Assembly (NCBI GenBank): GCA_964389465.1
Contig: CAYMDK010000004.1
Location: 15,034 to 79,033 of the forward strand
DNA: 64,000 nt
Source: an uncultured archaeon
GTDB lineage: Archaea > Thermoplasmatota > Poseidoniia > MGIII > CG-Epi1
Direction: 5' to 3'
The translations under genes were made by a program, and so were the position numbers. The notes beneath the pieces were generated by a model that was not told the DNA's origin, made no database searches, and worked only from the letters and a program-made list of their open reading frames with translations. Shown in pieces: positions 1-64,000 of the stretch (position 1 is the stretch's first letter; every line of letters begins with the position of its first letter).

Positions 1-672
1 GACCGGCGCCTGCCGCACCAGCCGGCCGCGGTGGATTATCGCCGCCTCGCTGCAGAGCTGCTGCACCTCCGCCAGCACGTGCGAGCTGAGCAGGATGGTG
101 AGCCCCTCGCTGTTGAACTGCCGCAACAGCTTCCGCAACGCGGCAACCCCGCGGGGGTCCAGCCCCGAAGTCGGCTCGTCGAGAACCAGCAGCCGCGGTC
201 GGTGCAGCAGCGCTACCGCCAGCGCGAGGCGCTTGCGCATGCCGAGCGAGAAGCCGCGCACCGCGCGCGTGGTTTCGCCCGCCAGCCCCAGCTGCCCCAG
301 CAGCTCTTCGCCGCGCGACTCAATTTCGTCGCGCGCCACCCCGTGGAACGCGCCGTAGAACTGTAGCGTCTCCTCCGCAGTCAGGTGACCGTGCAGGCCG
401 ACCTGCTCGGGCAGGTAGCCGATTTCCCCGTGCCCCTGCGTCGCGTCAAGCGGCTCGCCGTCGAGCCGGATGCTGCCCGCATCCGCGCGCAGGATGCCGA
501 CGATACAGCTGATTGTCGTCGTCTTTCCGGCGCCATTCGGGCCGAGGAAGCCGAACATTGCTCCTTCGGGGACCGACAGGTCCAGCCCGCGTAACGCCTC
601 GACGCGCGAAACCTCGCGCCCCCAGCGGCGGACGGGGTAGCCCTTCTGCACGCCCTCAAGCTCCAGCAGCAC
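1..672 (-). CDS. ABC transporter ATP-binding subunit (ABC-2/CcmA-like); C-terminus lies beyond the window edge
   Basis: Not in the ORF track because there is no stop inside the window. The reverse-strand frame ending at nt 1 reads VLLELEGVQKGY..MFGFLGPNGAGKTTTISCIVG (Walker A)..FSLGMRKRLALAVALLHRPRLLVLDEPTSGLD (signature + Walker B)..ILLSSHVLAEV (H-loop). GTG at 672-670 gives a typical N-terminus. In-frame GTGs at 711 and 717 are alternative starts. Confidence 0.85.
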   Translation of the reverse strand, partial: MLLELEGVQKGYPVRRWGREVSRVEALRGLDLSVPEGAMFGFLGPNGAGKTTTISCIVGILRADAGSIRLDGEPLDATQGHGEIGYLPEQVGLHGHLTAEETLQFYGAFHGVARDEIESRGEELLGQLGLAGETTRAVRGFSLGMRKRLALAVALLHRPRLLVLDEPTSGLDPRGVAALRKLLRQFNSEGLTILLSSHVLAEVQQLCSEAAIIHRGRLVRQAPV

Positions 673-694
673 GCTATTGCACGCTGCCTCGCGG

Positions 695-702
695 TTATAA
701 AA
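695..702. promoter_or_regulatory. Shared TATA box (TTATAAAA) for the divergent ABC ATPase and priL genes
   Basis: AT-rich near-palindromic octamer in GC-rich DNA. It lies about 25 nt from GTG 672 (minus) and about 25 nt from GTG 723 (plus), which matches archaeal leaderless spacing. Confidence 0.4.
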
Positions 703-722
703 CCGCAGCACCTGCACTCGTC

Positions 723-2099
723 GTGAGGGACCTCTGGCGCTACCCGTTCCTGCCTGCCGCCCGCGAGGCGGTGCAGGAACTGCAGCTCGAAGATTTGCTC
801 GACGACCCGCTCTACGGGGAAGCGAATTCGATTGCAGTGATGCGACTCGAGGCGGCCGCCGCTGGAGGGAAAATTGCGACCGGCACCCCCTCCGACGAGC
901 GCGAAGAGCAGGACCAGCTGCTCGGGTTCCTGATTTCGCGCCTGATTCTGGCGGCTGCCGGCGACCCCAACCTTGCCAGCCAGGTCGCCCTCGCCGAGGC
1001 GCTGCGCGCCCAGCGATTCCTGGCGTCCGAGGAGGAGGCCGGGCTGGCCCATATCGCGTCCGAGCTGGGGCTTGCTGCGCGGCGCGAGAACGGAGGTTAC
1101 GTAGTCCCCTTCGGCGACTACCTCACCGCTGCCGCCAGCCTTCGTGAGGGCAAGTGGAAACTGGTCAATCGCGGCGTCAGCCACGGAATGGTTTCGCTGC
1201 CACGCGAAGCGCTGGAACGGCTGCTGCGCGAGGTCATCGCCAACCACCTCAGGCAGCTGCCCGAGGCACCCGACGGCATCGCCGAGCGGTATGCGCCCGA
1301 AATCGAGGCGCTGCTGCGCGTGACCAAGCAGCGCCGCGAGAAGGCGATTCGCGAAATGGGCCGGCTCGATTTCGGCAAGGCACCACCCTGCTTCAATGGC
1401 CACCTGGCCGACTTGCAGGCGGGAGTCAACCTGCCGCATCCGGCGCGCTTCTTCCTGACGACGTTCCTGACCGCACTGGGACAGGAGCCCGAACAGATAA
1501 TGCAGCTTTACGCCACTGCGCCCGATTTCAAGGAGTCTGTAACGCGTTACCAGGTCGAGCACATCACCGGCAAAATCTCGGGGACCGAGTACGATACCCC
1601 GGGCTGCGAGACGCTGATTTCGCAGGGCGTCTGCCCCGGCGGCAACGCGCTCTGCCGCGAAATTCCCCACCCCCTCAGCTACTACCGCGTCATGGCTGAG
1701 CACGAGAAGCCCGACGCGGTGCGGCGCAAGCGGCTGCGCCTCGCCGAGGGCCGCGGCGATGCCGGATTCTGGCAGGAGCTGCCGCTCAGGGCGGCTGGCG
1801 AGGCGCCGCAGCGCTCACTCGCTGCGGCGCTCAAGGCTGGTGCGCAGAGCCGGGTCAGGGTACAGGTTAGCTACTTCAGGGCCCGGCGCGACAAGCGCGG
1901 CGACGAGTTTGTCCGCTGGGCCTCGGCACGGCTCGCTGACGATACGGTCGCGAGGCCGCTCGAAACCCTGCCGCTGACGCAGTGGGAGCTGGCGCTGCCG
2001 CTGGCGCACGCGCGGGAGCGGGGCGCGCCGGTCGAGGTGACGCTGCTGCCGGTGAAGCTGGAAAACCAGTCCCGGCTCCACATCCTGGCGGTCGACTGA
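723..2099 (+). CDS. priL: DNA primase large subunit PriL with an extra ~128-aa C-terminal extension
   Basis: ORF 513..2099. Nucleotides 513-722 overlap the ABC gene, so GTG 723 (VRDLWRYPFLPAAREA) is preferred. Motifs seen: APPCFNGHLADLQAGVNLPHPARFFLTTFL and TPGCETLISQGVCPGGNALC, the PriL Fe-S domain signature. Confidence 0.8.
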   Translation: MRDLWRYPFLPAAREAVQELQLEDLLDDPLYGEANSIAVMRLEAAAAGGKIATGTPSDEREEQDQLLGFLISRLILAAAGDPNLASQVALAEALRAQRFLASEEEAGLAHIASELGLAARRENGGYVVPFGDYLTAAASLREGKWKLVNRGVSHGMVSLPREALERLLREVIANHLRQLPEAPDGIAERYAPEIEALLRVTKQRREKAIREMGRLDFGKAPPCFNGHLADLQAGVNLPHPARFFLTTFLTALGQEPEQIMQLYATAPDFKESVTRYQVEHITGKISGTEYDTPGCETLISQGVCPGGNALCREIPHPLSYYRVMAEHEKPDAVRRKRLRLAEGRGDAGFWQELPLRAAGEAPQRSLAAALKAGAQSRVRVQVSYFRARRDKRGDEFVRWASARLADDTVARPLETLPLTQWELALPLAHARERGAPVEVTLLPVKLENQSRLHILAVD

Positions 2100-2105
2100 A
2101 AACGC

Positions 2106-3341
2106 TCAGCCGAGCCGGATGCGGCGGCCGCACTGGCAGATGAATTTGGTCGTCTCGGGCGGGATAGCGTGCTTGCGGTCGCAGTTGGGACAGGTGACCT
2201 GCCGGTCGCCGGCGTGCTGCTCGGCGGGCGCGACGTATTCTTCGCACTTCTGGCAGTAGTAGTCGGTCGCGTAGCCCGAGTCAGGCCAGTGCTGCAGCGC
2301 GCTGCCATCCTTCGGGCAGTGGAAGCCAGCCCCCTTCGGTGCCGGTGGCTTGCCGCTGGGTCGCGGCGGCTTCCCGGAAGGCGCCTTGCGCTTTACCTTG
2401 CGTCCGCTGCGCTTCGCCTTGCGGGCGGTCTTCTTCTTCACCTTGCGGCGGACCGGTGCCGCGGCTGCGGCCGGTGGCGCTGCATCGTCGCCAGCGTCTT
2501 CCCCGGTATCTTCTTCCGAGCTGTCGGCCAGCTCGGCACCAGAGGTCAGCTGCGCCAGCAGCTCAGTTTCGGAGAGTCCCTGCTCAGGAACGTTAGCGCC
2601 GATGCTATCATCAATATCATCATCTTCATACTCGTCATCGTCGTCATCCTCGGTGCTTGGCAGATCCACCTCGTGGCCTGTCCCCATCATGCTTTCCTTG
2701 AGCGGGTCGTATTCTTCCCTCTTCTGCGGCGCCAGTTCCTCGGGGTCGAGCAACCGCTTCACGCCGAAGCCGAGGATCAGCACCAGCAGGAGGCCACCTA
2801 TGGCGTAGGGCAGTATCCCAATGATGCCTGCCAGATCCGGCAGGCTGAGTGAGACACCATCTTCCTCGGCTGCCCTTACGTTGACGAACATCGTCTGTTC
2901 GCCGAGCAGCGAGCCGTTGTCGTGCTGGGCCCGTACGGTAACTTGCAGGACCCCGACGTAGGTGCCGTCGCGCGCGTAGCCGTTGGTTCCTTTCCCGGGC
3001 CACTTGATGTAGTAGCGGTCGAAATCCGGTGGAATCTCGTTATCGTCTGGTGCATCATACGAGGCGACGCCGTCAATCTGGTCCCGCACTGTATCCAGAT
3101 ATTCACCGACCACGACCAGGCGGGAAACATTTTCCTTGTGTGAATCGGTCAGGTCAATCCAGATTTTAATTTCCCGTCCGCTCTCGACCGTGACGGTGTT
3201 TTCGTTGTGCCCCCCCATCAATTCCTCGTTGATGTAGACCGTGATATCGGCCGATGCAGCCGGCATTGCCAGTGCCAGCAGCGCCAGCAAAAGCACGCCA
3301 TATTTGCCCGTCCGCGAGAGCTTATAGATTAACAAGTGCAC
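2106..3341 (-). CDS. Single-pass membrane protein: secreted N-domain, TM, acidic/basic low-complexity linker, C-terminal double zinc ribbon
   Basis: The signal-like N-terminus is GVLLLALLALAMPAASA and the TM helix is LAGIIGILPYAIGGLLLVLILGFGV. An acidic run (DDDDDEYEDDDIDD) and a basic run (VRRKVKKKTARKAKRSGRKVKRK) follow. Four Cys pairs are present: CPKDG..CQKCEE..CPNCD..CQCG. Confidence 0.6.
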   Translation of the reverse strand: MHLLIYKLSRTGKYGVLLLALLALAMPAASADITVYINEELMGGHNENTVTVESGREIKIWIDLTDSHKENVSRLVVVGEYLDTVRDQIDGVASYDAPDDNEIPPDFDRYYIKWPGKGTNGYARDGTYVGVLQVTVRAQHDNGSLLGEQTMFVNVRAAEEDGVSLSLPDLAGIIGILPYAIGGLLLVLILGFGVKRLLDPEELAPQKREEYDPLKESMMGTGHEVDLPSTEDDDDDEYEDDDIDDSIGANVPEQGLSETELLAQLTSGAELADSSEEDTGEDAGDDAAPPAAAAAPVRRKVKKKTARKAKRSGRKVKRKAPSGKPPRPSGKPPAPKGAGFHCPKDGSALQHWPDSGYATDYYCQKCEEYVAPAEQHAGDRQVTCPNCDRKHAIPPETTKFICQCGRRIRLG

Positions 3342-3362
3342 CAGCCGCGGATTTGCCCGCAG

Positions 3363-3370
3363 ATATTAAG
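3363..3370 (-). promoter_or_regulatory. TATA box (minus-strand CTTAATAT) for the 2106..3341 gene
   Basis: AT-rich octamer about 25 nt upstream of the GTG start at 3341. Confidence 0.35.
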
Positions 3371-3405
3371 ATTTCGATTCGCGAGGGAGCCTGCGGACAA
3401 CTGTC

Positions 3406-4692
3406 TCAACTTAACAACAGCCGTTCGCCCTTCGCGGCCGCGTCCCCGCGCGCCCGTTTCGGCACAATCAGCGCGACCGCCCACGGCGGGACAGCGCGCT
3501 GTTGCAATGCCTCCGCCAGCGGCGAGTAGCGTTTGAGCGACCGCAGCCGCCCGCCATCGAGCACGCGGATGCCGGTCGAGGCGATGCGCGGCTCTGAGAG
3601 CAGCAGTTCCGCCAGCGGCAGGTCGATAATGACTTCGCCCGGCTCCAGCCCGAGCCGCTTCGCGATGCGCGCCTCTGCACGGCGACGGTTGGTGGCGTCG
3701 GCCAGCGGCCGCAGCGGTTCGCGGTGCTCGTCACCGATTTCCTGCGGCGAGAGCGCCCAGGCGACCTTGTAGAGCCGTCGGTAGCGCAGCCGCTGGAGTG
3801 TCTCGCGCTGGAAGCCGCCCAGCTCCTCGAGCCGTGCGTCGAGCTCGGTGTCGACCAGCGACTGCACCTCCAGCGCGCCGAGGTCGTCAATCTGCTCGAC
3901 CGCGCGCGCCAGCATCAGCTCGGCGATGCGGACGGTCTTGTGGAAGTAGACTGCCGAGTACATCAGCGTCCGCGCCACCAGCATCCCCTCAACCGCCGGT
4001 ACGCCCGAGCGGGAGATGACCAGCTGGTTGTTGTGCAGCACCAGCGAGTGGACCAGCCGCTCGCCGTCAATCGTGCCGTGCGCCACGCCGGTATAGTGCG
4101 AGTCGCGCAGCAGGTAATCTATCTGGTCGGCGTCGACCGTCGAGTGGACCACCTGCCCGCGATACGCCGGCCCGGAGTAGTGCGCCTGCCCGTCGTGGAC
4201 CGCCAGCCGTGACTGCTCGCTGTCGCCGAGGGAGCCGGTCACCAGCGCCGCCACTTCCGCGGGGTCGAGGTCGTGCGCCGCCAGGACTTCGGGAATGGTC
4301 GCCCCCCCCAGCACCGTATCGGGCGGCGGCTGGCGTCCCGTTATGATGTCTTTGGTAATCGCCATGTGGTCGACGCCCAGCCGCTCGTGCAGGATGGCTT
4401 CGAGCGTGTGCGAATACGGCCCGTGCCCGACGTCGTGGAGCAGCGCCGCCGACGCAATCAGCGCCGTTTCCCATTCCGCGAGCCCGAGGTTGCGGCAGAT
4501 GCGGCGCGCGGTGTGGCCGACACCCAGCGAGTGCTCGAGCCGGGTGTGGTTAGCGCCGGGAAAGACGAGGTGCGCCAAGCCGAGCTGCCGGATGGAGGAG
4601 AGCTTCTGGAACTCGCGCGTCTCGAGCAGCGGCTCGAAGCTGCCTTCAAGCGAAATCGCGCCATGCACGGTGTCGTGCACCACCTGGGCCAT
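3406..4692 (-). CDS. HD-domain phosphohydrolase (COG1078, SAMHD1/dGTPase-like dNTP triphosphohydrolase family)
   Basis: NHTRLEHSLGVGHTARRI ... AALLHDVGHGPYSH metal-binding HD signature. The 428-aa length is typical of this family. Confidence 0.85.
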   Translation of the reverse strand: MAQVVHDTVHGAISLEGSFEPLLETREFQKLSSIRQLGLAHLVFPGANHTRLEHSLGVGHTARRICRNLGLAEWETALIASAALLHDVGHGPYSHTLEAILHERLGVDHMAITKDIITGRQPPPDTVLGGATIPEVLAAHDLDPAEVAALVTGSLGDSEQSRLAVHDGQAHYSGPAYRGQVVHSTVDADQIDYLLRDSHYTGVAHGTIDGERLVHSLVLHNNQLVISRSGVPAVEGMLVARTLMYSAVYFHKTVRIAELMLARAVEQIDDLGALEVQSLVDTELDARLEELGGFQRETLQRLRYRRLYKVAWALSPQEIGDEHREPLRPLADATNRRRAEARIAKRLGLEPGEVIIDLPLAELLLSEPRIASTGIRVLDGGRLRSLKRYSPLAEALQQRAVPPWAVALIVPKRARGDAAAKGERLLLS

Positions 4693-4713
4693 GTCCTGCT
4701 AACGTCGGGACGG

Positions 4714-4719
4714 TTATAA
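4714..4719. promoter_or_regulatory. Palindromic TATA element (TTATAA) upstream of the HD gene; a second element TCTTAAG at 4738-4744 fits the cupin gene
   Basis: The element lies 22-27 nt from the ATG at 4692 (minus). TCTTAAG is centred about 26 nt before ATG 4767. Confidence 0.35.
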
Positions 4720-4766
4720 CCGCGCGGCCGCCGGAAATCTTAAGCCGCTCAACGGCTTCGCCGAGC

Positions 4767-5219
4767 ATGGGCGAAGACGAACTTTCACTGAGCGGCGAAC
4801 AGGTTGATCTGGCGCAGTTCGTGAATGACGAGGGCGGCATCTGGAGCCTGCGGCAGGTCGAGAAGGTGCGTGGCTGGAACAGCATCGAGTATGGCGCCGG
4901 CCTGTCGGGGAAGAACACCCCGTCGACCGCGCTCTCGATGAACCGCGCCTACATCCCGCCGGGCGGGGTCGCGAAAGCGCATATCCACGTCGATTTCGAC
5001 GTCATGATTTACCTGCTTCGGGGCAGCGTGCGACACGAGTTCGGGCCGGGCTGCCGCCAGTCGGTCGTCCACTCGGCGGGCGACATGTTCTACATCGAGC
5101 CGGGACTGCCGCACGAAGTGTTCAACTGCTCCGACGACGACTGGGTCCACGCGGTCGTCGCGCGTTCCGATGCGTCGGAATGGCAGAATATTGTTCCCTA
5201 CGACCGCGACTCCGAGTAG
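4767..5219 (+). CDS. Cupin-domain protein
   Basis: GGVAKAHIHVDFDVMIYLLRGSV...GDMFYIEPGLPHEVFN matches the two cupin metal-binding motifs, G(X)5HXH and GX5PXG(X)2H. Confidence 0.7.
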   Translation: MGEDELSLSGEQVDLAQFVNDEGGIWSLRQVEKVRGWNSIEYGAGLSGKNTPSTALSMNRAYIPPGGVAKAHIHVDFDVMIYLLRGSVRHEFGPGCRQSVVHSAGDMFYIEPGLPHEVFNCSDDDWVHAVVARSDASEWQNIVPYDRDSE

Positions 5220-5220
5220 C

Positions 5221-5227
5221 ATTATAA
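5221..5227 (+). promoter_or_regulatory. TATA box (ATTATAA) for the CBS/CGL operon
   Basis: Centred about 26 nt upstream of ATG 5250. Confidence 0.4.
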
Positions 5228-5249
5228 CCGGCACCACATCCCCGGCGCG

Positions 5250-6704
5250 ATGGGCAGCACGAACGGACCGGACGGGAAGAACGGCGCGCTGCCGGCCGGC
5301 AGCGCGCCGGCCCGACCGCAGGTCCACGACAGCATCCTGAGCGCCATCGGGGAGACCCCGCTGGTGCGGCTGCCGGCCGGTTTCGAGCCGGGGGTCGAGT
5401 GCGAAATCCTGCTCAAGGTCGAGTTCATGAATCCGAGCGGCAGCATCAAGGACCGCATCGCGCTCTTCATGGTTCGCGAAGCCGAGCGCAAGGGGCTGCT
5501 CAAGCCCGGCGGGCGCATCGTCGAGTGCTCATCCGGGAATACCGGTGCCGGGCTCTGCATGGTGGCGGCGGCGCTGGGCTACCCGATTACCATCGTCATC
5601 CCGGACAAGATGAGCCAGGAGAAAATCGACGTCCTGCGCGCCTACGGGGCCGAGGTGGTAGTCACCCCCGCCAACGTCGCGGTGGACCACCCCGACCACT
5701 ACACTCGCAAGGCGCAGCAGATTGCCGAGGATACTCCCGGCGCGTGGTGGCCCAACCAGTATCACAACCCCGACAACACCGACGCGCACTACCACAGCAC
5801 CGGCGCCGAAATCTGGCGACAGTGCGAAGGGCGGCTCGACGCCTTCGTCGCCGGCGCCGGTACCGGCGGCTCGCTCGCCGGGGTCGCGCGCTACCTGAAG
5901 AAGCAGGACCCCGCGGTGCAGGTAGTGGGGGTCGACCCGCCCGGCTCAATCCTGGCCGACTACTGGCGGACCGGCGAACTGGTCGAGCCGGGCTACTACT
6001 TCGTGGAGGGGGTCGGCGAGGAGGAAGTCCCGGGCGCCTGGGACCCCGAAGTCGTCGACGACTACCGCGTCGTCACCGACGCCGATTCGTTCGCGATGGC
6101 GCGCCGGCTGGCGCTGGCGACCGGCATTTTCGGCGGCGGCTCGACCGGCATGAACCTTGTCGCGACCCTCGACATCGCGCGCAAGCTCCCCGCCGAGGCA
6201 CGGGTCGTGACGCTGGTGCCCGACTCGGGGCGCGCCTACCTGAGCAAGGTCTATAGCGAGGACTGGCTGCGCGACCTGCGCTTTCTCCCCGCAACGCCGG
6301 CTGCCGACGCGACGGTCGCCGACCTGGTGCGCGATGGCGCGCGTGCCTGGGTCAAGCCAGGAGAGACGCTATTCTGGGCGGCGCGGCACATGGGCGAACG
6401 CGGCGTCCGCCCGCTCCCTGTGCTCGAAGAGGAAGGCGGCGCGCTGCTCGGCGTGGTCGATGAGGCGCGGCTCACCGAGCTGCTCGCCGCCGGCGCAGCG
6501 CTGGAGCCGTTGCTGGTGCAGGATTACATCGCCGAGGCGGGACCGGTGCTCGACGCCAGCGCCCCGTGGAGTGAGGCGCTGGCGGCGCTGGCCGAGCATG
6601 AGCGGGTGCTGGTCCGGGAGCCGGATGGCTGGGCGGTGCTCGAGCGACGCGATATGTTAAGGGCACTGCCGCGGCTGGACCACGGAGGCGCAACCGATGT
6701 CTGA
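5250..6704 (+). CDS. Cystathionine beta-synthase / cysteine synthase-family PLP enzyme with C-terminal CBS-pair domain
   Basis: NPSGSIKDRIALFMV (PLP lysine) and SSGNTGAGLCMVAAALGYPITIVIPDKMSQEKIDVLRAYGAEVV. The C-terminal ~120 aa (RPLPVLEEEGGALLGVVDE..) looks like a CBS domain. Confidence 0.85.
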   Translation: MGSTNGPDGKNGALPAGSAPARPQVHDSILSAIGETPLVRLPAGFEPGVECEILLKVEFMNPSGSIKDRIALFMVREAERKGLLKPGGRIVECSSGNTGAGLCMVAAALGYPITIVIPDKMSQEKIDVLRAYGAEVVVTPANVAVDHPDHYTRKAQQIAEDTPGAWWPNQYHNPDNTDAHYHSTGAEIWRQCEGRLDAFVAGAGTGGSLAGVARYLKKQDPAVQVVGVDPPGSILADYWRTGELVEPGYYFVEGVGEEEVPGAWDPEVVDDYRVVTDADSFAMARRLALATGIFGGGSTGMNLVATLDIARKLPAEARVVTLVPDSGRAYLSKVYSEDWLRDLRFLPATPAADATVADLVRDGARAWVKPGETLFWAARHMGERGVRPLPVLEEEGGALLGVVDEARLTELLAAGAALEPLLVQDYIAEAGPVLDASAPWSEALAALAEHERVLVREPDGWAVLERRDMLRALPRLDHGGATDV

Positions 6705-7890
6705 CCCCGACAAGCACGTTCCCCCCAAACGGGACCCCGACGCCCGCTTCGGGACCCGCGCTGTCCACGCCGGCTGGGAACCCGACGAGCAGACCGGCGC
6801 AGTCATGCCCCCTGTCTACCTGACCAGCACCTTCGTGCAGGACGGCCCCGGCCAGCCGCGCGGCGGCTACGAATACAGCCGCACCCAGAATCCCACCCGC
6901 TTCGCGCTGCAGGACGCGCTGGCCGACCTCGAGGGCGGCGCGGCCGCCTTCACCTTCGCCTCGGGGATGGCCGCCATCCACACGCTGCTGCTGACGCTCA
7001 AGCCGGGCGACCGCGTCGTCGCCGGCAAGGACCTCTACGGCGGCACCCACCGGCTCTTCAACCGGGTCATCGAGCGCTTCGGCGTCCGAATAGATTACGT
7101 CGACACGAGCGACCCGGTGGTCCTCGGGGCACTTCCCAAGGACACGCGGCTGCTCTACGTCGAGACCCCCTCCAACCCGCTGCTGACGATAACCTCGCTC
7201 GAGCAGGCGGTTGCGGGCGCGCGCAAGGTGGGCGCCGAGGTGGCGGTCGACAACACTTTTGCTTCCCCCGCGCTCCAGCGCCCCATCGAGTTCGGCGTCG
7301 ACTACGTCATCCACTCGACCACCAAGTATATCGCCGGCCACAGCGACGTCGTCGGCGGGGCGGTCGTGGTGCGCGACGAGGCGCGCAGCGAGGACCTCTG
7401 GTTCCACCAGAATTCTGCCGGCACCGCCAACTCGCCCTTCGACGCCTTCCTGACCCTCCGCGGCCTGCGCACGCTCGAGGTGCGCATCGAGCGGCACTGC
7501 GCCAACGCGCGCGCGCTGGCCGAGTTCCTCGACGGCCACCCCGGGGTGGACCGCGTGCTCTACCCCGGCCTCGCCAGCCATCCGGGACACGCTGTCGCCC
7601 GCGAGCAGATGGCGGACTTCGGCGGGATGCTCTCCTTCGAGCTCCCCGGCGGGGTCCCGCAGTCGTCCGCGCTGGTGCGGGCGGTCCGGATTTTCCAGCT
7701 GGCCGAGTCGCTCGGCGGGGTCGAGTCGCTGATTGAGCTCCCGGCACCGATGACCCACGCCTCGGTCCCGCTCGAGGCGCGGCTGGCGAAGGGCATCACC
7801 GACGGACTGGTGCGGCTCTCGGTCGGCATTGAGGATTCTGCCGACCTCATTGCCGACCTGGAGCAGGCGCTCGTGAAGGTCCAGATTTAA
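6697..7890 (+). CDS. Cystathionine gamma-lyase / gamma-synthase family (Cys/Met-metabolism PLP enzyme)
   Basis: YSRTQNPTRFALQDALADLEGG, DNTFASP and HSTTKYIAGHSDVVGG (PLP lysine) are present. The gene overlaps the upstream CBS gene by 8 nt (ATGTCTGA). Confidence 0.85.
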   Translation: MSDPDKHVPPKRDPDARFGTRAVHAGWEPDEQTGAVMPPVYLTSTFVQDGPGQPRGGYEYSRTQNPTRFALQDALADLEGGAAAFTFASGMAAIHTLLLTLKPGDRVVAGKDLYGGTHRLFNRVIERFGVRIDYVDTSDPVVLGALPKDTRLLYVETPSNPLLTITSLEQAVAGARKVGAEVAVDNTFASPALQRPIEFGVDYVIHSTTKYIAGHSDVVGGAVVVRDEARSEDLWFHQNSAGTANSPFDAFLTLRGLRTLEVRIERHCANARALAEFLDGHPGVDRVLYPGLASHPGHAVAREQMADFGGMLSFELPGGVPQSSALVRAVRIFQLAESLGGVESLIELPAPMTHASVPLEARLAKGITDGLVRLSVGIEDSADLIADLEQALVKVQI

Positions 7891-7913
7891 TAGCGTCCCA
7901 GCATGGGCTGCGC

Positions 7914-8549
7914 ATGGACCTTTCAGAGCTGGCGCTGGCGACCGGGTTCATGTTCCTGATGTGCTGGACGCCCGGCCCCAACACCATGCTCTGTGCCGCG
8001 CACGGCAACCGCCACGGCTGGCAGGCGACGCTGCCGCTCGAGGCGGGGATGGCGGCAGGCTTCTTCCTGCTGGCAATCATCGTCGGCGCGGGCATCGAGC
8101 TGGTCGAGCAGTACCGCGCAGCACTCGATGTCGTCAAGTATGTCGGTGCCGCGTACATGCTCTACCTTGCGAGCCGGATTGCCAGCGCGTTGCCTGCCGG
8201 GGACGAAGTGGCGCCTCCGGTCGCGGAGGCGCCGCTGGGACCGACCACCGGCTTCATGCTGCAGTTTGTCAATCCCAAGGGGCTGGCCTTCTTCGTGCTT
8301 CTGATGGGCGTCTACGCCCCGCGACTCGGCGCCGGCTTCGGCATCAAGCTGCTGCTCGCCGGTGCGTCGGCCGCAATCGGGATCGGCTCGGTGCTCTTCT
8401 GGTCCGGCGCGGGGGTGCTGCTGAAGCGCATCTTCAGCGACCCCGCCAGCGCGCGGCGCGTCAACCTCGCACTGGGCGCGATGCTCGCGCTGGTCGCGCT
8501 CGATATCGCGTTCCACGAGCAACTGCGCGCGCTGCTCTCACTCCAGTAG
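7914..8549 (+). CDS. LysE/RhtB-family amino-acid exporter
   Basis: N-terminal FMFLMCWTPGPNTMLCAAHG motif, about 6 hydrophobic segments and a 211-aa length. Confidence 0.75.
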   Translation: MDLSELALATGFMFLMCWTPGPNTMLCAAHGNRHGWQATLPLEAGMAAGFFLLAIIVGAGIELVEQYRAALDVVKYVGAAYMLYLASRIASALPAGDEVAPPVAEAPLGPTTGFMLQFVNPKGLAFFVLLMGVYAPRLGAGFGIKLLLAGASAAIGIGSVLFWSGAGVLLKRIFSDPASARRVNLALGAMLALVALDIAFHEQLRALLSLQ

Positions 8550-8960
8550 CCCCCACTCGCGGAGCGAGTCGCGGATGCGCTCGAAGTGGGTGCCGGGCCA
8601 GTAGAGCTGCCCGCACGCGTCGCAGGCGCGGAACTCGCCGTGCGCGGCGCGGACGCGTTCGGGCGCCCGCGCCGCTTCGGCCGAGCTGGCGTCGTGCAGC
8701 GCGCCGTTGCACGCGGTGCAGCGGGTGAACGGCGTGGTGGGGGGCGGCGCGATTTCGAACAGCTGCGCGCGCAGCTCGTCCGACTCAATGGGTGCGACGT
8801 TGCCGCGGCGCGCCAGTTCGCGGTCGCGCGTCAGCAACCGCCGCGTCTCAGCCAGCCGCAACAGCTCGTCGTCTCCGACGTCGGCGTAGAGCGTGTCGTG
8901 CCCCAGCAGCCGCAGCCAGCGCGCCAGCCGCCCCAGCATCGCGTCGCAGACATAGCGCAT
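8538..8960 (-). CDS. Mut7-C / DUF82 PIN-like RNase domain protein with C-terminal zinc ribbon
   Basis: MRYVCDAMLGRLARWLRLLGHDTLY is the characteristic N-terminus. CTACNGAL...CDACGQLYWPGTHFERI is the zinc ribbon. Confidence 0.7.
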   Translation of the reverse strand: MRYVCDAMLGRLARWLRLLGHDTLYADVGDDELLRLAETRRLLTRDRELARRGNVAPIESDELRAQLFEIAPPPTTPFTRCTACNGALHDASSAEAARAPERVRAAHGEFRACDACGQLYWPGTHFERIRDSLREWGLLE

Positions 8961-8981
8961 GGTCGGTCGCGGCGCGGGCGG

Positions 8982-8989
8982 CTATAAAG
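8982..8989. promoter_or_regulatory. Shared TATA box (CTATAAAG) for the divergent Mut7-C and polB genes
   Basis: Centred about 25 nt from ATG 8960 (minus) and about 25 nt from GTG 9010 (plus). Confidence 0.45.
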
Positions 8990-9009
8990 CCGGCCCATAT
9001 CCGGAGCGC

Positions 9010-11307
9010 GTGCGCGCGACCCTGCGGCTGCTGAACGCTGTTTCGCACTCCGAAAAAATAGACGGCAGGAACATCACCGTGGTCTACCTCTACGGCCGCA
9101 CCGCCGACGGCCGCAGCATGGCGGTGCGCACGGAGCCGCAGGCCCCGTGGTTCCAGGTCGTCGAGCCGCCGGATACGATGGTGGCACAGCTGGAGGCGCA
9201 CGCCGAGGTGCGCGCCACCCGCCCCGAGCGGCTGTGGGTCGATGGCACGGAGCGCGACTGCCTGCGGGTCGAGGTGTGGCATCCTGGCAAGGTGCCGCAG
9301 CTGCGCGACTGGCTGCGCGCCAGCGAGCTGGTGGTACTGGCGGCCGACATCCCGTTTCACTTTCGCTTCCTGTATGACCACGACATCGGCGGCTGCATCA
9401 CCGTCGAGGGCGAGCTGCTCGAGAAGCGCGGCTGGAGCTGCCCCGTTATCGACGCCGCGACACTCGCGCCGGCCGAGACCTTCACCGCGCCGCTGCGCGT
9501 CATGAGTTTCGACGTCGAAAACTCGCTGCTGGACCGCCGCCTCTTCTGCCTTTGCCTCACGGTCCATGACGGCGGCGAGCTGGTCGTGGAGCAGATGTTG
9601 GACGGCAGTGAAGCCGGCATCATCACCGGCTTCACCGCTGCCGTCGCAAAGCATGACCCCGACGTGATTACCGGCTACAACATCGACGGCTACGACCTGC
9701 CGCTGCTCGCCGAGCGCGCCAAGCTGCATGGGCTGCGGCTGGTGCTGGGGCGCGACGGCAGCGAGTCGAAGCAGCGGTCGAACCGCACCTGGGAAGTGCG
9801 CGGCCGCGTCGTGGCCGACGCGTGGTGGAACGTCAAGCGCGAAATCCGGCCGCGACAGGAGTCGCTCAACGCGGTCGCGAAGCAATTGCTCGGGCGGGAG
9901 AAGCACGACGTCAACCCACAGCAGATGGACGCCGAGTGGGAGCGCGACCCGCAGCGCGTCATGGATTACTGCCTCGAGGACGCGCGGCTCGCGTTCGAGA
10001 TTATGCAGCACATCCGCGTCCTCGAGAAATTCCAGCACCTCGGCTCGGTCGCGCGGCTGCCGCTGGAGGAGGTGCTGAACGGCCGCACCTCGTCACTGAT
10101 TGACTCGCTGATGATTCGCGCTGCCGACCGCAAGGCAATCGGCGTCCCGCTGACGCGCCACCAGCGGCGCACCGGCCACATCGAGGGAGGCTACGTGCAT
10201 GCGCTCGAGCCCGGCTTGTACGACTGGGTCTGCGTGCTCGATTTCAAGTCGATGTACCCCAGTATCATCATCGACCGCAACCTCTGCTTCACGACCCTCG
10301 CCGACGATGGCGCCATCAGGACCCCGCACGGCGTCAATTTCCAGTCGCCCGAAGTGCGGCGCGGGCTGCTCCCCGAGCTGCTCGAGGGGCTGATGCTCGA
10401 GCGCGACTCCGCCAAACGGGCGGAGGTGGCCGCAACGGGAGCCGAGGCGGAGCACTACCGCCGGGTGCAGGAAGCCATCAAGATTCTGATGAACTCGGTC
10501 TACGGCGTCTTTGCGTCCTACTTCTACCGCTTCACCAACCTCGACATCGGCGCCTCAATCACCGCCTACGCCCGCGAGGCGGTGCGCGACATCATCGCCG
10601 AGCTGGAGGGCGAAGACCTCGCAGTGATTTACGGCGACACCGACTCGGTCTTTTTCGGCTCACCGCACGGCAACCTGGACGAGACGGTCGCCTTCGGGGA
10701 AGCCATCGCAGCGCGTTACTCGGCGGGGGCGCGGAAGCTGGAGTTCGAGAAAATCCTGCACCCCTTCTTTTCGCACGGTGTCAAGAAGCGCTACGTCGGC
10801 CAGCAGGTCTGGCCGCGCGAGGCGCTGGTGGTGCGCGGCTACGAGACGCGGCGCAGCGACGCCTTCCCGGCGCAGGTCGAGGCGCTGCAGGAAATCTTTG
10901 CGCGGCTGATGGAGGGCTCGACCGAGACGGCGCGCGAGACCGCGCGTGACTGGGTCGCGCGCGTTGCTGCCGGCAAGGTGGCGCCGGAGGAACTGGTGAT
11001 TTCCAAGACGGTCAACCTCGGTCGTAAATACAAGAACCCGAAGGCGATGGCGCACCTGCAGGCGCACGCCAAGTTCGTCGCGACCGGCCGCCCCTTCGTC
11101 AGCGGCATGAAGGTGGCGTTCATCGTCACCGACACGTCGCGCACACCGATGGTGGTCGAGCCCTTCTTTCCCGGCGAGGAGCCGCCGCCGCCCGACTGGG
11201 ACTACTACGCCGGCCGGATGGCGAAATCCCTTGCGCGCATCACCGAGGTGTTCGGATGGGACGAGCGCGCGCTGCGCACCGGCGGCAGGCAGGCGACGCT
11301 TTTCTGA
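9010..11307 (+). CDS. polB: Family-B DNA polymerase (PolB), exonuclease-proficient, intein-free
   Basis: Exo I is VMSFDVENS, Exo II is YNIDGYDLPLL and Exo III is YCLEDARL. Pol motif A is DFKSMYPSIII, motif B is KILMNSVYG and motif C is VIYGDTDSVF. The ORF opens at 8959, but GTG 9010 fits the TATA spacing. Confidence 0.95.
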   Translation: MRATLRLLNAVSHSEKIDGRNITVVYLYGRTADGRSMAVRTEPQAPWFQVVEPPDTMVAQLEAHAEVRATRPERLWVDGTERDCLRVEVWHPGKVPQLRDWLRASELVVLAADIPFHFRFLYDHDIGGCITVEGELLEKRGWSCPVIDAATLAPAETFTAPLRVMSFDVENSLLDRRLFCLCLTVHDGGELVVEQMLDGSEAGIITGFTAAVAKHDPDVITGYNIDGYDLPLLAERAKLHGLRLVLGRDGSESKQRSNRTWEVRGRVVADAWWNVKREIRPRQESLNAVAKQLLGREKHDVNPQQMDAEWERDPQRVMDYCLEDARLAFEIMQHIRVLEKFQHLGSVARLPLEEVLNGRTSSLIDSLMIRAADRKAIGVPLTRHQRRTGHIEGGYVHALEPGLYDWVCVLDFKSMYPSIIIDRNLCFTTLADDGAIRTPHGVNFQSPEVRRGLLPELLEGLMLERDSAKRAEVAATGAEAEHYRRVQEAIKILMNSVYGVFASYFYRFTNLDIGASITAYAREAVRDIIAELEGEDLAVIYGDTDSVFFGSPHGNLDETVAFGEAIAARYSAGARKLEFEKILHPFFSHGVKKRYVGQQVWPREALVVRGYETRRSDAFPAQVEALQEIFARLMEGSTETARETARDWVARVAAGKVAPEELVISKTVNLGRKYKNPKAMAHLQAHAKFVATGRPFVSGMKVAFIVTDTSRTPMVVEPFFPGEEPPPPDWDYYAGRMAKSLARITEVFGWDERALRTGGRQATLF

Positions 11308-11822
11308 TGGCGCGGCTCGAGTGGCACAGCGAGTCGCGCGAATGGTATCGTGCCGCGGCGCTGGTGCTGGTAGTGATGCTGGCGTCCCGCGCCATCGTGC
11401 GCAATGCCGTCGAGGAGCCGCTGCTGACGGGGCTGCACCTTGACTGGCTCTTCCTGCTGATTGCGTTGCCGGGATTCTGGCTGGCGGCGCAGGGCTACCG
11501 GCTACGCGAAGGTCGCGGCGCGCTGCTCGAGACGCGCGGCGAGGAGCTGCTGACCGCGCTCGAGCAGGAGCTGCTCGCCGCCGGCTTCACGCCGCGCGAA
11601 AAGCAATGCATCTTCGCGCCGTCGTTCGGGCTCTGGCAGCAGGTGGGACGGCTCACGCTGCCCGACGGCGAAGCCGAGGTGAAGGAGCTCTGGCTCTCGG
11701 CGTTTTTCTGGCGCAGCCAGGTCGCCTTGCGGGGCAACCTTGAGGGCGCTATCGTCGAGGGCGCGCTCGCGCGGCTCGCCGGCTACGCGGGGGAGAACGA
11801 GCCGAGCCCCGCACGGCAATAG
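11307..11822 (+). CDS. Hypothetical two-TM membrane protein
   Basis: ATG 11307 overlaps the polB stop (TGATG). Hydrophobic segments are AAALVLVVMLASRAIV and WLFLLIALPGFWLAA. No recognisable family. Confidence 0.45.
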   Translation: MARLEWHSESREWYRAAALVLVVMLASRAIVRNAVEEPLLTGLHLDWLFLLIALPGFWLAAQGYRLREGRGALLETRGEELLTALEQELLAAGFTPREKQCIFAPSFGLWQQVGRLTLPDGEAEVKELWLSAFFWRSQVALRGNLEGAIVEGALARLAGYAGENEPSPARQ

Positions 11823-12271
11823 GCCAGCGGCTCGCGCGATTCGTCGACCGTGCCCGCTTCGACCTGCCCGACGTAAATCGTGTGGTCGCCCGCTTCGTGC
11901 GCCGCGACGACGCGGCACGCCATGGTCGCGACACATCCATCGAGCAGCGACACGCCGCCGTCCGTAAGCGAGTGCGGCGTCGCAGCGAGCAGCGCCTGCT
12001 TGTCCTGCTCGGGATTGGCGAAGTCCCATGCAAGGCCACCCTGTTCCGTAGAGCAGACCGAGACGCCGAACTTCCCGGCACGCGCAATCGCGTCGTGGCT
12101 GACGACCCCTCGGTCGATGCAGACGAGCACCAGCGGCGGTTCGAGCGAGAGCGAGCAGAAGCTGGAGACAGTCAGCCCGCCAAGGGTGCCGTCGTCGTCG
12201 AAGGTGACGATGGTGACGCCGGCGGGGAACTGCCGCATCAGCGCGCGAAAGGTATCGCCATCGACCGCCAT
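11783..12271 (-). CDS. Flavin reductase-like FMN-binding split-barrel protein
   Basis: FRALMRQFPAGVTIVTFDDDGTLGGLTVSSFCSLSLEPPLVLVCI is the hallmark of the flavin reductase domain. Confidence 0.75.
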   Translation of the reverse strand: MAVDGDTFRALMRQFPAGVTIVTFDDDGTLGGLTVSSFCSLSLEPPLVLVCIDRGVVSHDAIARAGKFGVSVCSTEQGGLAWDFANPEQDKQALLAATPHSLTDGGVSLLDGCVATMACRVVAAHEAGDHTIYVGQVEAGTVDESREPLAYCRAGLGSFSPA

Positions 12272-12318
12272 GCTGCCCTATCGACGACCACTATTTGAGG
12301 CATGCGCGGCAGGAACCC

Positions 12319-12326
12319 ATATTTAT
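12319..12326 (+). promoter_or_regulatory. TATA box (ATATTTAT) for the giant surface-protein gene
   Basis: It ends 30 nt before ATG 12356, the start that yields a clean signal peptide (MSSPRLPLVALALLAALLLFPTADG). Confidence 0.45.
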
Positions 12327-12355
12327 CCCGGTCGCCGGGATGCCGGCGGGAGCCG

Positions 12356-15300
12356 ATGTCCTCACCACGCCTGCCGCTGGTCGCCCTCGCGCTGCTGGCG
12401 GCACTGCTGCTATTTCCTACAGCAGATGGTGAAACAATCATTGTCGACGTTAATGGTAATGGTGACTACACAACAATCGAAGACGGACTGGAGGCTGCTG
12501 AAGACGGTGACCTTGTCCGTATCTGGGACGGCACTTATGTTGAATACAATTTGACTATCGAGGATCAGATTACTGTACGGGGTAATGGCACGTCTACAGT
12601 CGTTAACGCCAGTTGGGAAGGTCACGGCTTCATTGTAGAACGCGATTATGTTGAAATCAGCCATTTACAAGTAGAATCAAGCGCCAATGGTTCTATACCC
12701 GGAGGCCCTTGGTATGCATATTTTTCTGGAGTTTTCGTCAATGACAATGAAGGTGCCCACCTTTATCTGGAGAGCCTGACTCTGGAAGGTAATTACGTAG
12801 GTTTGGCAGTCGATGGAGAGTTCTACATTCATGTCTCAAACAGTACGATAACTAATTCTACTAATAAAGGAGCCTATTTTCAGAGTAGTTGGTACTTGCG
12901 GATAGACAATTCGACATTCAGTAACAATGACAACAACGGCCTCACTTGTTACTATTGTAACCATGCCAGGATTTACTACAGCGTATTCGAAAATAATGGT
13001 GCCCAGGGATTCAAATCAGAGTATGCTTCCAACCAGACGTTTTACGAGACTGATTTTGAGGAGAATACCGGCATTGGCCTTTATTTCCACGCGGGGTCCT
13101 CTAATTCAGTTCGAAACGCGCAATTCGCTAACAACAAGGGCGGTATTACGTTAACCGATTCTTCCACTCAAAATGAAATTGGAGCGTGTCAGGCATACAA
13201 CAATGAGGATCACGGGTACCTTTTCCGTTCAGAATCCACAAGTAACTACTTGAATAATTCCGGTGGTTGGAGCAATGAGTATGCCCTGGTGTTTGAGGAT
13301 AGCTCACATAACAACACCATAAACGGTGGCTTTTATAGTGGAGATGAGGAATCAATCCTTTTCAGTGGAGATCCATCAACAGGCATTATTCTCTATGAAA
13401 CTAACTTCGGAGAGTCCCTGAGCATCAATTCCGGCTCTGAATTATTAATCAAGAAGAACTTGCGTGTCAAGGTCACCGACAACGGCACGAGTGATTCGTG
13501 GAAGATTTATGACAATCAGAGTGACGAGAACCGAGAGGCGTATTCGGGAACGCACGCGATGTGGCTGGGTAACCCGGACAAGAATGATGGCGAATACGAG
13601 GATAACTGGGATTTCTCGTTCGTTACCAAGGATGCGATCTCGCTCGGCAGCTCGCCCAAGTTGAGCATTGCGACGTGGTACAAAACTGAAAATACATACG
13701 ATGGTGGCCATGTACAGATATCTACTGATGGTGGTGAATCCTGGGCCCTGCTAACACCTGCTGGCGGCTATCCCTGCAGCAACGTGGTTGCCCTCGAGGA
13801 TGAAGGTTACTGCAATCAATCGAACGGCTGGAAAATCCAGAATTTCAGCCTCAGCGACTATGACAACGAGGATATCCAACTCCGCTTCCGGTTCGCCTCG
13901 GACGCGTCCCAAAGCAATTACGAAGGCTGGTATATCGACGATGTTACGGTGACTAACGGTGAGCAGACGCTGTTCTCGGACAATTTCGAGAGTGGCAAGG
14001 TAAAATGGATGATTGACCGTTTTGTCGCCCCACAGGAAGGCGTGGACGCCCGCGTCACTGACCGCGATGGAGTGCAGTACGCATCGCCCTATTTTGGAGG
14101 CAGCTCTCCAAAAAGCGATGACAGTGGCTGGCTGAATTACCAAGGAGCTATACCGGTTCCCGGTATCCTGGTAATTACGCAGCGCTACTACTCTAATTCG
14201 ACTGCGACAGACCAGGATGTAGAACTGCGGCTGCGCTACGTTGACTGGCACGAAACACTAGTCCTGAACTTTTCCCAAGGTTATACCAAGAATTTCAAGG
14301 TCCCTGATTTCCGGGTTTACCACTCTGGAGACCTCTACTACAATATTCAGTCCGCAATAGGGAACGCGACCGCGGGCGACACAGTCTATGCCTGGAACGG
14401 GACCTTTCATGAAAACCTGATAATTGACAGGGGGGTGATGTTGCTGGGTAATGGGACCGCAAATACCATAATCGATGGTGTAGGAAATACCGCGATTAGG
14501 GTCACAGGCAAGTACGCCACTATAGCAAACCTGTCTGTCAAGGGGGCTACCAACCTATCTGGCACAAACAGGTTCGGAATTCTTGTAAATGAGTCCGGCG
14601 GAGCACTGAACGCGACCGGCCTGCGACTGTACGACAACTTTCACGGCATCTATTTCAGCACCACCAAGAAATGGGGTTCCCGGGTTGCCGACAGCATAAT
14701 TGAATCGAACACTAACGCTGGGTTCGGCGTCAATACTGCTACTGGCCTTCGCATCGAGAACTGCACAATCAACAATAATGGTGGCGACGGAATTAACCTT
14801 GATACTACCTCCAATATACTGATTTATGGTAACCACATCCATAACAATACCAACCACGGGATTCGCTGGAACGTAGGAGGAACTGGTAATGGTGTCCACC
14901 ACAACAGGATAATCGACAATGGTGGTGACGGGATTCGAACGGCTTATGTTTCAGCTGGTAGTTTTACCTACAATGAAATCCGGAACCATAACACGGGATT
15001 CGGAGGAAACAGGGGAATCTATACTGGAGCCCGGAACAGTGAATTCCTCCACAACAACATCACCGGTAACGGCTACGGCATCACAATCTTTGGCAGCTGT
15101 TGCTCGGGCACACACGGCACCGAAAATCAGGTCTCACATAATTACATCTCCGAGAACTCCTATGGAATAGAGATCTGGTCATGGGCTGGCAGTAACAATC
15201 AACTTCTCTCAAACACAATCAGTGAAAGTGGTAGAGGTATCACCCTCGGCAGTGGTAGTTTCCATACCATTGAAAATTCCACGATATCCGGTAGTAGCGA

Positions 15301-18300
15301 GTATGATTTTTACATAACGACAGGTGAACATACTGTCGTCAATTCCACTTTCTCTTCCATCTGGATATCCACCAGCGCTGATTTGCGTGAGAGGGAGTTG
15401 TTTAGCCTCCGCATTCTGGAAGAGGATGGTGACCTTTTTGTCGATTTTGAAATTGCAGTTGAGGATGGCGCTGGCACAGCATACGCTTCGCCGCACTGGG
15501 GCGGTAGCGACAATCTTACTGATTCGAGTGGCTCTATCCGCCAGCTGCTGCTACTGGTGCAGCACTGGAACGGTTCCGCAACTCCTGATGTTTTTGCGAC
15601 CAAGGTCAAGTACGCCTTTGGCGTCCGCGCCAAGGCGCAATCACATCTGCTGAACCAGACCACGGCACTGGACATCCATGTGCCAGAATACTGGCGCAAG
15701 GGACTGGTGCGTAATGCCAATTCAGGCGAGGACTACTGGTCGCTGGCGACTGCGATCTCTGACGCCGACCCTGGTGATACACTGCGGGTCTGGCAGGGCA
15801 CCTATCCCGAGATAGTCAGTATCGAAAAGTCACTGGTGGTAACTGGCAATTCCACCACAGGCGTCCTGCTGAAAGCCATCGGTGACGCTTACGCAATTGA
15901 CATTGATGCCGACTCTGTCACGATTCGAAACCTGACTGTTCTGGACGGTAGAGGACTCTATCTTGACAAGCTCTCGAATGATGTAACGCTGGAGTGGTTG
16001 GTAATCCACAATTCCTCGATTAATGGTATTTATGCATTCCAGAACGACAATCTGGCCTTCTCCAATCTGACCGTCACTAACAGCTCCGAGCAGGGGATAG
16101 TGTTCTACAAGACAACCAGCAGCGTTGTTAGCGACTGCGCTGTTTCGAATAGCGGCGGCTCCGGTATCACGGTCGATTCTGCCGACAGCGTTGAGTTGCA
16201 CAGAATTACCCTGACCGGTAATGGAGGATCCGGAATCCGCTTTGACACAAGCGATTCAATATCAGTCAGGGACAGTATCATTCGTGACAATGCTCAGGGA
16301 TCCTGGGAGATTCTTTCGACAAACACGGACGGGCTGGTCCTTGACAATATATCCCTTTTTGGCAGGGAGCTAATCCAGCTTGATGATAATGAGCGGGCCC
16401 ACCTGTCCAACCTGACCCTGGAAATCACCCAGTTTCTGGGCATGGCCATAAAACTGGTGGAATCCGATTCCAACACCCTTCGTGATGTCCTGGTCTCTAC
16501 CATGGCAGATTCAGGCAGTGGAATAATTCTGGACGATTCCAGCGATAACCTGCTCATCAACTGTACCGTCAACGACGTCCAGTACGAGGCGTTCTACTTC
16601 CGGAACTCCGCCAACGACAACACCCTCCTGGATTCGACCGCCTCCGGCGGGCAGTTAGCCCGCCTCAAGTTGTCGACGGCAAGCGGAACAGTGGTCCGCA
16701 ACAGTACTTTCTCTGGCGCTGGAGACGACAGTGGAATCCAGCTCAGTTCCGCGACCGGCACGACTCTGGATAACATTACTACCAAGGATAACGGCGCAGA
16801 TTCAGGCCACAGTGGCCTGGATACTTCCGCCTCTGATGACCTGCTCGTCAAGAATTCCCACTTCAGCAACAATGCGGGCCGCGGCGCCTATATATTTAAC
16901 TCTGATAATGTGGTTATATATTCCAACCAGTTCGACAGCAACGCCAACGGTCTGGTTCTCTGGACTGTGGATAATGTGCGTGCCTCCCACAACAGCTTTG
17001 AGATTGGGGACGGCAATGCCATTGAGTTGCGTTATGGTTCGAACAGCTGGATTGACAACAATACCATCGAGCAGTACGGGAATGACGCCTCACAGTATTT
17101 TGGCATTGGAGTATTCTTCTCGAGCGGAAACAGAATCCATAACAATACTGTTTCCGACAGTGAAGTCACTGGCATACTGCTTGGTGCCGAGTCCGAATCC
17201 AATTACGTGACCGAGAATGAGCTGACACGAATCGAGAATTCAGCCCTCCATATAATCCATGACAACAACTACCTTGCCCGGAATACCCTCTCCGAAACCG
17301 AGTCGACCGGTATCACGATAGAGGGAGACTGGAACGACATTGTCGATAACGTGGTAACTGACGGTGAGGCGTCCGGGATTGAGGTGTTCGGCAGTAATAA
17401 CCAGATTGCTGGAAACAACATTTCCGGAAACTCCGACATTCCGTTCCGGGTTCCAGGCCACTGGAACACATTTTATGGAAATACGGTTGACGCCGCAGAC
17501 GAGGATGCGGTACTGGTTTCCGGCAGCAACAACCAGTTTACTGGCAACCAGCTCACCAACGGCGATATCGGCTTCCTCGTTACCAGCGACTGGAACCAGT
17601 TCAATACCAACATCCTAAGTTTCTTCAACGAAGCCTGCTTTGACCTCAGTGGCGATTATATAACCCTTCAGGGCAACCACTGCTCGGCCGCGGCAGAGGG
17701 TGCCCGGCTGGCTTCGGTTACCGGCACACTCGCCTGGGATAACAACTGGATCGGAGTTGAGACAGCCTTATACCTATCCGGCTCAGCCGGTAACCAGTTC
17801 ACCAACGAATCCGTCTCGGCAGCTTCGCAGGCGCTGATTCTGATGGTCAGCAGCGATAATGAATTCAGCGGTTCTTCACTCGCAGGCGAAATCCACCTGA
17901 CATCCAACTCGACTGCCAACTACCTCAACAGCTCCGCGTTGCAGGGTACAATTAACTGCGATTCCACCTCGCAGCTCTTCATCGCTGACGACATCACCAT
18001 CGAGGCACGCAACAGCGATTTCGATACTCCGTTCGAGGGTGTCCACTTGCGTCTCAAGGCTGACGGGCAGGTGATCTATGTTACCTCCCACTTCAACGGT
18101 AGCGATGCTACCACTGGTGAAGACGGCCGCATCGAGCCGCAGATGCTGGTCCACACCAGCTATACTGGCAGCTCTGACCCTGAGTCCACGGAATTCAGGC
18201 TGGCGTATGCCTACCGCCTGCGGCAGGAAGCAACCGTGTTCAACACTACGGAGTCGCACCTGGAAACAATCCACATTCCGGATGAATGGAACTACGGTCT

Positions 18301-21300
18301 GGTCCAGAACCTGCGGACCGGTGAAGAATACGGGCTGATTTCCGACGCGGTCGAAAATGCGAACGAGGGAGATGAGTTGCTGGTATGGCCCAGCCTCTAC
18401 GAGGAGTCGATAACGGTTGACAAGCGGGTCACAATTACCGGGCTTGGTCCGGGAGTGAGGGTGCAGGGCGGCCCTGAAGCTGCCTTCAACCTTGGAAATG
18501 ACGGTACAGTGTTGCAGAACCTGTCAATCGGAAACTCTTCCTTTGGCATCAATGTTTACGGTGTGGATATCCAGCTCACAAACCTTACTATTTCCGATAT
18601 CGAGTTTGTAGGAATCTGGACTTCATCCACCTCGGTAGTAGCGCGACTCCAGATGCGTGATATTCAGATAACCAACGCTTCTGAAGGATTATGGCTTGAC
18701 GGTCACGACTTCAACTTGGAGAGGGTTTTTGTGTCCCAGAATAGACATGCCTCCTCACTGAATCAGTATGGTTCCGGGCACCAAATTACATATTCCAGCT
18801 TTTCTGACTCAGCTACCATCTATAACGGTGACCTGATTGAACTAGAGAATGTAGTTTTTGCGATGTTAGGGTTGAGTAATCAGACCAATGCCCTGCTTGA
18901 AAATGTAACGTCAGATTACTTGAGTATTGAGGGAGGTCACGACAACCTGTTGCGACAGAGCAACATAGCCAACCACATTTCTTTGTGGGGAAGCTCGATT
19001 GGCAACCGCGCACTGGGCACTTCTTTCAGCAGCATTATTTGTGAGGAAGGCAGCACCCTCCTCATCGAACATCGCACAGTGATTGAGCTGCGCACGGTAG
19101 AAGGGGCAGGAAGCTGGCTGGAGATTCAGGTAACTGAGGACAGTATCGGTTTGCAGAACCAGATAGTCTACTCTACTTCCTTCTTTGGAGGCGGCGATGC
19201 CGCCTCAGATGAAGATGGTCAGCTGCCAGAGCTGCTGATAGCTGGAACGATCTACAATGGGAGTTCGGTCCCGGTTCCGGCCGTGACGGATGTAAAGGTT
19301 CAGTTCAACGGCATCCAGGAATTCAGCTTCAACCTTACCGTAGATTCAACGAAGAGAATATGGCTCAACCTGCCCCCTGTACCAGAGATAGAATCCGTAG
19401 AACCAAGTCCCGCCATCCAGGGTGACTTGCGGTCACCGGTTGACAGCGGAACTATTGCGTGGTGGCCGTTGGACGAAGGCAGCGGCACGCATGTCATCGA
19501 CGCGAGCGGCAATGGCAATAACCTGACGCTGGGTCCAACCCCGTCCTGGGTACCCGGCCAGTCCGGCAGCGCCGTCCACTTTGATGGCTTGGACCGCCAC
19601 CTTGCCGGCCCGCTAATCAAACCGACCGAGATGACGATTGAATTATGGTTCAACACAATCGACAGCGGTATCGGGACGCTAATCTCTGATTACTACAGCG
19701 GAGACAGCAACCGGAACCACCATTTCTACCTGCTGAATGGTGAGCCCCGCTTCGAGCAGACTCAGGGCGGCGTGCCGCTCTCACTGGCGGCTGGTTTCCA
19801 GTTCAACGACGGATTATGGCACCACGTTGCGGTGGTCCGTTCCGCGGACGAGGTGAGCCTGTGGGTTGACGGGGAGTTGCTCGATTCAACGCCCTCGAGT
19901 GGTGCAGACACTTCTGAGAGCAACACCTGGCTCGGTATGTCGCCTGACCAGAGTAACCCCTATGCGGGCCTGCTGGACAACATACGTGTTTCTAATTTTG
20001 CCCGCCACCCAGAAGATTTTCTGATTGGGGGTGGGACGGTAAAATTTTCCGGTATTGGAAATGACCCAGATGGACTAATTTCCAACTGGACTTGGATATC
20101 ATCTGAGGATGGTATTTTGGGATATGATGAATTTCTAGAGTTTGCAGTTGACAGTCTCAGTCTGGGCAGTCACTCAATCACTCTCCAGGTTGTAGACAAT
20201 AACGGTAGTGCTACCCAGTCAAGTACCGGTCTGTCCGTTAAGCGGCGGCCTGGAGCGGTAATTGTCAATCCACCTTCTTTGGTGCACGAGGGAGATATCG
20301 TTACATTACAGGGCGAGGCGACCGGTGGGATTCCTATCTCTTCTTGGGAGTGGTGGTCTGACAAGGCTGGTCTTCTCGGTAGTGACGAAACAATCCAGAT
20401 ATCCACCTTGACGAACGGTACTTACAACATCACGTTGCGGCTGCAGGCCTCCAGTGGCCTCTGGAGCGAAAACACGACAGTTGCCATCTACGTAAATGGC
20501 CGCCCGCGGCTTTCCGACCCTTCTATCACGGCACTGCTGATGGTGCGGGGCGGGGTCATCTCGTTCGGCGCCGCCGGCATGGACGATGCGGACGCCGGCG
20601 CGGAGCTGGTTTTCAGCGCTGCCTACCGCCGCGTCGGCACCAGTAGCTGGGAATCCGCCTACATCTCGCCGTCAGCCTGGGATGCGGGACGTGTGGAGTT
20701 CAGTTTCAGCCCCGACTTCGACGCCTCGCTCGGCAGCTACCTGTTCCAGCTGCAGGCACAGGACAGCCACGGCGGCCTCTCGGGCTGGCTGGTACTGCCG
20801 CTACCGGTGGAGGTCACCAACATCCCGCCGCAGGTCTCGACTACACTGGTCCCGGACTCAGTGGTCAGCGCCGACGGGCCAATGCTCGAGTTCAGCGCAG
20901 TCTTCTCCGATACCGACGGCAGCGTGGAGCAGCTCCAGTGGGTATCCAGTCTGGATGGAGTGCTTTCGACCAACGCCAGCTTCTCGATGAGCCCCGAGAG
21001 CTTCACTGCTGGCAACCATACCATTACGCTGCGCGTGCAGGACAACGACGGCACCTGGAGTGAGACTTCGTTCACGGTCGAGGTGCAGCCGGTCACTATG
21101 CCGGATGAGGAGTTTTTCGGCATTGACAGAAGAAACTTGCTGATTGTTGCCGCAGCACTACTGCTCGGGACGCTGCTGCTCGGTGGTGGACTTCTGCTCC
21201 GTTCGCGCGAGCCGGCAGTCATCGCGACGGTTGCTGACGACGCCGAGGAAGAGCAGCCGCAACGGCTGGTCGAGAGCTGGCTGCCTCCCGAAGGACTCGA

Positions 21301-23986
21301 GGGATACGAGCAGCTGGTCGCAGAATACATGGCGCGCCGCCGCGAGGCGTACCTAGCGGCGCCGAACAACGAAAAGGAGCTGGACTACCTCCATAACAAC
21401 CGCGAGCGGTTTGCGATTTCATCCTACTTCGAGGTCCCGGTCGACCCGGCGCACGTCATCAGCGACTGGGCACTGCCTGAAAACCTGCGTGGAAATGTCC
21501 ATGTCGACGCGGTCCGCAGCGAAATCATCGAGCGGGTGCTTACCGGGCCGCCCGACCGCAACTACGTCATCATTGGCGAGCCGGGCGTCGGCAAGACGGT
21601 GCTGCTGTTCGAGCTGTTCGACCGATTGATGGACCGCATCCCGGTCGGTCGCATCTCGACCACCACTCTTGGAAAGGCGCACGAGAAGTTCGGCGTGCGG
21701 CTGTTTTACGACGATATCCAGGAGAACACCGAGCTGGTGCAGGCGCTTACCGACCGGCAGATTAGCGGCGTCATCCTGAGCGCCCGCGAGGCGGACTGGG
21801 CCTCCCTGCCGGCCGAGTTCCAGGCGCAGTTCGACCGGCTGACGGTGCCGCTCTTCTCCGGGAGCGAGATGAAGCTGCTCAGCCGCAAGATGCTCGGCTT
21901 CTCGGGCCTCGGCTACGACGCGGCGGCCATCGAATCGCTGGTGCAGTTTGCCGAAGGCTCCCCTATCTACGTCTGGTCGATGATTCGCGAAATGCTGCAC
22001 CGCGGTCTGCGGGCGCTCACCGCCGACTACATCCAGGAAAACGCCATTCGTGGAATGAACAACTACGTTTCGTTGCTACTGCAGCGGCTGCTCAAGGAGG
22101 GCGAGGAGTACCGCCCTGGCGGTCTCCACGCACTTACCTCGCTGGTGTTCCTCGCGGAAACCATGGAGGAGCGCTTCTGCCACGACCTGTTCTACGACGC
22201 GGCGGTCGAGCGGCTTTCGGCCCACGCGCAGGAGCAGCTTAATGACCCGATGGACCAGGGCACCTTCAACCGCGCGCTGGCATACCTGCCGGGCGACGGC
22301 AGCGTCATCAAATTCCCGCACGACACCTGGGTTGACGTTATCCTGGGCCACGGCGACCTGAATCCGTTCCGCACCGAGCTGCGCGCAATCTTCAGGCAGT
22401 TTGTAGACAGCGGCCTTTTCGAGAAGGTCAAGCGTGAAGTCGTCCCCGGCGTATGGGAAACCACCGCCAGCCGCTACCATCGTAGTCCGTCACGGCAGAA
22501 AGGCTCGTTCCTCGCCCTCGCGGATACGCTACTCCATAACTTCCAGGTTTCCGAGCTGAAGGAGCTGGGAGTCGATATCGAGCTGATTCGCGAGGTCGCC
22601 TCGACCTACTCCCACCTGCCGGCCGCCGCGTCGCTGGTGTCGCGCATCCAGGCGGCCGAGCCGCAGCAGGTGACCCGGATTATCAACATCCAGGATTCGG
22701 TTTCGCCCGCTAGTGGAGGTCACCCGCCTTACCGGATTGAGGAGCTTTACCTGATTTACAATGACGGCCGTCTTATCACGGGGCAGTCGCTCAAGGAAAC
22801 CGCAATCGACCAGGACATCATGGGCAGCATGCTCACCGCTATCAACGACTTCGTCCAGGACTCGTTCCATGCGGCGGGGGAACTGGGGTCAATCAACTAC
22901 GGCGACAACCGTATCATGATTGAGCGCGGCGAGCAGGCGGTGCTGGCAGTGGTTATATACGGCGAGGAGACGCGCGAACTCCGCTCGCAGGTTGCGAACA
23001 CCTTGCTGCAGATCGAGGAGCGTTTTAGCAGAGAGCTCGCCGGCTGGGATGGCGATGTCGAACTGCTCTCGGGAACGCGCGAAATCCTGACGCCGCTACT
23101 CGACGCCACTCGCAAAGTCAGCCGTGAGATGATTGACGAATACCTCGCGCTCCAGAAGGTCGGCCTGCGGGCGAGCTGGGAGCACGTCGCCGGTCACGTT
23201 CGCGTCCAGATGGAGGTGTGCAACTATGATTCGCAACCGCTCACCGAGGCGCACCTGAAGCTGGAGCGGACCGCGTCGCTGCTCGAGCTGGTCGCGACAC
23301 AACCGGAAACGGAGCAGACCGGCAGCGGCGTACGCCTCGGCGAAATCGAGCCGCACGACAGCCGCGAGCTGGTGTTCTGGTTCGAACCGCGCGGAGCCGG
23401 TTCCGCCTCCCTCGCGTTGCGGCTCGACTACCGTGATTCCGAAGGTCGTAATGCTGGTGTGACGACGACGCTCTTCGCCGGTGCCGAGGTCTTCCGCAAG
23501 GATGACCTGCCCGACGGGAAGGCGCTACAGAAGCTGCTGAAAGGTGGCAAATCCGCCAGGCCACCTGCCGCGGCCGCGCCAGCCGAAACGGTCGAGGTGG
23601 CTGCGGAAGAGCAGGTTCCGGTAGCTGAGGCAGAAATAGTGGTCGAGACGGAAGTCATCGTGGAACCCGGGCCGGAGCCGGAACCGCCGGCAGAAGCTGT
23701 TGCCGAGCCCGAGCCGGAAGATGAAAAGGAACTAGAACCAGAGCCGGAACTGCTCGACCTTGGCGAGTCAGGGATGGATGACCTTCTCGGCAAGCTCTCG
23801 GAACTTGGCCCCGAAGCCCAGCCGGAATCCGGGGATAAATCATCTGACGATGAATATAAAAAAGCTGGAGAGGAATCTGACGTCGTGAATCCAGCTTCTA
23901 AGAAGAAGAAACAGAAACCCGGCAACGATAATGATGATGGTGAGCTGGGCGATATCTTCGCCAAGTTGAAGGAACTGGACGATTAA
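12356..23986 (+). CDS. Giant type-I membrane protein: beta-helix/LamG/PKD ectodomain - TM - cytoplasmic P-loop (STAND-like) NTPase + Roadblock-like domain + acidic tail
   Basis: Single uninterrupted ORF (track 12302..23986; ATG 12356 preferred). It has a signal peptide and four cap motifs of the pectate-lyase/NosD-like beta-helix type: YTTIEDGLEAAEDGDLVRIWDGTY, YNIQSAIGNATAGDTVYAWNGTF, WSLATAISDADPGDTLRVWQGTY and GLISDAVENANEGDELLVWPSLY. Each cap is followed by N/G/I-rich ~22-aa PbH1-like repeats. A MAM/choice-of-anchor-J-like sandwich is present (HVQISTDGGESW..LRFRFASD..GWYIDDVTV), as are LamG (LWHHVAVV..LWVDGEL..IRVSNFAR) and four PKD-like domains. The TM helix is LLIVAAALLLGTLLLGGGLLL. Walker A is GEPGVGKT and Walker B-like is VRLFYDD. 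Confidence 0.9.
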   Translation: MSSPRLPLVALALLAALLLFPTADGETIIVDVNGNGDYTTIEDGLEAAEDGDLVRIWDGTYVEYNLTIEDQITVRGNGTSTVVNASWEGHGFIVERDYVEISHLQVESSANGSIPGGPWYAYFSGVFVNDNEGAHLYLESLTLEGNYVGLAVDGEFYIHVSNSTITNSTNKGAYFQSSWYLRIDNSTFSNNDNNGLTCYYCNHARIYYSVFENNGAQGFKSEYASNQTFYETDFEENTGIGLYFHAGSSNSVRNAQFANNKGGITLTDSSTQNEIGACQAYNNEDHGYLFRSESTSNYLNNSGGWSNEYALVFEDSSHNNTINGGFYSGDEESILFSGDPSTGIILYETNFGESLSINSGSELLIKKNLRVKVTDNGTSDSWKIYDNQSDENREAYSGTHAMWLGNPDKNDGEYEDNWDFSFVTKDAISLGSSPKLSIATWYKTENTYDGGHVQISTDGGESWALLTPAGGYPCSNVVALEDEGYCNQSNGWKIQNFSLSDYDNEDIQLRFRFASDASQSNYEGWYIDDVTVTNGEQTLFSDNFESGKVKWMIDRFVAPQEGVDARVTDRDGVQYASPYFGGSSPKSDDSGWLNYQGAIPVPGILVITQRYYSNSTATDQDVELRLRYVDWHETLVLNFSQGYTKNFKVPDFRVYHSGDLYYNIQSAIGNATAGDTVYAWNGTFHENLIIDRGVMLLGNGTANTIIDGVGNTAIRVTGKYATIANLSVKGATNLSGTNRFGILVNESGGALNATGLRLYDNFHGIYFSTTKKWGSRVADSIIESNTNAGFGVNTATGLRIENCTINNNGGDGINLDTTSNILIYGNHIHNNTNHGIRWNVGGTGNGVHHNRIIDNGGDGIRTAYVSAGSFTYNEIRNHNTGFGGNRGIYTGARNSEFLHNNITGNGYGITIFGSCCSGTHGTENQVSHNYISENSYGIEIWSWAGSNNQLLSNTISESGRGITLGSGSFHTIENSTISGSSEYDFYITTGEHTVVNSTFSSIWISTSADLRERELFSLRILEEDGDLFVDFEIAVEDGAGTAYASPHWGGSDNLTDSSGSIRQLLLLVQHWNGSATPDVFATKVKYAFGVRAKAQSHLLNQTTALDIHVPEYWRKGLVRNANSGEDYWSLATAISDADPGDTLRVWQGTYPEIVSIEKSLVVTGNSTTGVLLKAIGDAYAIDIDADSVTIRNLTVLDGRGLYLDKLSNDVTLEWLVIHNSSINGIYAFQNDNLAFSNLTVTNSSEQGIVFYKTTSSVVSDCAVSNSGGSGITVDSADSVELHRITLTGNGGSGIRFDTSDSISVRDSIIRDNAQGSWEILSTNTDGLVLDNISLFGRELIQLDDNERAHLSNLTLEITQFLGMAIKLVESDSNTLRDVLVSTMADSGSGIILDDSSDNLLINCTVNDVQYEAFYFRNSANDNTLLDSTASGGQLARLKLSTASGTVVRNSTFSGAGDDSGIQLSSATGTTLDNITTKDNGADSGHSGLDTSASDDLLVKNSHFSNNAGRGAYIFNSDNVVIYSNQFDSNANGLVLWTVDNVRASHNSFEIGDGNAIELRYGSNSWIDNNTIEQYGNDASQYFGIGVFFSSGNRIHNNTVSDSEVTGILLGAESESNYVTENELTRIENSALHIIHDNNYLARNTLSETESTGITIEGDWNDIVDNVVTDGEASGIEVFGSNNQIAGNNISGNSDIPFRVPGHWNTFYGNTVDAADEDAVLVSGSNNQFTGNQLTNGDIGFLVTSDWNQFNTNILSFFNEACFDLSGDYITLQGNHCSAAAEGARLASVTGTLAWDNNWIGVETALYLSGSAGNQFTNESVSAASQALILMVSSDNEFSGSSLAGEIHLTSNSTANYLNSSALQGTINCDSTSQLFIADDITIEARNSDFDTPFEGVHLRLKADGQVIYVTSHFNGSDATTGEDGRIEPQMLVHTSYTGSSDPESTEFRLAYAYRLRQEATVFNTTESHLETIHIPDEWNYGLVQNLRTGEEYGLISDAVENANEGDELLVWPSLYEESITVDKRVTITGLGPGVRVQGGPEAAFNLGNDGTVLQNLSIGNSSFGINVYGVDIQLTNLTISDIEFVGIWTSSTSVVARLQMRDIQITNASEGLWLDGHDFNLERVFVSQNRHASSLNQYGSGHQITYSSFSDSATIYNGDLIELENVVFAMLGLSNQTNALLENVTSDYLSIEGGHDNLLRQSNIANHISLWGSSIGNRALGTSFSSIICEEGSTLLIEHRTVIELRTVEGAGSWLEIQVTEDSIGLQNQIVYSTSFFGGGDAASDEDGQLPELLIAGTIYNGSSVPVPAVTDVKVQFNGIQEFSFNLTVDSTKRIWLNLPPVPEIESVEPSPAIQGDLRSPVDSGTIAWWPLDEGSGTHVIDASGNGNNLTLGPTPSWVPGQSGSAVHFDGLDRHLAGPLIKPTEMTIELWFNTIDSGIGTLISDYYSGDSNRNHHFYLLNGEPRFEQTQGGVPLSLAAGFQFNDGLWHHVAVVRSADEVSLWVDGELLDSTPSSGADTSESNTWLGMSPDQSNPYAGLLDNIRVSNFARHPEDFLIGGGTVKFSGIGNDPDGLISNWTWISSEDGILGYDEFLEFAVDSLSLGSHSITLQVVDNNGSATQSSTGLSVKRRPGAVIVNPPSLVHEGDIVTLQGEATGGIPISSWEWWSDKAGLLGSDETIQISTLTNGTYNITLRLQASSGLWSENTTVAIYVNGRPRLSDPSITALLMVRGGVISFGAAGMDDADAGAELVFSAAYRRVGTSSWESAYISPSAWDAGRVEFSFSPDFDASLGSYLFQLQAQDSHGGLSGWLVLPLPVEVTNIPPQVSTTLVPDSVVSADGPMLEFSAVFSDTDGSVEQLQWVSSLDGVLSTNASFSMSPESFTAGNHTITLRVQDNDGTWSETSFTVEVQPVTMPDEEFFGIDRRNLLIVAAALLLGTLLLGGGLLLRSREPAVIATVADDAEEEQPQRLVESWLPPEGLEGYEQLVAEYMARRREAYLAAPNNEKELDYLHNNRERFAISSYFEVPVDPAHVISDWALPENLRGNVHVDAVRSEIIERVLTGPPDRNYVIIGEPGVGKTVLLFELFDRLMDRIPVGRISTTTLGKAHEKFGVRLFYDDIQENTELVQALTDRQISGVILSAREADWASLPAEFQAQFDRLTVPLFSGSEMKLLSRKMLGFSGLGYDAAAIESLVQFAEGSPIYVWSMIREMLHRGLRALTADYIQENAIRGMNNYVSLLLQRLLKEGEEYRPGGLHALTSLVFLAETMEERFCHDLFYDAAVERLSAHAQEQLNDPMDQGTFNRALAYLPGDGSVIKFPHDTWVDVILGHGDLNPFRTELRAIFRQFVDSGLFEKVKREVVPGVWETTASRYHRSPSRQKGSFLALADTLLHNFQVSELKELGVDIELIREVASTYSHLPAAASLVSRIQAAEPQQVTRIINIQDSVSPASGGHPPYRIEELYLIYNDGRLITGQSLKETAIDQDIMGSMLTAINDFVQDSFHAAGELGSINYGDNRIMIERGEQAVLAVVIYGEETRELRSQVANTLLQIEERFSRELAGWDGDVELLSGTREILTPLLDATRKVSREMIDEYLALQKVGLRASWEHVAGHVRVQMEVCNYDSQPLTEAHLKLERTASLLELVATQPETEQTGSGVRLGEIEPHDSRELVFWFEPRGAGSASLALRLDYRDSEGRNAGVTTTLFAGAEVFRKDDLPDGKALQKLLKGGKSARPPAAAAPAETVEVAAEEQVPVAEAEIVVETEVIVEPGPEPEPPAEAVAEPEPEDEKELEPEPELLDLGESGMDDLLGKLSELGPEAQPESGDKSSDDEYKKAGEESDVVNPASKKKKQKPGNDNDDGELGDIFAKLKELDD
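19447..20020 (+). other. LamG/concanavalin-A-like lectin domain inside the giant protein
   Basis: WWPLDEGSGTHVIDASGNGNNLTL..GQSGSAVHFDG..MTIELWF..LWHHVAVVRSADEVSLWVDGEL..AGLLDNIRVSNFAR is the classic LamG_3 pattern. Confidence 0.7.
21137..21199 (+). other. Single predicted transmembrane helix of the giant protein
   Basis: LLIVAAALLLGTLLLGGGLLL is followed by RSREP, so the positive-inside rule places the C-terminal ~930 aa in the cytoplasm. Confidence 0.7.
21575..21598 (+). other. Walker A (P-loop) codons GEPGVGKT in the cytoplasmic part of the giant protein
   Basis: These codons are in frame with the ORF. The Walker B-like VRLFYDD lies at 21695-21715 and LTVPLFSGSEMKLLSRKM follows, a pattern typical of STAND / Arch_ATPase-type NTPases. 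Confidence 0.65.
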
Positions 23987-24012
23987 TTTGCCGGTATGTT
24001 TTTCCCTCAGAT

Positions 24013-24088
24013 TGGTGCGGGTGCCGGAATTTGAATCCGAGTTCTCAGCTTGGCAAGCTGAAGTGATACCAGGCTACACCACACCCGC
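24013..24088 (-). tRNA. tRNA-Gly (anticodon GCC), CCA encoded
   Basis: The reverse complement is GCGGGTG TG GTGT AGCCTGGTA TCAC T TCAGC TTGCCAA GCTGA GAAC TCGGA TTCAAAT TCCGG CACCCGC A CCA. The 7-bp acceptor, D, anticodon and T stems all pair, and the anticodon loop is TT-GCC-AA. Confidence 0.9.
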
Positions 24089-24112
24089 ACGGCCCGCGCC
24101 ACGCCCGGCGGG

Positions 24113-24120
24113 ATAAAAAG
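24113..24120 (-). promoter_or_regulatory. TATA box (minus-strand CTTTTTAT) for tRNA-Gly
   Basis: It lies 25-32 nt upstream of the tRNA 5' end at 24088. Confidence 0.4.
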
Positions 24121-24161
24121 GCTGCCCAAGCCGCTTTAGTCCGGGGCTGGGTGGCGCGGCG

Positions 24162-25094
24162 ATGTCACCGTCGGAAACGGACTCAGATGGCGTTGCCCGG
24201 TCGCCTGGCGGGTGGTACAGCCACCGCTGGCCGCTGCTGGGGCTGGCGGGCTGTTTCGTCGTGGCGCAGCTGCTGGCGATGGCGCTTGTGCCGAGTTTTG
24301 ACGCGGCGGAGATGCAGGCGTTCGAAGACCCCGATAATCCGGCCAATTCCGGCCTGTATTTCGCGCTGATTCTGGCTTTCACCGCCTTCGTGCTGTGGCT
24401 GGTGCGGCGCGGGTTGCAGAACCTGCTGCAGCTGATTTTCATGGGCGCCATCGGGATGACCTTCGTCTACGTATTCTACCCGCTGTTCCTCGCGCTCGGC
24501 TTCGCACCGGCTGGCGCGTGGCTCGCCGGCATCGCGCTGGCGGTCCAGCTTACCTTCCTGCTGCTGACGTTCCCCGAGTGGTATGTCATTAACACCTGCG
24601 GGGTGCTGATTTCGGCCGGCGCGGCCGCCATCTTTGGCATATCGTTCGGGCTGGTCCCGGCGCTGCTGCTGCTCGTGGGATTGGCAATCTACGACGCGTG
24701 GGCAGTCTACCGCACCGGCCACATGGTTGACCTGGCTGACACGGTGATGGACTTGCGGCTGCCCATCCTGCTGGTGATGCCCAAGCAGCGCGGCTATTCG
24801 TTCCTGAAGCAGGGCAGCCTGCAAGCGCAACTGGATTCGGGCGAGGAGCGCGAGGCGATGTTCATGGGGCTGGGCGATATCGTGATTCCCGGGGTACTGG
24901 CCGTTTCCGCCAAGGCCACTCTCGGCTGGGGCGTCGGGCTGGGTGCATTGCTAGGGGGTCTGGCCGGTTTCGCGGTCCTGATGCACTTCGTGCTCGGCGG
25001 CCGCCCGCAGGCGGGGCTGCCGCTGCTCAACGGCGGCGCTATCCTGGGCTGGGCGCTCGCCGCGCTCGCCTTGCGGGGCGGCCTGGGACTGTAG
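24162..25094 (+). CDS. Presenilin/signal-peptide-peptidase homologue (archaeal PSH, A22 intramembrane aspartyl protease)
   Basis: Polytopic protein with catalytic LAIYDAWAVY (YD) and FMGLGDIVIPGVL (GxGD) motifs about 50 aa apart, plus a PAL-like GLPLLNGG near the C-terminus. Confidence 0.8.
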   Translation: MSPSETDSDGVARSPGGWYSHRWPLLGLAGCFVVAQLLAMALVPSFDAAEMQAFEDPDNPANSGLYFALILAFTAFVLWLVRRGLQNLLQLIFMGAIGMTFVYVFYPLFLALGFAPAGAWLAGIALAVQLTFLLLTFPEWYVINTCGVLISAGAAAIFGISFGLVPALLLLVGLAIYDAWAVYRTGHMVDLADTVMDLRLPILLVMPKQRGYSFLKQGSLQAQLDSGEEREAMFMGLGDIVIPGVLAVSAKATLGWGVGLGALLGGLAGFAVLMHFVLGGRPQAGLPLLNGGAILGWALAALALRGGLGL

Positions 25095-25095
25095 C

Positions 25096-25845
25096 GTGGC
25101 AGCGGTCCCGGTCCCGGGCGAGCCCGTGTTGCACCTGCCCGACGAGCGGGTGCTGGTTGTGGCGGACCTGCATTACGGCGTCGAGGCGGAGTTGCTGCGG
25201 GGCGGAGTGTGGGTTCCCAACCGCGCCCGCCAGCGCACCGAACGGTTGCTGGCACTGGTGGCGCAAACGGGTGCGGAGCGGCTGCTGCTGCTGGGCGACG
25301 TGAAGCACCAGGTGCCGCACTCGAGCCACCAGCAGCGGCGTGACCTGCGGCGCATGTTCGCCACGCTGGGTGAGGTGGTGAAGGTCGAGGTGGTCCCCGG
25401 CAACCACGACGGGGGGCTGCGCGAACTCGTGCCGGGTAGCGTCCGCTTCCACCCCGTGCAGGGAATCGTCGTTGGCGACGTGGGTCTGCACCACGGCCAC
25501 GCCTGGCCCGCGTCCGAGGTGGTCGCGTGCCGACAGGTGGTCGCAGGGCATAACCATCCGGCAATCGCCTTCCGGGACCGTGTCGAGAAGCTGCACACGG
25601 TCGACTGCTGGCTGCGCGTGCCGCTCGTTGCTGGCGAGCGCTACGACGCGGTGGGCGAGGAGCTGGTAATCATGCCCGCCTTCGGCGAACTGGCGGGCCG
25701 CACCATAAACCGCGAGCCGCTGACAGGCTTCGGCCCGCTGCTGCGCAACGGCTACGGCGACTTGCCGGCAGCGCGGATTGAGTCGCTCGACGGGCTCGAC
25801 TTCGGCGAATTGCGCCACCTGATGGACTTGCGGCTGGAGCGATGA
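25096..25845 (+). CDS. Calcineurin-like metallophosphoesterase (PdeM/MJ0037-like, helicase-associated)
   Basis: VLVVADLHYG, LLLLGDVKH, VPGNHD and GLHHGH motifs are present. The stop overlaps the start of the downstream helicase (ATGA). Confidence 0.75.
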   Translation: MAAVPVPGEPVLHLPDERVLVVADLHYGVEAELLRGGVWVPNRARQRTERLLALVAQTGAERLLLLGDVKHQVPHSSHQQRRDLRRMFATLGEVVKVEVVPGNHDGGLRELVPGSVRFHPVQGIVVGDVGLHHGHAWPASEVVACRQVVAGHNHPAIAFRDRVEKLHTVDCWLRVPLVAGERYDAVGEELVIMPAFGELAGRTINREPLTGFGPLLRNGYGDLPAARIESLDGLDFGELRHLMDLRLER

Positions 25846-28523
25846 AGCTCGACCCGCGGCTACGGGCTGCTCTGGAGAGCCGCGGGCTGGCGGAGCCAAC
25901 GCCGGCGCAATCAGCGGCGTGGCCGCCGATTGCGTCCGGGAAGCATACGTTGCTGATTGCCCCGACGGGCGTCGGCAAGACCGAGGCGGCGGTCGTGCCG
26001 CTGCTCGACGCGCTCCTGCGCGAGCCGGCGCAGCCGATTGCGGTGCTTTACATCACCCCGCTGCGGTCACTCAACCGCGACATGCTGCGCCGGCTCAAGG
26101 GCTTCGGCGAGGAGCTGGACCTGCCGGTCGCGGTGCGGCATGGCGACACGTCGCAGAAGGAGCGCAACCGGCAGTCGCGCCACCCCGCGCAGCTGCTGGT
26201 GACGACGCCGGAAACGCTGCAAATCATGCTCTCGGGCAAGCGGCTGCGCACCCACCTGGAGCAGGTGCGCGCCGTCGTGATTGATGAAGTGCACGAACTG
26301 GCGTCGAGCGAACGCGGCGCGCAGCTCTCGCTGGCGCTCGAGCGGCTGGCGCTGCTGGCAGGCGAATTCCAGCGCATCGGCCTGAGCGCGACAGTCGGCA
26401 CTCCCGGGGAGGTGGCCGGCTTTCTGGGCGGTGACCGCCCGGTCGAAATCGTCGCGCCGGCGATTGTGAGGAAGATGGATCTGCAGGTGGTTTCGCCGCA
26501 GCCCGATGACGCGGACGAGACGCTGGCGGACGAGCTCTGCTGGGAGCCGCAGCGGATTGCGGCGCTGCGCTACTGTGCCGACGCGGCTGCCGACCGGCCG
26601 ACGCTGCTCTTCGTCAATACGCGCGACACCGCCGAGGCGCTGGGCGTGCGATGGCGCATGTGGCAGCCCGAAGCGCCGATAATGGTGCACCACGGCTCAC
26701 TCTCGCGCGACGTGCGCATCGAGGCTGAGGAAGGCTACCGCACTGGCGATATCGGGGCGCTCATCTGCACATCGTCGCTCGAGCTGGGCATCGACGTCGG
26801 CAACACCGAGCTGGTATTGCAGTATAACTCCCCGCGCGACCCATCGCGGCTGAGCCAGCGGCTCGGCCGCTCCGGGCACCGGCTGCGCGCGACCGCCATC
26901 GGCCGCGTCGTCGCCAGTGAGCCGGTCGAGCTGCTCGAGGCCGCCGTCGTTGCGCGGCGCACGCTGGCGGGCGAGCTGGAGCCGTCGCGCATCCGTGAGG
27001 CGCCGCTCGCGGTGCTCGCCAACCAGCTCATCGCATGGACTGTCTGCGACAAGTCGGTCGACCGGCAGGCGATGCTCGGGGCTGCCCGGCGGGCGTGGCC
27101 GTTCCGCGAACTGCGGGGAGAGCGGCTGGACGAGCTGCTGGCGCTACTCGACCAGCTGCACCAGGCGCGGCCCGTGGAAAACAACGTGCGGCAGGGACCG
27201 CGCGCGCTAAAGTATTTCCATGGCAACCTGTCGCTAATCCCCGATGAGAAGACGATGTCGGTGCGCGACATTTCGACGCGTCGGCTCATCGGGCGACTCG
27301 ACGAGCGGTTCATCCTGGACCTGGCGCCGGGCGAGCGCATTATCTTCCGTGGCGCGGCGTGGGAAGTGCTCGAAATCGAGGAGGAAGTCACGGTCGCCCC
27401 GGCCCCGGCGCTGGGCGAACTGCCGCGCTGGATTGGCGAGGATATTCCGGTGCCCCAGTCGGTCGCCCGCGAAGTCGTGGAACGGCTCGCAACGGGCGAC
27501 TGGGAGGGACTTCCGCTCGCCCCGGAGGCGTGCGAAGCGCTGGAAAACTTCCGAACATCTGTATTTAAAGATGGCGAGACGCCCGCGCCCGGTCGCATGA
27601 CGCTGGAGCGGCATGAGCGGCTGCTGGTGCTGACGCACGCTGGCGGGACGCGGCTCAACCGCACGCTGGGGATGGTTCTGGCGTCGCTGCTCACTTCACG
27701 GGCGGGAGAGGCGTGCGGTTTCCAGAGCGACCCCTACCGTGTCATTCTCGACCTGCCAGTGAGGCTGCGCGCACGCGAGGTGGCGGAGACGCTGCGCGCG
27801 CTGCGCCCCGGGCTGGGGCCGCTGCTGCGGCTCGCCGTGCGGGGTTCCCCCGCTTTGGGACCGCAGCTGCTGCACGTCGCGCGCAAGATGGGTGCGATTG
27901 CTCCCGACGCCGACGTAGGGCGCTTCGGGCTGCGGCGGCTGCTGGCAGCCTACGGCGACACGCCGCTCTACCGCGAGGCAGTCGAGCGGCTGCTGTTCCA
28001 CCAGCTCGACGAACCGGGGCTAGAGGCGCTCGCCACAGCGCTGGCGGACGGCAAGCTCGAAATCGTCGCGTCCGCGGCGACGCCGTTCGGGGCTGGCGCG
28101 CTGGAGCCGTATCGCGACCTGCTCAAGCCGCCGCGTCCCGGCAGCGCCATCCTGGCGGCGGTCGAGCGACGGCTGCGCCGCACCCTGCTGCGGCTCGAAT
28201 GTCTGGCGTGCGACAACTCCCGCCGTCGCCGCAGCGGTGACGTCACCGCCGGGGAATTGCGCTGCCCGAAATGCAGCGGACAGATGATTGCGCTGCTCCA
28301 TCCGCTCGAGGCGGAGCGCGGTGTTCCGGCGCGCCAGCGCGAGCGAGCGGCATCGCTGGCGCGCACGCATGGCCCACGTGCGGCGCTGGTACTGGCGGGC
28401 CGTGGCGTCGGCCCCGCGACGGCAGGCCGTATCCTGCGGCGGCAGCTGCCCGACGACCAGCTGGTGCAGGCCATCATGGAGTCTGAAATAACCTACGCGC
28501 GCACGCGCCGTTTCTGGGACTGA
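25842..28523 (+). CDS. lhr: Lhr-family ATP-dependent DEAD/DEAH helicase with C-terminal zinc ribbon
   Basis: Motif I is LIAPTGVGKTEAA, motif II is VIDEVHEL, motif III is LSATVG and motif VI is SQRLGRSGHR. A long DEAD/H-associated C-terminal region ends with CLACD..CPKCSG. Confidence 0.9.
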   Translation: MKLDPRLRAALESRGLAEPTPAQSAAWPPIASGKHTLLIAPTGVGKTEAAVVPLLDALLREPAQPIAVLYITPLRSLNRDMLRRLKGFGEELDLPVAVRHGDTSQKERNRQSRHPAQLLVTTPETLQIMLSGKRLRTHLEQVRAVVIDEVHELASSERGAQLSLALERLALLAGEFQRIGLSATVGTPGEVAGFLGGDRPVEIVAPAIVRKMDLQVVSPQPDDADETLADELCWEPQRIAALRYCADAAADRPTLLFVNTRDTAEALGVRWRMWQPEAPIMVHHGSLSRDVRIEAEEGYRTGDIGALICTSSLELGIDVGNTELVLQYNSPRDPSRLSQRLGRSGHRLRATAIGRVVASEPVELLEAAVVARRTLAGELEPSRIREAPLAVLANQLIAWTVCDKSVDRQAMLGAARRAWPFRELRGERLDELLALLDQLHQARPVENNVRQGPRALKYFHGNLSLIPDEKTMSVRDISTRRLIGRLDERFILDLAPGERIIFRGAAWEVLEIEEEVTVAPAPALGELPRWIGEDIPVPQSVAREVVERLATGDWEGLPLAPEACEALENFRTSVFKDGETPAPGRMTLERHERLLVLTHAGGTRLNRTLGMVLASLLTSRAGEACGFQSDPYRVILDLPVRLRAREVAETLRALRPGLGPLLRLAVRGSPALGPQLLHVARKMGAIAPDADVGRFGLRRLLAAYGDTPLYREAVERLLFHQLDEPGLEALATALADGKLEIVASAATPFGAGALEPYRDLLKPPRPGSAILAAVERRLRRTLLRLECLACDNSRRRRSGDVTAGELRCPKCSGQMIALLHPLEAERGVPARQRERAASLARTHGPRAALVLAGRGVGPATAGRILRRQLPDDQLVQAIMESEITYARTRRFWD

Positions 28524-28553
28524 GTTAATACCGGAGGGCTGGTGCCCGCTATC

Positions 28554-29396
28554 ATGCCAGAAGCCAGCCATCCTGCTTCTCTCTGGCTGCCACCAATGCC
28601 GTTCATCTACGGCAGCTGCATGTTGCTTTTCTTGCTTGATATCCACCTGCTGCCACGGATTTTCGTAGGATATGGCGCCATCGAGCCTGAGTATCGTCCT
28701 CTGGAACAGGCCACACGACTGGCCTACCTGCTGGTGGCGATGGTGGCATGGCTTGATCTTCGACTGGGTGATAGCAACGGGGAGAATCGCTCGCGTAGCG
28801 TGGGTTGGCTGTTACTTTCCCTCGGTCTAGTAATGGTGCTCTTGGAAAACAATTGGGATCTCACCCTTCGTGAAACGCTACTTGGCCGGCTTGTTTTTGC
28901 AGCGCTGCTTGGAGCAGTACTGGTTTGGCTATCCTGGCTTACACTCTACTGGGGATGGCGGATGCCAACACTCTACTGCCTCGTGGTAGTGCTCTTGGCG
29001 CTGGGACAGGCGGCTGACACTTTTCACGATGATCAGGGTGGAAGACTGCTGGAGAATCCGGCAGTCCGCGCTGTCGGTACATCCCATGGTCTGGAGGAGA
29101 CCAGTGAGCTGCTCGCGGCTTGGGTGCTTTTTCACGCAGCCTGGCTCTGGCACTGCCGACAGTCCGTGACCATCCGGTTCTGGCGCACGGCAGTGGGTGC
29201 TCGGCTGGTGGGGGGACTTCTGCTTTTGGGGGTGGGCAACGGTTTCTTGGCCTTCACGCGGGAAGGGCATGGCGGACACTTCATTTCCAATGAAATGGCG
29301 ATACTAGGTTTCTTGCTGATGGTCATGGGTGTTTGGGTGGCGTGGAGACAGCTAAAGCAGTCCGTTCCGCTGTCCCACCCAGACGTAGATACCTAA
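28554..29396 (+). CDS. Hypothetical polytopic (~7-8 TM) membrane protein, lower GC than surroundings
   Basis: ORF 28542..29396 has an in-frame ATG at 28554. It contains repeated hydrophobic segments and a Trp-rich composition. No family recognised. Confidence 0.5.
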   Translation: MPEASHPASLWLPPMPFIYGSCMLLFLLDIHLLPRIFVGYGAIEPEYRPLEQATRLAYLLVAMVAWLDLRLGDSNGENRSRSVGWLLLSLGLVMVLLENNWDLTLRETLLGRLVFAALLGAVLVWLSWLTLYWGWRMPTLYCLVVVLLALGQAADTFHDDQGGRLLENPAVRAVGTSHGLEETSELLAAWVLFHAAWLWHCRQSVTIRFWRTAVGARLVGGLLLLGVGNGFLAFTREGHGGHFISNEMAILGFLLMVMGVWVAWRQLKQSVPLSHPDVDT

Positions 29397-29478
29397 CGCT
29401 CCAGCAGCAGCCGTCACCTACGCCTGCCCACGCCGTTTCTGGGACTGACGCTAAAAACAGGGCACCGCTTGCGACGCC

Positions 29479-30792
29479 ATGGAAGGCCGCAGTTGGTTGC
29501 AGGCATGGCTGGCGCTGCTGCTGGTTCTGTTCCTGCTCTCTGTCGGTTGGCGTAACCTGCCCGAGGAGCAGCCGCAGGCACAATATAGCCTTCCGATCTA
29601 CGAATATGCACACAATGGCGAAGCTGCATCCGTCACGGGCGGGCACGTCTATCGCGGCGCAGCGGTACCATCACTCGCCGGCAAGTACATTTTCGGAGAC
29701 TACACTTACGGCAGGATATGGGCGCTCGAGCGCACCGACGACGGCCCGCAGGTCGAGCTGCTCATAGATTCGCTGGAGGATCCAGCCTGGGAGGCGCGGC
29801 TCTCCGCCAGCGCATTCGGCATTGATGATGCCGGTGAGCTTTATGTGGCAGATCATGGCGGCACCATATGGCGCTTTACTGAGGCCAGCGGAACTCTAGC
29901 TCTAGTGGACACGTTTCCGGGGTTGGGGTTCGTGAACCCTGTCGGCCTTGCAGCCACGGGTGACGGCAGGCTCTGTATTGTCGAGCAGCCCGGCCGTGTT
30001 ATCTGCCCGCACGATGGCAACGCCACGGTCTTGCTCGACATTCACGAAGCGGTAAACGACGACGACTGGGAACAGGGTCTCCTCGGGCTGGCGTTCCATC
30101 CCGGCTTCGCGGAGAACGGTCGCTTCTTTGTCACTTACACCACGCATGATGATGGTGCCCTGCGGCTGGCCGAGTTCAGCGCCAGTGCCAACACGACCGG
30201 GGTCCGCAATCATGCCAACTTGAGCAGTCAACGGGTACTGCTCGAGGTGGCTCAACCCTATCGCAACCATAACGGTGGCCACCTGGAGTTCGGACCTGAC
30301 GGACATCTATGGCTGGGGCTGGGCGACGGCGGCAAGTACAGCGATGCCTTCGGCAACGCGCAGGACCTGGAGACGCTGCTGGGGTCGCTGCTACGTTTCG
30401 ACATTGATGACGGTGATCCGTATGGAATTCCGGATGACAATCCCTTTGCCGATGGTGGAGGCCGCCCTGAAATCTGGGCGTACGGCTTCCGCAACCCCTG
30501 GAAGTTCAGTTTCGACCGGGAGACAGGCGAGCTATGGCTGGGCGACGTAGGGCAGGACGAATCGGAGGAAATCAATATCGTCGAGCGTGGCGGCAACTAC
30601 GGCTGGGCCTACTACGAGGGGATACACTGCTATGAATCACCTTTCGAATTTTATGACGGCTGGGACTGCTCCGGGCTTGACCCGCAGGCAGAACGCGCAT
30701 GGCTCTGGGAACGGGTGCTGCTCAACCCTCTGGCGCTGCTGCTGCTCGGCGCGAGCCTGCTCATTGCGCGCCGGCTAGGACGGAAATCGTAG
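29479..30792 (+). CDS. PQQ-dependent sugar (glucose/sorbosone) dehydrogenase beta-propeller, apparently circularly permuted, TM segment at both ends
   Basis: GLLGLAFHPGFAENGRFFVTYT, HNGGHLEFGPDGHLWLGLGDGG, GIPDDNPF, EIWAYGFRNPWKFSFD..LWLGDVGQDESEEINIV..GGNYGW are present. The normally C-terminal blade, SVTGGHVYRGAAVPSLAGKYIFGDYTYGRIWAL..GELYVADHGGTIWRF, sits at the N-terminus. Confidence 0.8.
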   Translation: MEGRSWLQAWLALLLVLFLLSVGWRNLPEEQPQAQYSLPIYEYAHNGEAASVTGGHVYRGAAVPSLAGKYIFGDYTYGRIWALERTDDGPQVELLIDSLEDPAWEARLSASAFGIDDAGELYVADHGGTIWRFTEASGTLALVDTFPGLGFVNPVGLAATGDGRLCIVEQPGRVICPHDGNATVLLDIHEAVNDDDWEQGLLGLAFHPGFAENGRFFVTYTTHDDGALRLAEFSASANTTGVRNHANLSSQRVLLEVAQPYRNHNGGHLEFGPDGHLWLGLGDGGKYSDAFGNAQDLETLLGSLLRFDIDDGDPYGIPDDNPFADGGGRPEIWAYGFRNPWKFSFDRETGELWLGDVGQDESEEINIVERGGNYGWAYYEGIHCYESPFEFYDGWDCSGLDPQAERAWLWERVLLNPLALLLLGASLLIARRLGRKS

Positions 30793-30799
30793 CGCGCGC

Positions 30800-31567
30800 C
30801 TACTCCAGCCCCAGCTCGCGCCGGTCAACAATCACATAATTCTTGCGCTGCAAGTTGGTCAGGTAACCATACCAGTAAACCAGCATCCCGTGGCCGTAGA
30901 GCTCGACGTATTGCGAGACCTGCCCGCGATGGTTCTTGCGATGGATGTAGTCGTCGCCAAAGCTCGCCTTGGACTCGACCCAGTGGTATTCGTCACCGTG
31001 CCACACCAGCGGCTTCAACAGCAGGAAGTCCGGCGTCTTGCCCTCGACCGTGCCCTGCCGCAGGTCGTTCTCGGTGAAATATTCCAGCTTCTGCCCATCG
31101 AGCCACACCGCCAGGCGGTCCTCGCGACGGTCGCCTTCGGCCGCCTGCTTGCCGTGCGATATGGGTGTGTAGAGTTCGTCGCGCGTGGTTATATCCTCGA
31201 GTTCCTTCCGCAGCCGCTCGTCCTTGACCAGCTTCGTGTTCTTCAGCAATTCCTTGGTGCGCTTCTTGGAGTGGCGCATTTCCATTAGCAGGAAGTTGGC
31301 GAGCAGCACCGGCGGAAAATCAAGTTCGAGTGCCAAGTCGCCGATGGAGATGCCCGTCTTCCAGCGCTGGAGGTGCTTTCGCGAGCGATCCTTGACACGG
31401 TAATGGTTCTTGATTGACTTGCGTTGCAGGAATTGCGAACGGATGGCGCGCACGGCGTCGTACGGTTGCTCGAACTTGCCGGCGACTTCCTCGACGCCGG
31501 TATGCACGCCGTAGCCGCGATGCCGGTCAAGTTCCCTGAGAATTTCCCGGTAAACCTTCTCTTCCAC
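30800..31567 (-). CDS. CDIN1/C15orf41-like protein (TPD-motif PD-(D/E)XK nuclease with N-terminal helical/HTH region)
   Basis: GKTPDFLLLKPLVWHGDEYHWVESKASFGDD...GMLVYWYGY closely matches the TPD...ESKASFGD...YWYG core I recall from the human C15orf41 family. Starts with GTG. Confidence 0.7.
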   Translation of the reverse strand: MEEKVYREILRELDRHRGYGVHTGVEEVAGKFEQPYDAVRAIRSQFLQRKSIKNHYRVKDRSRKHLQRWKTGISIGDLALELDFPPVLLANFLLMEMRHSKKRTKELLKNTKLVKDERLRKELEDITTRDELYTPISHGKQAAEGDRREDRLAVWLDGQKLEYFTENDLRQGTVEGKTPDFLLLKPLVWHGDEYHWVESKASFGDDYIHRKNHRGQVSQYVELYGHGMLVYWYGYLTNLQRKNYVIVDRRELGLE

Positions 31568-31586
31568 GGCCGGGCAGGGCGGGTCG

Positions 31587-31594
31587 CTAAAAAG
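31587..31594. promoter_or_regulatory. Shared TATA box (CTAAAAAG) for the divergent CDIN1-like and M24 peptidase genes
   Basis: It lies 20-27 nt from GTG 31567 (minus) and 21-28 nt from ATG 31615 (plus). Confidence 0.4.
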
Positions 31595-31614
31595 GCAGGG
31601 GCCGCTGGCGCGAC

Positions 31615-32703
31615 ATGGAACGGCTGGCGCAATTGCGTGAAGCGATGGCCGACGCAGGTCTCGAATTGCTGGCGCTGGTCCCCGGCCCCAACCTGCGCTA
31701 CCTGACGGGGCTCCAGTTCCACCTCAGCGAGCGCCCCTTGCTCCTGCTGGTTCCGCGCCGTCGCCGGCCGGTGATGGTGCTGCCGGAGCTGGAGCGCTCC
31801 CGCGTCGAAGCGCTGGAGTGCGACCTTGTCACCTATTCTGATGCGGCCGGCCCTGCCAGCGCGTTCGAAGCGGCGGCAGCCGGGCTGCCGCCGGGTCGGC
31901 TAGGCGTCGAAGGACGCAGCCTGCGCTTCATGGAGCTGGAGCTGCTGGCGCAGGCGAAAATCGGCGACGAACGGGTTGATGCCAGCATGACGCTGGCGCA
32001 GTTGCGGATGCGCAAATCGGCCGCCGAGTTGACGAAGATGGAGCGCGCCGTGGCGCTGGCGGAAGCCGCCTTCCGCGAAGTGCAACCCTCCATCAGGGTC
32101 GGCATGCGCGAAAGCGAGCTGGCGGCGGTGCTGGTGCAGGCGCTCTACCGCGCCGGCTCCGAACCGGAATTGCCGTTCGCCCCCATCGTTGCGAGTGGCC
32201 CCAACGGCGCCATCCCGCATCACTTCCCCGGCGACCGCAAACTGGCAAAAGGCGACATGCTGATTGTCGACTGGGGCGCGACCTGCGAGGGTTATTTTTC
32301 GGACATCACCCGCACCTTCGTTGTCGCTGCCGAGCCGACGCAACCGCAGATCGAAGCGCACGAAGCGGTGCGCACCGCCTCGCGGGCGGCGCGCACATTG
32401 GCCGCGCCCGGTATCCTTGCCAGCGAAGTGGACGCGGCGGCGCGCAACACCCTTGACGGAGCGGGCTACGGCGAGTTATTCATCCACCGCACCGGCCATG
32501 GACTGGGGCTTGAGGTTCACGAAGAGCCGTATATAAATCAGAATTCTGCCGTTGCGCTCGAGCCCGGGATGACCTTCACGGTCGAGCCGGGCGTCTATAT
32601 TCCATCGCTGGGCGGCATCCGCATTGAGGACGATGTCGTCATCACGCGGGACGGCAGTCGCAGCCTCACCAGCCTGCCGCGCGGCCTGCTGGTCGTCGGG
32701 TGA
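31615..32703 (+). CDS. M24-family Xaa-Pro aminopeptidase/dipeptidase
   Basis: DMLIVDWGATCEGYFSDITRT, HRTGHGLGLEVHEEP and GMTFTVEPGVY..GGIRIEDDVVIT are the metal-ligand motifs of the pita-bread fold. Confidence 0.85.
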   Translation: MERLAQLREAMADAGLELLALVPGPNLRYLTGLQFHLSERPLLLLVPRRRRPVMVLPELERSRVEALECDLVTYSDAAGPASAFEAAAAGLPPGRLGVEGRSLRFMELELLAQAKIGDERVDASMTLAQLRMRKSAAELTKMERAVALAEAAFREVQPSIRVGMRESELAAVLVQALYRAGSEPELPFAPIVASGPNGAIPHHFPGDRKLAKGDMLIVDWGATCEGYFSDITRTFVVAAEPTQPQIEAHEAVRTASRAARTLAAPGILASEVDAAARNTLDGAGYGELFIHRTGHGLGLEVHEEPYINQNSAVALEPGMTFTVEPGVYIPSLGGIRIEDDVVITRDGSRSLTSLPRGLLVVG

Positions 32704-32704
32704 G

Positions 32705-32712
32705 TTTTATCT
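32705..32712 (+). promoter_or_regulatory. TATA box (TTTTATCT) for the TSP3-repeat gene
   Basis: Centred about 27 nt upstream of ATG 32736. Confidence 0.4.
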
Positions 32713-32735
32713 AGCGCGCCCCGGCGTAGCCGGGG

Positions 32736-35654
32736 ATGGCGGGAACGGGCGGCCGGCGCTACGTTGTGCTGGCGGTAGTAATCATGCTGCTGGCGGCGCT
32801 TCCGTTCTCCCCGCTGGTGAGCTTCCAGTCGTCGCAGCACATTGACCCTGCCAGCGCTACCGATGACCCGCACTTGCCGACCCGCGACAGCGATAACGAC
32901 GGGATGCCCGACTGGTGGGAGCTGATGCATGGACTGGACCCGTTCGACGCCGCCGATGCCGGCTGGGATACCGACCACGACGGCTTTGACCTGAACCGCA
33001 ACGGCGTGCTCGAGAGCTTCGAGAACTTCACCAATCTGATGGAGTTCGAGATGGAGTTGCTGCTCGGCAACTCGACCGACCCCAATGACCCTGATTCAGA
33101 CCGGGACGGGATACCGGACGGCTGGGAGGCGCTCTACGGCCTCAATCCGCTTTTCGAGGGCGATGCGGAACTGGATTTTGACAACGATGGCCATGACTTC
33201 GACCGCGGCGGGAGCATCACTGACTCCGAAAAGTTCACCAACCTGGCCGAATTCCAGAACGGCACCAGTCCGTGGGAGCCCGACAGCGACGGTGATGGGA
33301 TGGGGGACGGCTGGGAAGCGTACTGGTTCCTCGATCCCATGAGCGGCGTCGACGCCTGGCAGGATGCCGACAATGACGGTTGGGACGGTGACTTTAACGG
33401 CGACCTTTCATTCGCCGAGTTCTACACCAACCTCGCCGAATACCTGAATGACACAGCCCCGCGTGATACTGACACCGACAACGACGAGATGCCCGACGGC
33501 TGGGAGGTCGTCTACGGCCTCGACCCGCTCTTTCCCGGCGACAACTGGGGTGACCTCGACGGCGACGGTCTCGCCAACATCTATGAGTACAATAACAGTC
33601 TGCTCGACACTGGCTGGCGCCGTGCCGATGAGATTGACACGACTCGCCCCGACCTGAACGACACCGACGCTGACGGTCTGGGTGACTTCGCCGAACTGAG
33701 CACCTGGCTGACCGATCCGACCCACAATGACACCGATTTCGACGGGATGCCGGACGGTTGGGAGGTGCAGTATGGCCTCAACCCGCGCGACCCGGCCGAC
33801 GCGCGCGGCGACCTCGACAATGACGGCCACGACTATGACCGCTCGCAGGCGGTCGAGCCGGACGAATTCTACACCAACCTGCAGGAATACCTGAACGGGA
33901 CCGACCCCACCAACCCCGACAACGACAATGACGGGATTCCGGACGGCTGGGAGGTGCAGTATGGCCTCGACCCGCTCGACCCGACCGACGCGGTGCTCGA
34001 CACGGACGGCGATGGCTGGGACTTCAACCGCAACGGCGAAGTCGCCGGTAACGAGACCTTCACCAGCCTCGAGGAGTACAGCAGCGATACGCGCCCCAAT
34101 TTGAACGACACCGACGGCGATGGGATGTGGGATGGCTGGGAGGTGTGGTTCGGCCTCAACCCGCTCGACCCGTTCGACGCTGGCGTGGACTACGACCAGG
34201 ATGGCCATGACGCCAACTGGAATGGTAGTCTCGAGGCGGACGAGCTACACACCAACCTGCTCGAGTTCATGGCTGACACCAATCCGTGGGTCGCGGACAC
34301 GGACGGCGACGGGATGCGGGACGGCTGGGAATACCAGCAAGGGCTGGACCCCAACAACCCACTCGACAGCCTGACTGACACCGACAATGACGGCGTTGTC
34401 AACCGGCTGGAATACAACAATTCCCTTGCCGGCAGTAACTACACCGAGGTGGACGGCATCCTCTCGACCATCCCGCTGCTCAACGATACCGACGGTGACG
34501 GGCTGCTCGACGGTGAGGAAATCTTCGAGTATTTCACCGACCCGACCTGGAACGATACTGACATGGACGGTATGCCGGACGGCTGGGAAGTCCGGTACGG
34601 CCTCGACCCTCTCTGGGAGGGCGACGCCTGGCTCGATGGCGATAATGATGGCTACGATGCCAACCTGAACCTGAGCCTTGAGCAAGGGGAGCTGTACACC
34701 AACCTCGAGGAGTACCTCAACTCCACCGACCCGACCAATGGCGACAGCGATTTCGACGGCATGGCCGATGGCTGGGAAGTTTACTGGGGCTTCGACCCAC
34801 TCAACAGCAGCGACGCCATGGAGGACCCCGACAACGACGGGCTGGTGAACCTGTACGAGTTCAACAATTCTCTCGTCGAAGGCTACGACGAGAACGTGAT
34901 TGCCGCCGACGCGATTCCCGGCAGCGACCCGCTGGGACGCGACACCGACGGTGACCTGATTGAGGACGGCGAGGAGGTAGTCGCCGGAGACGACGACTAT
35001 GTCACCGACCCGTCCAATCCCGATTCGGACGGTGACGGGATGCCGGACGGCTGGGAGATTTCCTACGGCCTCGACCCGTTCGACGCCAGCGACGCCGACG
35101 ATGACCCTGACGACGACGGCTGGGATTTCGACCGCAACGGCACGCGTGAACCGGAAGAGAAATTCACCAACCTCGAGGAGTACCTCAATGGCACCGACCC
35201 GTGGGAGGCCGACTCCGACGGCGACGGAATGCCCGACGGCTGGGAGGCGTGGTACGGGCTCGACCCGGGCGACGCGGCTGACGCACCGCTAGACCTTGAC
35301 GGCGACGGCTACGACGCCGACCGCAACGGCGAGCTGTCGCCCGAGGAGAAATTCACCAATCTCGAGGAGTTCCGCAACAACACTAACCCGGCGCTGCCCG
35401 ACAGCGACGGCGACAACTGCACCGACGGCTGGGAGGTTTACTGGGACGAGCACAAGCCGGCCAACGAGACGCGCGGCTTCGACCCGCTCGACGCCAGCGA
35501 CGGCGGCCTCGACTACGACGACGACGGCTGGGAGGACTGGGAGGGCAACTGGCACGACTTTCCCAACTGGCGCGAAGAGGAGGCGATGACCGACCCGTGG
35601 GACGCCGACTCGGACGACGACGGGATGAGCGACGGCTACGAGGCGGACAATTGA
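32736..35654 (+). CDS. Secreted thrombospondin-type-3 (TSP3) calcium-binding repeat protein, ~14 modules
   Basis: The N-terminal hydrophobic anchor or signal is YVVLAVVIMLLAALPFSPLV. Recurring ~60-aa modules follow, of the form D.D.DG[MI]PDGWE..YGL[DN]P.D..DA..D.D.DG.D..RNG......FTNL.EY.NGT.P. Confidence 0.85.
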   Translation: MAGTGGRRYVVLAVVIMLLAALPFSPLVSFQSSQHIDPASATDDPHLPTRDSDNDGMPDWWELMHGLDPFDAADAGWDTDHDGFDLNRNGVLESFENFTNLMEFEMELLLGNSTDPNDPDSDRDGIPDGWEALYGLNPLFEGDAELDFDNDGHDFDRGGSITDSEKFTNLAEFQNGTSPWEPDSDGDGMGDGWEAYWFLDPMSGVDAWQDADNDGWDGDFNGDLSFAEFYTNLAEYLNDTAPRDTDTDNDEMPDGWEVVYGLDPLFPGDNWGDLDGDGLANIYEYNNSLLDTGWRRADEIDTTRPDLNDTDADGLGDFAELSTWLTDPTHNDTDFDGMPDGWEVQYGLNPRDPADARGDLDNDGHDYDRSQAVEPDEFYTNLQEYLNGTDPTNPDNDNDGIPDGWEVQYGLDPLDPTDAVLDTDGDGWDFNRNGEVAGNETFTSLEEYSSDTRPNLNDTDGDGMWDGWEVWFGLNPLDPFDAGVDYDQDGHDANWNGSLEADELHTNLLEFMADTNPWVADTDGDGMRDGWEYQQGLDPNNPLDSLTDTDNDGVVNRLEYNNSLAGSNYTEVDGILSTIPLLNDTDGDGLLDGEEIFEYFTDPTWNDTDMDGMPDGWEVRYGLDPLWEGDAWLDGDNDGYDANLNLSLEQGELYTNLEEYLNSTDPTNGDSDFDGMADGWEVYWGFDPLNSSDAMEDPDNDGLVNLYEFNNSLVEGYDENVIAADAIPGSDPLGRDTDGDLIEDGEEVVAGDDDYVTDPSNPDSDGDGMPDGWEISYGLDPFDASDADDDPDDDGWDFDRNGTREPEEKFTNLEEYLNGTDPWEADSDGDGMPDGWEAWYGLDPGDAADAPLDLDGDGYDADRNGELSPEEKFTNLEEFRNNTNPALPDSDGDNCTDGWEVYWDEHKPANETRGFDPLDASDGGLDYDDDGWEDWEGNWHDFPNWREEEAMTDPWDADSDDDGMSDGYEADN
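32884..35651 (+). repeat. In-frame tandem array of TSP3-like modules (period ~170-200 nt)
   Basis: GWE-containing cores occur near 32900, 33105, 33300, 33490, 33745, 33935, 34125, 34315, 34570, 34765, 35040, 35230, 35415 and 35625. Segments 33750-33803 and 33939-33992 differ at only 4 of 54 nt. Confidence 0.8.
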
Positions 35655-35719
35655 CGCGCAGCCCGGCCCAAAACCTATATGTAGCAAAACCTCCCGTCGG
35701 AACGCGCAGGTGCGCGTAA

Positions 35720-38700
35720 ATGGAGAGGCAGAAGTGGCTGAGTTTGCTGGTCGCGCTGGTGATGCTGCTCACGCCACTGGCGGCGCTGCCGGTTTTCGGC
35801 TCTAACCCGAATGACCCGGACGGCGACGAGGACGACGACAGCGACGGCTACGACGCCGACCGCGACGGCGAAATCTCGGCCGAGGAGATGTATACCAACC
35901 TCGAGGAATACAATAACAATACCAACCCCAACGACCCCGACACCGACGGCGGCGGCGCGTGGGACGGCTGGGAAATCTACTACGGCTTCAACCCGCGCAA
36001 CGTCACCGACGACGGCGCCGACCCTGATAGTGACGAGCTCTCCAACTACTGGGAGTTCGCATGGGACACCGACCCCTTCACCGCCGATAGTGACCAGGAC
36101 GGGATGCCCGACGGCTGGGAGCATTATTACTCGGTGAAGAACGACCAGTGCGGCCTCGACCCCTCCGACTTCAGCGACCAGCACGCTGACCCCGACAACG
36201 ACGGCTCGGACAACCTGCGCGAGTACAACGAAAACACAGACCCGTGCGACGAGGACAGCGATGACGACGGCGACCCGGACGGCGAGGACCCGCCGCCCAT
36301 CGAGCCGGGCGAGCCGCCCGGCACCAGGCCCGATACCGGGCGGACCGACGGCAACGTCACGATTTACGAAATCTTCGACCCGGCGCTGATGACGCTCAAG
36401 CGCTGGTCGGCGCAGGACGCGCTATACTACGACAGCTCGAGCACTGACCCTTACACCATGTATATCTATGATACTTCAAAAGTCGAAATCTTCCCCACCG
36501 GCTCGACCGATTACACGCACATCTTCGAGGGGTGGCTCTGGATGGGTGTGATTGTCTCGGCCGAGGTCTACACGCCGATTCCCTCGGTCTCGCCCGACGC
36601 CGACATTATCGACTACGACGCCAACCAGACCGGCCTCGAAATCTACTTCTACAAGGATGGCGCTGACAACTACTACATCCGCGGCAGCGAGGGCGCAAGC
36701 ATCGACCTGCGCTACCGCATGGGAACCAACGGTTCCTACTTCAACCGGCCCGTGGACGACACGCTCACCACCGCAGACCTGCCCCCGGAGGCGATTCGCC
36801 CCATCACCGGGCAGTCCGAGGTCGAGGAGAAGGTGAAGCAGTTCCTGCAATTGGAGAACGGGACCGAGCCGGCCAACCCGCCGCTCTACTGGCTCTGGCC
36901 CGAGAACGGCACGATGGAGACCAACCTCGAGAAGCTCGTCACCAACCTCACCTGGTATTTCTCCAACTTCCGCGAGGGTGACGGCGACGTCCCCGACCCC
37001 GAGCCGCCCTACGACATCTACCAGTCCATCTGTATCAACGGCATCGGCGCCTGCCGCCACCGCTCGTTCGGCTTTTTCGTCACCGCCAACGTGCTCGGTT
37101 TGCCGACGCGTTACGTCTCGAACGAGGCGCACGCCTTCGTCGAGGTCTACGTCCCCGTGAACAACCAGACCTACTCTGACAGCCACTGGAAGCGCATCAA
37201 CCTCGGCGGCACCGGCTCGAGCACCACCCTCGACCGCCCCGACGATGATGAAGGGGGTGACGAGTTTGATTTCGACGAGTTCGACCCCGATGATATCGAG
37301 AACATGACTGGCGAACAGGTCACCGTCGTGCTCGAGGGCGTGAGCCCCGCCGCGGCCGACAAGGGCGACGAGTTCCGCCTCTGGGGCTACGTCGAGGACC
37401 GCAACGGCACTCGCATTCCTGATTTCCTTGTCGGTGGCGGGATGTGGGACGACGGCCATGACGAATCCTCGTTCGAGATTGGCACCGGAGTTACCAACGC
37501 TACCGGCGTCTTCGACTTCAACGCCTCCGGCTTCCTCGCGGCACTGCCGGGGTGGAACGAAATCTACGCCGCCGCTTACATGGCGGGATTCAGGGGCTAC
37601 GACGGGCCCGAGGATATCGAGGTCTCGACCGCGACCGTGCTCACCGTTGACGCGCCCGCCTCGGTCGGGAAGGGGCAGGAGCTGATAGTTACCGGCAGCT
37701 TGCTCGATATCGGCGATGTCGCCGCGCCCGAGGAGATGCTCGACATCTGGCTCTGGGAGGGCAACAACGAACCGTGGTGGACCAACTGCCAGAATTCCGG
37801 GTGGCGCTACCGCTGCGACATCGGCGACGTGACCACCGACGAGTTCGGCAACTTCGCCTTCACCTGGACCGTCCCGGAGAACGGCGAGCCGGCGTCCGCC
37901 AACAACTACCACGTTGAGGTCACCTTTGGTGGCTCGACCTACCGCTACGCGACGCAGGAGACGGTTAACCTGCGCATCCTCGAATCGTCGGTCGACCTCG
38001 AGGCGTGGCTCGATCCCGACAACGTCACGGTCAGCCATGACTTCTTCGTCAATGGCACTATCATGCAGGGCGCGGTGGGCGAGGGGAGCATCTCCGTCGA
38101 ACTCGACGGCAAGGTCATCGCCTCGGCCGCGGTCAGTGACACAGACTGGTCGTTCGAGGTCGTGGCACCGCTGGACCTCCCGGCCGGCGACTACACCGTG
38201 CTGGTAATTTTCTACCCCGACGACCCCGACAATTCGACACTACCCGAGGAGCGCGTCTCGTTGACGCTGACGCTGCTCGGGACGAGCAGCGTCTCACTCG
38301 ACGCACTGCCAGACGCGATTCGCAACGGTCCCGTAATGCTCGAGGGGCGGTTGGTTGACCACCTCGGCGAGCCGCTGGCGGACGAGGCCGTCGCCCTGTC
38401 GTGGGATGGCGGATTGGTCGGCAGCGCCACCACCGAAGCTGACGGCGATTTCGAGCTGGAAATCCAGCTGCCGATTACGCACGCGCTGGGGCTGACAGCG
38501 TGGGAAGCTAGCTTCGACGGCAGTGCGCTGCACTCTGGTTCCACCGCTTCGACCGAGACGACCGTGCTACAGCAGACCGTCCTCGAGCTGGCGGTTTCGG
38601 GCCGCCACTTCTACCCCGGTGACAGCGTACAGGTCGACGGCAGCCTCGCGATGGACAATGGCACTCCGCTCGCCGGCAGCCTCAACCTGCTGCTCGACGG

Positions 38701-41629
38701 CGTCTTCGTGCGCGTCGAAGTGGCCGACGGCGTTTTCTCTTTCTCGTACGTGCCCGACACATCCTACCTTGCGGTCGGCGCGCACATTTTCGAGCTGGAT
38801 TACGGCCGCGACGGGACCAACGCCGCAGCCTCCAATTCGACGACGCTCTGGCTCCACCGCACGGTGCTCCTCGAACTGGAGGGGCAGGAAATACGGCGCG
38901 GCGAAAGCATTACGCTGGAGGGCGACGCGCGCGACAGCGGCTCGCTTCCGGTCGCCGGCATCGAAATCAGTTTTGACTGGCCCGACGCGCCCAACCAGCC
39001 GCCCTCGGCGACCACCGGCGCTAGTGGAGACTACGAGAGCGACTTCACGGTGCCCAATGCGCAGCTGCTCGGCGAGGTCGAGGTGCGCGCGCTCTTCGAC
39101 AACGCGACCGCACCTTACTACGACTCGGCTGAAACCGCAGCGCAGTTCACCGTCGTGAGCGATATGCTCATCACGCTCGAGCAGCAGCAGCTGGTGCGCG
39201 GCGAGCAAGTCTGGTTCAACGGCACGCTCTACGATGACCGCGGTGAGCCGGTCGAGGACCTGGCGCTGAACCTGTTCTGGAATGAGGATTACCTGACCAA
39301 TTTCGAGGGCGACGCCAACGGCAGCTTCGCGATTGCGTGCGACCCCGCATGGCCTTGCGGGGACGCGGAGCACCCGGTCGGCGAGGTCGCGGTACGGCTC
39401 TCCTTCGACGGCTTCGGCTGGTATATGCCGGCCGAGCTGGAGCAGTCATGGCCGCTCTGGGGTCGCGCGATTACGACACTCGAAACATTCTCGCCGGTGG
39501 TCGTGGCTGGCAGCAACGTCACCTACTCCGGGACGGTGCGCAGCGACCTCGACGAACCGCTCGACCGCACGCTTGCGGTACTCTGGAACGGGATTACGCG
39601 CACAACCGTCGAGGCGGTGAACGGCGAGTTCAGCGGCAGCTTCGCGCTGTCTACCGACGCGCCGGTCGGCAACTTTACGCTGACGCTCGCGACCAGCGAC
39701 CAGAACTGGCTGCGCGGCACTTCCGACTCGGGCACGGTCACGGTGCAGCGCTACACGACCATCGAGCTGGTTTGGGAGCAGGGCTTCCGCAACGCGACTA
39801 CGGCGGTCACCGGCTGGCTGCGCGACTCCTCCGGCGCGGGGCTGCCGGGCGAGGAGCTGGCGTGGAGTTTTGACGAGGCGCCGGCCGGCACCACGCTCTC
39901 GGTCGAATTCGGCGCGCTACCCTTCAGCTTCAATGTCCCTGAAGCGACGACGCTCGGCCCGCACACTTTCAGCGCCAGTTTCGCTGGCAGCTACTTCTAC
40001 CTTCCCTCGACCGGAGCCGTAACCGGCGACATCGTCGCCGCGACCAGCTTCGCGCTTGAGCCGCTTGAAGTGCAGCGCGTGCTCGAATTCACTCTGGAGG
40101 CGACGCTGCTCGACGACCTCGGCGCTCCGCTCGGGGGCGAAATGGTGACGCTCACGCTGCGCGGCAACCCGCACGAGCTGATGACGGCGGGCGACGGCAC
40201 GGTCTCGATTGACCTGACGCTGCCGGCATCGCAGTCACTCGGCCCGCTGACGGCGACCTGGAATTTTGGCGGCCGCGACTACTACCTCTCCGGCAGCACG
40301 CCGCATTCGCTTACCGTCATCAGCCCGACGCAGCTGACGCTGTCGGCGGGTGACGCGGTGCTGGTGGGCGAGAGCTTCCACGTCAGCGGCGGACTCACCG
40401 ACGACCTCGGCGCGGCGCTGCAGGGCGACATCGAGTTCTATCTCGGCGGCCTGCCGGTGGCGACGCTCGCGACCGGAAGCGACGGTTCCTACAGTTATGA
40501 CTTTGCGGTCCCGACCGACCTGCTGGCAGGGCAGAACACGCTGACGGTGCAGTTCGCCGGCAGCGGCTGGTTCCTCCCCTCTTCGGCTTCGCAGCAGGTG
40601 CAGGTCTACCACACCACGCACCTGACGGTCGCGCCAGCCGAGGGCGTCCTGAACCTGACGACCTTCATCGAGGGCAGCATTGTTGACCGTGCCGGTCGGC
40701 CGGTGCCGGGACTCATCCTGCGCGCGGCGCTGCCGGACGGCACCGAGGGTGCCGCAATTTCCGACGCGGAGGGCAACTTCGCGATTCCGCTCGCGCTGCC
40801 GTTCTCGCTCGGAGTCGGCGATTACAACGTCACCGTCACCTTCGCCGGCAGCCAGGATTACTACGGCAACTCGACCGTCGCTTCGCTACGCGCGAAGGCG
40901 GGAACGCTGACGGAACTGGACGTCCCCGCCTCGCTCGAGTCGGGCCAGCAATTCAGCGGGCTGATTATACTGACTCTCGAGGATGGCACGCCGCTCGCCA
41001 ACGCACCGCTGCTGGTTAGCCTCGAGCCGTCGGGGATGACGCTACTCGCGGTCACCGACGCCAACGGCACCGCGCGCTTCAGCGCCGAATTCGACGGCAA
41101 CGCCACCCAGCCATTCTTCGTGCGGGTGACCTATCAGGGCGACGAATTCCACCTCAGCAACTCGGCCGAGGCGGCCATCACCTGGCGCGCGCCGCCCGAG
41201 GTCCCGAACTACCTGCTCTGGCTGCTGGTTGCGCTGGGGGTCGCCGCCGCGGGTGGGACCGCCTACGGCTGGCACTGGTATGCGACGCGCCACATCCGCG
41301 CCATCCGCAAGGTGCTTACGACCACCGCCGAGGCGCTCGAGGCCAACGCCGACTACCGTGAGGCGATTATCAGCTCATACCGCGAGATGTCGCGCGTCCT
41401 GCAGGGGCACGGCTACCTGCGGCGCAACTTCGAGACCGTGCGCGAGTTCCGCGACGCGCTGCGCGAGGCGGTCCCGCTGGACCACGCCTCCATCGAGCGG
41501 CTGACGTCGCTCTACGAGGCGGCCGATTACTCGACGACTGACCAGCATGGTGATGACCGCACGGCGGCCATCGGCTCATTGCGGGCGGTCCTCGAGAGCC
41601 TTGAAACGCTGATGCAGGACGCAAGCTGA
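35720..41629 (+). CDS. Giant surface protein: signal - TSP3 repeats - transglutaminase-like core - ~13 Ig-like repeats - TM - DUF4129
   Basis: The signal is LLVALVMLLTPLAALPVFG. TSP3 motifs include DGMPDGWEHYY. The TGase core is GIGACRHRSFGFFVTANVLGLPTRYVSNEAHAFVEVYV. Roughly 100-aa repeats are of the type DGxFxFxxxxPxxxxxGxYxVxVxFxG. The TM helix is LLWLLVALGVAAAGGTAYGWHWY. The DUF4129-like tail is YREAIISSYREMSRVL..FETVREF..LTSLYEAADYS. Confidence 0.85.
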   Translation: MERQKWLSLLVALVMLLTPLAALPVFGSNPNDPDGDEDDDSDGYDADRDGEISAEEMYTNLEEYNNNTNPNDPDTDGGGAWDGWEIYYGFNPRNVTDDGADPDSDELSNYWEFAWDTDPFTADSDQDGMPDGWEHYYSVKNDQCGLDPSDFSDQHADPDNDGSDNLREYNENTDPCDEDSDDDGDPDGEDPPPIEPGEPPGTRPDTGRTDGNVTIYEIFDPALMTLKRWSAQDALYYDSSSTDPYTMYIYDTSKVEIFPTGSTDYTHIFEGWLWMGVIVSAEVYTPIPSVSPDADIIDYDANQTGLEIYFYKDGADNYYIRGSEGASIDLRYRMGTNGSYFNRPVDDTLTTADLPPEAIRPITGQSEVEEKVKQFLQLENGTEPANPPLYWLWPENGTMETNLEKLVTNLTWYFSNFREGDGDVPDPEPPYDIYQSICINGIGACRHRSFGFFVTANVLGLPTRYVSNEAHAFVEVYVPVNNQTYSDSHWKRINLGGTGSSTTLDRPDDDEGGDEFDFDEFDPDDIENMTGEQVTVVLEGVSPAAADKGDEFRLWGYVEDRNGTRIPDFLVGGGMWDDGHDESSFEIGTGVTNATGVFDFNASGFLAALPGWNEIYAAAYMAGFRGYDGPEDIEVSTATVLTVDAPASVGKGQELIVTGSLLDIGDVAAPEEMLDIWLWEGNNEPWWTNCQNSGWRYRCDIGDVTTDEFGNFAFTWTVPENGEPASANNYHVEVTFGGSTYRYATQETVNLRILESSVDLEAWLDPDNVTVSHDFFVNGTIMQGAVGEGSISVELDGKVIASAAVSDTDWSFEVVAPLDLPAGDYTVLVIFYPDDPDNSTLPEERVSLTLTLLGTSSVSLDALPDAIRNGPVMLEGRLVDHLGEPLADEAVALSWDGGLVGSATTEADGDFELEIQLPITHALGLTAWEASFDGSALHSGSTASTETTVLQQTVLELAVSGRHFYPGDSVQVDGSLAMDNGTPLAGSLNLLLDGVFVRVEVADGVFSFSYVPDTSYLAVGAHIFELDYGRDGTNAAASNSTTLWLHRTVLLELEGQEIRRGESITLEGDARDSGSLPVAGIEISFDWPDAPNQPPSATTGASGDYESDFTVPNAQLLGEVEVRALFDNATAPYYDSAETAAQFTVVSDMLITLEQQQLVRGEQVWFNGTLYDDRGEPVEDLALNLFWNEDYLTNFEGDANGSFAIACDPAWPCGDAEHPVGEVAVRLSFDGFGWYMPAELEQSWPLWGRAITTLETFSPVVVAGSNVTYSGTVRSDLDEPLDRTLAVLWNGITRTTVEAVNGEFSGSFALSTDAPVGNFTLTLATSDQNWLRGTSDSGTVTVQRYTTIELVWEQGFRNATTAVTGWLRDSSGAGLPGEELAWSFDEAPAGTTLSVEFGALPFSFNVPEATTLGPHTFSASFAGSYFYLPSTGAVTGDIVAATSFALEPLEVQRVLEFTLEATLLDDLGAPLGGEMVTLTLRGNPHELMTAGDGTVSIDLTLPASQSLGPLTATWNFGGRDYYLSGSTPHSLTVISPTQLTLSAGDAVLVGESFHVSGGLTDDLGAALQGDIEFYLGGLPVATLATGSDGSYSYDFAVPTDLLAGQNTLTVQFAGSGWFLPSSASQQVQVYHTTHLTVAPAEGVLNLTTFIEGSIVDRAGRPVPGLILRAALPDGTEGAAISDAEGNFAIPLALPFSLGVGDYNVTVTFAGSQDYYGNSTVASLRAKAGTLTELDVPASLESGQQFSGLIILTLEDGTPLANAPLLVSLEPSGMTLLAVTDANGTARFSAEFDGNATQPFFVRVTYQGDEFHLSNSAEAAITWRAPPEVPNYLLWLLVALGVAAAGGTAYGWHWYATRHIRAIRKVLTTTAEALEANADYREAIISSYREMSRVLQGHGYLRRNFETVREFRDALREAVPLDHASIERLTSLYEAADYSTTDQHGDDRTAAIGSLRAVLESLETLMQDAS
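37315..41190 (+). repeat. ~13 tandem, divergent Ig-like/beta-sandwich repeats (protein level) in the TGase protein
   Basis: Recurring strands include TDEFGNFAFTWTVPE, EADGDFELEIQLP, ADGVFSFSYVPD, GASGDYESDFTVPN, GSDGSYSYDFAVPT, DAEGNFAIPLALP and DANGTARFSAEF. Each is followed by a ..V.F.G...Y..S.. strand. Confidence 0.7.
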
Positions 41630-41632
41630 AGC

Positions 41633-42922
41633 ATGCGCCTCTCCAGCCGGGCTGGACTCGCCATCCTGCTGGTGACAGTCCTGCTCTGCAGTTTCCTGCT
41701 CTTTCCGCTGTTCCAGGGCGTCGTTTCGCGTCCGCCGCAGCTCTCGGCCTATGGTGACGACTGGAATGACGTCTCGCTCTTTCGCGAATCGCTCGAGGAG
41801 GAGGGCTACGAAGTCACCGCCATCCTCTCCAACCCGGCGGTCATCAACGACATCACCGTCCACGACCAGACGCTGGTAATCATCACTGGCACCGAGTCGC
41901 CATATTCGGCGCTCGAGGTCGAGGTGCTCGCCAGCTACCTCGAGCAGGGTGGACGGGTGCTGGTGCTGGGCGATTTCGACTTTTCCAACTCGATAGCGGA
42001 CCTCTTCACCGCCAGCTACACCGGTCACCGGCTCTGGGACCAGAATTACCAGGGCAACGTCTCGATGGTCGAGGTACGCGCTTCGCTCGGCGGCGGCAGC
42101 TACACGCTGCTGCTCAACGAGCCGACCGCACTGCGGACGCGGCAGCCGGTCACCACCCCGCTCTGGGGCGCCGGAGTCGAGCTGACCGAGAGTGTGATCA
42201 TCTCCAGTTCGTCCAATTCGTATATCGACCTCGATGATGACGGTGTCATCACCCCCGAGGACGACGTCGCGGGGCCGGCCGGTTTCCCGGTCGGAGTCTG
42301 GTGCGGGCTGCGTATGGAGGGCGAAGAGCTGGGGCAGGCGGTCTTCATCGGCGACTCGTCACTCGCGATTAACCGCATGTGGGAGCGCGAGGACAACGCT
42401 GAGTTCATGCTCGACCTGGTGGCGGAGATGCTGCCCGACGGGGGGACTGTGCTCTTCGACGAGTCGCGCCACACGCAGGACACCTTCGGCGCGAGCCTGT
42501 TCCAGGCAGCAATTGGCTTCTATTTCCTGCTCTCGGGGCAGACGCTGATAATCCAGGCCATCCGGCTCAACGTGCTTGTTGTCGTCATCCTGGCGACGCT
42601 GATGGTCGCGCTGCGGCAGCCGGAGCCGATTCGATGGCGCCATCTATTCGACATCCACCGGCCGCGACCGTGGCGCGGGCTGGGGAATCCCTCCATCGCG
42701 CAGCTGCAGCAGTTGCTGCTCGAGCGGATGCGGTTGCGGCACCAGCTTTACGAGCTCGATGACCTCGCTCCTGAGGAGCGGCTGGCGCTGGTGCCGGAAC
42801 TGGTCAAGCGTTATAACATCCTGCTGGATGCCGGGCTTAGTGCGCTCCTGTTCCGGCCCGATTCGGTAAAGGAGGAGGACATCCGCGTGCTGGCGCAGAA
42901 GATAGAGGCGTGGTCAACGTGA
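41633..42922 (+). CDS. DUF4350-like membrane-anchored protein (MoxR-cluster component)
   Basis: The N-terminal TM helix is LAILLVTVLLCSFLLFPLF. A GldG/DUF4350-like flavodoxin-type segment follows (LVIITGTESPYSALEVEVLASYLEQGGRVLVLGD, VLFDESRH), then a late TM. The gene starts 3 nt after the upstream stop. Confidence 0.6.
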   Translation: MRLSSRAGLAILLVTVLLCSFLLFPLFQGVVSRPPQLSAYGDDWNDVSLFRESLEEEGYEVTAILSNPAVINDITVHDQTLVIITGTESPYSALEVEVLASYLEQGGRVLVLGDFDFSNSIADLFTASYTGHRLWDQNYQGNVSMVEVRASLGGGSYTLLLNEPTALRTRQPVTTPLWGAGVELTESVIISSSSNSYIDLDDDGVITPEDDVAGPAGFPVGVWCGLRMEGEELGQAVFIGDSSLAINRMWEREDNAEFMLDLVAEMLPDGGTVLFDESRHTQDTFGASLFQAAIGFYFLLSGQTLIIQAIRLNVLVVVILATLMVALRQPEPIRWRHLFDIHRPRPWRGLGNPSIAQLQQLLLERMRLRHQLYELDDLAPEERLALVPELVKRYNILLDAGLSALLFRPDSVKEEDIRVLAQKIEAWST

Positions 42923-43896
42923 GCAAAACCAAACTTTCAATCAAGGAGACCGGCAAGCTGGCCGACGTAATCCAGGCCGAGGTGGGCAAGGTCGTGCTGG
43001 GCAAGCAGCAGAACATTGAGCTGCTGATGGCAGCGGTGCTCGCCAACGGAAACATCCTCTTCGAGGATTTCCCGGGACTGGCAAAGACGCTGATGTCCAA
43101 CACCCTCGCCGACACGCTGGGGTGCAAGTTCAAGCGCATCCAGTTCACCCCCGACCTGCTGCCGGCCGATATCACTGGTTCCTATTTTTTCGACCCCGAG
43201 AAGAACAAGTTCACCTTCCGCGAAGGGCCGATTTTCTGCAACCTGTTGCTGGCGGATGAAATCAACCGCGCGCCGCCCAAGACGCAGGCCGCCTTGCTGG
43301 AGGCGATGCAGGAGAAGCAGATTACCATCGAGGGCACGACGCACATCCTGGAGCGGCCGTTCATCGTGCTGGCGACGCAGAATCCCATTGAGTACGAGGG
43401 GACCTACCCGCTGCCGGAGGCGCAGATGGACCGCTTCCTCGTCAAGCTATCTGTCGGCTACCCGGACGAGGAGGTCGAGGCCTCCATCCTGGCCGCCCGC
43501 GCCGAGCGCAAGCACGACGCGTTCGAGGTGGAGAGCATAGCCTCTCCGGTAGAAGTGGTGGCGATGCATCGCGCCGTCGAGGAAGTGTTCGTCAAGCATG
43601 AAATCATGCAGTACATGGTGAGCCTCGTGCAGGGCACCCGCAGCGACCCGCGCGTCGCAGTCGGCTCGAGCCCGCGCGGGTCGCTGGGGCTGTTCAAGCT
43701 TTCGCGCGCGCTGGCGTTGCTTTCGGGGCGCGATTACGTGGTTCCCGACGACGTCAAGCGCTCGGTCATCCCGGTGCTGGCGCACAGGATAATCCTGAAG
43801 CCGGAGGCGCGCATCCGCGGTGTCAAGCCGGAGCAGGTGCTGGCGGAGCTCCTGACCACGGTCGATGTCCCGGCCGTCAAGGTCGAAGACGAGTAG
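42910..43896 (+). CDS. MoxR-family AAA+ ATPase
   Basis: ILFEDFPGLAKT (Walker A variant), LLADEINRAPPKTQAALLEAMQE (Walker B/sensor) and VLATQNPIEYEGTYPLPEAQMDRF are present. GTG 42910 or GTG 42919 is the start, the latter as a GTGA overlap with the upstream stop. Confidence 0.9.
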   Translation: MVNVSKTKLSIKETGKLADVIQAEVGKVVLGKQQNIELLMAAVLANGNILFEDFPGLAKTLMSNTLADTLGCKFKRIQFTPDLLPADITGSYFFDPEKNKFTFREGPIFCNLLLADEINRAPPKTQAALLEAMQEKQITIEGTTHILERPFIVLATQNPIEYEGTYPLPEAQMDRFLVKLSVGYPDEEVEASILAARAERKHDAFEVESIASPVEVVAMHRAVEEVFVKHEIMQYMVSLVQGTRSDPRVAVGSSPRGSLGLFKLSRALALLSGRDYVVPDDVKRSVIPVLAHRIILKPEARIRGVKPEQVLAELLTTVDVPAVKVEDE

Positions 43897-45144
43897 ATGT
43901 GGACTCGTAAGGCGGTAACTTACACCGGCCTCGGCACCATCCTGGTGCTCTTCGCGCCTTTCATCAACAACCTCCAGCTGCTGCTTCTCGGCATCACGCT
44001 GCTCGGTTTCGTCGCAGTCCACAGCCTCGTGAATACGAGCCCGGTCAGCGTCAACATCACCCGCCGCTTCTCCGACTCGCAGATTTTCGAGGGGCAGGAG
44101 GCGGAGGTGGAGCTCGTAATCCAGAATCGCGGCCGCGCCATTGGCTTCCTTGAAATATTCGACCAGCTGCCGCACGAGGTGGAGCTGGCGGGCGGCCTCA
44201 ACCACACCATTGTGCGGCTCCACCGCAACGAGGCGCTGCTGGCGCATTACCGCCTCGAGTGCCACCTGCGCGGGCAGTACCAGCTGGGTAAGCCGCGGCT
44301 GCGGCTCTACAACCCGTCGTTCCTCTTCTACTACGAGTCGGACGTTGAATCCGAGTCGACGCTGGTGGTTTTCCCCAAAATTGAGGCGCTGGAGGGGCTG
44401 GACCTCTCGAGCGATTTCCCCAAGATGTACCAGGGCGCAATGCCCATCCGGCGTATCGGGACAAGCGGCGAGTTCTACTCGATTCGCGAATACTACCCCG
44501 GCGACGATTTCAAGAACATCAACTGGCGCGTTTTTGGCAGGACGCGCAAGCTGATGGTCAACCAGTTCGAGCGCGAGGATATCAGCGACGTGATGCTGGT
44601 GCTTGACGCACGTGAGATTGCCGGCACCGGCACACCGGTCCACAATCCGCTCAACTACGGCTGCCGCGCCGCCGCGGCGCTGGTCGACTACTTCCTGCAC
44701 ACTCGCAACCGCGTCGGCCTCACGGTTTACGGCGAGGCGGTCGAGTCCATCGGCGTCGACAGCGGGGAACGGCACCTCTACCGGCTGCTGACGAAGCTAT
44801 CCGAGGTGCGGCCGGCCGGTGCCCTGGGGCTGCACACGGTAATCGGCGAGCTGCGCAACTTCACCCCGCGCTCGCCAGTCATCGTCATCTCGACCCTCGA
44901 GCAGGACCCGACAGTGCACGCCGCGCTGCGTGAAATCACCGCGCACGGCTTCAAGCTGACGTTGATTGCGCCCGACACGCTGGAGTTCGACCGGGAGTCG
45001 CGCATCATCTCGCCGGCAGTCTACTTCACCGCCTCGGCCGAGCTGGACAACAACATCGCCGAGGCGCGCTCGCTCGGCGCGCGCGCGCTGCGCTGGGACC
45101 CTGACTCGGTGCTGGGGCCGGCGCTGCAGGAGGTGGTCAAGTGA
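43897..45144 (+). CDS. DUF58 protein (vWA-like partner of MoxR), two N-terminal TM segments
   Basis: EFYSIREYYPGDDFKNINWRVFGRTRKLMVNQFERE is the DUF58 signature. The ATG directly abuts the MoxR stop (TAGATG). Confidence 0.85.
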   Translation: MWTRKAVTYTGLGTILVLFAPFINNLQLLLLGITLLGFVAVHSLVNTSPVSVNITRRFSDSQIFEGQEAEVELVIQNRGRAIGFLEIFDQLPHEVELAGGLNHTIVRLHRNEALLAHYRLECHLRGQYQLGKPRLRLYNPSFLFYYESDVESESTLVVFPKIEALEGLDLSSDFPKMYQGAMPIRRIGTSGEFYSIREYYPGDDFKNINWRVFGRTRKLMVNQFEREDISDVMLVLDAREIAGTGTPVHNPLNYGCRAAAALVDYFLHTRNRVGLTVYGEAVESIGVDSGERHLYRLLTKLSEVRPAGALGLHTVIGELRNFTPRSPVIVISTLEQDPTVHAALREITAHGFKLTLIAPDTLEFDRESRIISPAVYFTASAELDNNIAEARSLGARALRWDPDSVLGPALQEVVK

Positions 45145-45980
45145 TTGCGCATCCGCGCTTGTTCGCTATGCAGGTGCTCGCGACCGCGGCGCTGGCGGCG
45201 TGCGCCTGGCTCGGTTACGTCGTCTCGGCGGGCACCGATTCGCTGCTGACACAGGCGCTCAACGTGGTGCTCAGCTTGTTCGGGCTCGACCCGATATTCA
45301 CCGCGAGCGCCGAGACGGTCGCGGGCGGCATCATGCTGGGGCTGCTGCTGGGCGGCGTGCTGGCGCTGGCCGACGAGCGCGGCTACGGCTACTGGGTCGG
45401 CGGGACGCTGGCGCTGCTGCCATTCCTGCTGGCGTGGCTCTCGCTGACCGGCCGCTCGCCGTTTGCGCCCGAGCCGCTGCACGCGCTGGCCAACTTCGGC
45501 TGGCTGGGGCTGCCGCTGCTCGCCGGCACTTTCGGCATATGGCGTAACTCGCTGCCGACTATCGCCATCGGCGCGCTGTTGCTACTGGTGCAGCCGCTCA
45601 ACCTCGCGGGGAACGATACCAGCGCCATCTTCGCCATCCTCGGCTTCATCTTCTGCTTCATGCTCTACATCGAGCTCGCTTACGGCCACCTGCGCTACGC
45701 GCGGCTGGCGCGCATCATGAACTACTCGGGCGAGTTCGGCTCGGTGCTGAACTGGTTCGGCATGATGCTGCTGCTGACGCTCGGCTTCACGACCCTGCTC
45801 ACCGCCGCCGCCTTCGGCTTCCACGACCTGCTCGGCAGCGTCCTCCCGCCGCGGTTCCATAACTCCATCGAGTTCAACACCATCTACGGCCGCGCGCTCT
45901 CGGTGATGACCTTCTTCGCCCTCTGGGCGATTGCGCAGACCATCTTCTCGCGGCAGTTCCTCGCGCGGCAGGTGGAGTAG
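45141..45980 (+). CDS. Hypothetical polytopic (~7 TM) membrane protein, last gene of the MoxR cluster
   Basis: GTGA start/stop overlap with DUF58 and hydrophobic throughout. No family recognised. Confidence 0.55.
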   Translation: MIAHPRLFAMQVLATAALAACAWLGYVVSAGTDSLLTQALNVVLSLFGLDPIFTASAETVAGGIMLGLLLGGVLALADERGYGYWVGGTLALLPFLLAWLSLTGRSPFAPEPLHALANFGWLGLPLLAGTFGIWRNSLPTIAIGALLLLVQPLNLAGNDTSAIFAILGFIFCFMLYIELAYGHLRYARLARIMNYSGEFGSVLNWFGMMLLLTLGFTTLLTAAAFGFHDLLGSVLPPRFHNSIEFNTIYGRALSVMTFFALWAIAQTIFSRQFLARQVE

Positions 45981-45986
45981 GCGTCC

Positions 45987-46637
45987 GTGAAATGGGTCGT
46001 CTTCGACGCGGTCGGGACGCTGATGTATCCCTGCCCCGGCGTACCGCTCGCCTACCACGAAATTGGCCGGCGCTACGGCTCGCGGCTCTCCGAGGCGGAG
46101 GTGCGCGAGCGGCTGTCGGTCGCCTTCGGGAGCGTGGTGCGGCCGCGCGGCGACCGCACCTCGGCGGACGACGAGCAGGCGTGGTGGCGGCGCGTCGTCG
46201 CCGCGACGCTAGCTGACGTCAGCGACCCCGAAGCCACTTTCGACTCGCTCTGGGCCAACTTCGCGGCGGCGCAAAGCTGGTGCCTCTACGGCGACGTTGC
46301 GGCGGGGGTCGCCGCTGTCGCCGAGCGTGGGCTGCGCGCGGCGGTCGCGTCCAACTTCGACGCGCGGCTCGAAGGCATCATCGGCGGCCACGCGGAGCTC
46401 GACGCGGTGCGGCCGGTGCTGCACGCGGCCGGGCTGGGGTGGCGCAAGCCGGCGCGGCAGTTCTTCGACGCCGTGTGCGCCGAGCTGGATTGTGCGCCCG
46501 ACGCGGTGCTCTACGTCGGAGACGACCCGCACGGCGACGTTACGGCAGCGCGCGCAGCCGGGATGCGCGCGCTGCTCGTCGCACGCGACGGAGGTGGCGA
46601 CCTGCACAGTCTGGCGCAGCTCGTGGGGCACCTGTGA
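45987..46637 (+). CDS. HAD-superfamily hydrolase (subfamily IA-like)
   Basis: Motif I is VVFDAVGTL, motif II is AVASNFD, motif III is GWRKP and motif IV is YVGDDPHGDV. Confidence 0.75.
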   Translation: MKWVVFDAVGTLMYPCPGVPLAYHEIGRRYGSRLSEAEVRERLSVAFGSVVRPRGDRTSADDEQAWWRRVVAATLADVSDPEATFDSLWANFAAAQSWCLYGDVAAGVAAVAERGLRAAVASNFDARLEGIIGGHAELDAVRPVLHAAGLGWRKPARQFFDAVCAELDCAPDAVLYVGDDPHGDVTAARAAGMRALLVARDGGGDLHSLAQLVGHL

Positions 46638-46679
46638 TTGCGCCCGCAGCCGCTTAAACCCGCGACGCCTCCGCGAGCC

Positions 46680-47951
46680 ATGACGCTGCGCGACGACGCC
46701 GAGTCGATTTACCACGCGGCGGTCGCGGCGGTGCAGCCGGAGGTGCTGCTGCCGCAGCACATGGAGCGCGACGGCGACCGGCTCCGGTTCCCCGCCATCG
46801 AGCTGGAATGGCAGCTGGACCGCAACGTCAGGCTCGCCGCGTTCGGCAAGGCAGCCTCGGGAATGGTGCGCGCGGCCGAAGCCATCCTTGGCGAGCATAT
46901 CGTCGCCGGCATCGCGAGCGTTCCCGTCGGGACCCCTGCGCACGACGGCGTCAGCGCGTTCCACCCGGGCGCCGCCGACAACCTGCCCGACCGCGACGCA
47001 ATGGAGGCGGCCGGACGCATCCGCGACCTCGCCGTGGGGGCGTCCGCGGACGAGCTGCTGCTGGTGCTGATATCGGGCGGCGGCTCGGCGCTGCTGCCGC
47101 TCCCCGCCGCCGGCATCACGCTCGAGCAGAAACTGGCGACGACGCGCGTGCTCGCCAACGCAGGAGCGACAATCAGCGAGCTGAACGTGGTGCGGCGCCA
47201 CCTCTCGGCGCTCAAGGGGGGGCGGCTGGCGCGGCTCGCTGCGCCAGCGACGGTCGCCGCGCTCGCCATCTCGGATGTCATCGGCGACCCGCTGCCCGAC
47301 ATAGCCTCGGGTCCGACGGTCGGCGACGATTCGACTTACGGCGACTGCCTCGCCATCGCCGCGCGGCTCGGCGCCGGGCTGCCGCCTGCGGTCGCGGCGC
47401 ATCTCAAGCGCGGCGCGGCTGGCGAACTCGAAGAGACGCCCGCTGCGACGCCGCCGAACGTCCGCACGGCGGTCATCGGGTCGAATCGCATCGCGCTCGA
47501 GGAGGCGGCCGCGGCGGCCGCCGCCCGCGGCTACGCGGCGGGCATCGTCACCGACGCGCTGGAGGGCGAGGCGCGCGACGCCGGAAAGCAGGTCGCGCGC
47601 CGCATCGCGGGCGAGCGCGGCCGCCGCTGCCTGCTCTGGGGCGGCGAGACGACCGTGACGGTTACCGGGGACGGCCGCGGAGGCCGTTCGCAGGAGCTGG
47701 CGCTTGCGGCCGCAATCGAGCTGGCCGGCAACGCTGGCGTCGGCCTGCTCGCCGCCGGGACCGACGGGCAGGACGGGCCGACCGACGCCGCCGGCGCGTG
47801 GGTGGATGGCGGGACACCGGTCACTGGCGCACGGGCGGCGCTCGGCGCCAACGACTCGCACGGTTTCCTGGCGCCGACTAGCGCGCTGTTCCGCCCGGGG
47901 CTGACCGGCACCAACGTCATGGATATCGTCATCGGGCTGGTCGACAGGTAA
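46680..47951 (+). CDS. Glycerate 2-kinase (DUF4147 + MOFRL, TtuD-type)
   Basis: LLVLISGGGSALLPLP, ELNVVRRHLSALKGGRLA, ISDVIGDPLPDIASGPT and WGGETTVTVTGDGRGGRSQELALAAA are present. The ORF opens at TTG 46638, but ATG 46680 is preferred. Confidence 0.85.
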   Translation: MTLRDDAESIYHAAVAAVQPEVLLPQHMERDGDRLRFPAIELEWQLDRNVRLAAFGKAASGMVRAAEAILGEHIVAGIASVPVGTPAHDGVSAFHPGAADNLPDRDAMEAAGRIRDLAVGASADELLLVLISGGGSALLPLPAAGITLEQKLATTRVLANAGATISELNVVRRHLSALKGGRLARLAAPATVAALAISDVIGDPLPDIASGPTVGDDSTYGDCLAIAARLGAGLPPAVAAHLKRGAAGELEETPAATPPNVRTAVIGSNRIALEEAAAAAAARGYAAGIVTDALEGEARDAGKQVARRIAGERGRRCLLWGGETTVTVTGDGRGGRSQELALAAAIELAGNAGVGLLAAGTDGQDGPTDAAGAWVDGGTPVTGARAALGANDSHGFLAPTSALFRPGLTGTNVMDIVIGLVDR

Positions 47952-47975
47952 TTAAACGGCGGTCGCTGGCGTCGC

Positions 47976-48947
47976 ATGAAAGTGTTCGTCACGCGGCGGT
48001 TGCCGGAGACTGTGATGGGCCGGCTCGAGAAGGCGAACGAAATCACCGAGCTGCGGGTCAATCCCCACGACCGCGCGCTGACGCGCGACGAGCTGGAGGA
48101 GGGCACGGCGTGGTGCGACATCCTGCTGAGCCAGCTGGTCGACCCGATCGATGCCGCGCTGATGGACTGCAACCCCGGGCTGAAGCTGATTGCCAACTAC
48201 GCTGTCGGCTACAACAACATCGACGTCCCGGCCGCGACCGGGCGTGGCATCCCGGTCACCAACACCCCCGGTGTACTCGACGACTCGACCGCCGACCTGA
48301 CCTGGGCGCTGCTGATGGCGGTCGCGCGGCGCATCGTCGAGGCCGACCGCTACATGCGCGGCGGCGAATACGAGGGGTGGGCGCCGACGCTGCTGATGGG
48401 CACCGACGTCCACCACAAGACGCTGGGCATCGTCGGGCTCGGTCGCATTGGCTTCGCGCTGGCGCAGCGCGCGCGCGGCTTCGGCATGCAAATACTTTAC
48501 AGCGACCTGGAGCCGAAGCCGTATGCCGACGAAGTTGGCGCCGAATACGTCGATATGTACACGTTGCTGCGCCAGAGCGACTTCGTTTCGCTGCACCCGT
48601 TCTACGACAGGAAGTCGCACCATCTTATCGACACGCGCGAGCTGAGCGAGATGAAGCGCAGCGCGTTCCTGATTAACGTCAGCCGCGGCCCGGTAGTAAA
48701 CGAAAAGGCGCTCGTCAAGGCGCTGAAAGCGGGCGAAATCGCCGGCGCGGCGCTCGACGTCTACGAGCGCGAGCCGGCGATGGAACCTGAACTGGCGAAG
48801 ATGGACAACGTCGTCATCGTCCCGCACATCGCTTCCGCCAGTCTGGAGACCCGCACGGCGATGGGCAACATTGCAGTCGATAACGTGCTGGCGCGCTGCC
48901 GCGGGGATGCGCTGACAACCTGCCTCAACCCGGAAGCGGCGGGGTAG
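47976..48947 (+). CDS. gyaR: Glyoxylate/hydroxypyruvate reductase (D-isomer 2-hydroxyacid dehydrogenase)
   Basis: KLIANYAVGYNNIDV, LGIVGLGRIGFALAQRARGFGM (NAD fold), LINVSRGPVV, GAALDVYEREP and VIVPHIASAS are present. The sequence is collinear with archaeal GyaR as I recall it. Confidence 0.9.
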   Translation: MKVFVTRRLPETVMGRLEKANEITELRVNPHDRALTRDELEEGTAWCDILLSQLVDPIDAALMDCNPGLKLIANYAVGYNNIDVPAATGRGIPVTNTPGVLDDSTADLTWALLMAVARRIVEADRYMRGGEYEGWAPTLLMGTDVHHKTLGIVGLGRIGFALAQRARGFGMQILYSDLEPKPYADEVGAEYVDMYTLLRQSDFVSLHPFYDRKSHHLIDTRELSEMKRSAFLINVSRGPVVNEKALVKALKAGEIAGAALDVYEREPAMEPELAKMDNVVIVPHIASASLETRTAMGNIAVDNVLARCRGDALTTCLNPEAAG

Positions 48948-49140
48948 CGCGACGCGGCAACGCTGCCGCCGCGCCAGCTTGGCACCACCGCAGCGTTTAT
49001 CATTACCCCTGCGCCCCGCGGCTCGCCTCGGGCTTCGGAGGAGAGCTCACAGTTATTTACCTCAATTCCCGCCCGGGGCAACCTGCTCCCGCCAGCCTTT
49101 TAGCGGCCGCCGCGTGCCGCCGGCCGTGAGCTTCGCCGGG

Positions 49141-49761
49141 ATGGCAGTGGCGGTCGTCGACAACGGTGGCCAGTGGACGCACCGCGAATGGCGCGTGCTG
49201 AACTACCTCGGCTGCGCGGCTGAAATCGTGCCGAACACGACGCCGCCCGCCGAGCTCGAGAAATTCCGCGCGCTGGTGCTCTCGGGCGGCGCGCCGCGCA
49301 TCGAGTCGGAAGCGGACGCGCTCGGCCTCACCGCAGAGTACCTCGACGCCGCGCGCTGGCCGATTCTCGGCATCTGCGTCGGCCACCAGTATATGGCGGC
49401 CCACTTCGGCGGTGCCGCCGGCCCCGCGCGTGTACCTGAATTCGGTGCGGCGCTGGTTTCGGTCGCCGAGCGGGGCTGGCTGATGACGGGGCTGCCCGAC
49501 GAGTTCACCGCCTGGGAGAGCCACAACGACGAAGTGACGCGGCTGCCCGACGATTTCATCGCGCTGGCGTCGAGCGACGACTGTGCGGTGCAGGCGATGC
49601 AGCACCGCAAGCTGCCGTACGCGGGGGTGCAGTACCACCCCGAAGTCGAGCACTCTGAGTACGGTGCCGAGCTCTTCAGCAACTTCCTCGAATACGCGCA
49701 CGCGTGGAATAACGTAAGCCCGCCGCAGGTGGCTGCGAGTGGCTTTACAGGGGACCCGTAA
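49141..49761 (+). CDS. guaAA: GMP synthase [glutamine-hydrolysing] subunit A (class-I glutamine amidotransferase)
   Basis: VVDNGGQWTHREWRVLNYLGCAAEIVPNTTP, ILGICVGHQ (catalytic Cys) and GVQYHPEVEHSEYG (His/Glu) are present. In-frame GTG 49126 is an alternative start, and the ORF-track start at 48979 is unlikely. Confidence 0.8.
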   Translation: MAVAVVDNGGQWTHREWRVLNYLGCAAEIVPNTTPPAELEKFRALVLSGGAPRIESEADALGLTAEYLDAARWPILGICVGHQYMAAHFGGAAGPARVPEFGAALVSVAERGWLMTGLPDEFTAWESHNDEVTRLPDDFIALASSDDCAVQAMQHRKLPYAGVQYHPEVEHSEYGAELFSNFLEYAHAWNNVSPPQVAASGFTGDP

Positions 49762-49786
49762 TACGATTCGCAGCGCAGGGTAGCGG

Positions 49787-49793
49787 TTTTTAG
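49787..49793 (+). promoter_or_regulatory. TATA box (TTTTTAG) for the first MFS gene
   Basis: Centred about 27 nt before GTG 49817. A similar CTTTTAGCGG element lies at 49096-49105, upstream of guaAA. Confidence 0.35.
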
Positions 49794-49816
49794 CGGGACG
49801 CTCTCGCCCCGCTGGT

Positions 49817-51649
49817 GTGGTAACCATGGGTAGCAACGACAGGATTGGACAGATTTTCGGCCTCGACAGCAACATTGGCGACCTTCCGGACGGCGACCGC
49901 AAGGCGATTCGCGGCTGGTGCTACTACGACTGGGCCAAGTCTGCCTTCGAGACCAGCATAGTCGTCGCCATCCTGCCAGTATACTTCGTCACACTCTTCC
50001 AGCACGCCTACGGCAGCGAGCTTTCGCTGGCGGGTTTCACCTTCACGGGCGACTCGATGTGGGCCTGGGCGACGTTCCTCTCGGCGATTATCATTGCGCT
50101 GGTCGGCCCCGGGATGGGGGTCATCGCCGACCGGGCTGAAATCAAGATGAAGCTTACGAAATACCTGACGTGGGCTGGCGCGGGCGCAACGGTGCTGCTG
50201 GCGGGGGCGTATTTCCTGTCGTCGCACTGGGGCTTCATCTGGCTCTTCGTCTTCTACGTGCTGGCGAATATGGGGCTGCTCTCGGCGACCATTTTCTACA
50301 ACGCGATGCTGCCCTACCTGGGCGAGCGCGCCAGCGCCGATTATCAGGTAGCGCACCGGGGCGGGCCGGTACAGATGGACGACATCTCCAACCGCGCCTT
50401 TGCCTACGGCTACTTCGGCGGCGGCATCCTGCTCGCAATCCACCTCGCGATGGTCAGCATCCTGGTTGACGCCGACGGGAACCTGCTCGGCTGGGTCGTC
50501 CCGGTAGCGCTCGCCAGCTCCGGTCTGTGGTGGTACGGTTTCGCGCTGATTACGATTAACTGGGTACCCGAGCCGCCCATTCCCGACCCGGTGCGTGACC
50601 TCACCTTCGGCTCCGCGACGCGGCTGGCGCTGACCGAAGTGCGCAAGACCCTCGGCGAAGTCAGCCGTTTCAGGGTGCTGGCGCTCTATATCGTGGCCTA
50701 CTTCTTCTTCATCGACGGCATCAACTCCGTCACCTCCCTCGCTGGCGCCTTTGGCGCCGGGGTGCTGGGAATCCCGCTGGTGCTCAACATGGCGGTAATT
50801 CTGCTGGTGCAGTTCGTCGCTGCGCCGTCGGCGATGCTATTCACGCGGCTCGCCGGCTCGACCTCGACCCGCACCGCACTCACCGTGGCGCTGGTTGGCT
50901 GGATTGTCGTCATATTCGGCGCGGTCGGCTTCGCGCCGCTCGAACTGGCGGAGCACGAAGAGTATGACTTCCAGCTCGACTGGGACGAGAGCGGATACGA
51001 AGTCACGGCACTGTCATCGGTGTCACTCGGTGACTCGGATGTGGACAGGGCCTTCAAGGCGGAATGGGGCGACATCCTGCCGCTCGACGTCGAAGGCGAA
51101 ATCGATGCCGACGCGACCGGCTCCGCCAGTGAAACGCGCGCGACCGCGTTCCTCGCGGTGATTGACGGCGACGGCCGCTTCTCGGCTTCCGCCAGCGGCG
51201 GGCTGCTCGACGGAAAAACCGCGCTCGGGGAAGACCATCCCACTTCGCTCGGTGACGGCGCCATCGATGCGTTCCCGAGCTTCCTGCGCGACTACCTCTG
51301 GGCGCCGCTCGGCTTCGGCATTTCGCTTCAGTGGCTCTTCCTGGGGCTGATGGCCGGGACGCTGCTTGGCGGGAGTCAGGGACTGGCGCGCTCCATCTTC
51401 GGCCAGATGGTCCCGCAGACGCGGTCGGCCGAATTCTTCGGCTTTTTCGGTTTTTTCGGCCGCATCGCCGCCTTCCTCGGGCCGCTAATCTATGTAGTCG
51501 TCACCGGCATCTTCGACAGCCGCACCGCAGTATTGAGCCTCGGCGTGCTGGTGGTTATCGGCGCGGTGCTGCTCCAGCGGATTGACGTTGCCGAGGGAAT
51601 CCGCGTCGCGCACGCCGAAGACGAGCGGAAGCGCGGCAGCGCCGAGTGA
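49817..51649 (+). CDS. MFS transporter, Atg22/UMF1-like, with a ~115-aa acidic insertion
   Basis: RGWCYYDWAKSAFETSIV is the typical N-terminus of this family, and there are 12 or more hydrophobic segments. The acidic loop EHEEYDFQLDWDESGYE...DGAIDAF is encoded at about 50941-51290. Confidence 0.8.
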   Translation: MVTMGSNDRIGQIFGLDSNIGDLPDGDRKAIRGWCYYDWAKSAFETSIVVAILPVYFVTLFQHAYGSELSLAGFTFTGDSMWAWATFLSAIIIALVGPGMGVIADRAEIKMKLTKYLTWAGAGATVLLAGAYFLSSHWGFIWLFVFYVLANMGLLSATIFYNAMLPYLGERASADYQVAHRGGPVQMDDISNRAFAYGYFGGGILLAIHLAMVSILVDADGNLLGWVVPVALASSGLWWYGFALITINWVPEPPIPDPVRDLTFGSATRLALTEVRKTLGEVSRFRVLALYIVAYFFFIDGINSVTSLAGAFGAGVLGIPLVLNMAVILLVQFVAAPSAMLFTRLAGSTSTRTALTVALVGWIVVIFGAVGFAPLELAEHEEYDFQLDWDESGYEVTALSSVSLGDSDVDRAFKAEWGDILPLDVEGEIDADATGSASETRATAFLAVIDGDGRFSASASGGLLDGKTALGEDHPTSLGDGAIDAFPSFLRDYLWAPLGFGISLQWLFLGLMAGTLLGGSQGLARSIFGQMVPQTRSAEFFGFFGFFGRIAAFLGPLIYVVVTGIFDSRTAVLSLGVLVVIGAVLLQRIDVAEGIRVAHAEDERKRGSAE

Positions 51650-51668
51650 ACCGGCGCGAGAGAATTTA

Positions 51669-53225
51669 ATGAGCCCGGCCGAGAGAAGAGAATCAGCTAT
51701 CAAAAAGATACGGGGCAAGGTAAAGAAATTTAGAGAAGAGGCAAAGAAACCAAGGGAGAGTATAACTTCCAAGACCTCTATGTTCAGCATAGTATCATGG
51801 TCATTCTATGATCTCGGTAATACTATCTTTTCAATCTTGATTGTTTCATTTTACTTCACTCTCTGGGTTATAAATGATAATGTAGGCGGTTCTGATTCAG
51901 ACTATGCTTATGCTAACGCAATTTCCATGGCTCTGGTTTTTATCACAGCACCAGTTATTGGCGCGCTATCCGATCAAGCAAATCGTAGAATGCCATTCTT
52001 GTTTTTCACAACACTTCTTTGTGTTAGTTTTACGGCTCTTTTAGGATACGAAAAGGAGGGATGGGATAAACATACAACGCTCTTTTTCTCGTTAGGTTTG
52101 TTTGTCCTTGCTAATTATTTCTATCAAGCCGGTTTGATTTTTTATGATTCTACTCTAGCTACAATTTCGACACCAGGAAATAGAGGTAGAATTGGGGGCA
52201 TAGGTATAGGAATCGGTTACGTGGGTTCCTTAATTGGTGTCATTGCAGGATATGCACTAATTGAAATTCTTGGTTTCCCATTGCAAACAGTCTTTCAGGC
52301 AACAGCGATGCTCTTCCTGATTTTTGCAATACCCTGTTTTGTTTTTGTTAAAGAGAACAAACAAGATAGTTTCTGGCCAGGTTTAATGGTTATTTTTTCA
52401 TTTCTCTTAATTCTGATTTTTGTTTTATTGGATAATTCACTGAAATTTGTTCTGCCTTTTGCAGCAATTGCATGTGGCTTCGCATATTTCTCTACGCCGT
52501 CAACTCCTTTATTCCGCGACGGATCAATTGTGAAAGCAGTTTCTGGCACACTCAAACAGTTACGTAAAACAATATCCATGGTAGACGATTTTCCAGGTCT
52601 AGGGAGATTTCTTGTAGGTCGAATTTTCTATACGGATGCGGCCAACACAGCTACAGCCTTTGCCGCAATTTATGTTAGTGAGGAATTTGGAATGACAACT
52701 GCAGATATTGCAAAGTATATGCTCATAGGAATACTAAGTTCTATTGTCAGCGGTTTTTTGTGGGGTTATCTTGTCGATATTGTGGGTCCAAAAATAACTT
52801 TGAATCTAGTTTTGTGGGTCTGGTTTGCGACATTTAGTCTATTAATTTCTACGGTCTGGTTGGGACTACCAGTATGGCTTATCTGGGGTGCTCCCTTCTT
52901 GGCAGGAATAGCTCTTGGTGGAACATGGTGTGCAGATAGACCATATATGCTTGTTTTGACACCTCCGCGTTATATTGGTCAATTTTATGGATTATACAGT
53001 ATGGTAGGTCGTTTTGCAACTATCATTGGCCCTCTTTCATGGGGGATAATAGTGGATGAACTCGGTCTTGGAAGACCAGCAGCAATCACATTTCTCTTTA
53101 TTATAATGATAATTGGTTACATCATTCTTCAGGGAGTGGACGATAGCCCCAGGGAATGGCCACCTGAACTTCAGGCAGATTACGAGCCCGAGCCGCCCCG
53201 CGGCGCCATCGGCCGCTCGCGTTAA
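51669..53225 (+). CDS. MFS transporter, Atg22/UMF1-like paralogue with strongly AT-shifted codon usage
   Basis: SIVSWSFYDLGNTIFSILIV parallels the N-terminus of the upstream gene. ATG 51669 lies 19 nt after the upstream stop. One 60-nt line (52081-52140) counts 20/60 G+C. Confidence 0.8.
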   Translation: MSPAERRESAIKKIRGKVKKFREEAKKPRESITSKTSMFSIVSWSFYDLGNTIFSILIVSFYFTLWVINDNVGGSDSDYAYANAISMALVFITAPVIGALSDQANRRMPFLFFTTLLCVSFTALLGYEKEGWDKHTTLFFSLGLFVLANYFYQAGLIFYDSTLATISTPGNRGRIGGIGIGIGYVGSLIGVIAGYALIEILGFPLQTVFQATAMLFLIFAIPCFVFVKENKQDSFWPGLMVIFSFLLILIFVLLDNSLKFVLPFAAIACGFAYFSTPSTPLFRDGSIVKAVSGTLKQLRKTISMVDDFPGLGRFLVGRIFYTDAANTATAFAAIYVSEEFGMTTADIAKYMLIGILSSIVSGFLWGYLVDIVGPKITLNLVLWVWFATFSLLISTVWLGLPVWLIWGAPFLAGIALGGTWCADRPYMLVLTPPRYIGQFYGLYSMVGRFATIIGPLSWGIIVDELGLGRPAAITFLFIIMIIGYIILQGVDDSPREWPPELQADYEPEPPRGAIGRSR

Positions 53226-53244
53226 TCCGGCCGCCCGCGGACCC

Positions 53245-53250
53245 TTTAAA
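53245..53250 (+). promoter_or_regulatory. TATA-like element (TTTAAA) for the acyl-CoA dehydrogenase gene
   Basis: It lies about 25 nt before ATG 53272. Confidence 0.35.
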
Positions 53251-53271
53251 CCGCGCGGTGGTGCCGTGCCG

Positions 53272-54456
53272 ATGGCGCGGCAGATTGACCACTACCTGCA
53301 ACGGCTGGTCACTGACGACCAGCTCATGTTCCACCGGGCGATGCATGACTTCGTCGATGAGAGCATCGCACCGCGCTGGCTCGAATGGGAGCGCGGCCAC
53401 GCGCTGATTCCCGACGACGCCATCGCGCAGATGGCCGAAATGGGGCTGTTTGGCGTCACCGTTTCCGAAGATTACGGTGGGCAGGGCGGCTCGCAGCTGG
53501 ACCTGCTGCTGATGGGCCTAGCGCTGGGCTACCAGTCACAGTCGCTCGCCATCACGCCGGGCGCCGCGCTCTCGCTCGGCGCCAAGCCGCTCCAACTCTG
53601 CGGCAGCGACGCCCAGAAGGCGGCGCATCTCCCCGACCTGGCGGCCGGCAAGCGCATGTTCGTCTTCGGCCTCTCGGAGCCGGCGCGCGGGACCGACGCC
53701 GCCAACCCGCAGGTCAGCGCGACGCGCGACGGCGACGGCTGGGTCATCCGCGGCGAGAAATGCTGGTCGACCAACGCCAAGTGGGCGTCGCACGTCATCG
53801 TCCACGCCCTCACGGACCCTGACGGGAAGCCGGGCCACCGCTCGAGCTGCTTCATCGTCCCGATGGCGGCAGACGGTGTCCACTATCAGGAGATGGTGGG
53901 CAAGGACCTGTGGGAACAGTCCTCGACCGGCTCAATCATGCTCGACAACGTGCGCGTTTCCGAAGGTGACCTGCTGGGCGAGCTGAACGAAGGCTTCCGG
54001 GTGATGGTGACGACGCTCAACGGCGGGCGGCTCTTCATCGCCGCGCTCTCACTGGCGTCGCTGGCGTGCGCGCTCGACCGCGTCCGCGAATACGCGCAGG
54101 AGCGCGAAATCATGGGCGGGCCGCTCGGCCGCTACCAGCGCGTGCAGGACGTCGTGCTCGACATGGACATCGCGCTCGAGCAGGGGCTGACATGGCTGGT
54201 CGACCTCTGCCGGCGTTACGACGCGGGGACGCTCGACCGCGAATCGGCCGCGAAGGTCAAGGTCGAATGCTCGCGCCGAGCCAGCGACCTGCTGGCGCTG
54301 GCGATGGAAGCGTGCGGCGGCGTTGCCTGCTTCGACGAGTTCGGCCTCTCGCGGCACCATCGCGACCTCTTTGTCTGCCGCGTCGGCGAAGGCTCCAACT
54401 TCGCGCTCAAGGGCTTCGCGACGCGCCCATTGATGCCGTCGATTACGCTGGACTAA
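53272..54456 (+). CDS. Acyl-CoA dehydrogenase
   Basis: FGLSEPARGTDAANPQVSATRDGDGWVIRGEKCWSTNA and LNGGRLFIAALSLAS are present, along with C-terminal helical-domain motifs. ATG 53272 is preferred over the 53113 ORF opening, which overlaps the MFS gene. Confidence 0.85.
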   Translation: MARQIDHYLQRLVTDDQLMFHRAMHDFVDESIAPRWLEWERGHALIPDDAIAQMAEMGLFGVTVSEDYGGQGGSQLDLLLMGLALGYQSQSLAITPGAALSLGAKPLQLCGSDAQKAAHLPDLAAGKRMFVFGLSEPARGTDAANPQVSATRDGDGWVIRGEKCWSTNAKWASHVIVHALTDPDGKPGHRSSCFIVPMAADGVHYQEMVGKDLWEQSSTGSIMLDNVRVSEGDLLGELNEGFRVMVTTLNGGRLFIAALSLASLACALDRVREYAQEREIMGGPLGRYQRVQDVVLDMDIALEQGLTWLVDLCRRYDAGTLDRESAAKVKVECSRRASDLLALAMEACGGVACFDEFGLSRHHRDLFVCRVGEGSNFALKGFATRPLMPSITLD

Positions 54457-54493
54457 GTGCGGCTGGCGAGAAACAACGCCACTGGAAACTGTT

Positions 54494-55993
54494 ATGACGA
54501 CCCCCTCGCTGGACTCATCGATGCGATTTCAGTCACGCTTCATGCAGCTGGCGATGGTCTTCCTCATCGTTTCGGCAAGCGCCCTCGCTGGATGCCTCCA
54601 GGACGCCACACCGCCGCCGCCCCCGCCCGAGGAGCCCTCCCTGCCGGACGGGGTCTTCGTCACCGGGCCCGACGGCCTGGCAGTCGATGAACCGCCCTTG
54701 CCGCTCAGCTTTGTCTTCAGCGATGTGGGCGAGGACGGCGCCGAGCCGAGCATCGGGGTTACCTCGAGCGGCTGCATGTTTTTCATAGCGTTCGAGAAGC
54801 CGATGCGCTCGTGTGATCATGGTGAAACGTGGGTGGATACAAGTGATGGTTCACAAGCGTTCTTCACCAACGACCCGTATGGCTGGGTTGATCCAGTCAC
54901 TGATCGAGTATTCAATATTCATATGATGGGACTTTGGACCACTTGGATTGGTTGGTCTGATGATGATGGGGAAACTTGGGAAGCGAATCCTCATGACTCG
55001 GGCGCGCCAGTAAACGACCATATCAAACTCGGTTCAGGACCATGGACTGACGAAGGATATGGAATGCAACCTTTGCGTTACGAAAGAGCTGTATACTTCT
55101 GTTACAACAAATTACTCTATATCTCCTGCTACACCAGTTATGATGGTGGTGCTACATTTGAAGCTGGAGGAAACATTGTAGGTATCGCTACCGATAATGG
55201 AGGATTGCATGGAGCAATCACGACTGCACCAGATGGTACTGTCTATTTACCTCCTCGAGTTCCAACACCGACAATCATTTTTTCCAAGGATAACGGCCTT
55301 GAGTGGGAGGAACGCACGATGGGAGAGGATGTGGGTACGCCAAATCCTCGTAAGAATGGTGAAGTTGCTACAGACACCGAGTCGAATGCTTACAACATCT
55401 GGGTTGGTAGTGATCAAGGTGTCTATATGTCACGAAGTATAGACTCTGGCAATACTTGGGAACAAACAAGTATCAGGATTAGCCCCACAGAAGTAATCTC
55501 AGCGACATTCCCTCATACCTCTGCTGGGGACCCTGGACGAATTGCGATTACCTACCTTGGAAGCGAGAACGCTAGTGCACTAGGTCAGCCTGATATCGAT
55601 GGAGAACCATGGGACGGTAACGCACACTATGCGCCATCTAACGTGAGTCACTATCTCTATGTCACCTATTCCCTGAACGCGCTCGACCCGGAGCCGGTGT
55701 TCCACACCGTGCGGGTCTCCCCCGACCCGGTTCAGGTCGGCAGCATCTGTCTCAACAGCGGTGACTGCCGCAACATCGGCGGCTCGAACCGCAACCTGCT
55801 CGACTTCAACGACCTGCATATCGACCTCGAAGGGAGAGTCTACATCGCCTTCGCCGACGGCTGCACTGGCGAGTGTGCCACCAAGGAAAATGCGCAGCCG
55901 GAGGATTCGCGCAGCCGGCGGGGTTCGGTCTACTACCTCGGCAGCGGACCGAGCCTCTACGAAACGGTGGGCGAACTCTCACCGCTAGTTTGA
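54494..55993 (+). CDS. Secreted or lipid-anchored BNR/Asp-box (sialidase-fold) beta-propeller protein
   Basis: The lipobox-like signal is LIVSASALAGC, followed by a Pro-rich linker. Five Asp-boxes are present: SCDHGETW, SDDDGETW, SYDGGATF, SKDNGLEW and SIDSGNTW. Confidence 0.75.
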   Translation: MTTPSLDSSMRFQSRFMQLAMVFLIVSASALAGCLQDATPPPPPPEEPSLPDGVFVTGPDGLAVDEPPLPLSFVFSDVGEDGAEPSIGVTSSGCMFFIAFEKPMRSCDHGETWVDTSDGSQAFFTNDPYGWVDPVTDRVFNIHMMGLWTTWIGWSDDDGETWEANPHDSGAPVNDHIKLGSGPWTDEGYGMQPLRYERAVYFCYNKLLYISCYTSYDGGATFEAGGNIVGIATDNGGLHGAITTAPDGTVYLPPRVPTPTIIFSKDNGLEWEERTMGEDVGTPNPRKNGEVATDTESNAYNIWVGSDQGVYMSRSIDSGNTWEQTSIRISPTEVISATFPHTSAGDPGRIAITYLGSENASALGQPDIDGEPWDGNAHYAPSNVSHYLYVTYSLNALDPEPVFHTVRVSPDPVQVGSICLNSGDCRNIGGSNRNLLDFNDLHIDLEGRVYIAFADGCTGECATKENAQPEDSRSRRGSVYYLGSGPSLYETVGELSPLV

Positions 55994-56001
55994 AACAGGT
56001 G

Positions 56002-56592
56002 ATGGGCAGCACCATGGATGTGGTAATTCGCTGTCCGTGGGCGGGCAGTGACCCGCTCTACCTCGCCTACCACGACACGGAGTGGGGCACGCCCAACCGC
56101 GACGGGCGCCGACTCTTCGAGAAAATAATCCTCGAGGGCGCCCAGGCCGGGCTCTCATGGATCCAGATCCTTCGGCGACGAGAGAATTACCGCGCCGCCT
56201 TTGATGGGTTTGACCCTGTCAAGGTTGCAGCTTACACCGATGAAGACGTGGAGCGCCTGGTGCAGGATGCGGGTATCATTCGCAACCGCGCCAAGATCAA
56301 GTCCGCGATCAACAACGCCAAGGCCTTCGTTGCCAACTTCGAGAGCGAGGATGCTTTCAACGCATTCATGTGGTCCTTCGTTGATGGAGCTCCCATCGTC
56401 AATCAACGTGAACGGATGGAGGACATCACTGTCACCACCGAGGCGAGCACCGAGATGAGTAAGGCGCTTAAGAAGATGGGATTCTCCTTCATCGGACCGA
56501 CCACCTGCTATGCCCTGATGCAGTCTGCGGGAATGGTCGACGACCACCTCGTCTCCTGCTTCCGGCACACTTCCAACCGGACAGCGCCCTGA
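56002..56592 (+). CDS. tag: DNA-3-methyladenine glycosylase I (Tag)
   Basis: RCPWAGSDPLYLAYHDTEWGTPNRDGRRLFEKIILEGAQAGLSWIQILRRRENYRAAF and GPTTCYALMQSAGMVDDH are present. The sequence is collinear with bacterial Tag. Confidence 0.9.
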   Translation: MGSTMDVVIRCPWAGSDPLYLAYHDTEWGTPNRDGRRLFEKIILEGAQAGLSWIQILRRRENYRAAFDGFDPVKVAAYTDEDVERLVQDAGIIRNRAKIKSAINNAKAFVANFESEDAFNAFMWSFVDGAPIVNQRERMEDITVTTEASTEMSKALKKMGFSFIGPTTCYALMQSAGMVDDHLVSCFRHTSNRTAP

Positions 56593-56645
56593 ATAGGGGG
56601 CTGTCGAAACGGACAGATATTATGGGCCTGTCCGACGACCATCTG

Positions 56646-56655
56646 AATTAAATTA
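56646..56655 (+). promoter_or_regulatory. TATA box (AATTAAATTA) for the 56673 gene
   Basis: Centred about 22 nt before GTG 56673. Confidence 0.35.
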
Positions 56656-56672
56656 GCACTCCCTGACCCCCC

Positions 56673-57038
56673 GTGGAGTTCGAGGCCCTGGTCTGCTACA
56701 GCCAGCTACTCATCCTGCTGGTGATTGCGGTCGCGTACCTCTACCACTACCGCCCCGGCCCGCACGCTAAATGGACCTTCTCGGTCATCGCCTGCGGGCT
56801 GCTGCTGTTCCTCGACGCGCTGCTGCTCCCGCCTGGTGGCTGGCCGCAGCTGGCGCTGAAGGCGGTGATGGTCGTCGGCGCCATCGGCTGCCTGCTCGCG
56901 GCGCAGTGGGTCGTTGAGGACGCCCCCGAGGGGTCGCCCGGCTGGTGCCCCGAGTGCGACACGCCCTTGCTCGAGGACGGTTTATGCCCGGCGTGCGGCC
57001 ACCTCGACGCGCACGCGGGCGGCCTCGATTCGGGGTGA
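56673..57038 (+). CDS. Small membrane protein (3 TM) with C-terminal zinc ribbon
   Basis: Hydrophobic segments are followed by CPECDTPLLEDGLCPACGH. Confidence 0.45.
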   Translation: MEFEALVCYSQLLILLVIAVAYLYHYRPGPHAKWTFSVIACGLLLFLDALLLPPGGWPQLALKAVMVVGAIGCLLAAQWVVEDAPEGSPGWCPECDTPLLEDGLCPACGHLDAHAGGLDSG

Positions 57039-57044
57039 GTCTGC

Positions 57045-57054
57045 TTTAAGTTAT
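57045..57054 (+). promoter_or_regulatory. TATA box (TTTAAGTTAT) for the 57073 gene
   Basis: Centred about 24 nt before ATG 57073. Confidence 0.35.
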
Positions 57055-57072
57055 CCCGTTCGCTCCCCTGCC

Positions 57073-57309
57073 ATGCGCCGCCGCGAAGTCCCCGACGCTA
57101 GCGCTCCCGCAGCCGCCACCGACGGCGGCTGCGCGGTCGAGGGCTGTGATGAGGCGCCGCAGCGGTCGCAGCCGCGTTCCCGCGTGGTGGAGGCGCTGCC
57201 CGAGCTGGAGCTGGCGGGCGGGCGGCGCGTGAAGCTGTGCCGCGACCACTACCGCGCCTACCGCCGTGCGTCGCGCGAGACGCGGCGGCTCGACCGGATG
57301 GGCGGGTGA
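57073..57309 (+). CDS. Small basic Cys/His protein (possible zinc-binding DNA-binding protein)
   Basis: 78 aa with CAVEGC...CRDH and an Arg-rich tail. Its own TATA box and a GTGA overlap with the downstream membrane gene support it as a real gene. No family recognised. Confidence 0.35.
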   Translation: MRRREVPDASAPAAATDGGCAVEGCDEAPQRSQPRSRVVEALPELELAGGRRVKLCRDHYRAYRRASRETRRLDRMGG

Positions 57310-58814
57310 GCGCTGCCGCAATCTGCCGGGCGGAGCTGCGCAGCGGCTGGCGCCGCTTCGCGCGCTCGGTGGGGCGGCGTCCGCTGGCGACCGTCGTGAT
57401 GGCTGCGCTGGCGCTGCTGATGGTGCTGGTGGGCGTGCGTATCATTGCCTTCGTCGCGATGCGGCCCGAGCAGTTCCCCGACGAGGGGTACGGCACGATT
57501 CTCCTGCTGCTGTTCGTGCTGCTGCTGATGCGGTCGGCCGGGATGACTCAGCGGCATGCGCTGCGCGCCCGCGAGGTGGACCTGCACCTGACGCAGCCGG
57601 TGGCGACGCGCAGCGTGATGCTGGGGCAGTTCGGCGCCGTCGCGCTCGGCGCGACGGCACTGGTCGCGCTGGGGGTTGCGCTCTCGCTGCTGGTGCGCTG
57701 GGGCGCCGATATTCCGCTCGTGATTCCGGCGCCGTTCTGGACGTTGCTGGCGCTGTTCGCGCTGCTGGCGCCGCTCTGCGGCTTCCTCTTCTCGTTGCTC
57801 GGCAACCTGCAGCCGCTCTCGCGCAAGCTGCGCTACCTCGCGACGCTGGCGCCGCTGCTGGTGCTGCTGATGTACCTCGCCAGCTACGCGCATGCGGCGC
57901 CGGCGCTGGTACAGCAGGTCTCCGCCGCGGCACTGCTGCTGCTGCTGGGCTACCTCTGGCTCGCCGACAGCCTCTACCTCGACGCGGTTGCGGCACAGCG
58001 GCTGGCGACCGGCACGACGCTCAAGTGGCGCGTGATGGAGCTGCGCTGGCTGCGGCGGCTGGTCGGCCGACGCGTCGCCGCGGTGGCGCGCAAGGAAATC
58101 ACTTCGGCCATCCGCGAGCGCGATTTCCTCACCGCGACGCTCTCGACGCTCTCGATTTCGGCTATCCTGCTCTTCTGGTATTACCAGACCGGCATCCCCG
58201 GCGAGGAGGTGGGCGACCTCGCGCCGCACCACTACTACCCGGGGCTGCTGGCGCTGGCGCTCTACATGGCGGCACTGCTGCAATGCACCCTTGTCGGCGC
58301 GGCGCTGCTCGGCATCGAAGGCTCCCGCTTATGGGTGCTGAAGGGGCTGCCGGTCGATTCGCACACGGTGATGCGGGGCAAGGGGCTGGGACTGCTGCTG
58401 CTGGCGCTGCCCGGCATCGTGCTGGTCTGGCTGCCGCTGCCGCTGTTCGCCGAGTTCCCGTGGCAGGTGACACTCTTCTTCGGCGAAATCGCCATCGCGC
58501 TGACGCTCGCCAATGCCGGCCTCGGCCTGTGGGCCGGCGCAGCTTTCGCCAGCTTCGACGAGCACGACCGCGGCAACCCCGACGTGCTGACGCAGTTCAT
58601 GCTCATCGGCGCCTCGGCGTTCATGTCGGCACTGCTGGCGCTGCCCCCCGCGGCGGTCATGCTGATGTACTCGCTGCCCGACGGGACGCGCTACGGGCTC
58701 GGGATGGTCGCCGGAGCGCTCTTCGCCCTCTGCGGCTACGGCATCTACCGCCTCGGCGTGCGCAGCGCCGCGGACGCCTACCGCACCATCTGGATTGACT
58801 CCTACGGCGCGTAG
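57306..58814 (+). CDS. Polytopic (~12 TM) membrane protein, possibly ABC-2-type permease-like
   Basis: This frame of ORF 57237..58814 is Leu/Ala-rich with regular hydrophobic segments, whereas the alternative frame 57266..58798 is Arg/Ala/Gly junk. GTG 57306 overlaps the upstream stop. Confidence 0.6.
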   Translation: MSAAAICRAELRSGWRRFARSVGRRPLATVVMAALALLMVLVGVRIIAFVAMRPEQFPDEGYGTILLLLFVLLLMRSAGMTQRHALRAREVDLHLTQPVATRSVMLGQFGAVALGATALVALGVALSLLVRWGADIPLVIPAPFWTLLALFALLAPLCGFLFSLLGNLQPLSRKLRYLATLAPLLVLLMYLASYAHAAPALVQQVSAAALLLLLGYLWLADSLYLDAVAAQRLATGTTLKWRVMELRWLRRLVGRRVAAVARKEITSAIRERDFLTATLSTLSISAILLFWYYQTGIPGEEVGDLAPHHYYPGLLALALYMAALLQCTLVGAALLGIEGSRLWVLKGLPVDSHTVMRGKGLGLLLLALPGIVLVWLPLPLFAEFPWQVTLFFGEIAIALTLANAGLGLWAGAAFASFDEHDRGNPDVLTQFMLIGASAFMSALLALPPAAVMLMYSLPDGTRYGLGMVAGALFALCGYGIYRLGVRSAADAYRTIWIDSYGA

Positions 58815-58815
58815 G

Positions 58816-58836
58816 ATAATATTTTTTTAATATTAT
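58816..58836. terminator. AT-rich perfect palindrome ATAATATT-TTTTT-AATATTAT between convergent genes (bidirectional terminator candidate)
   Basis: An 8-bp inverted repeat flanks a T5 run immediately after the stop at 58814. A second hairpin, GGCGCTA(12 nt)TAGCGCC at 58914-58939, follows the minus-strand gene. Confidence 0.4.
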
Positions 58837-58957
58837 TTGGGGACCTTACCGACTATGGCACAGTATTTTGCCAAACCTGCATGAAAACACCCCTCCCCCT
58901 TGGAATTCCTGCAGGCGCTACGACGGACGAGATAGCGCCAGCGACTCCTGCAGAGGT

Positions 58958-59644
58958 TCATGATACCCGTTCGCGGTGGTAAGTTTCCAACTGTTTGTTC
59001 GCGTTGACGATGGTCGAGAGCCGTTCGACGATCTTCTCGAGTTGCAGCCCGGCAAACGCGAAATAGAGTTCGTCGTCACCCAGTTCGGTGTAGACGCGGT
59101 TGCCGATGCAGCCGAGGTTGGTGGCACTCAGCCCAGATTGCATCACTTCGGGGATCGCCGCACAGGTCGGCCGTCCGACCATCGAGCTATGGCTGGCCAC
59201 GCCCGCGGCATGAGCCGCTTCGGCCAGTACCATCATCTGCCGGGCACTGCCGCGGACGAGCACCACGTCAGGTTCGAACGTAGTCTCGGCCAGGGGTGCG
59301 TAGCTGACGACACCGAAGGGCTCCTCGCGTCGCGGGATCTCCGCGACCTCCTGCATCTCGAGGTACTCCAACTCGACCATTGTGCCGATCACGTCCTCGA
59401 GCTCGGCACCCTGCTCCTCGGGCAGGTCGATGCCATGGGTGTGCGCGCCGATTGGGCAGCCGTAGTGGTCTGTCGCCTCGGTGTAGAATGCCTCTCCGTC
59501 GGCGGCGCGTTTCCAGTATCCGCAGCCGGCCGCGGCCATCTGCTCGGTCCGCGGCAGATCCTCGGGCGGCGTGTCGAGGAAGGCCACTGCCACCGGGTGG
59601 CGTTCGAGTTCGAGAATCTCGACGAGTTGTGTGGCTGCATTCAT
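58958..59644 (-). CDS. DUF169 (COG2043)-like protein
   Basis: HPVAVAFLDTPPE..AAGCGYWKRAADGEAFYTEATDHYGCPIGAHTHG resembles the DUF169 N-terminal pattern. Recognition is from memory only. ATG 59644 is preferred, with TTG 59650 as an alternative. Confidence 0.55.
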   Translation of the reverse strand: MNAATQLVEILELERHPVAVAFLDTPPEDLPRTEQMAAAGCGYWKRAADGEAFYTEATDHYGCPIGAHTHGIDLPEEQGAELEDVIGTMVELEYLEMQEVAEIPRREEPFGVVSYAPLAETTFEPDVVLVRGSARQMMVLAEAAHAAGVASHSSMVGRPTCAAIPEVMQSGLSATNLGCIGNRVYTELGDDELYFAFAGLQLEKIVERLSTIVNANKQLETYHRERVS

Positions 59645-59797
59645 GCTCAAGGGCTCCTGCTGTAGTTGAGAGGGTCCAACCCTCGGTCGGTTCCGTTCAA
59701 CAAAATCACGATTCCGACATCGGGGTTGCAGTGCCGGGTGGATTTAGGGTTTTCTCGGGCGGCGCATAGCGCTTAAGCCGCGGTGGGATGGGGTTGT

Positions 59798-62700
59798 GTG
59801 GCAGCCGTCGCGTCGCCGGAAATGGAGGCCTATTTCGAAGCGCTGGAGACGCGCGCCGACGCGTGCTACGAGCTGGTGGGGCGCGCCCGCAAGGCGGGCT
59901 ACGACCTCGAGGACGAAGCCGAAATCCCGCGGGCGCGCGACCTCGCCGAGCGGGTCGAGGCGCAGGTTGGCCCCAAGGGAATCGCGCCGCGCATCCGCGA
60001 AGTCATCGCCGAGTACGACCGGCAGACTGCGGCGCTGCTGATCGCGCGCGAACTCGCCGGCGAACTGCGGGCGGAGCTGGGGGTCGAGCAGGCGCTCGAG
60101 CAGGCGGTGCGCACCTCGCTCTCAATCCTCACCGAAGGCGTGCTGGTCGCGCCGACCGAGGGGGTCGTGCGCGTCGCGACGATGGAGAACCACAACTCGA
60201 CCCGCTGCGCCGCCATCTACTACGCCGGCCCGATTCGCGCCGCCGGCGGTACTGCGCAGGCGCTTTCGGTGCTGATAGCGGACGTGGTGCGGCGCGAGCT
60301 GGGGCTCGACGAGTATATCCCGACGCCGGCCGAGGTCGAGCGCTACAAGGAGGAAATTCCGCTCTACAAGCGTGCGGTCAACCTGCAATACCTCCCGTCG
60401 GGCGACGAGATTGACGCGATTGTGCGCGCCTGCCCGGTCTGCATCACCGGCGAGCCGACCGAGCGCCTCGAGGTGGCGGGCAACCGCGACCTGCCGCGCG
60501 TCGAGACCAACCGGCTGCGCGGCGGCGCGGCGCTGGTAATTGCCGAGGGGCTCTGTCTCAAGGCGGCCAAGGTGCTCAAGCACGTCGAACGGCTCGAGAT
60601 TGGCGGCTGGGATTTCCTGCGATCATATGCCGAGCGGAAGCAGGAGCAGGCGGGCGCGGGCGAATACAAGTACCTCAAGGACGTGCTCGTCGGCCGCCCG
60701 ATTTTCGCGTTCCCGGACCGCCCGGGCGGCTTCCGGCTGCGCTACGGCCGCACGCGGCTTACGGGCCTTGCGGCGGTCGCGCTGAATCCGGCGACGATGG
60801 TTGCGCTTGACAGCTTCACCGCCATTGGCACCCAGCTCAAAATCCAGCTTCCCGGCAAGGCGGCCGCGGTCACGCCGTGTGACTCCATCGAGGGGCCGCT
60901 GGTGCTGCTCGACGACGGTAGCTGCGTCCGCCTTTCCAGCCGCGACGCGGCCGATGCTGTCGCGTCCCGCATCCGCGAAATCATTGACGTGGGCGAAGTA
61001 CTGATTCCGCCGGGGGAGTTCCTCGAAAACAACCACCCGCTCGTCCCTGGCGGCTGGTGCGTCGAGTGGTGGGAAGCCGAGCTGCGCGCGGCTGGCGGCG
61101 AATCGCCTCGCGGGGAACCCGACTTCGCCGCGGCGCTCGCGCTTTCGCAGCAGCACTCCGTTCCACTGCATCCGGCGCACACCTTCCTGTGGCACGACCT
61201 CAGCCTCGACGAGCTGGCGCAGTTGCGCCAGCTCGCACTCGAGGGCAGCCGCGATGACGCTGGCTTCCTGTTCCCGGCGGAAGCGCGGCCGCTGCTGATG
61301 ACGCTGGGCATCCCGTTCGCGCCCGCCGGCGAATCGCTGCGCGTCGGTGCGGAAGCCGACGCACTGCTCCACTGCCTCGGCGACACGGACGCTGAAGGCG
61401 ACGACGTGCTGGCGCAGGTCTCCGCTGCCGCCGGCGTCGAAATCCGCGCCCGCGCCCCGACGCGTCTTGGTGCCAGCATGGGTCGCCCCGAGAAGGCGGA
61501 TGTGCGACGCATGAAGCCGCCGCCGCACGTGCTCTTCCCTGTCGGGCCGGCGGGCGGCCCGCAGCGGATGCTCAACAAGGCGCTGGAATCGCAGCCGTCG
61601 CAGAGCCAGCTGGGTCGCCCCGGCAAGGGGGTCGAACTGGAGGCGGAGCTGCGCTACTGCCGCAAGTGCAGCACCGAGACGGTCGCGGTCCACCATTGCG
61701 GCCAGCGGACGGTGGCGAAAGAGCAGGCGAAGCGACGCGAGGTGGACCTGCGCGCCGAGGTCGAGGCGGCGCAGCGCAACGCCGGAATCGGCGTGCTGTC
61801 TCCGGTGAAGGGCGTCCGCTCGATGATGTCTGCTACCCGCACCCCCGAGGCGCTGGAGAAGGGGCTGCTGCGCGCGCGCTACGACCTGCGGGTGTTCAAG
61901 GACGGGACGCTGCGCTACGACATGATGAACCTGCCGCTGACCCACTTCCGCCCGACTGAAATCGGCCTCAGCGTCGAGAAGGCGCGCGAGCTGGGGTACA
62001 CGCAGGATATCGACGGCGCTGAGCTGCGCGACGCAGCCCAGCTGCTCGAAATGCGGGTGCAGGACCTCATCATATCGCGCCGCGCCAGCGACTGGTTGCT
62101 GGGAGTTGCCCGCTTCGTCGATGACGAGCTGAAGCAGCTCTACGGCTGCGACCGCTTCTACAACCTGCCCGACGCGGCGCGGCCGGAGGACCTCATCGGC
62201 CAGCTGCTAATCTGCCTCAGCCCGCACACCTCGGCCGGGGTGCTGGCGCGACTCATCGGTTTCACCCACGCCAAGGTGCAGTACGCGCATCCGTTCATGC
62301 ATGCTGCCAAGCGGCGCAACTGCGACGGCGATGAGGATTCGGTGATTCTGCTACTCGACGGGCTGCTCAACTACTCGGAACACTTCCTTCCGACGACGCG
62401 CGGTGGAACGATGGACATTCCGCGCGTGATGAGCACCCGCATCGACCCGACAGAGATTGACAGCGAGGCGCACAATATCGGCCTCGAGACGCAGCTGCCG
62501 CTCAGTTTCTTCCAAGCCGCTGCTCGGGGCGACCATCCCTCCACGCTGGGTGAGCAGCTCGACATGGTCTCCGACCGGCTGGAAACTCCGGCCCAGTACC
62601 ATGATTTCGGCTTTACCCACGGAGTGGGAGACCTGAACGACGGGCCCCACGAGTCGCGCTACGTTGTGCTGGGGACGATGCTGGAAAAGTCGCAGGCGAC

Positions 62701-63073
62701 CCTCGAACTGGCTCAGCGACTGCGCGCTTCCGATGCTACATATGTCGCCGAGCAGACTATCGAGAAGCACCTGATGCGCGACCTCGTCGGCAACCTGCGG
62801 GCGTTTGCGTTGCAGGGGGTGCGCTGCAAGAAGTGCACCGCCAAGTACCGGCGTCCTCCGCTGCGCGAGAGCTGCCCGAAATGCGGCGGCGGGCTGCTGC
62901 TCAACATCTCGCGCGCCTCGGTCTCGAAGTACCGCATCATGGCGCACGAGATGGCGCAGCGCTACGAGGCGCGGCCGTTCCTCAAGCAGCGGCTGGAGCT
63001 GGTGTTCCAGTCCATCGAGGACACGCTGGAGAACGAGGAAATCCAGCAGACCAGCCTCGGGGCGTTCATGTGA
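59798..63073 (+). CDS. polC: DNA polymerase II (PolD) large subunit DP2, intein-free
   Basis: SPEMEAYFEALETRADACYELVGRARKAGYDLEDEAEIPRARDLAERVEAQVGPKGIAPRIRE is collinear with Pyrococcus DP2 as I recall it. The C-terminal zinc finger is CKKCTAKYRRPPLRESCPKCGG. GTG 59798 lies about 22 nt after GCTTAAGCC, and ATG 59822 is an alternative start. Confidence 0.95.
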   Translation: MAAVASPEMEAYFEALETRADACYELVGRARKAGYDLEDEAEIPRARDLAERVEAQVGPKGIAPRIREVIAEYDRQTAALLIARELAGELRAELGVEQALEQAVRTSLSILTEGVLVAPTEGVVRVATMENHNSTRCAAIYYAGPIRAAGGTAQALSVLIADVVRRELGLDEYIPTPAEVERYKEEIPLYKRAVNLQYLPSGDEIDAIVRACPVCITGEPTERLEVAGNRDLPRVETNRLRGGAALVIAEGLCLKAAKVLKHVERLEIGGWDFLRSYAERKQEQAGAGEYKYLKDVLVGRPIFAFPDRPGGFRLRYGRTRLTGLAAVALNPATMVALDSFTAIGTQLKIQLPGKAAAVTPCDSIEGPLVLLDDGSCVRLSSRDAADAVASRIREIIDVGEVLIPPGEFLENNHPLVPGGWCVEWWEAELRAAGGESPRGEPDFAAALALSQQHSVPLHPAHTFLWHDLSLDELAQLRQLALEGSRDDAGFLFPAEARPLLMTLGIPFAPAGESLRVGAEADALLHCLGDTDAEGDDVLAQVSAAAGVEIRARAPTRLGASMGRPEKADVRRMKPPPHVLFPVGPAGGPQRMLNKALESQPSQSQLGRPGKGVELEAELRYCRKCSTETVAVHHCGQRTVAKEQAKRREVDLRAEVEAAQRNAGIGVLSPVKGVRSMMSATRTPEALEKGLLRARYDLRVFKDGTLRYDMMNLPLTHFRPTEIGLSVEKARELGYTQDIDGAELRDAAQLLEMRVQDLIISRRASDWLLGVARFVDDELKQLYGCDRFYNLPDAARPEDLIGQLLICLSPHTSAGVLARLIGFTHAKVQYAHPFMHAAKRRNCDGDEDSVILLLDGLLNYSEHFLPTTRGGTMDIPRVMSTRIDPTEIDSEAHNIGLETQLPLSFFQAAARGDHPSTLGEQLDMVSDRLETPAQYHDFGFTHGVGDLNDGPHESRYVVLGTMLEKSQATLELAQRLRASDATYVAEQTIEKHLMRDLVGNLRAFALQGVRCKKCTAKYRRPPLRESCPKCGGGLLLNISRASVSKYRIMAHEMAQRYEARPFLKQRLELVFQSIEDTLENEEIQQTSLGAFM

Positions 63074-63729
63074 TTTACTGGCTGGAGAGCGTCGATTCGA
63101 CCAACCGTCATGCGCTTTCGCAACGGCTGCCGCGCTGGGACGCGGTGGTCGCGCGCGAGCAGGTGGCAGGCTGTGGTCGCCGCGGCCGCAGCTGGGAATC
63201 GCCTGTCGGGGGACTTTATCTGTCGGTCGTCGTGGAAAACGACCCGCTCCTCCCGCTCCGTACCGGCCTCGCGGCGCGTGATGCATTGCAGCCGTACTGT
63301 CCCGAACGCATCGGGCTGAAGTGGCCCAACGACCTGCTCTGCGTGGAGGGCAAGCTGGGTGGCGTGCTCTGTGAAGCTGAAGGCGACCGAGCGGTGGCGG
63401 GCATTGGCCTCAATCTTGCGGGTGAGCCGCCGATAGAGGACGCAACGACACTCGAGGCGGCGGGCGGCAGCCTGCCACCCGCCGTCGACTGGCAGGCGAA
63501 GCTCGAGCCGCTCGCGACCGCCATCATCGCGCGGCTGCGCGAGCTGGCGCGGCTGCCGGCCCCGGAGTTCCTGATGCGCTACCGTGTCCACGAGCAGCTG
63601 CTGGGGCAGCCGGTCGCGTGGGAGGGCGGCCGCGGTACCGCGCTCGCAGTCGGTGCCGACGGCACGCTGGAGGTGCGCACCGCCGCCGGGACCGAGCGGC
63701 TCCACGCGGGCGAGGTGAGCCTTGCCTGA
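63070..63729 (+). CDS. birA: Biotin--protein ligase (BirA, group I, no HTH)
   Basis: VIYWLESVDSTNRHAL, GCGRRGRSWESPVGGLYLSVV and GLKWPNDLL..GKLGGVLCE are present. The GTG start overlaps the DP2 stop (GTGA). Confidence 0.8.
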   Translation: MIYWLESVDSTNRHALSQRLPRWDAVVAREQVAGCGRRGRSWESPVGGLYLSVVVENDPLLPLRTGLAARDALQPYCPERIGLKWPNDLLCVEGKLGGVLCEAEGDRAVAGIGLNLAGEPPIEDATTLEAAGGSLPPAVDWQAKLEPLATAIIARLRELARLPAPEFLMRYRVHEQLLGQPVAWEGGRGTALAVGADGTLEVRTAAGTERLHAGEVSLA

Positions 63730-64000
63730 ACTGGAGCAGCTGCTCGAGCGGCTGGTCGCCATCCCGTCGGTGATGGGTGACGAGATGGCGAAAGCAAAAT
63801 TCCTCGCCAACTACCTTTCCGACTGGGAGCCGAAGCTGCAGCCGGTTGAGGATGGCACTGTCAATCTGTGGTGCCACGCCCCCGGCGACGGACCTCCGGT
63901 CCTGCTTTGTGCGCACCTCGACACGGTGCCGCCCGCCCCCGGCTGGGAGGCGCCGCACGCACCTCGCCGTGAGGGCGGCAACCTCGTCGGCCTCGGCGCA
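63722..64000 (+). CDS. M20-family peptidase (ArgE/DapE-like), N-terminal fragment truncated by window edge
   Basis: Not in the ORF track because there is no stop. The frame from TTG 63722 reads LEQLLERLVAIPSVMGDE...PPVLLCAHLDTVPPAPGWE...GNLVGLGA, a typical M20 N-terminus. It overlaps the birA stop by 8 nt. Confidence 0.6.
   Translation, partial: MPELEQLLERLVAIPSVMGDEMAKAKFLANYLSDWEPKLQPVEDGTVNLWCHAPGDGPPVLLCAHLDTVPPAPGWEAPHAPRREGGNLVGLGA

Follow-up and report, generated by a model that had tools for sequence, protein, structure and literature searches.

The window analysed here, a 64,000-nucleotide stretch of DNA, carries a giant gene of a high-GC Poseidoniia archaeon whose product is predicted to be a membrane protein with a large exposed ectodomain. 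The distal part of this ectodomain (12422–20450) is AT-rich over about 8 kb. Sequence comparison within the genus indicates that this block probably consists of tracts that related species, some with lower GC, have exchanged by recombination, with the signal peptide, the anchor and the inner part being native. The giant gene would belong to a known kind, namely surface genes diversified by recombination.

Protein architecture and the conserved locus

The product of the giant ORF is predicted to be a giant type-I membrane protein with a signal peptide, three beta-helix blocks, MAM, LamG and PKD domains, one transmembrane helix and a cytoplasmic P-loop NTPase region (Table 1). A TATTTAT motif at 12320–12326 lies 36 nt 5′ of the ATG at 12356 (M19), and the hydrophobic signal segment directly follows M19. 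This ATG is the probable true start, and codons 1–18 of the listed ORF are probably untranslated. Like STAND/AAA_16-type P-loop NTPase receptors, the cytoplasmic part has a Walker A motif; it also matches AAA_16 weakly, but this match is under the Pfam cutoff (29 versus 32.6 bits), which sets it apart from them.

Table 1. Coordinates of the giant ORF and its predicted parts in the window.
Feature	Position	Strand	Basis and remarks
Giant ORF	12302–23986	+	3894 aa as listed; ORF listing
Signal peptide (aa 19–43)	12356–12430	+	Hydrophobic segment; GC-rich, clade-specific
AT-shifted distal ectodomain (aa ~41–2716)	12422–20450	+	Recombination mosaic common to the whole genus; GC3, tract identity and dS
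Right-handed beta-helix block 1 (aa 88–315)	12563–13246	+	Pfam Beta_helix and NosD, tile 1
InhA-like MAM domain (aa 446–575)	13637–14026	+	Pfam PF20773, E 1.4e-16
Beta-helix block 2 (aa ~688–1022)	14363–15367	+	Pfam Beta_helix/NosD, tiles 3 and 4
Beta-helix block 3 (aa ~1207–1712)	15920–17437	+	Pfam Beta_helix/NosD
Ectodomain stretch aa 1801–2400	17702–19501	+	No Pfam family (tiles 7, 8); contains the most divergent window, aa 2101–2250
Laminin-G/concanavalin-like domain (aa 2438–2571)	19613–20014	+	Pfam Laminin_G_3, E 4.7e-17
PKD-domain cassette common to lower-GC clade-B allele L066	19945–20450	+	Identity, breakpoints, tree; Pfam PKD aa 2575–2641
Membrane-proximal ectodomain (aa 2726–2943), Ig/PKD-like domain	20477–21130	+	Big_9/PKD_4 matches; high GC3, clade-A specific, still allelic
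Transmembrane helix (aa 2944–2967)	21131–21202	+	Kyte-Doolittle peak 2.42
Conserved cytoplasmic region (aa 2968–3750)	21203–23551	+	Follows species tree; Walker A GEPGVGKT at aa 3092 (nt 21575–21598)
Acidic low-complexity tail (aa 3751–3894)	23552–23983	+	AT-shifted in situ; GC3 0.57

The gene context PolB-orf188-giant-SPP-Lhr is conserved in both clades of the genus. Collinear end-to-end orthologs show 74.7% (G003) and 73.5% (G002) amino acid identity over about 3900 residues to the protein of the genome under study (G000). We defined the clades by the flank genes, leaving out the ectodomain. In clade A, PolB, SPP and Lhr are 92–96% identical to those of G000 at the amino acid level, with third-position GC (GC3) of 0.75–0.88 in the flanks and 0.80–0.89 in housekeeping genes. 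The corresponding identities in clade B are 85–88%, and both its flanks and its housekeeping genes have GC3 of 0.59–0.70. The clade-B sample is in effect one or two alleles: the G002-G008 and G008-G004 pairs are 0.97–1.00 identical in amino acids over aa 2101–3600, L066 differs from G002/G008 by no more than 0.004 in the tree of the cytoplasmic part, and G004/L052 are somewhat farther from G002 (0.91–1.00 over aa 2551–3750). Every comparator is a metagenome assembly, and L065 has two frameshifts. Internal repeats, tandem repeats and further copies of the giant gene were all absent from the genome. As judged from synteny, the giant gene is a fixed core locus throughout the genus and no foreign insert.

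Base composition along the reading frame

GC3 is 0.59 over aa 44–2725, compared with 0.80 in the remaining giant ORF and in the genome. The GC content of 1-kb windows is 0.48–0.53 over 12001–19000, 0.66–0.71 just upstream and 0.65–0.71 downstream. In steps of 300 nt, GC3 is 0.39–0.74 from 12602 to 20401 and 0.70–0.91 from 20402 to 23401. The maximum-likelihood change point falls at codon 2700 (nt 20402), with a log-likelihood within 2.5 units over 20402–20540, and the gain from this single change point is 78.3, whereas 20 codon shuffles gave no gain above 6.5. At the 5′ end, GC3 drops from 0.80/0.65 in codons 1–40 to 0.30 in codons 41–60 (from nt 12422), a step that few codons underlie. The earlier note had described an AT-shifted stretch of about 8 kb between GC-rich ends; this stretch is real, with steps at about 12420 and 20402, and the line counts given for it are exact (22/60 G+C at 12841–12900 and 45/60 at 47041–47100). 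The low-GC3 block is heterogeneous, at 0.47 over its first 367 codons and 0.61 beyond them.

For the amino acid content of the segment aa 39–2700, reference-set codon preferences predict a GC3 of 0.824; 0.579 is observed, with 18 of 18 amino acids shifted. The reference set had been restricted to GC3 >0.75, and with long ORFs taken unfiltered the expectation is 0.80. Because GC3 is below the amino-acid-based expectation and all 18 amino acids are shifted, the AT shift is synonymous, which bears out the proposal that third-position G/C was lost beyond any amino acid effect. The block does not follow the codon preference of highly expressed genes either (aEF1a, aEF2 and thermosome genes, GC3 0.83–0.85). 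Among the 2-kb windows of the genome (n = 1217; mean GC 0.648, sd 0.049, 5th percentile 0.555), seven consecutive windows <0.545 at the ectodomain form the longest such run, and just 29 of 536 ORFs of ≥300 aa have GC3 ≤0.592. In relative synonymous codon usage, the G000 ectodomain is nearest to the clade-B ectodomain (r = 0.93, d = 1.15), followed by clade-B housekeeping genes (GC3 0.632; d = 2.47) and its own genome (GC3 0.80; d = 4.11).

All clade-A alleles are low in GC3 over roughly aa 41–1800. Over aa 2251–2700, however, they range from 0.44 (G000, L063) up to 0.87–0.89 (G003), and this range at the same positions indicates that composition tracks the allele and not the position. The positional pattern of GC3 is alike across alleles, with, for example, a minimum in the first 300 aa of every allele, which may stem from common ancestry or from position itself.

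Mosaic tracts and native ends

The distal ectodomain is a patchwork of tracts and not vertically inherited. Its nearest relative switches at least six times along the block, with tracts matching L068, L065, L063 and L066. The synonymous-site identity between G000 and L068 is 0.96–0.99 over aa 1–300, 751–1050 and 1651–1800, and 0.38–0.62 over aa 1951–2700. For L065 it is 0.96–0.97 over aa 1051–1800, and for L063 it is 0.95–0.98 over aa 2101–2850 before falling to 0.70–0.80, the backbone level. Over aa 2101–2250, all alleles but L063 have only 0.46–0.57 amino acid identity to G000. By the NG86 method, in which values >1 are saturated, the backbone dS of G000 is 0.42–0.60 against clade-A species and 1.70 against G002. 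The exchanged tracts of G000 have a dS of 0.048–0.088, the PKD cassette 0.19 (G000-L066) and aa 1001–1150 of G003-G002 0.087; tract dS is 9–30 times below backbone dS. Over the whole ectodomain, dS between the clades (0.79) is below that within clade A (0.97). Among the clade-A sequences, 22 of 298 ectodomain windows of 50 aa are ≥0.90 identical in nucleotides to some clade-B sequence; their mean GC3 is 0.51, compared with 0.64–0.74 in the other bins (Spearman −0.31; windows not independent).

Near the 3′ boundary, GC3 is lowest in the PKD cassette (~0.5 kb, GC3 0.44). This cassette shares 91–97% nucleotide identity with the clade-B contig L066 over 19952–20401, where GC3 is 0.27–0.53, compared with an identity of 0.54–0.73 in the flanks. 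The left breakpoint lies at 19941–19949 (informative sites 1/47 on one side and 114/17 on the other; 0 of 1000 permutations) and the right one at 20435–20474 (0 of 500 permutations), the latter coinciding with the GC3 step. In the cassette tree, G000 and L063 join L066 at 100/100, and clade A occupies one branch side in 0% of 200 bootstrap trees, whereas aa 2726–2836 and the cytoplasmic part both give an A|B split at 100/100. A second breakpoint, relative to L063, is located at 20810–20867. These comparisons directly show a lower-GC donor background for the single ~0.5-kb cassette and imply one for several further short tracts, but they do not do so across all 8 kb.

The signal peptide has a GC3 of 0.65–0.80. 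Between G000 and the clade-B genome G002, it contains 23/75 mismatches, compared with 28/321 in the next 107 codons (aa 44–150; p = 3e-6). The signal peptide is clade-specific, and the following 107 codons are common to both clades. GC3 is 0.80–0.87 in the membrane-proximal ectodomain (aa 2726–2943), and amino acid identity within clade A is 0.88–0.96 in the cytoplasmic part (aa 3001–3600). The signal peptide, membrane-proximal Ig domains, transmembrane helix and cytoplasmic module have host composition and follow the species tree, with no sign of cross-clade exchange. This agrees with the view that the native export, membrane and cytoplasmic modules were kept, and the two parts of the gene indeed differ in their nearest relatives. 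Host-like composition had been claimed for everything from 20500 on; this holds for GC3 to 23401, but not for the acidic tail (0.57 versus 0.81 expected).

We propose that tracts ranging from some hundreds of bases to about 2 kb would move by homologous recombination among the species of this genus, the sister clade B with its much lower GC3 included. Imported tracts would retain the composition of a shared pool (GC3 about 0.55–0.6, near clade-B genomes), and because of this the region would seem AT-shifted within a genome of GC3 0.8. New combinations would most likely be kept because viruses or other partners recognising the exposed domains exert frequency-dependent pressure. DNA uptake by some route is presumed. 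Composition suggests a transfer direction from lower to higher GC. No high-GC tracts were seen in clade B, as sampled by in effect one or two alleles, and there is accordingly no sign of exchange in both directions.

Alternative explanations and related systems

The pool GC3 lies below every sampled donor genome (0.55 in the clade-B ectodomain, 0.47 in the first 367 codons of G000), and donor composition alone therefore leaves part of the shift unexplained. It is conceivable, although in our view unlikely, that recombination was incidental to composition and that a fast-evolving, weakly constrained ectodomain escaped the force maintaining GC3 (codon selection or biased gene conversion) under AT-biased mutation. 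The acidic tail is low in GC3 in every allele (0.57–0.68 in clade A, 0.28–0.36 in clade B), and it gives no exchange signal, its identity following the species tree. The genome can therefore produce low GC3 in situ, and such a shift may contribute to the ectodomain composition. Consistent with this, the clade-B ectodomain is 0.08 under clade-B housekeeping genes (0.55 versus 0.63), the first 367 codons are below any sampled genome background in the genus, dN/dS is 0.2–0.7 in the ectodomain versus 0.05–0.10 in the cytoplasmic part, and 7 of 20 other scanned low-GC3 ORFs of the genome are extracellular repeat proteins. Clade-A copies of recently shared tracts showed no GC-ward amelioration (AT>GC 9 versus GC>AT 15; four tracts summed, very small counts). 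However, drift in place does not account for the span of clade-A alleles from 0.44 to 0.89 at identical positions, the coincidence of a breakpoint with the GC3 step, or the likeness of the lowest-GC3 tracts to clade B, and other giant surface genes of the genome are at GC3 0.85–0.86 (e.g., window 35720–41629).

The earlier note had favoured replacement of the ectodomain by DNA of a lower-GC relative. Recombination with lower-GC relatives is demonstrable, but a single horizontal replacement of the whole block from one donor is very improbable. The sharp steps at both ends and codon usage near the lower-GC clade would fit such an event, whereas the many-tract mosaic contradicts it; orthologs are collinear genus-wide, the low GC3 over aa 41–1800 is common to all clade-A alleles, and the clade-B ortholog is just 73.5% identical overall. 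A classical compositional genomic island is foreign DNA yet to ameliorate. The ectodomain is similarly atypical for its host in GC and codon usage, but all relatives have the gene in collinear form, its anomalous part is a mosaic confined to a single ORF, the block contains no integrase or other mobility genes, and the nearest tRNA (24013–24088) is beyond 3.5 kb of host-like sequence.

An assembly chimera, in which the contig fuses reads of high-GC and lower-GC populations across conserved stretches, is the least probable account even though the genome was binned from a metagenome (31 contigs) and related populations are found together in public runs, because independent contigs share the same junctions: L063 has the same composite over aa 2104–2850 on another species' backbone, L064 bears out the right-hand portion of this composite along with the breakpoint at ~aa 2850, and a contig from the X12 run spans the 3′ junction (20365–20704) with 2 differences, while the cassette falls short of identity to L066. 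A second X12 contig matches the window to 19948 and then diverges for 255 letters.

Under the preferred reading of tracts exchanged among related species, the giant gene can be compared with several systems. Bacterial mosaic surface-antigen genes, such as those of pneumococcal and neisserial surface proteins, are shaped by interspecies recombination. The giant gene is likewise block-wise in its ancestry, with sharp breakpoints and anchoring ends that are conserved, but its archaeal host is planktonic and free-living, faces no immune-system driver and has no silent cassette copies in its genome.

Replacement flexible genomic islands and cell-wall islands in aquatic prokaryotes (Haloquadratum walsbyi GI1, PMC4535781; Lopez-Perez et al. 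2014, PMC4033161), as far as these accounts describe them, share with the giant gene an exposed surface product, conserved syntenic flanks, diversity through homologous recombination between lineages and viral pressure as a proposed driver. The similarity extends to short recombination events within a surface-protein gene, an event of ~250 bp being described for the S-layer gene (PMC4535781). Unlike those islands, which are clusters differing in gene content, the giant gene is a single gene with collinear alleles, and its exchange crosses species and a GC3 gap of 0.2, so composition marks the tracts. The Thermococcales VARTIG module, as described by Makarova et al. 2021 (PMC8416519), also involves a large archaeal protein with Ig-type domains, a hypervariable domain and apparently interspecies recombination; that report states that counterparts outside Thermococcales were not found. 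The giant protein differs in lineage and architecture (beta-helix/MAM/LamG/PKD ectodomain, transmembrane helix, cytoplasmic P-loop region), arCOG07710 being compared by description only, and the genes 3′ of the giant gene (tRNA-Gly, SPP and Lhr) are conserved and not variable.

Elsewhere in the window, an MFS gene (51582–53225) has a GC3 of 0.29–0.34 and 93–96% nucleotide identity in both clades, which points to cross-clade flow of low-GC DNA at that locus.

Anatomy and base composition of the giant gene

The bin holding the window (C4:15034-79033) comprises 1.26 Mb in 31 contigs (GC 0.647, 89.6% complete), and PolB, PolD DP2 and primase are present in the window. The product of the giant ORF is predicted to be exposed on the cell surface because beta-helix, MAM, LamG and PKD domains lie between a signal peptide and a single transmembrane (TM) helix. 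Residues 1801-2400 are without a Pfam match. The Walker A motif of the cytoplasmic part reads GEPGVGKT, and the AAA_16 score is sub-threshold (29 bits, cutoff 32.6). Residues 3474-3723 of the cytoplasmic part (21203-23551) show 31-45% identity to terminal domains of many other proteins in these genomes. The 18 codons before M19 (12302-12355), which translate as 'NPYLSRSPGC', are kept in both clades of the genus (A and B, see below) and contain TATTTAT at 12320-12326, 36 nt 5' of ATG 12356. Because this stretch is probably promoter and leader and not coding, the likely start is ATG 12356 and not 12302.

Features of the giant gene and of the neighboring DNA discussed here (positions in the window)
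Feature	Position (nt)	Strand	Residues (aa)	Remark
Giant ORF	12302..23986	+	3894 in total	
Signal peptide			19-43	predicted
Beta-helix/NosD block 1			88-315	Pfam
InhA-like MAM			446-575	Pfam
Beta-helix/NosD block 2			~688-1022	Pfam
Beta-helix/NosD block 3			~1207-1712	Pfam
LamG			2438-2571	Pfam
PKD			2575-2641	Pfam
Ig/PKD-like			2850-2928	Pfam
TM helix			2944-2967	single
Cytoplasmic part			927 in total	Walker A at aa 3092, then acidic tail
tRNA-Gly(GCC)	24013-24088	-		27 nt past the giant ORF stop, before the signal-peptide peptidase gene
ATG22/MFS transporter gene	51582-53225	+		GC3 0.34-0.36; adjoins paralog 49817-51649 (GC3 0.84)
499-aa ORF	54494-55993	+	499 in total	GC3 0.58; no Pfam match; in a 1-kb GC dip (0.526)

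GC per kb is 0.48-0.53 across 12-19 kb, compared with 0.66-0.71 in the flanks. In 300-nt windows, GC3 runs at 0.39-0.74 as far as 20401 and at 0.70-0.91 over 20402-23401. The best change point falls at nt 20402, where the likelihood gain is 78.3 (20 shuffles gave no more than 6.5), and on the 5' side GC3 steps from 0.65-0.80 to 0.30 at ~12422. The segment has a GC3 of 0.579, whereas 0.824 is expected from its own amino acids and the codon preferences of the genome, and the shift appears in all 18 amino acids. The AT-shifted block described in an earlier note on this DNA is thus real and synonymous, and both line G+C counts quoted there are exact. For the elongation factors aEF1a and aEF2 and for a pair of thermosome genes, GC3 is 0.83-0.85. 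The same note took everything downstream of the block to be GC-rich, which is correct for 20402-23401 but not for the acidic tail (aa 3751-3894, 23552-23983), where GC3 is 0.57. The clade-B tail has a GC3 of 0.28-0.36, identities in the tail follow the species tree, and no exchange signal was seen there; its AT shift arose in place.

Exchange of ectodomain tracts between species

A C-terminal query (aa 2734-3894, 1161 aa) matched 31 of 41 related genomes and all eight other genomes of the genus (E ≤ 0.001). Full-length or near-full-length orthologs were recovered from five of the eight (G002, G003, G004, G006 and G008), a fragment in G007, and weak partial-domain matches only in G001 and G005 (E ~ 1e-16). 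Those of G003 (3873 aa, 74.7% identity) and G002 (3907 aa, 73.5%) are full-length and collinear, and those of G004, G006 and G008 are truncated by contig ends. One metagenome scan returned seven loci, namely six orthologs (L063-L068) and one 29% match. All comparators are metagenome assemblies. In L065 (2289-6121), three reading frames are needed to cover the N-terminal third of the ortholog, the frame changing near aa 490 and again near aa 1008; these two frameshifts represent a pseudogene or an assembly error.

The clades were set from flank genes, not from the ectodomain. In clade A (G000, the genome holding the window, with G003, G005, G006, L063, L064, L065, L067 and L068), PolB, SPP and Lhr are 92-96% identical to those of G000 and have GC3 of 0.75-0.88; in clade B (G002, G007, G008, G004 and L066), the values are 85-88% and 0.59-0.76. 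By its title, L052 belongs to the G004 bin. The gene order PolB-orf188-giant gene-SPP-Lhr is retained in both clades. Homologs in the sister genus are 47-49% identical, with GC3 of ~0.23. The clade-B bin G002 also holds a second giant homolog (L020, G002:C121:14000-27189; 3550 aa in open frame, GC3 0.33-0.50), whose C-terminal part is only 47% identical and resembles the sister-genus type; it could be paralogous, have been transferred, or stem from contamination of the bin.

Synonymous third-position identity, calculated in 150-aa windows of a codon alignment of 13 sequences, changes partner along the ectodomain. Between G000 and L068 it is 0.96-0.99 at aa 1-300, 751-1050 and 1651-1800, and 0.38-0.62 at aa 1951-2700. 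Between G000 and L065 it is 0.96-0.97 at aa 1051-1800 and 0.91-0.92 at aa 2251-2550, but only 0.46-0.48 at aa 2101-2250 and 2551-2700. L063 matches G000 at 0.95-0.98 over aa 2101-2850 and then falls to 0.70-0.80, the level of every other clade-A sequence. The exchange also crosses the clades: G003 and G002 share aa 1001-1150 with a dS of 0.087, and L065 has 0.95 nucleotide identity to clade B at aa 1851-1950. Over aa 44-2550, dS between clades (0.79) is lower than that within clade A (0.97), indicating that species boundaries no longer hold in this stretch. The signal peptide is clade-distinct (23 mismatches in 75 positions between G000 and G002), in contrast to the shared aa 44-150 (28 in 321, p = 3e-6).

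The 3' boundary of the AT-shifted block is a recombination junction. A cassette in the PKD tract (19945-20450) is shared by G000, L063 and the clade-B contig L066, whose SPP and Lhr have GC3 of 0.60-0.65. G000 and L066 are 91-97% identical over nt 19952-20401, where GC3 is 0.27-0.53 in both; outside the cassette, identity drops to 0.68-0.73 leftward; rightward it is 0.54-0.73, and GC3 there is at least 0.80. Maximum chi-square analysis placed the left breakpoint at 19941-19949 (L066-like/L065-like sites 1/47 left and 114/17 right; 0/1000 permutations) and the right one at 20435-20474 (177/59 vs 152/488; 0/500 permutations), and a third one, against L063, falls within 20810-20867 (0/500 permutations). 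The segments differ in well-supported phylogeny. In the cassette tree, G000, L063 and L066 group with 100/100 support and none of 200 bootstrap trees has a branch that sets clade A apart, whereas the trees of aa 2726-2836 and aa 2970-3750 both recover the A|B split at 100/100.

The mosaic is very unlikely to be an assembly artefact. L063 has the composite junctions too, on the backbone of another species, and L064 confirms the right-hand one. The public metagenome run X12 carries no flag as a possible source; one of its contigs spans 20365-20704 with two differences, and a second matches the window to 19948 and then continues with 255 unlike letters, so that it branches off precisely at the left breakpoint. 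The interval 20067-23972 is thinly covered at ≥95% in X12 and X15, which, like X8 and X10, consist of Logan contigs whose per-contig depth cannot rank gene parts. Two joints in run X10 (12394>24302 and 12408>25051), which would skip the whole gene, were rejected because their shorter sides (21-22 letters) are below the 30-letter caution and lie in Leu/Ala-rich GC repeats.

The tracts were exchanged after the species had split. For the cytoplasmic backbone (aa 2970-3750), NG86 gives a dS of 0.42-0.60 inside clade A, a dS of 1.70 for the pair G000-G002, and a dN/dS of 0.05-0.10. In the shared tracts, dS is 0.048-0.088 (dN/dS 0.2-0.7), and it reaches 0.19 when all exchanged tracts are counted. 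The suggestion of the earlier note that the ectodomain was replaced by recombination with a lower-GC relative holds in part: cassettes are mosaic with lower-GC relatives, but the ectodomain is not one foreign block.

Origin of the AT shift

The composition of the ectodomain probably tracks its descent. The codon usage of the G000 ectodomain is closest to that of the clade-B ectodomain (r = 0.93), and with a GC3 of 0.592 it lies near the housekeeping genes of clade B (0.632) and well away from its own genome (0.80). Among 298 50-aa ectodomain windows of clade A, the 22 with at least 0.90 nucleotide identity to clade B have a mean GC3 of 0.51, compared with 0.64-0.74 in the other bins; GC3 and cross-clade identity are negatively correlated (Spearman -0.31), with windows and sequences that are not independent.

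A shift toward AT within the resident gene is unlikely to be the main cause of the ectodomain composition. At aa 2251-2700, GC3 is 0.77-0.89 in G003, G006 and L068 and 0.44-0.73 in G000 and L063; as these clade-A alleles differ at the same residues, low GC3 is allele-dependent and not imposed by position. As a contributing component, such a shift is likely, because the GC3 of the shared pool is slightly below any sampled donor background, the acidic tail is AT-shifted without an exchange signal, and no amelioration signal was found. The last point comes from substitution polarity in four recently shared tracts, with 9 AT>GC and 15 GC>AT changes on the clade-A branch and 8 and 18 on the clade-B branch, counts that are tiny and underpowered. 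No high-GC tracts were seen in clade B, which is sampled by one or two alleles only.

A donor search for the cassette among species-representative genomes returned four loci, three of them known clade-B orthologs at 73-76% and the other an unrelated 34% match. In the single metagenome scan, L066 alone carried the cassette allele outside clade A. A BLASTN comparison with six low-GC homologs, namely four sister-genus sequences, the second G002 copy and one from G035, gave no high-identity tract.

Comparison with known systems and possible role

With its predicted exposure, incongruent trees, significant breakpoints and low tract dS, the giant gene qualifies as a recombination-diversified (mosaic) surface-protein gene. 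Homologous recombination is reported for surface loci of aquatic prokaryotes, including an archaeon (PMC4033161, PMC4535781), with an internal event of ~250 bp described in an S-layer gene (PMC4535781). VARTIG, a hypervariable Ig-domain protein of Thermococcales, is attributed to inter-species recombination, and its authors report nothing comparable from other archaea (PMC8416519). The giant gene works like those recombining surface loci but differs in lineage, in architecture and in being a single collinear gene with tracts that cross a large GC gap. VARTIG is likewise a large Ig-domain protein, but its downstream genes are variable, whereas here SPP and Lhr are retained throughout the genus. 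Replacement flexible genomic islands share the conserved flanks (in both clades, PolB with orf188 upstream and SPP with Lhr downstream), but their strains differ in gene content, whereas here G003 and G002 have the same single gene, collinear over its full length. Horizontally acquired compositional islands are likewise atypical in base composition and codon usage, but they are absent from relatives or lie beside mobility genes or an integration site; here orthologs occur across the genus, and the only tRNA is not adjacent to the low-GC block. A diversity-generating retroelement or silent-cassette conversion needs a template or a silent copy. Self-BLAST and BLAST against the 89.6% complete genome returned only the self match, with no internal nucleotide repeats, tandem repeats or second copy of the gene.

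Planktonic Poseidoniia are abundant and uncultured, and to our knowledge their surface variation is poorly known. The literature searched gave no account of this gene or of a mosaic surface gene in this group. The locus represents domain-scale swapping of a putatively exposed ectodomain between species. Because the clades are ~0.2 apart in GC3, imported tracts are visibly tagged by composition, which makes the gene a natural test case for amelioration, for gene flow among archaeal species that have diverged, and for the division of the giant protein into parts that are free to change and fixed parts (signal peptide, stalk, TM helix and putative cytoplasmic NTPase). The protein might be a membrane-spanning recognition receptor, an archaeal counterpart of polymorphic innate-immune or self/non-self receptors, a doubtful proposal in which an ectodomain sensor would be diversified by a genus-wide cross-species cassette library and a conserved STAND-like cytoplasmic NTPase would transduce the signal. 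In that case GC3 would act as a built-in clock of each cassette's residence in a high-GC host. As a practical caution, a compositional island within an ORF is not necessarily a foreign insert or a binning error.

The other low-GC3 ORFs of the genome form a mixed flexible set, with extracellular repeat proteins making up 7 of the 20 scanned. Orthologs of the MFS transporter gene have 93-96% nucleotide identity and GC3 of 0.29-0.30 in both clades, and the sister-genus ortholog is 73% identical with a GC3 of 0.23. The pattern resembles that of a low-GC gene sweeping from species to species, and the low GC3 and near identity in both clades show that low-GC DNA circulates in the genus at other loci too. 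Further islands in G000 (C8:1-4500, C17:9877-12045, C19:14000-17800 and C16:1-1900) have GC of 0.37-0.47 and ORF GC3 of 0.32-0.38, far below the giant gene, and one island includes the gene for a DUF7948/SBBP beta-propeller protein.

What the first reader, a model, noticed from the sequence alone, without database searches (positions are those of the whole stretch)
21400..23986. Cytoplasmic tail: STAND/Arch_ATPase-like P-loop, helical region, Roadblock/LC7-like domain, CARDB-like sandwich, acidic disordered tail
These elements are seen directly in the sequence:
- Walker A GEPGVGKT at 21575-21598.
- Walker B-like VRLFYDD at 21695-21715.
- LTVPLFSGSEMKLLSRKM, the L.L.PLS..E..L pattern that follows the NTPase core in STAND, ORC-like and Arch_ATPase proteins.
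- An ~350-aa helical region.
- At 22730-23026, YRIEELYLIYNDGRLITGQS..DIMGSMLTAINDFVQDSF..INYGDNRIMIERGEQAVLAVVIYGEE. Its alternating beta/alpha pattern resembles Roadblock/LC7/MglB-type regulators of small GTPases.
- A beta-sandwich, VQMEVCNYDSQPL..ELVFWFEPRGAGSASLALRLDY.
- A ~140-aa EP-rich and K/D-rich tail.
An NTPase and a Roadblock-like platform in a single chain, tethered to the membrane, suggests a self-contained switch. No partner GTPase or kinase is encoded nearby.
Basis: partly seen in the sequence, partly recalled or inferred. Interest (0 to 1): 0.7.

Follow-up and report, generated by a model that had tools for sequence, protein, structure and literature searches.

The report
Membrane-tethered STAND ATPase with longin tail
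The inner end of a giant archaeal surface protein carries a nucleotide-driven switch domain, a longin-type (not Roadblock) domain, an Ig-like domain and a sticky disordered tail, built from two uncharacterised domain families that archaea reuse widely.

Summary
Window 21200-23983 encodes the 928-aa cytoplasmic tail of a 3,894-aa type-I surface protein (12302-23986) from a Poseidoniia (Marine Group II/III) archaeon, and every quoted motif sits at the stated coordinates.

The P-loop region is a STAND-class NTPase module (NBD-HD1-WHD-HD2). Walker A, Walker B (DD), sensor-1 Arg, GxP and a WHD "PHD" histidine are invariant, but no curated family threshold is passed.

- **"Roadblock" domain:** it has longin topology (ββαβββα). 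Its structural neighbours are adaptin σ/μ and COPI ζ/δ, not MglB or LAMTOR.
- **"CARDB" sandwich:** it is an Ig-like, weakly cohesin-like domain.
- **Acidic tail:** it carries two copies of a conserved amphipathic motif, φφxKLxEL.

The two modules are independently mobile. The NTPase occurs mostly without the longin unit. The longin domain defines a family of about 4,800 clusters that forms cytoplasmic tails of Thermoplasmatota surface proteins, and only 3 of 143 top members carry the NTPase.

A self-contained NTPase/Roadblock switch is therefore not supported. The best reading is a transmembrane scaffold or receptor whose STAND module oligomerises and whose longin-Ig-motif platform recruits partners. 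This is a new variant of known kinds.

The parts
12302..12433 (+). N-terminal signal-peptide-like region of the giant ORF (aa 1-44; the hydrophobic core is aa 19-43).
   Evidence: Hydropathy scan and the ORF translation.
12434..21136 (+). Ectodomain of about 2,900 aa, made of many right-handed beta-helix/NosD repeats plus InhA-like MAM, LamG and PKD domains. GC3 is 0.55-0.64, against 0.83-0.89 in neighbouring genes.
   Evidence: Pfam Beta_helix 1.7e-82, NosD 3.7e-59, Laminin_G_3 4.7e-17, InhA-like_MAM 1.4e-16, PKD 2.3e-08. GC3 values.
21137..21199 (+). Single transmembrane helix LLIVAAALLLGTLLLGGGLLL, followed by RSRE.
   Evidence: Hydropathy 2.4. Orthologues have a TM helix 25-38 aa before the NTPase module, with a conserved G-T and a basic stop-transfer sequence.
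21278..21508 (+). Family-specific N-terminal extension of the NTPase module (W.PP..L...LDYLHNNRERFAISSYFE.P.DP...WALP.NLRGNVH.D). It is highly conserved and has no known family.
   Evidence: Invariant columns in A5. pLDDT 86-93.
21509..21856 (+). Nucleotide-binding domain with five strands. Motifs: Walker A GEPGVGKT at 21575-21598, Walker B RLFYDD at 21695-21715, sensor-1 VILSAREADW at 21770-21799, and DRLTVPLFS..E at 21833-21880.
   Evidence: Model strands 103-107, 130-133, 148-151, 172-176 and 193-197. K106, T107, D145, D146 and R170 are invariant. Pfam AAA_16 scores 27.6 bits against a cut-off of 32.6. nSTAND3, NACHT and NB-ARC match below threshold in 39, 16 and 15 of 57 relatives.
21860..22006 (+). 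Helical lid (HD1) with the GxP motif GSPIYVW at 21956-21976. There is no conserved sensor-2 arginine.
   Evidence: Helices 202-248 of the model. G227, S228, P229 and I230 are invariant, and no Arg in the lid is invariant.
22022..22351 (+). Winged-helix-like domain with the invariant FPHDTW motif at 22313-22330. This histidine corresponds to the MHD/LHD histidine of NB-ARC proteins and Apaf-1.
   Evidence: The strand at 350-352 followed by the helix at 356-362. F346 to W351 are invariant. Foldseek matches to Apaf-1, NLRP3, NLRP2 and EfAvs5 span the whole module.
22370..22657 (+). Second helical domain (HD2-like).
   Evidence: Helices 372-467.
22643..22702 (+). Conserved peptide RIQAAEPQQVTRIINIQDSV. 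Most paralogues end at or just after it. It is modelled as disordered yet is nearly invariant.
   Evidence: paralogues end ...INIQDSVISRS.... pLDDT 27-34. Conservation.
22730..23056 (+). Longin-type alpha/beta domain (ββαβββα plus a short helix), ending in the invariant W.GD. Signature motifs are LIY.DGR, D..IM..MLTA...FV.DSF and YG.
   Evidence: DSSP order in two independent models. Foldseek: AP2 mu2 4.4e-07, delta-COP 5.5e-07, zeta-COP TMt 0.60-0.63, AP sigma TMt 0.54-0.56. The profile finds 4,807 cluster representatives.
23057..23146 (+). Conserved helical linker (L.P...D.T...REM.D.Y) joining the longin domain to the sandwich.
   Evidence: Alignment A2. Helices 601-630.
23159..23488 (+). 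Ig-like beta-sandwich of 8-9 strands, weakly cohesin-like.
   Evidence: Strands 635-744. Relatives P0127 and P0126 score 27.0 and 26.4 bits on Pfam Cohesin (cut-off 24.1). In a PDB profile search all six hits are cohesins, E 0.09-2.2. Foldseek: alpha-adaptin appendage Ig subdomain at rmsd 2.9 Å over 108 columns, plus TRAP subunits, the FCHo1 muHD and the Kir cytoplasmic domain.
23489..23983 (+). Acidic, E/A/P/K/D-rich disordered tail with two copies of a conserved amphipathic motif: MDDLLGKLSEL at 23774-23806 and LGDIFAKLKELDD at 23945-23983, the C-terminus.
   Evidence: Composition. The motif [LIVMF]..K[LM].[EDQ][LIF] occurs in 2-4 copies in nearly all complete orthologues, and most end ...GMDDLLGKLDEL-COOH.

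Best explanation
**What it is (shown).** The region is the cytoplasmic tail of a giant type-I surface protein of a Poseidoniia archaeon. It is a cassette of four units:
1. A STAND-class P-loop NTPase module (NBD-HD1-WHD-HD2) with its own N-terminal extension. It founds a Poseidoniia-specific family.
2. A longin-fold domain. It belongs to a very large uncharacterised family that forms the cytoplasmic tails of Thermoplasmatota surface proteins.
3. An Ig-like, cohesin-like beta-sandwich.
4. An acidic disordered tail carrying repeated amphipathic short motifs.

**How it most likely works (inferred from how STAND proteins work).**
- The NTPase is a nucleotide-controlled oligomerisation switch. In the ADP state it is closed, with the WHD histidine on the nucleotide. 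In the ATP state it is open and self-associates.
- It is tethered to the membrane through one helix. Its assembly would therefore cluster the 2,900-aa beta-helix/LamG/PKD ectodomains, or be triggered by their engagement.
- Assembly would also present a multivalent array of longin-Ig platforms and C-terminal motifs, which would recruit soluble partners.
- The longin domain is a separate protein-interaction platform, not a cis regulator of the NTPase.
For: - **Topology and domains:**
- **STAND features:** Walker A K/T, Walker B DD, sensor-1 Arg, GxP and the WHD FPHDTW motif are all invariant in 20 diverse members. They sit on the expected secondary-structure elements of a model with pLDDT 81.
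- **Structural matches:** Foldseek matches NLRP, Avs5, Apaf-1, NLRP3 and SAMD9, as well as the RuvB, RFC and Clp AAA+ cores, at E about 1e-6 to 1e-5.
- **Sequence matches:** sub-threshold AAA_16, nSTAND3, NACHT and NB-ARC hits occur in most relatives.
- **Link to surface proteins:** the NTPase module is fused after the TM helix of different ectodomains (beta-helix, WD40/PQQ+PKD, LamG) and after a DUF805 multi-TM protein. A soluble paralogue starts directly after the stop codon of a >1,241-aa PKD/TSP3 membrane protein.
- **Longin unit as an autonomous tail module:** it follows a TM helix directly in proteins that lack the NTPase. The family has 4,807 representatives. Of the top 143, 87 have an upstream TM helix and 60 end within 35 aa of the domain.
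- **Partner-binding tail:** the short motifs are conserved in 2-4 copies inside an otherwise variable acidic tail.
- **Mosaic gene:** GC3 is 0.55-0.64 in the ectodomain and 0.83 in the NTPase module. This fits a conserved cytoplasmic cassette joined to an exchangeable ectodomain.
Against: - Nothing here shows nucleotide binding, hydrolysis or oligomerisation.
- No curated STAND model passes its threshold.
- Structure alone does not separate STAND from ORC/RuvB/RFC-type AAA+ proteins.
- The module lacks the C-terminal repeat sensor (WD40, LRR or TPR) typical of STAND proteins, and a giant N-terminal ectodomain acting as sensor would be unusual.
- No binding partner for the longin-Ig platform or the short motifs was identified. 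Genomic neighbours are housekeeping genes.
- Inter-domain geometry is uncertain (pTM 0.43).
Confidence: 0.45

Rival explanations
1. The NTPase and the Roadblock-like domain form a self-contained switch in one chain, with the alpha/beta domain acting as a built-in GAP/GEF-type regulator of the P-loop domain.
For: - Both domains are present in one chain and are conserved together in the orthologous group.
- Longin and Roadblock domains are established regulators of NTPases (PMC10933270).
- No separate GTPase is encoded nearby.
Against: - The NTPase is AAA+/STAND-like, not a TRAFAC small GTPase.
- About 100 of the 120 listed homologues carry the NTPase module but end before the longin unit.
- Only 3 of 143 top longin-family representatives carry the NTPase.
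- The two are separated by a ~20-residue stretch modelled as disordered, and no confident inter-domain packing is predicted.
- Where longin-tail proteins do have an NTPase neighbour, it is a separate Ras/Arf-like GTPase.
Confidence: 0.1
2. An adaptor-like sorting module. The longin domain, the Ig-like sandwich and the C-terminal MIM1/LD-like motifs would work like eukaryotic mu/sigma-adaptin plus appendage. They would recruit small GTPases or membrane-remodelling machinery (for example ESCRT/Vps4) to sort, turn over or shed the surface protein in vesicles.
For: - Foldseek's best hits for the C-terminal unit are AP2 mu2, delta-COP, the FCHo1 muHD, zeta-COP, AP sigma and the alpha-adaptin appendage.
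- Ras/Arf-like GTPase genes lie directly downstream of one TM-longin protein, in two contigs, and about 5 kb from another.
- Asgard proteins combine longin with the adaptin appendage and Vps28-C, and euryarchaeal ESCRT loci encode adaptin-like Ig proteins (PMC11188069).
- The motif core φxxKLxxL resembles the MIM1 core LxxRLxxL (the resemblance comes from my own knowledge of the MIM1 consensus).
Against: - The similarity is at fold level only. The full mu2 alignments have rmsd 17-31 Å, and the sandwich is about 110 aa, against a ~270-aa two-lobed muHD.
- There is no profile-level similarity to AP sigma2.
- No small GTPase, Vps4 or ESCRT-III gene is in the window or in the Poseidoniia loci examined.
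- No MIT-like domain was found in the paralogues' N-termini.
- Six of the eight TM-longin contexts lack a GTPase.
Confidence: 0.12
3. An NLR/Avs-like immune sensor. The STAND module would detect a phage or invader protein and trigger an effector.
For: - Many prokaryotic STAND NTPases are antiviral.
- There are weak hits to the NACHT antiphage protein EruA (E 2.7e-4, 19 bits against a cut-off of 1000) and to Avs4.
- Foldseek matches EfAvs5.
Against: - PADLOC gives only P-loop-level matches of 20 bits or less.
- No nuclease, SIR2, TIR or protease effector is present.
- The module is 50-63% identical across the class and occurs in two or more copies in several MAGs, unlike patchy, fast-evolving defence genes.
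- It lies among housekeeping genes: PolB, presenilin-type protease and Lhr.
- No copy was found in viral contigs.
Confidence: 0.06
4. Notch-like regulated intramembrane proteolysis. The presenilin/SPP-family protease encoded 175 nt downstream would cut the TM helix and release the STAND-longin tail.
For: - The downstream SPP gene (PF06550, 5e-76) has YD and GLGD motifs.
- The order giant gene then SPP is kept in 12 of 14 related genome loci.
- It is kept in 24 of 24 metagenome loci with SPP at 60% identity or more and about 2 kb or more upstream.
- Natural substrates of archaeal SPP/PSH are listed as unknown (PMC9263693).
- The TM helix is glycine-rich.
Against: - SPP is packed tightly with the metallophosphoesterase-Lhr pair (a 1-nt gap and a 4-nt overlap), not with the giant gene.
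- More distant lineages (SPP 56-57% identical) keep HD...PolB-x-SPP-MPE-Lhr without any giant gene. The adjacency therefore looks like insertion into a conserved housekeeping block.
- One locus at 60% identity has an integrase-like ORF upstream instead.
Confidence: 0.05

Closest known systems
STAND NTPases (AAA_16/MalT-type, NACHT, NB-ARC; for example Apaf-1, NLRs, Avs proteins)
   Same: - The core is a five-stranded ASCE fold.
- It has Walker A, a Walker B ending in DD, a sensor-1 Arg (hhhSxR), the L.PL..E motif, GxP in the lid instead of a sensor-2 Arg, and a winged-helix domain with a conserved His (PHD, against MHD/LHD).
- A second helical domain follows.
- Foldseek alignments span the whole module.
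   Different: - No curated model reaches its threshold. The best is AAA_16 at 27.6 bits against 32.6.
- It has its own conserved 80-aa N-terminal extension and a conserved C-terminal peptide in place of WD40, LRR or TPR sensor repeats.
- It is tethered behind a TM helix to huge ectodomains.
- It is restricted to Poseidoniia among the named hits.
Longin domains of the SNARE-like superfamily (AP sigma and mu N-terminal domains, zeta/delta-COP)
   Same: - The secondary-structure order is the same: ββαβββα(α).
- These are the best structural neighbours, with E from 4e-7 to 1e-4 and TM 0.54-0.63 on the target.
   Different: - There is no detectable sequence or profile similarity.
- It has its own signature motifs (DGR, MLTAI.DFV.DSF, W.GD).
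- It occurs as the cytoplasmic tail of type-I membrane proteins of Thermoplasmatota rather than in coat or SNARE proteins.
Roadblock/LC7/MglB domains
   Same: The two share a related three-layer alpha/beta core. The literature treats Roadblock, longin and profilin as sharing a core (PMC10933270).
   Different: - There is no N-terminal helix before the first hairpin, and a helix follows the last strand instead.
- Pfam Robl_LC7 does not match.
- No Roadblock protein is among the top 50 Foldseek hits.
- No partner small GTPase is encoded nearby.
Cohesin (PF00963), the alpha-adaptin appendage Ig subdomain and other Ig-like sandwiches
   Same: - It is an 8-9-strand sandwich.
- Relatives pass the Pfam Cohesin threshold.
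- All six hits of the PDB profile search are cohesins.
- It superposes on the alpha-adaptin appendage Ig subdomain at rmsd 2.9 Å over 108 columns.
   Different: - The window's own copy gives no Pfam hit.
- It is cytoplasmic, and no dockerin-like partner is seen.
- It is not CARDB. CARDB matches are confined to a different, N-terminal sandwich of the soluble paralogues.
Asgard multidomain proteins with longin plus adaptin appendage (plus Vps28-C) described with archaeal ESCRT systems (PMC11188069)
   Same: A longin-fold domain is combined with an adaptin-appendage-like Ig domain in one archaeal protein.
   Different: - This protein is from a non-Asgard lineage.
- It has no Vps28-C, and no ESCRT genes are nearby.
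- It is fused to a STAND NTPase and a giant ectodomain.

Membership tests
STAND NTPases | Walker A GxxxxGK[ST] and a Walker B hhhhD[DE]. | tested here: met
   GEPGVGKT and RLFYDD are present. K106, T107, D145 and D146 are invariant in A5. They lie on strands beta1 and beta3 of the model.
STAND NTPases | Sensor-1 arginine after strand 4 (hhhTSR-type), and no sensor-2 arginine in the lid (GxP instead). | tested here: met
   VILSAREADW has an invariant R170. GSPIYVW has invariant G227, S228, P229 and I230. No Arg in the lid is invariant.
STAND NTPases | A winged-helix domain after the lid, carrying a conserved histidine (MHD/LHD) that contacts ADP. | tested here: inconclusive
   FPHDTW is invariant and lies at a strand-helix junction of a WH-like domain. 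Contact with the nucleotide cannot be tested without a ligand-bound structure.
STAND NTPases | Passes a curated STAND family model (AAA_16, NACHT, NB-ARC or nSTAND). | tested here: not met
   AAA_16 scores 27.6 bits against a cut-off of 32.6, and nSTAND3 15.4 against 27.2. Relatives give only sub-threshold matches. NCBIfam gives only weak EruA and Avs4 hits.
STAND NTPases | Nucleotide-dependent oligomerisation. | not testable with these tools
   This needs biochemistry or cryo-EM.
Roadblock/LC7/MglB | Match to the family profile (PF03259). | tested here: not met
   No hit at E<=1 for the tail, for the 291-aa C-terminal region or for 23 relatives.
Roadblock/LC7/MglB | alpha-beta-beta-alpha-beta-beta-beta order with an N-terminal helix. 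| tested here: not met
   Both models give ββαβββα, preceded by a disordered linker. In TM-longin relatives only 15-30 aa separate the TM helix from the first strand.
Roadblock/LC7/MglB | Roadblock proteins as closest structural neighbours. | tested here: not met
   None is in the top 50 Foldseek PDB hits. Lower ranks were not shown.
Longin (SNARE-like superfamily) | beta-beta-alpha-beta-beta-beta-alpha(-alpha) order. | tested here: met
   DSSP gives strands 12-21 and 26-31, helix 39-56, strands 62-68, 71-77 and 81-89, then helices 93-109 and 111-114. Model 1 gives the same order. The longin topology definition is from PMC10933270.
Longin (SNARE-like superfamily) | Structural similarity to solved longin domains. 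| tested here: met
   AP2 mu2 4.4e-07, delta-COP 5.5e-07, zeta-COP 3.1e-5 to 5.7e-5 (TMt 0.60-0.63), AP-1 sigma 5.7e-5 to 1e-4 (TMt 0.54-0.56).
Longin (SNARE-like superfamily) | Sequence or profile homology to known longin families. | tested here: inconclusive
   No Pfam hit. The PDB profile search gives only spurious histone H2B matches. No library of longin profiles was available.
CARDB (PF07705) | Match to the family profile in the 23159-23488 sandwich. | tested here: not met
   No CARDB hit in the tail or among 23 relatives of this region. CARDB matches come from the soluble paralogues (precomputed for P0105, P0106 and P0115; 11 of 57 A1 members), which have an N-terminal sandwich and lack this C-terminal one.
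Cohesin (PF00963) | Match to the family profile above the gathering score. | tested here: inconclusive
   Relatives P0127 (27.0 bits) and P0126 (26.4 bits) pass the 24.1 cut-off, and P0130 scores 20.2. The window's own copy gives no hit. In the PDB profile search all six hits are cohesins, but at E 0.09-2.2.
mu-adaptin / muHD-type architecture | A longin domain followed by a ~270-aa two-lobed mu-homology domain, superposable as a unit. | tested here: not met
   Alignments to mu2 cover both parts, but with rmsd 17-31 Å and TM 0.17-0.30. The sandwich here is a single ~110-aa domain.

The most novel reading that the evidence does not exclude
Thermoplasmatota archaea, which are not Asgard, would use a longin-fold domain as a standard cytoplasmic handle on their surface proteins. 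The domain is often followed by an adaptin-appendage-like Ig domain. The handle would recruit nucleotide switches: separate Ras/Arf-like GTPases in some lineages, and a fused STAND ATPase in Poseidoniia. This would couple what the cell touches outside to machinery inside. It would be a prokaryotic counterpart, or an evolutionary relative, of the eukaryotic cargo-adaptor logic of mu/sigma-adaptin plus appendage.
Probability: 0.15. Interest if true: 0.8.

Novelty: new variant of a known kind. Interest (0 to 1): 0.58.

Why it matters
- **Ecology.** Poseidoniia (Marine Group II/III) are among the most abundant planktonic archaea and are uncultured. Their giant surface proteins are thought to mediate attachment to particles and polymers, but nothing is known about how those proteins talk to the cell interior.
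- **A candidate link to the interior.** This tail shows that these proteins carry a conserved nucleotide-switch cassette.
- **Two families absent from the libraries searched.** Neither matches a Pfam or NCBIfam model. One is a Poseidoniia-specific STAND-like NTPase module. The other is a longin-fold domain with about 4,800 cluster representatives that marks the cytoplasmic ends of Thermoplasmatota surface proteins.
- **Evolutionary interest.** Longin domains are usually discussed as eukaryotic or Asgard signature parts. A large family with this fold in another archaeal phylum, sometimes next to Ras/Arf-like GTPases, bears on where these building blocks came from.
- **Limits.** The mechanism remains inferred.

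Tried and rejected
- **PDB sequence searches.** The tail and the NTPase profile against PDB sequences gave only P-loop-level matches to Clp/Hsp104 and mS29.
- **Longin profile against the PDB.** It gave only spurious histone H2B matches.
- **Profile comparisons.** This decides nothing.
- **Genome scan with an alignment.** The search for related loci on genome contigs failed. The 57-sequence alignment had no usable stretch, and the second scan was swamped by generic P-loop hits. A hand-made FPHDTWxD...G.G DNA pattern replaced it.
- **MIT-domain idea.** I asked whether the helical N-termini of the soluble paralogues are MIT domains that bind the MIM1-like tail motifs. There was no MIT hit, only weak TPR matches.
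- **Defence system.** PADLOC and NCBIfam gave only P-loop-level hits, and there were no copies in viral contigs.
- **Partner GTPase.** No Ras/Arf-like ORF was found in the window or in any Poseidoniia locus held at that point (L001-L044), using an HMM built from five archaeal GTPases.
- **Presenilin-substrate idea.** The giant-gene/SPP adjacency is strongly conserved in one clade. However, more distant lineages keep PolB-x-SPP-MPE-Lhr without the giant gene, so the adjacency is best explained as insertion into a conserved block.
- **Literature.** Searches found no description of these families.

Full report
**1. Observation**

The finding lies in the last quarter of a single 3,894-aa ORF at window 12302-23986 on the + strand. 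A hydropathy scan finds only two strongly hydrophobic stretches: one at the N-terminus (signal-peptide-like) and one at aa 2946-2966 (window 21137-21199). The 928 residues encoded by 21200-23983 therefore form a C-terminal tail behind one transmembrane helix.

The part before the helix is built from extracellular-type domains. Pfam gives Beta_helix 1.7e-82, NosD 3.7e-59, InhA-like MAM, LamG and PKD. The protein is thus type I and the tail is cytoplasmic.

The window is archaeal. Neighbouring genes encode the primase large subunit, PolB, a presenilin/SPP-family protease, a metallophosphoesterase and Lhr. The closest homologues come from Thermoplasmatota, Poseidoniia and Marine Group III MAGs.

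**2. The NTPase module**

*Sequence searches.* Pfam gives only sub-threshold matches: AAA_16 at 27.6 bits (cut-off 32.6), plus AAA_22 and nSTAND3. Among 57 relatives, 41 touch AAA_16, 39 nSTAND3, 16 NACHT and 15 NB-ARC, none convincingly. PDB sequence searches see only the P-loop.

*Model.* An AlphaFold2 model of tail residues 20-790 has mean pLDDT 81. It shows these elements in order:
- A five-stranded nucleotide-binding core.
- A three-helix lid.
- A winged-helix-like domain.
- A second helical domain.

*Conserved motifs.* These residues are invariant in 20 members that are 50-95% identical:
- GEPGVGKT (Walker A).
- RLFYDD (Walker B ending in DD).
- VILSAREADW (arginine at the sensor-1 position).
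- DRLTVPLFS..E.
- GSPIYVW (GxP in the lid, with no conserved sensor-2 arginine).
- FPHDTW, at a strand-helix junction of the winged-helix domain.

From established knowledge of STAND proteins (Leipe, Koonin and Aravind 2004, cited from memory), this is the STAND motif set. It includes the counterpart of the MHD/LHD histidine of NB-ARC proteins and Apaf-1.

*Structural neighbours.* Foldseek against the PDB returns NLRP-type proteins, EfAvs5, Apaf-1, NLRP3 and SAMD9, alongside RuvB, RFC and Clp AAA+ cores, at E about 1e-6 to 1e-5. Structure alone therefore does not separate STAND from ORC/RuvB-type AAA+ proteins. The motifs do favour STAND.

*Family-specific features.* The module has a strongly conserved 80-aa N-terminal extension. 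It also has a nearly invariant C-terminal peptide (QAAEP.QVT.IINIQDSV) that is modelled as disordered.

**3. The alpha/beta domain and the sandwich**

*Topology.* Both models give the order ββαβββα plus short helices for 22730-23056. A disordered linker precedes it. That is the longin order. Roadblock has a helix before the first hairpin (topology statement in PMC10933270).

*Structural neighbours of the 291-aa C-terminal model.* Foldseek puts these on top:
- AP2 mu2 at 4.4e-07 and COPI delta-COP at 5.5e-07.
- zeta-COP with TM 0.60-0.63 on the target.
- AP sigma subunits with TM 0.54-0.56.

No Roadblock, MglB or LAMTOR entry appears in the 50 rows shown. Pfam Robl_LC7 is never hit.

*The sandwich (23159-23488).* It has 8-9 strands and gives no CARDB hit. 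Two relatives pass the Pfam Cohesin threshold (27.0 and 26.4 bits against 24.1). In a profile search of the PDB all six hits are cohesins, at non-significant E-values. Structurally it resembles generic Ig-like sandwiches: the alpha-adaptin appendage Ig subdomain at rmsd 2.9 Å over 108 columns, TRAP subunits, the FCHo1 muHD and the Kir cytoplasmic domain.

*Comparison with mu-adaptin.* The mu2 alignments span both domains, but with rmsd 17-31 Å. The resemblance to mu-adaptin is one of architecture, not a superposable unit.

**4. The disordered tail**

Residues encoded by 23489-23983 are E/A/P/K/D-rich, with 28% D+E. The tail holds two copies of an amphipathic motif: MDDLLGKLSEL and, at the very C-terminus, LGDIFAKLKELDD. 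Across orthologues the motif [LIVMF]..K[LM].[EDQ][LIF] is present in 2-4 copies. Most proteins end exactly with ...GMDDLLGKLDEL.

From memory, the core resembles both the MIM1 motif (LxxRLxxL) and paxillin LD motifs (LDxLLxxL). I could not discriminate between them, and I found no MIT-like partner domain.

**5. The modules are independently mobile**

*NTPase module.* Homologues of the tail fall into two classes.
- About 15 match the whole tail.
- About 100 match only residues 24-501 (the NTPase module), and most of these end just after it.

The second class has varied front ends:
- Soluble proteins with a helical N-terminus and a CARDB-like sandwich.
- A DUF805 multi-TM protein.
- WD40/PQQ+PKD or LamG ectodomains followed by a TM helix.

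One soluble paralogue starts directly after the stop codon of a >1,241-aa PKD/TSP3 membrane protein. This is a split version of the fusion seen here.

*Longin-linker-sandwich unit.* It occurs directly behind a TM helix in 300-440-aa proteins that lack the NTPase.

*Size and make-up of the longin family.* A profile of the longin domain finds 4,807 cluster representatives at E<=1e-3, and 3,092 at E<=1e-10, among 1.84 billion. Named members are Thermoplasmata, Thermoplasmatota or Euryarchaeota MAG proteins. Neither Pfam nor NCBIfam covers the domain. Of the top 143 representatives:
- 87 have an upstream TM-like segment.
- 60 end within 35 aa of the domain.
- 51 carry the sandwich.
- 24 have two or more copies.
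- Only 3 have the NTPase.

*Distribution of the NTPase module.* A DNA pattern for FPHDTWxD...G.G finds 36 genome loci, almost all in Poseidoniia or MGIII MAGs. Several MAGs hold two copies. Most copies are giant ORF-TM-NTPase-longin-sandwich genes like this one.

**6. Context**

*In the window.* No GTPase or kinase gene is present. An HMM built from five archaeal Ras/Arf-like GTPases finds nothing in the window or in the Poseidoniia loci held at that point.

*Elsewhere in Thermoplasmatota.* I examined eight TM-longin genes.
- One has a Ras/Arf-like GTPase gene 89 nt downstream, in two contigs.
- One has two GTPases plus a V4R protein about 5 kb away.
- Two have AAA_16-TPR STAND genes nearby.
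- Four have none of these.

This hints that the longin tails meet nucleotide switches supplied in trans or by fusion. The sample is small.

*The soluble NTPase paralogue.* It sits in a conserved neighbourhood with a HerA/DUF87 ATPase and DUF805 membrane proteins.

**7. The presenilin lead, followed and downgraded**

A presenilin/SPP-family gene lies 175 nt downstream of the giant gene.
- That order is kept in 12 of 14 related genome loci.
- It is kept in all 24 metagenome loci with SPP at 60% identity or more and about 2 kb or more of upstream sequence.

However, SPP is packed with the metallophosphoesterase-Lhr pair. Lineages with SPP at 56-57% identity keep HD...PolB-x-SPP-MPE-Lhr with no giant gene. 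The adjacency is best explained as the giant gene sitting in a conserved housekeeping block. The idea of intramembrane release of the tail remains possible but weak.

**8. Interpretation**

*Shown.*
- The tail is a cassette of a STAND-like NTPase, a longin-fold domain, an Ig-like sandwich and a motif-bearing disordered tail.
- The catalytic motifs are intact.
- The NTPase and the longin unit are separate evolutionary modules, each linked to membrane or surface proteins.

*Inferred.*
- The NTPase works as STAND proteins do, as a nucleotide-gated oligomerisation switch. At the membrane this would cluster, or respond to clustering of, the giant adhesin-like ectodomains.
- The longin-Ig platform and the short motifs recruit partners that are not yet identified.

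The GC3 mosaic fits a conserved cytoplasmic cassette joined to an exchangeable ectodomain. GC3 is 0.55-0.64 in the ectodomain, 0.83 in the NTPase module and 0.83-0.89 in the neighbours.

The NTPase is of the wrong class for Roadblock/longin regulation. The two modules mostly occur apart.

**9. Novelty and score**

Both folds are known kinds. The new elements are:
- The Poseidoniia-specific NTPase family.
- The large longin-fold tail family in a non-Asgard phylum.
- The fusion of the two behind a giant ectodomain.

Literature searches found no description of any of these. The closest precedent is the Asgard combination of longin with the adaptin appendage (PMC11188069).

I rate this a new variant of a known kind, with interest 0.58. 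It is a solid, extensible observation with an inferred mechanism.

Noticed in passing
window 12302-23986, compared with its flanks: The gene is compositionally mosaic. GC3 is 0.55-0.64 in the ectodomain, 0.83 in the NTPase module, 0.77 in the longin+sandwich and 0.59 in the acidic tail. Neighbouring genes have 0.83-0.89. This suggests ectodomain exchange onto a resident cytoplasmic cassette.
   Followed up: partly
window 24162-28523: A presenilin/SPP-family protease (24162-25094, YD and GLGD motifs), a metallophosphoesterase (1-nt gap) and Lhr (4-nt overlap) form a tight same-strand block directly after the giant gene. The four-gene order is conserved in one clade (12/14 genome loci, 24/24 metagenome loci). 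More distant lineages keep SPP-MPE-Lhr without the giant gene. Why an intramembrane protease is packed with a DNA-repair pair is unexplained.
   Followed up: yes
window 22643-22702, and the C-termini of P0063, P0072, P0091, P0019 and P0031: The peptide QAAEP.QVT.IINIQDSV(ISRS) is nearly invariant but is modelled as disordered. In most paralogues it lies at or near the protein's C-terminus (P0094 continues about 40 aa beyond it). It is probably a docking or strand-addition motif.
   Followed up: no
window 23774-23806 and 23945-23983; orthologues in L002-L037: The C-terminal short motif is repeated 2-4 times, and most orthologues end exactly with ...GMDDLLGKLDEL-COOH. A basic KKKxKK patch and an acidic run precede it.
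   Followed up: partly
L046 11544-12044, L047 2798-3298, L045 20032-21770: Ras/Arf/Roc-like small GTPase genes lie next to, or within 5 kb of, TM-longin surface-protein genes in other Thermoplasmatota. In one case a V4R-domain gene accompanies them.
   Followed up: partly
L050 1-262 and L051 6788-8950: Soluble AAA_16+TPR STAND genes lie close to longin-tailed surface-protein genes. This may be an unfused counterpart of the fusion in the window.
   Followed up: no
L001, L038-L040 (soluble paralogues P0058 and P0063): Conserved neighbourhood: a divergently oriented HerA/DUF87 ATPase (about 742 aa) with small genes of unknown function, then DUF805 membrane proteins and a primase-S-like gene downstream. 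P0031 is a DUF805-NTPase fusion.
   Followed up: partly
L041 2-5932: The soluble NTPase paralogue P0094 starts directly after the stop codon (TAG-ATG) of a >1,241-aa PKD/TSP3 membrane protein that has its own ~110-aa helical cytoplasmic tail.
   Followed up: partly
window 51582-53225: An MFS/ATG22-like transporter ORF has GC 0.42 and GC3 0.36 in a genome with about 0.66 GC. It lies next to a second ATG22-like gene at 49817-51649, and the two ORFs overlap by about 70 nt. It is probably foreign DNA.
   Followed up: no
window 32736-45144: Two more large surface-type proteins are present: a 972-aa protein with TSP3 repeats, and a 1,969-aa protein with Big/MG2/CarboxypepD_reg domains and a C-terminal DUF4129. 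A DUF4350-MoxR(AAA_3)-DUF58 cluster follows them.
   Followed up: no
TM helices of orthologues: The sequence around the TM helix is conserved despite different ectodomains...(F)SNN-LPL...G.....GT(L/V)(L/A)-LRR(N/R)R.... The TM-longin family has ...GFGGVLLYRS.... This suggests the helix itself is under constraint.
   Followed up: no
L068 22-1245: In one locus whose SPP is 60% identical, an integrase-like ORF on the opposite strand replaces the giant gene upstream of SPP.
   Followed up: no
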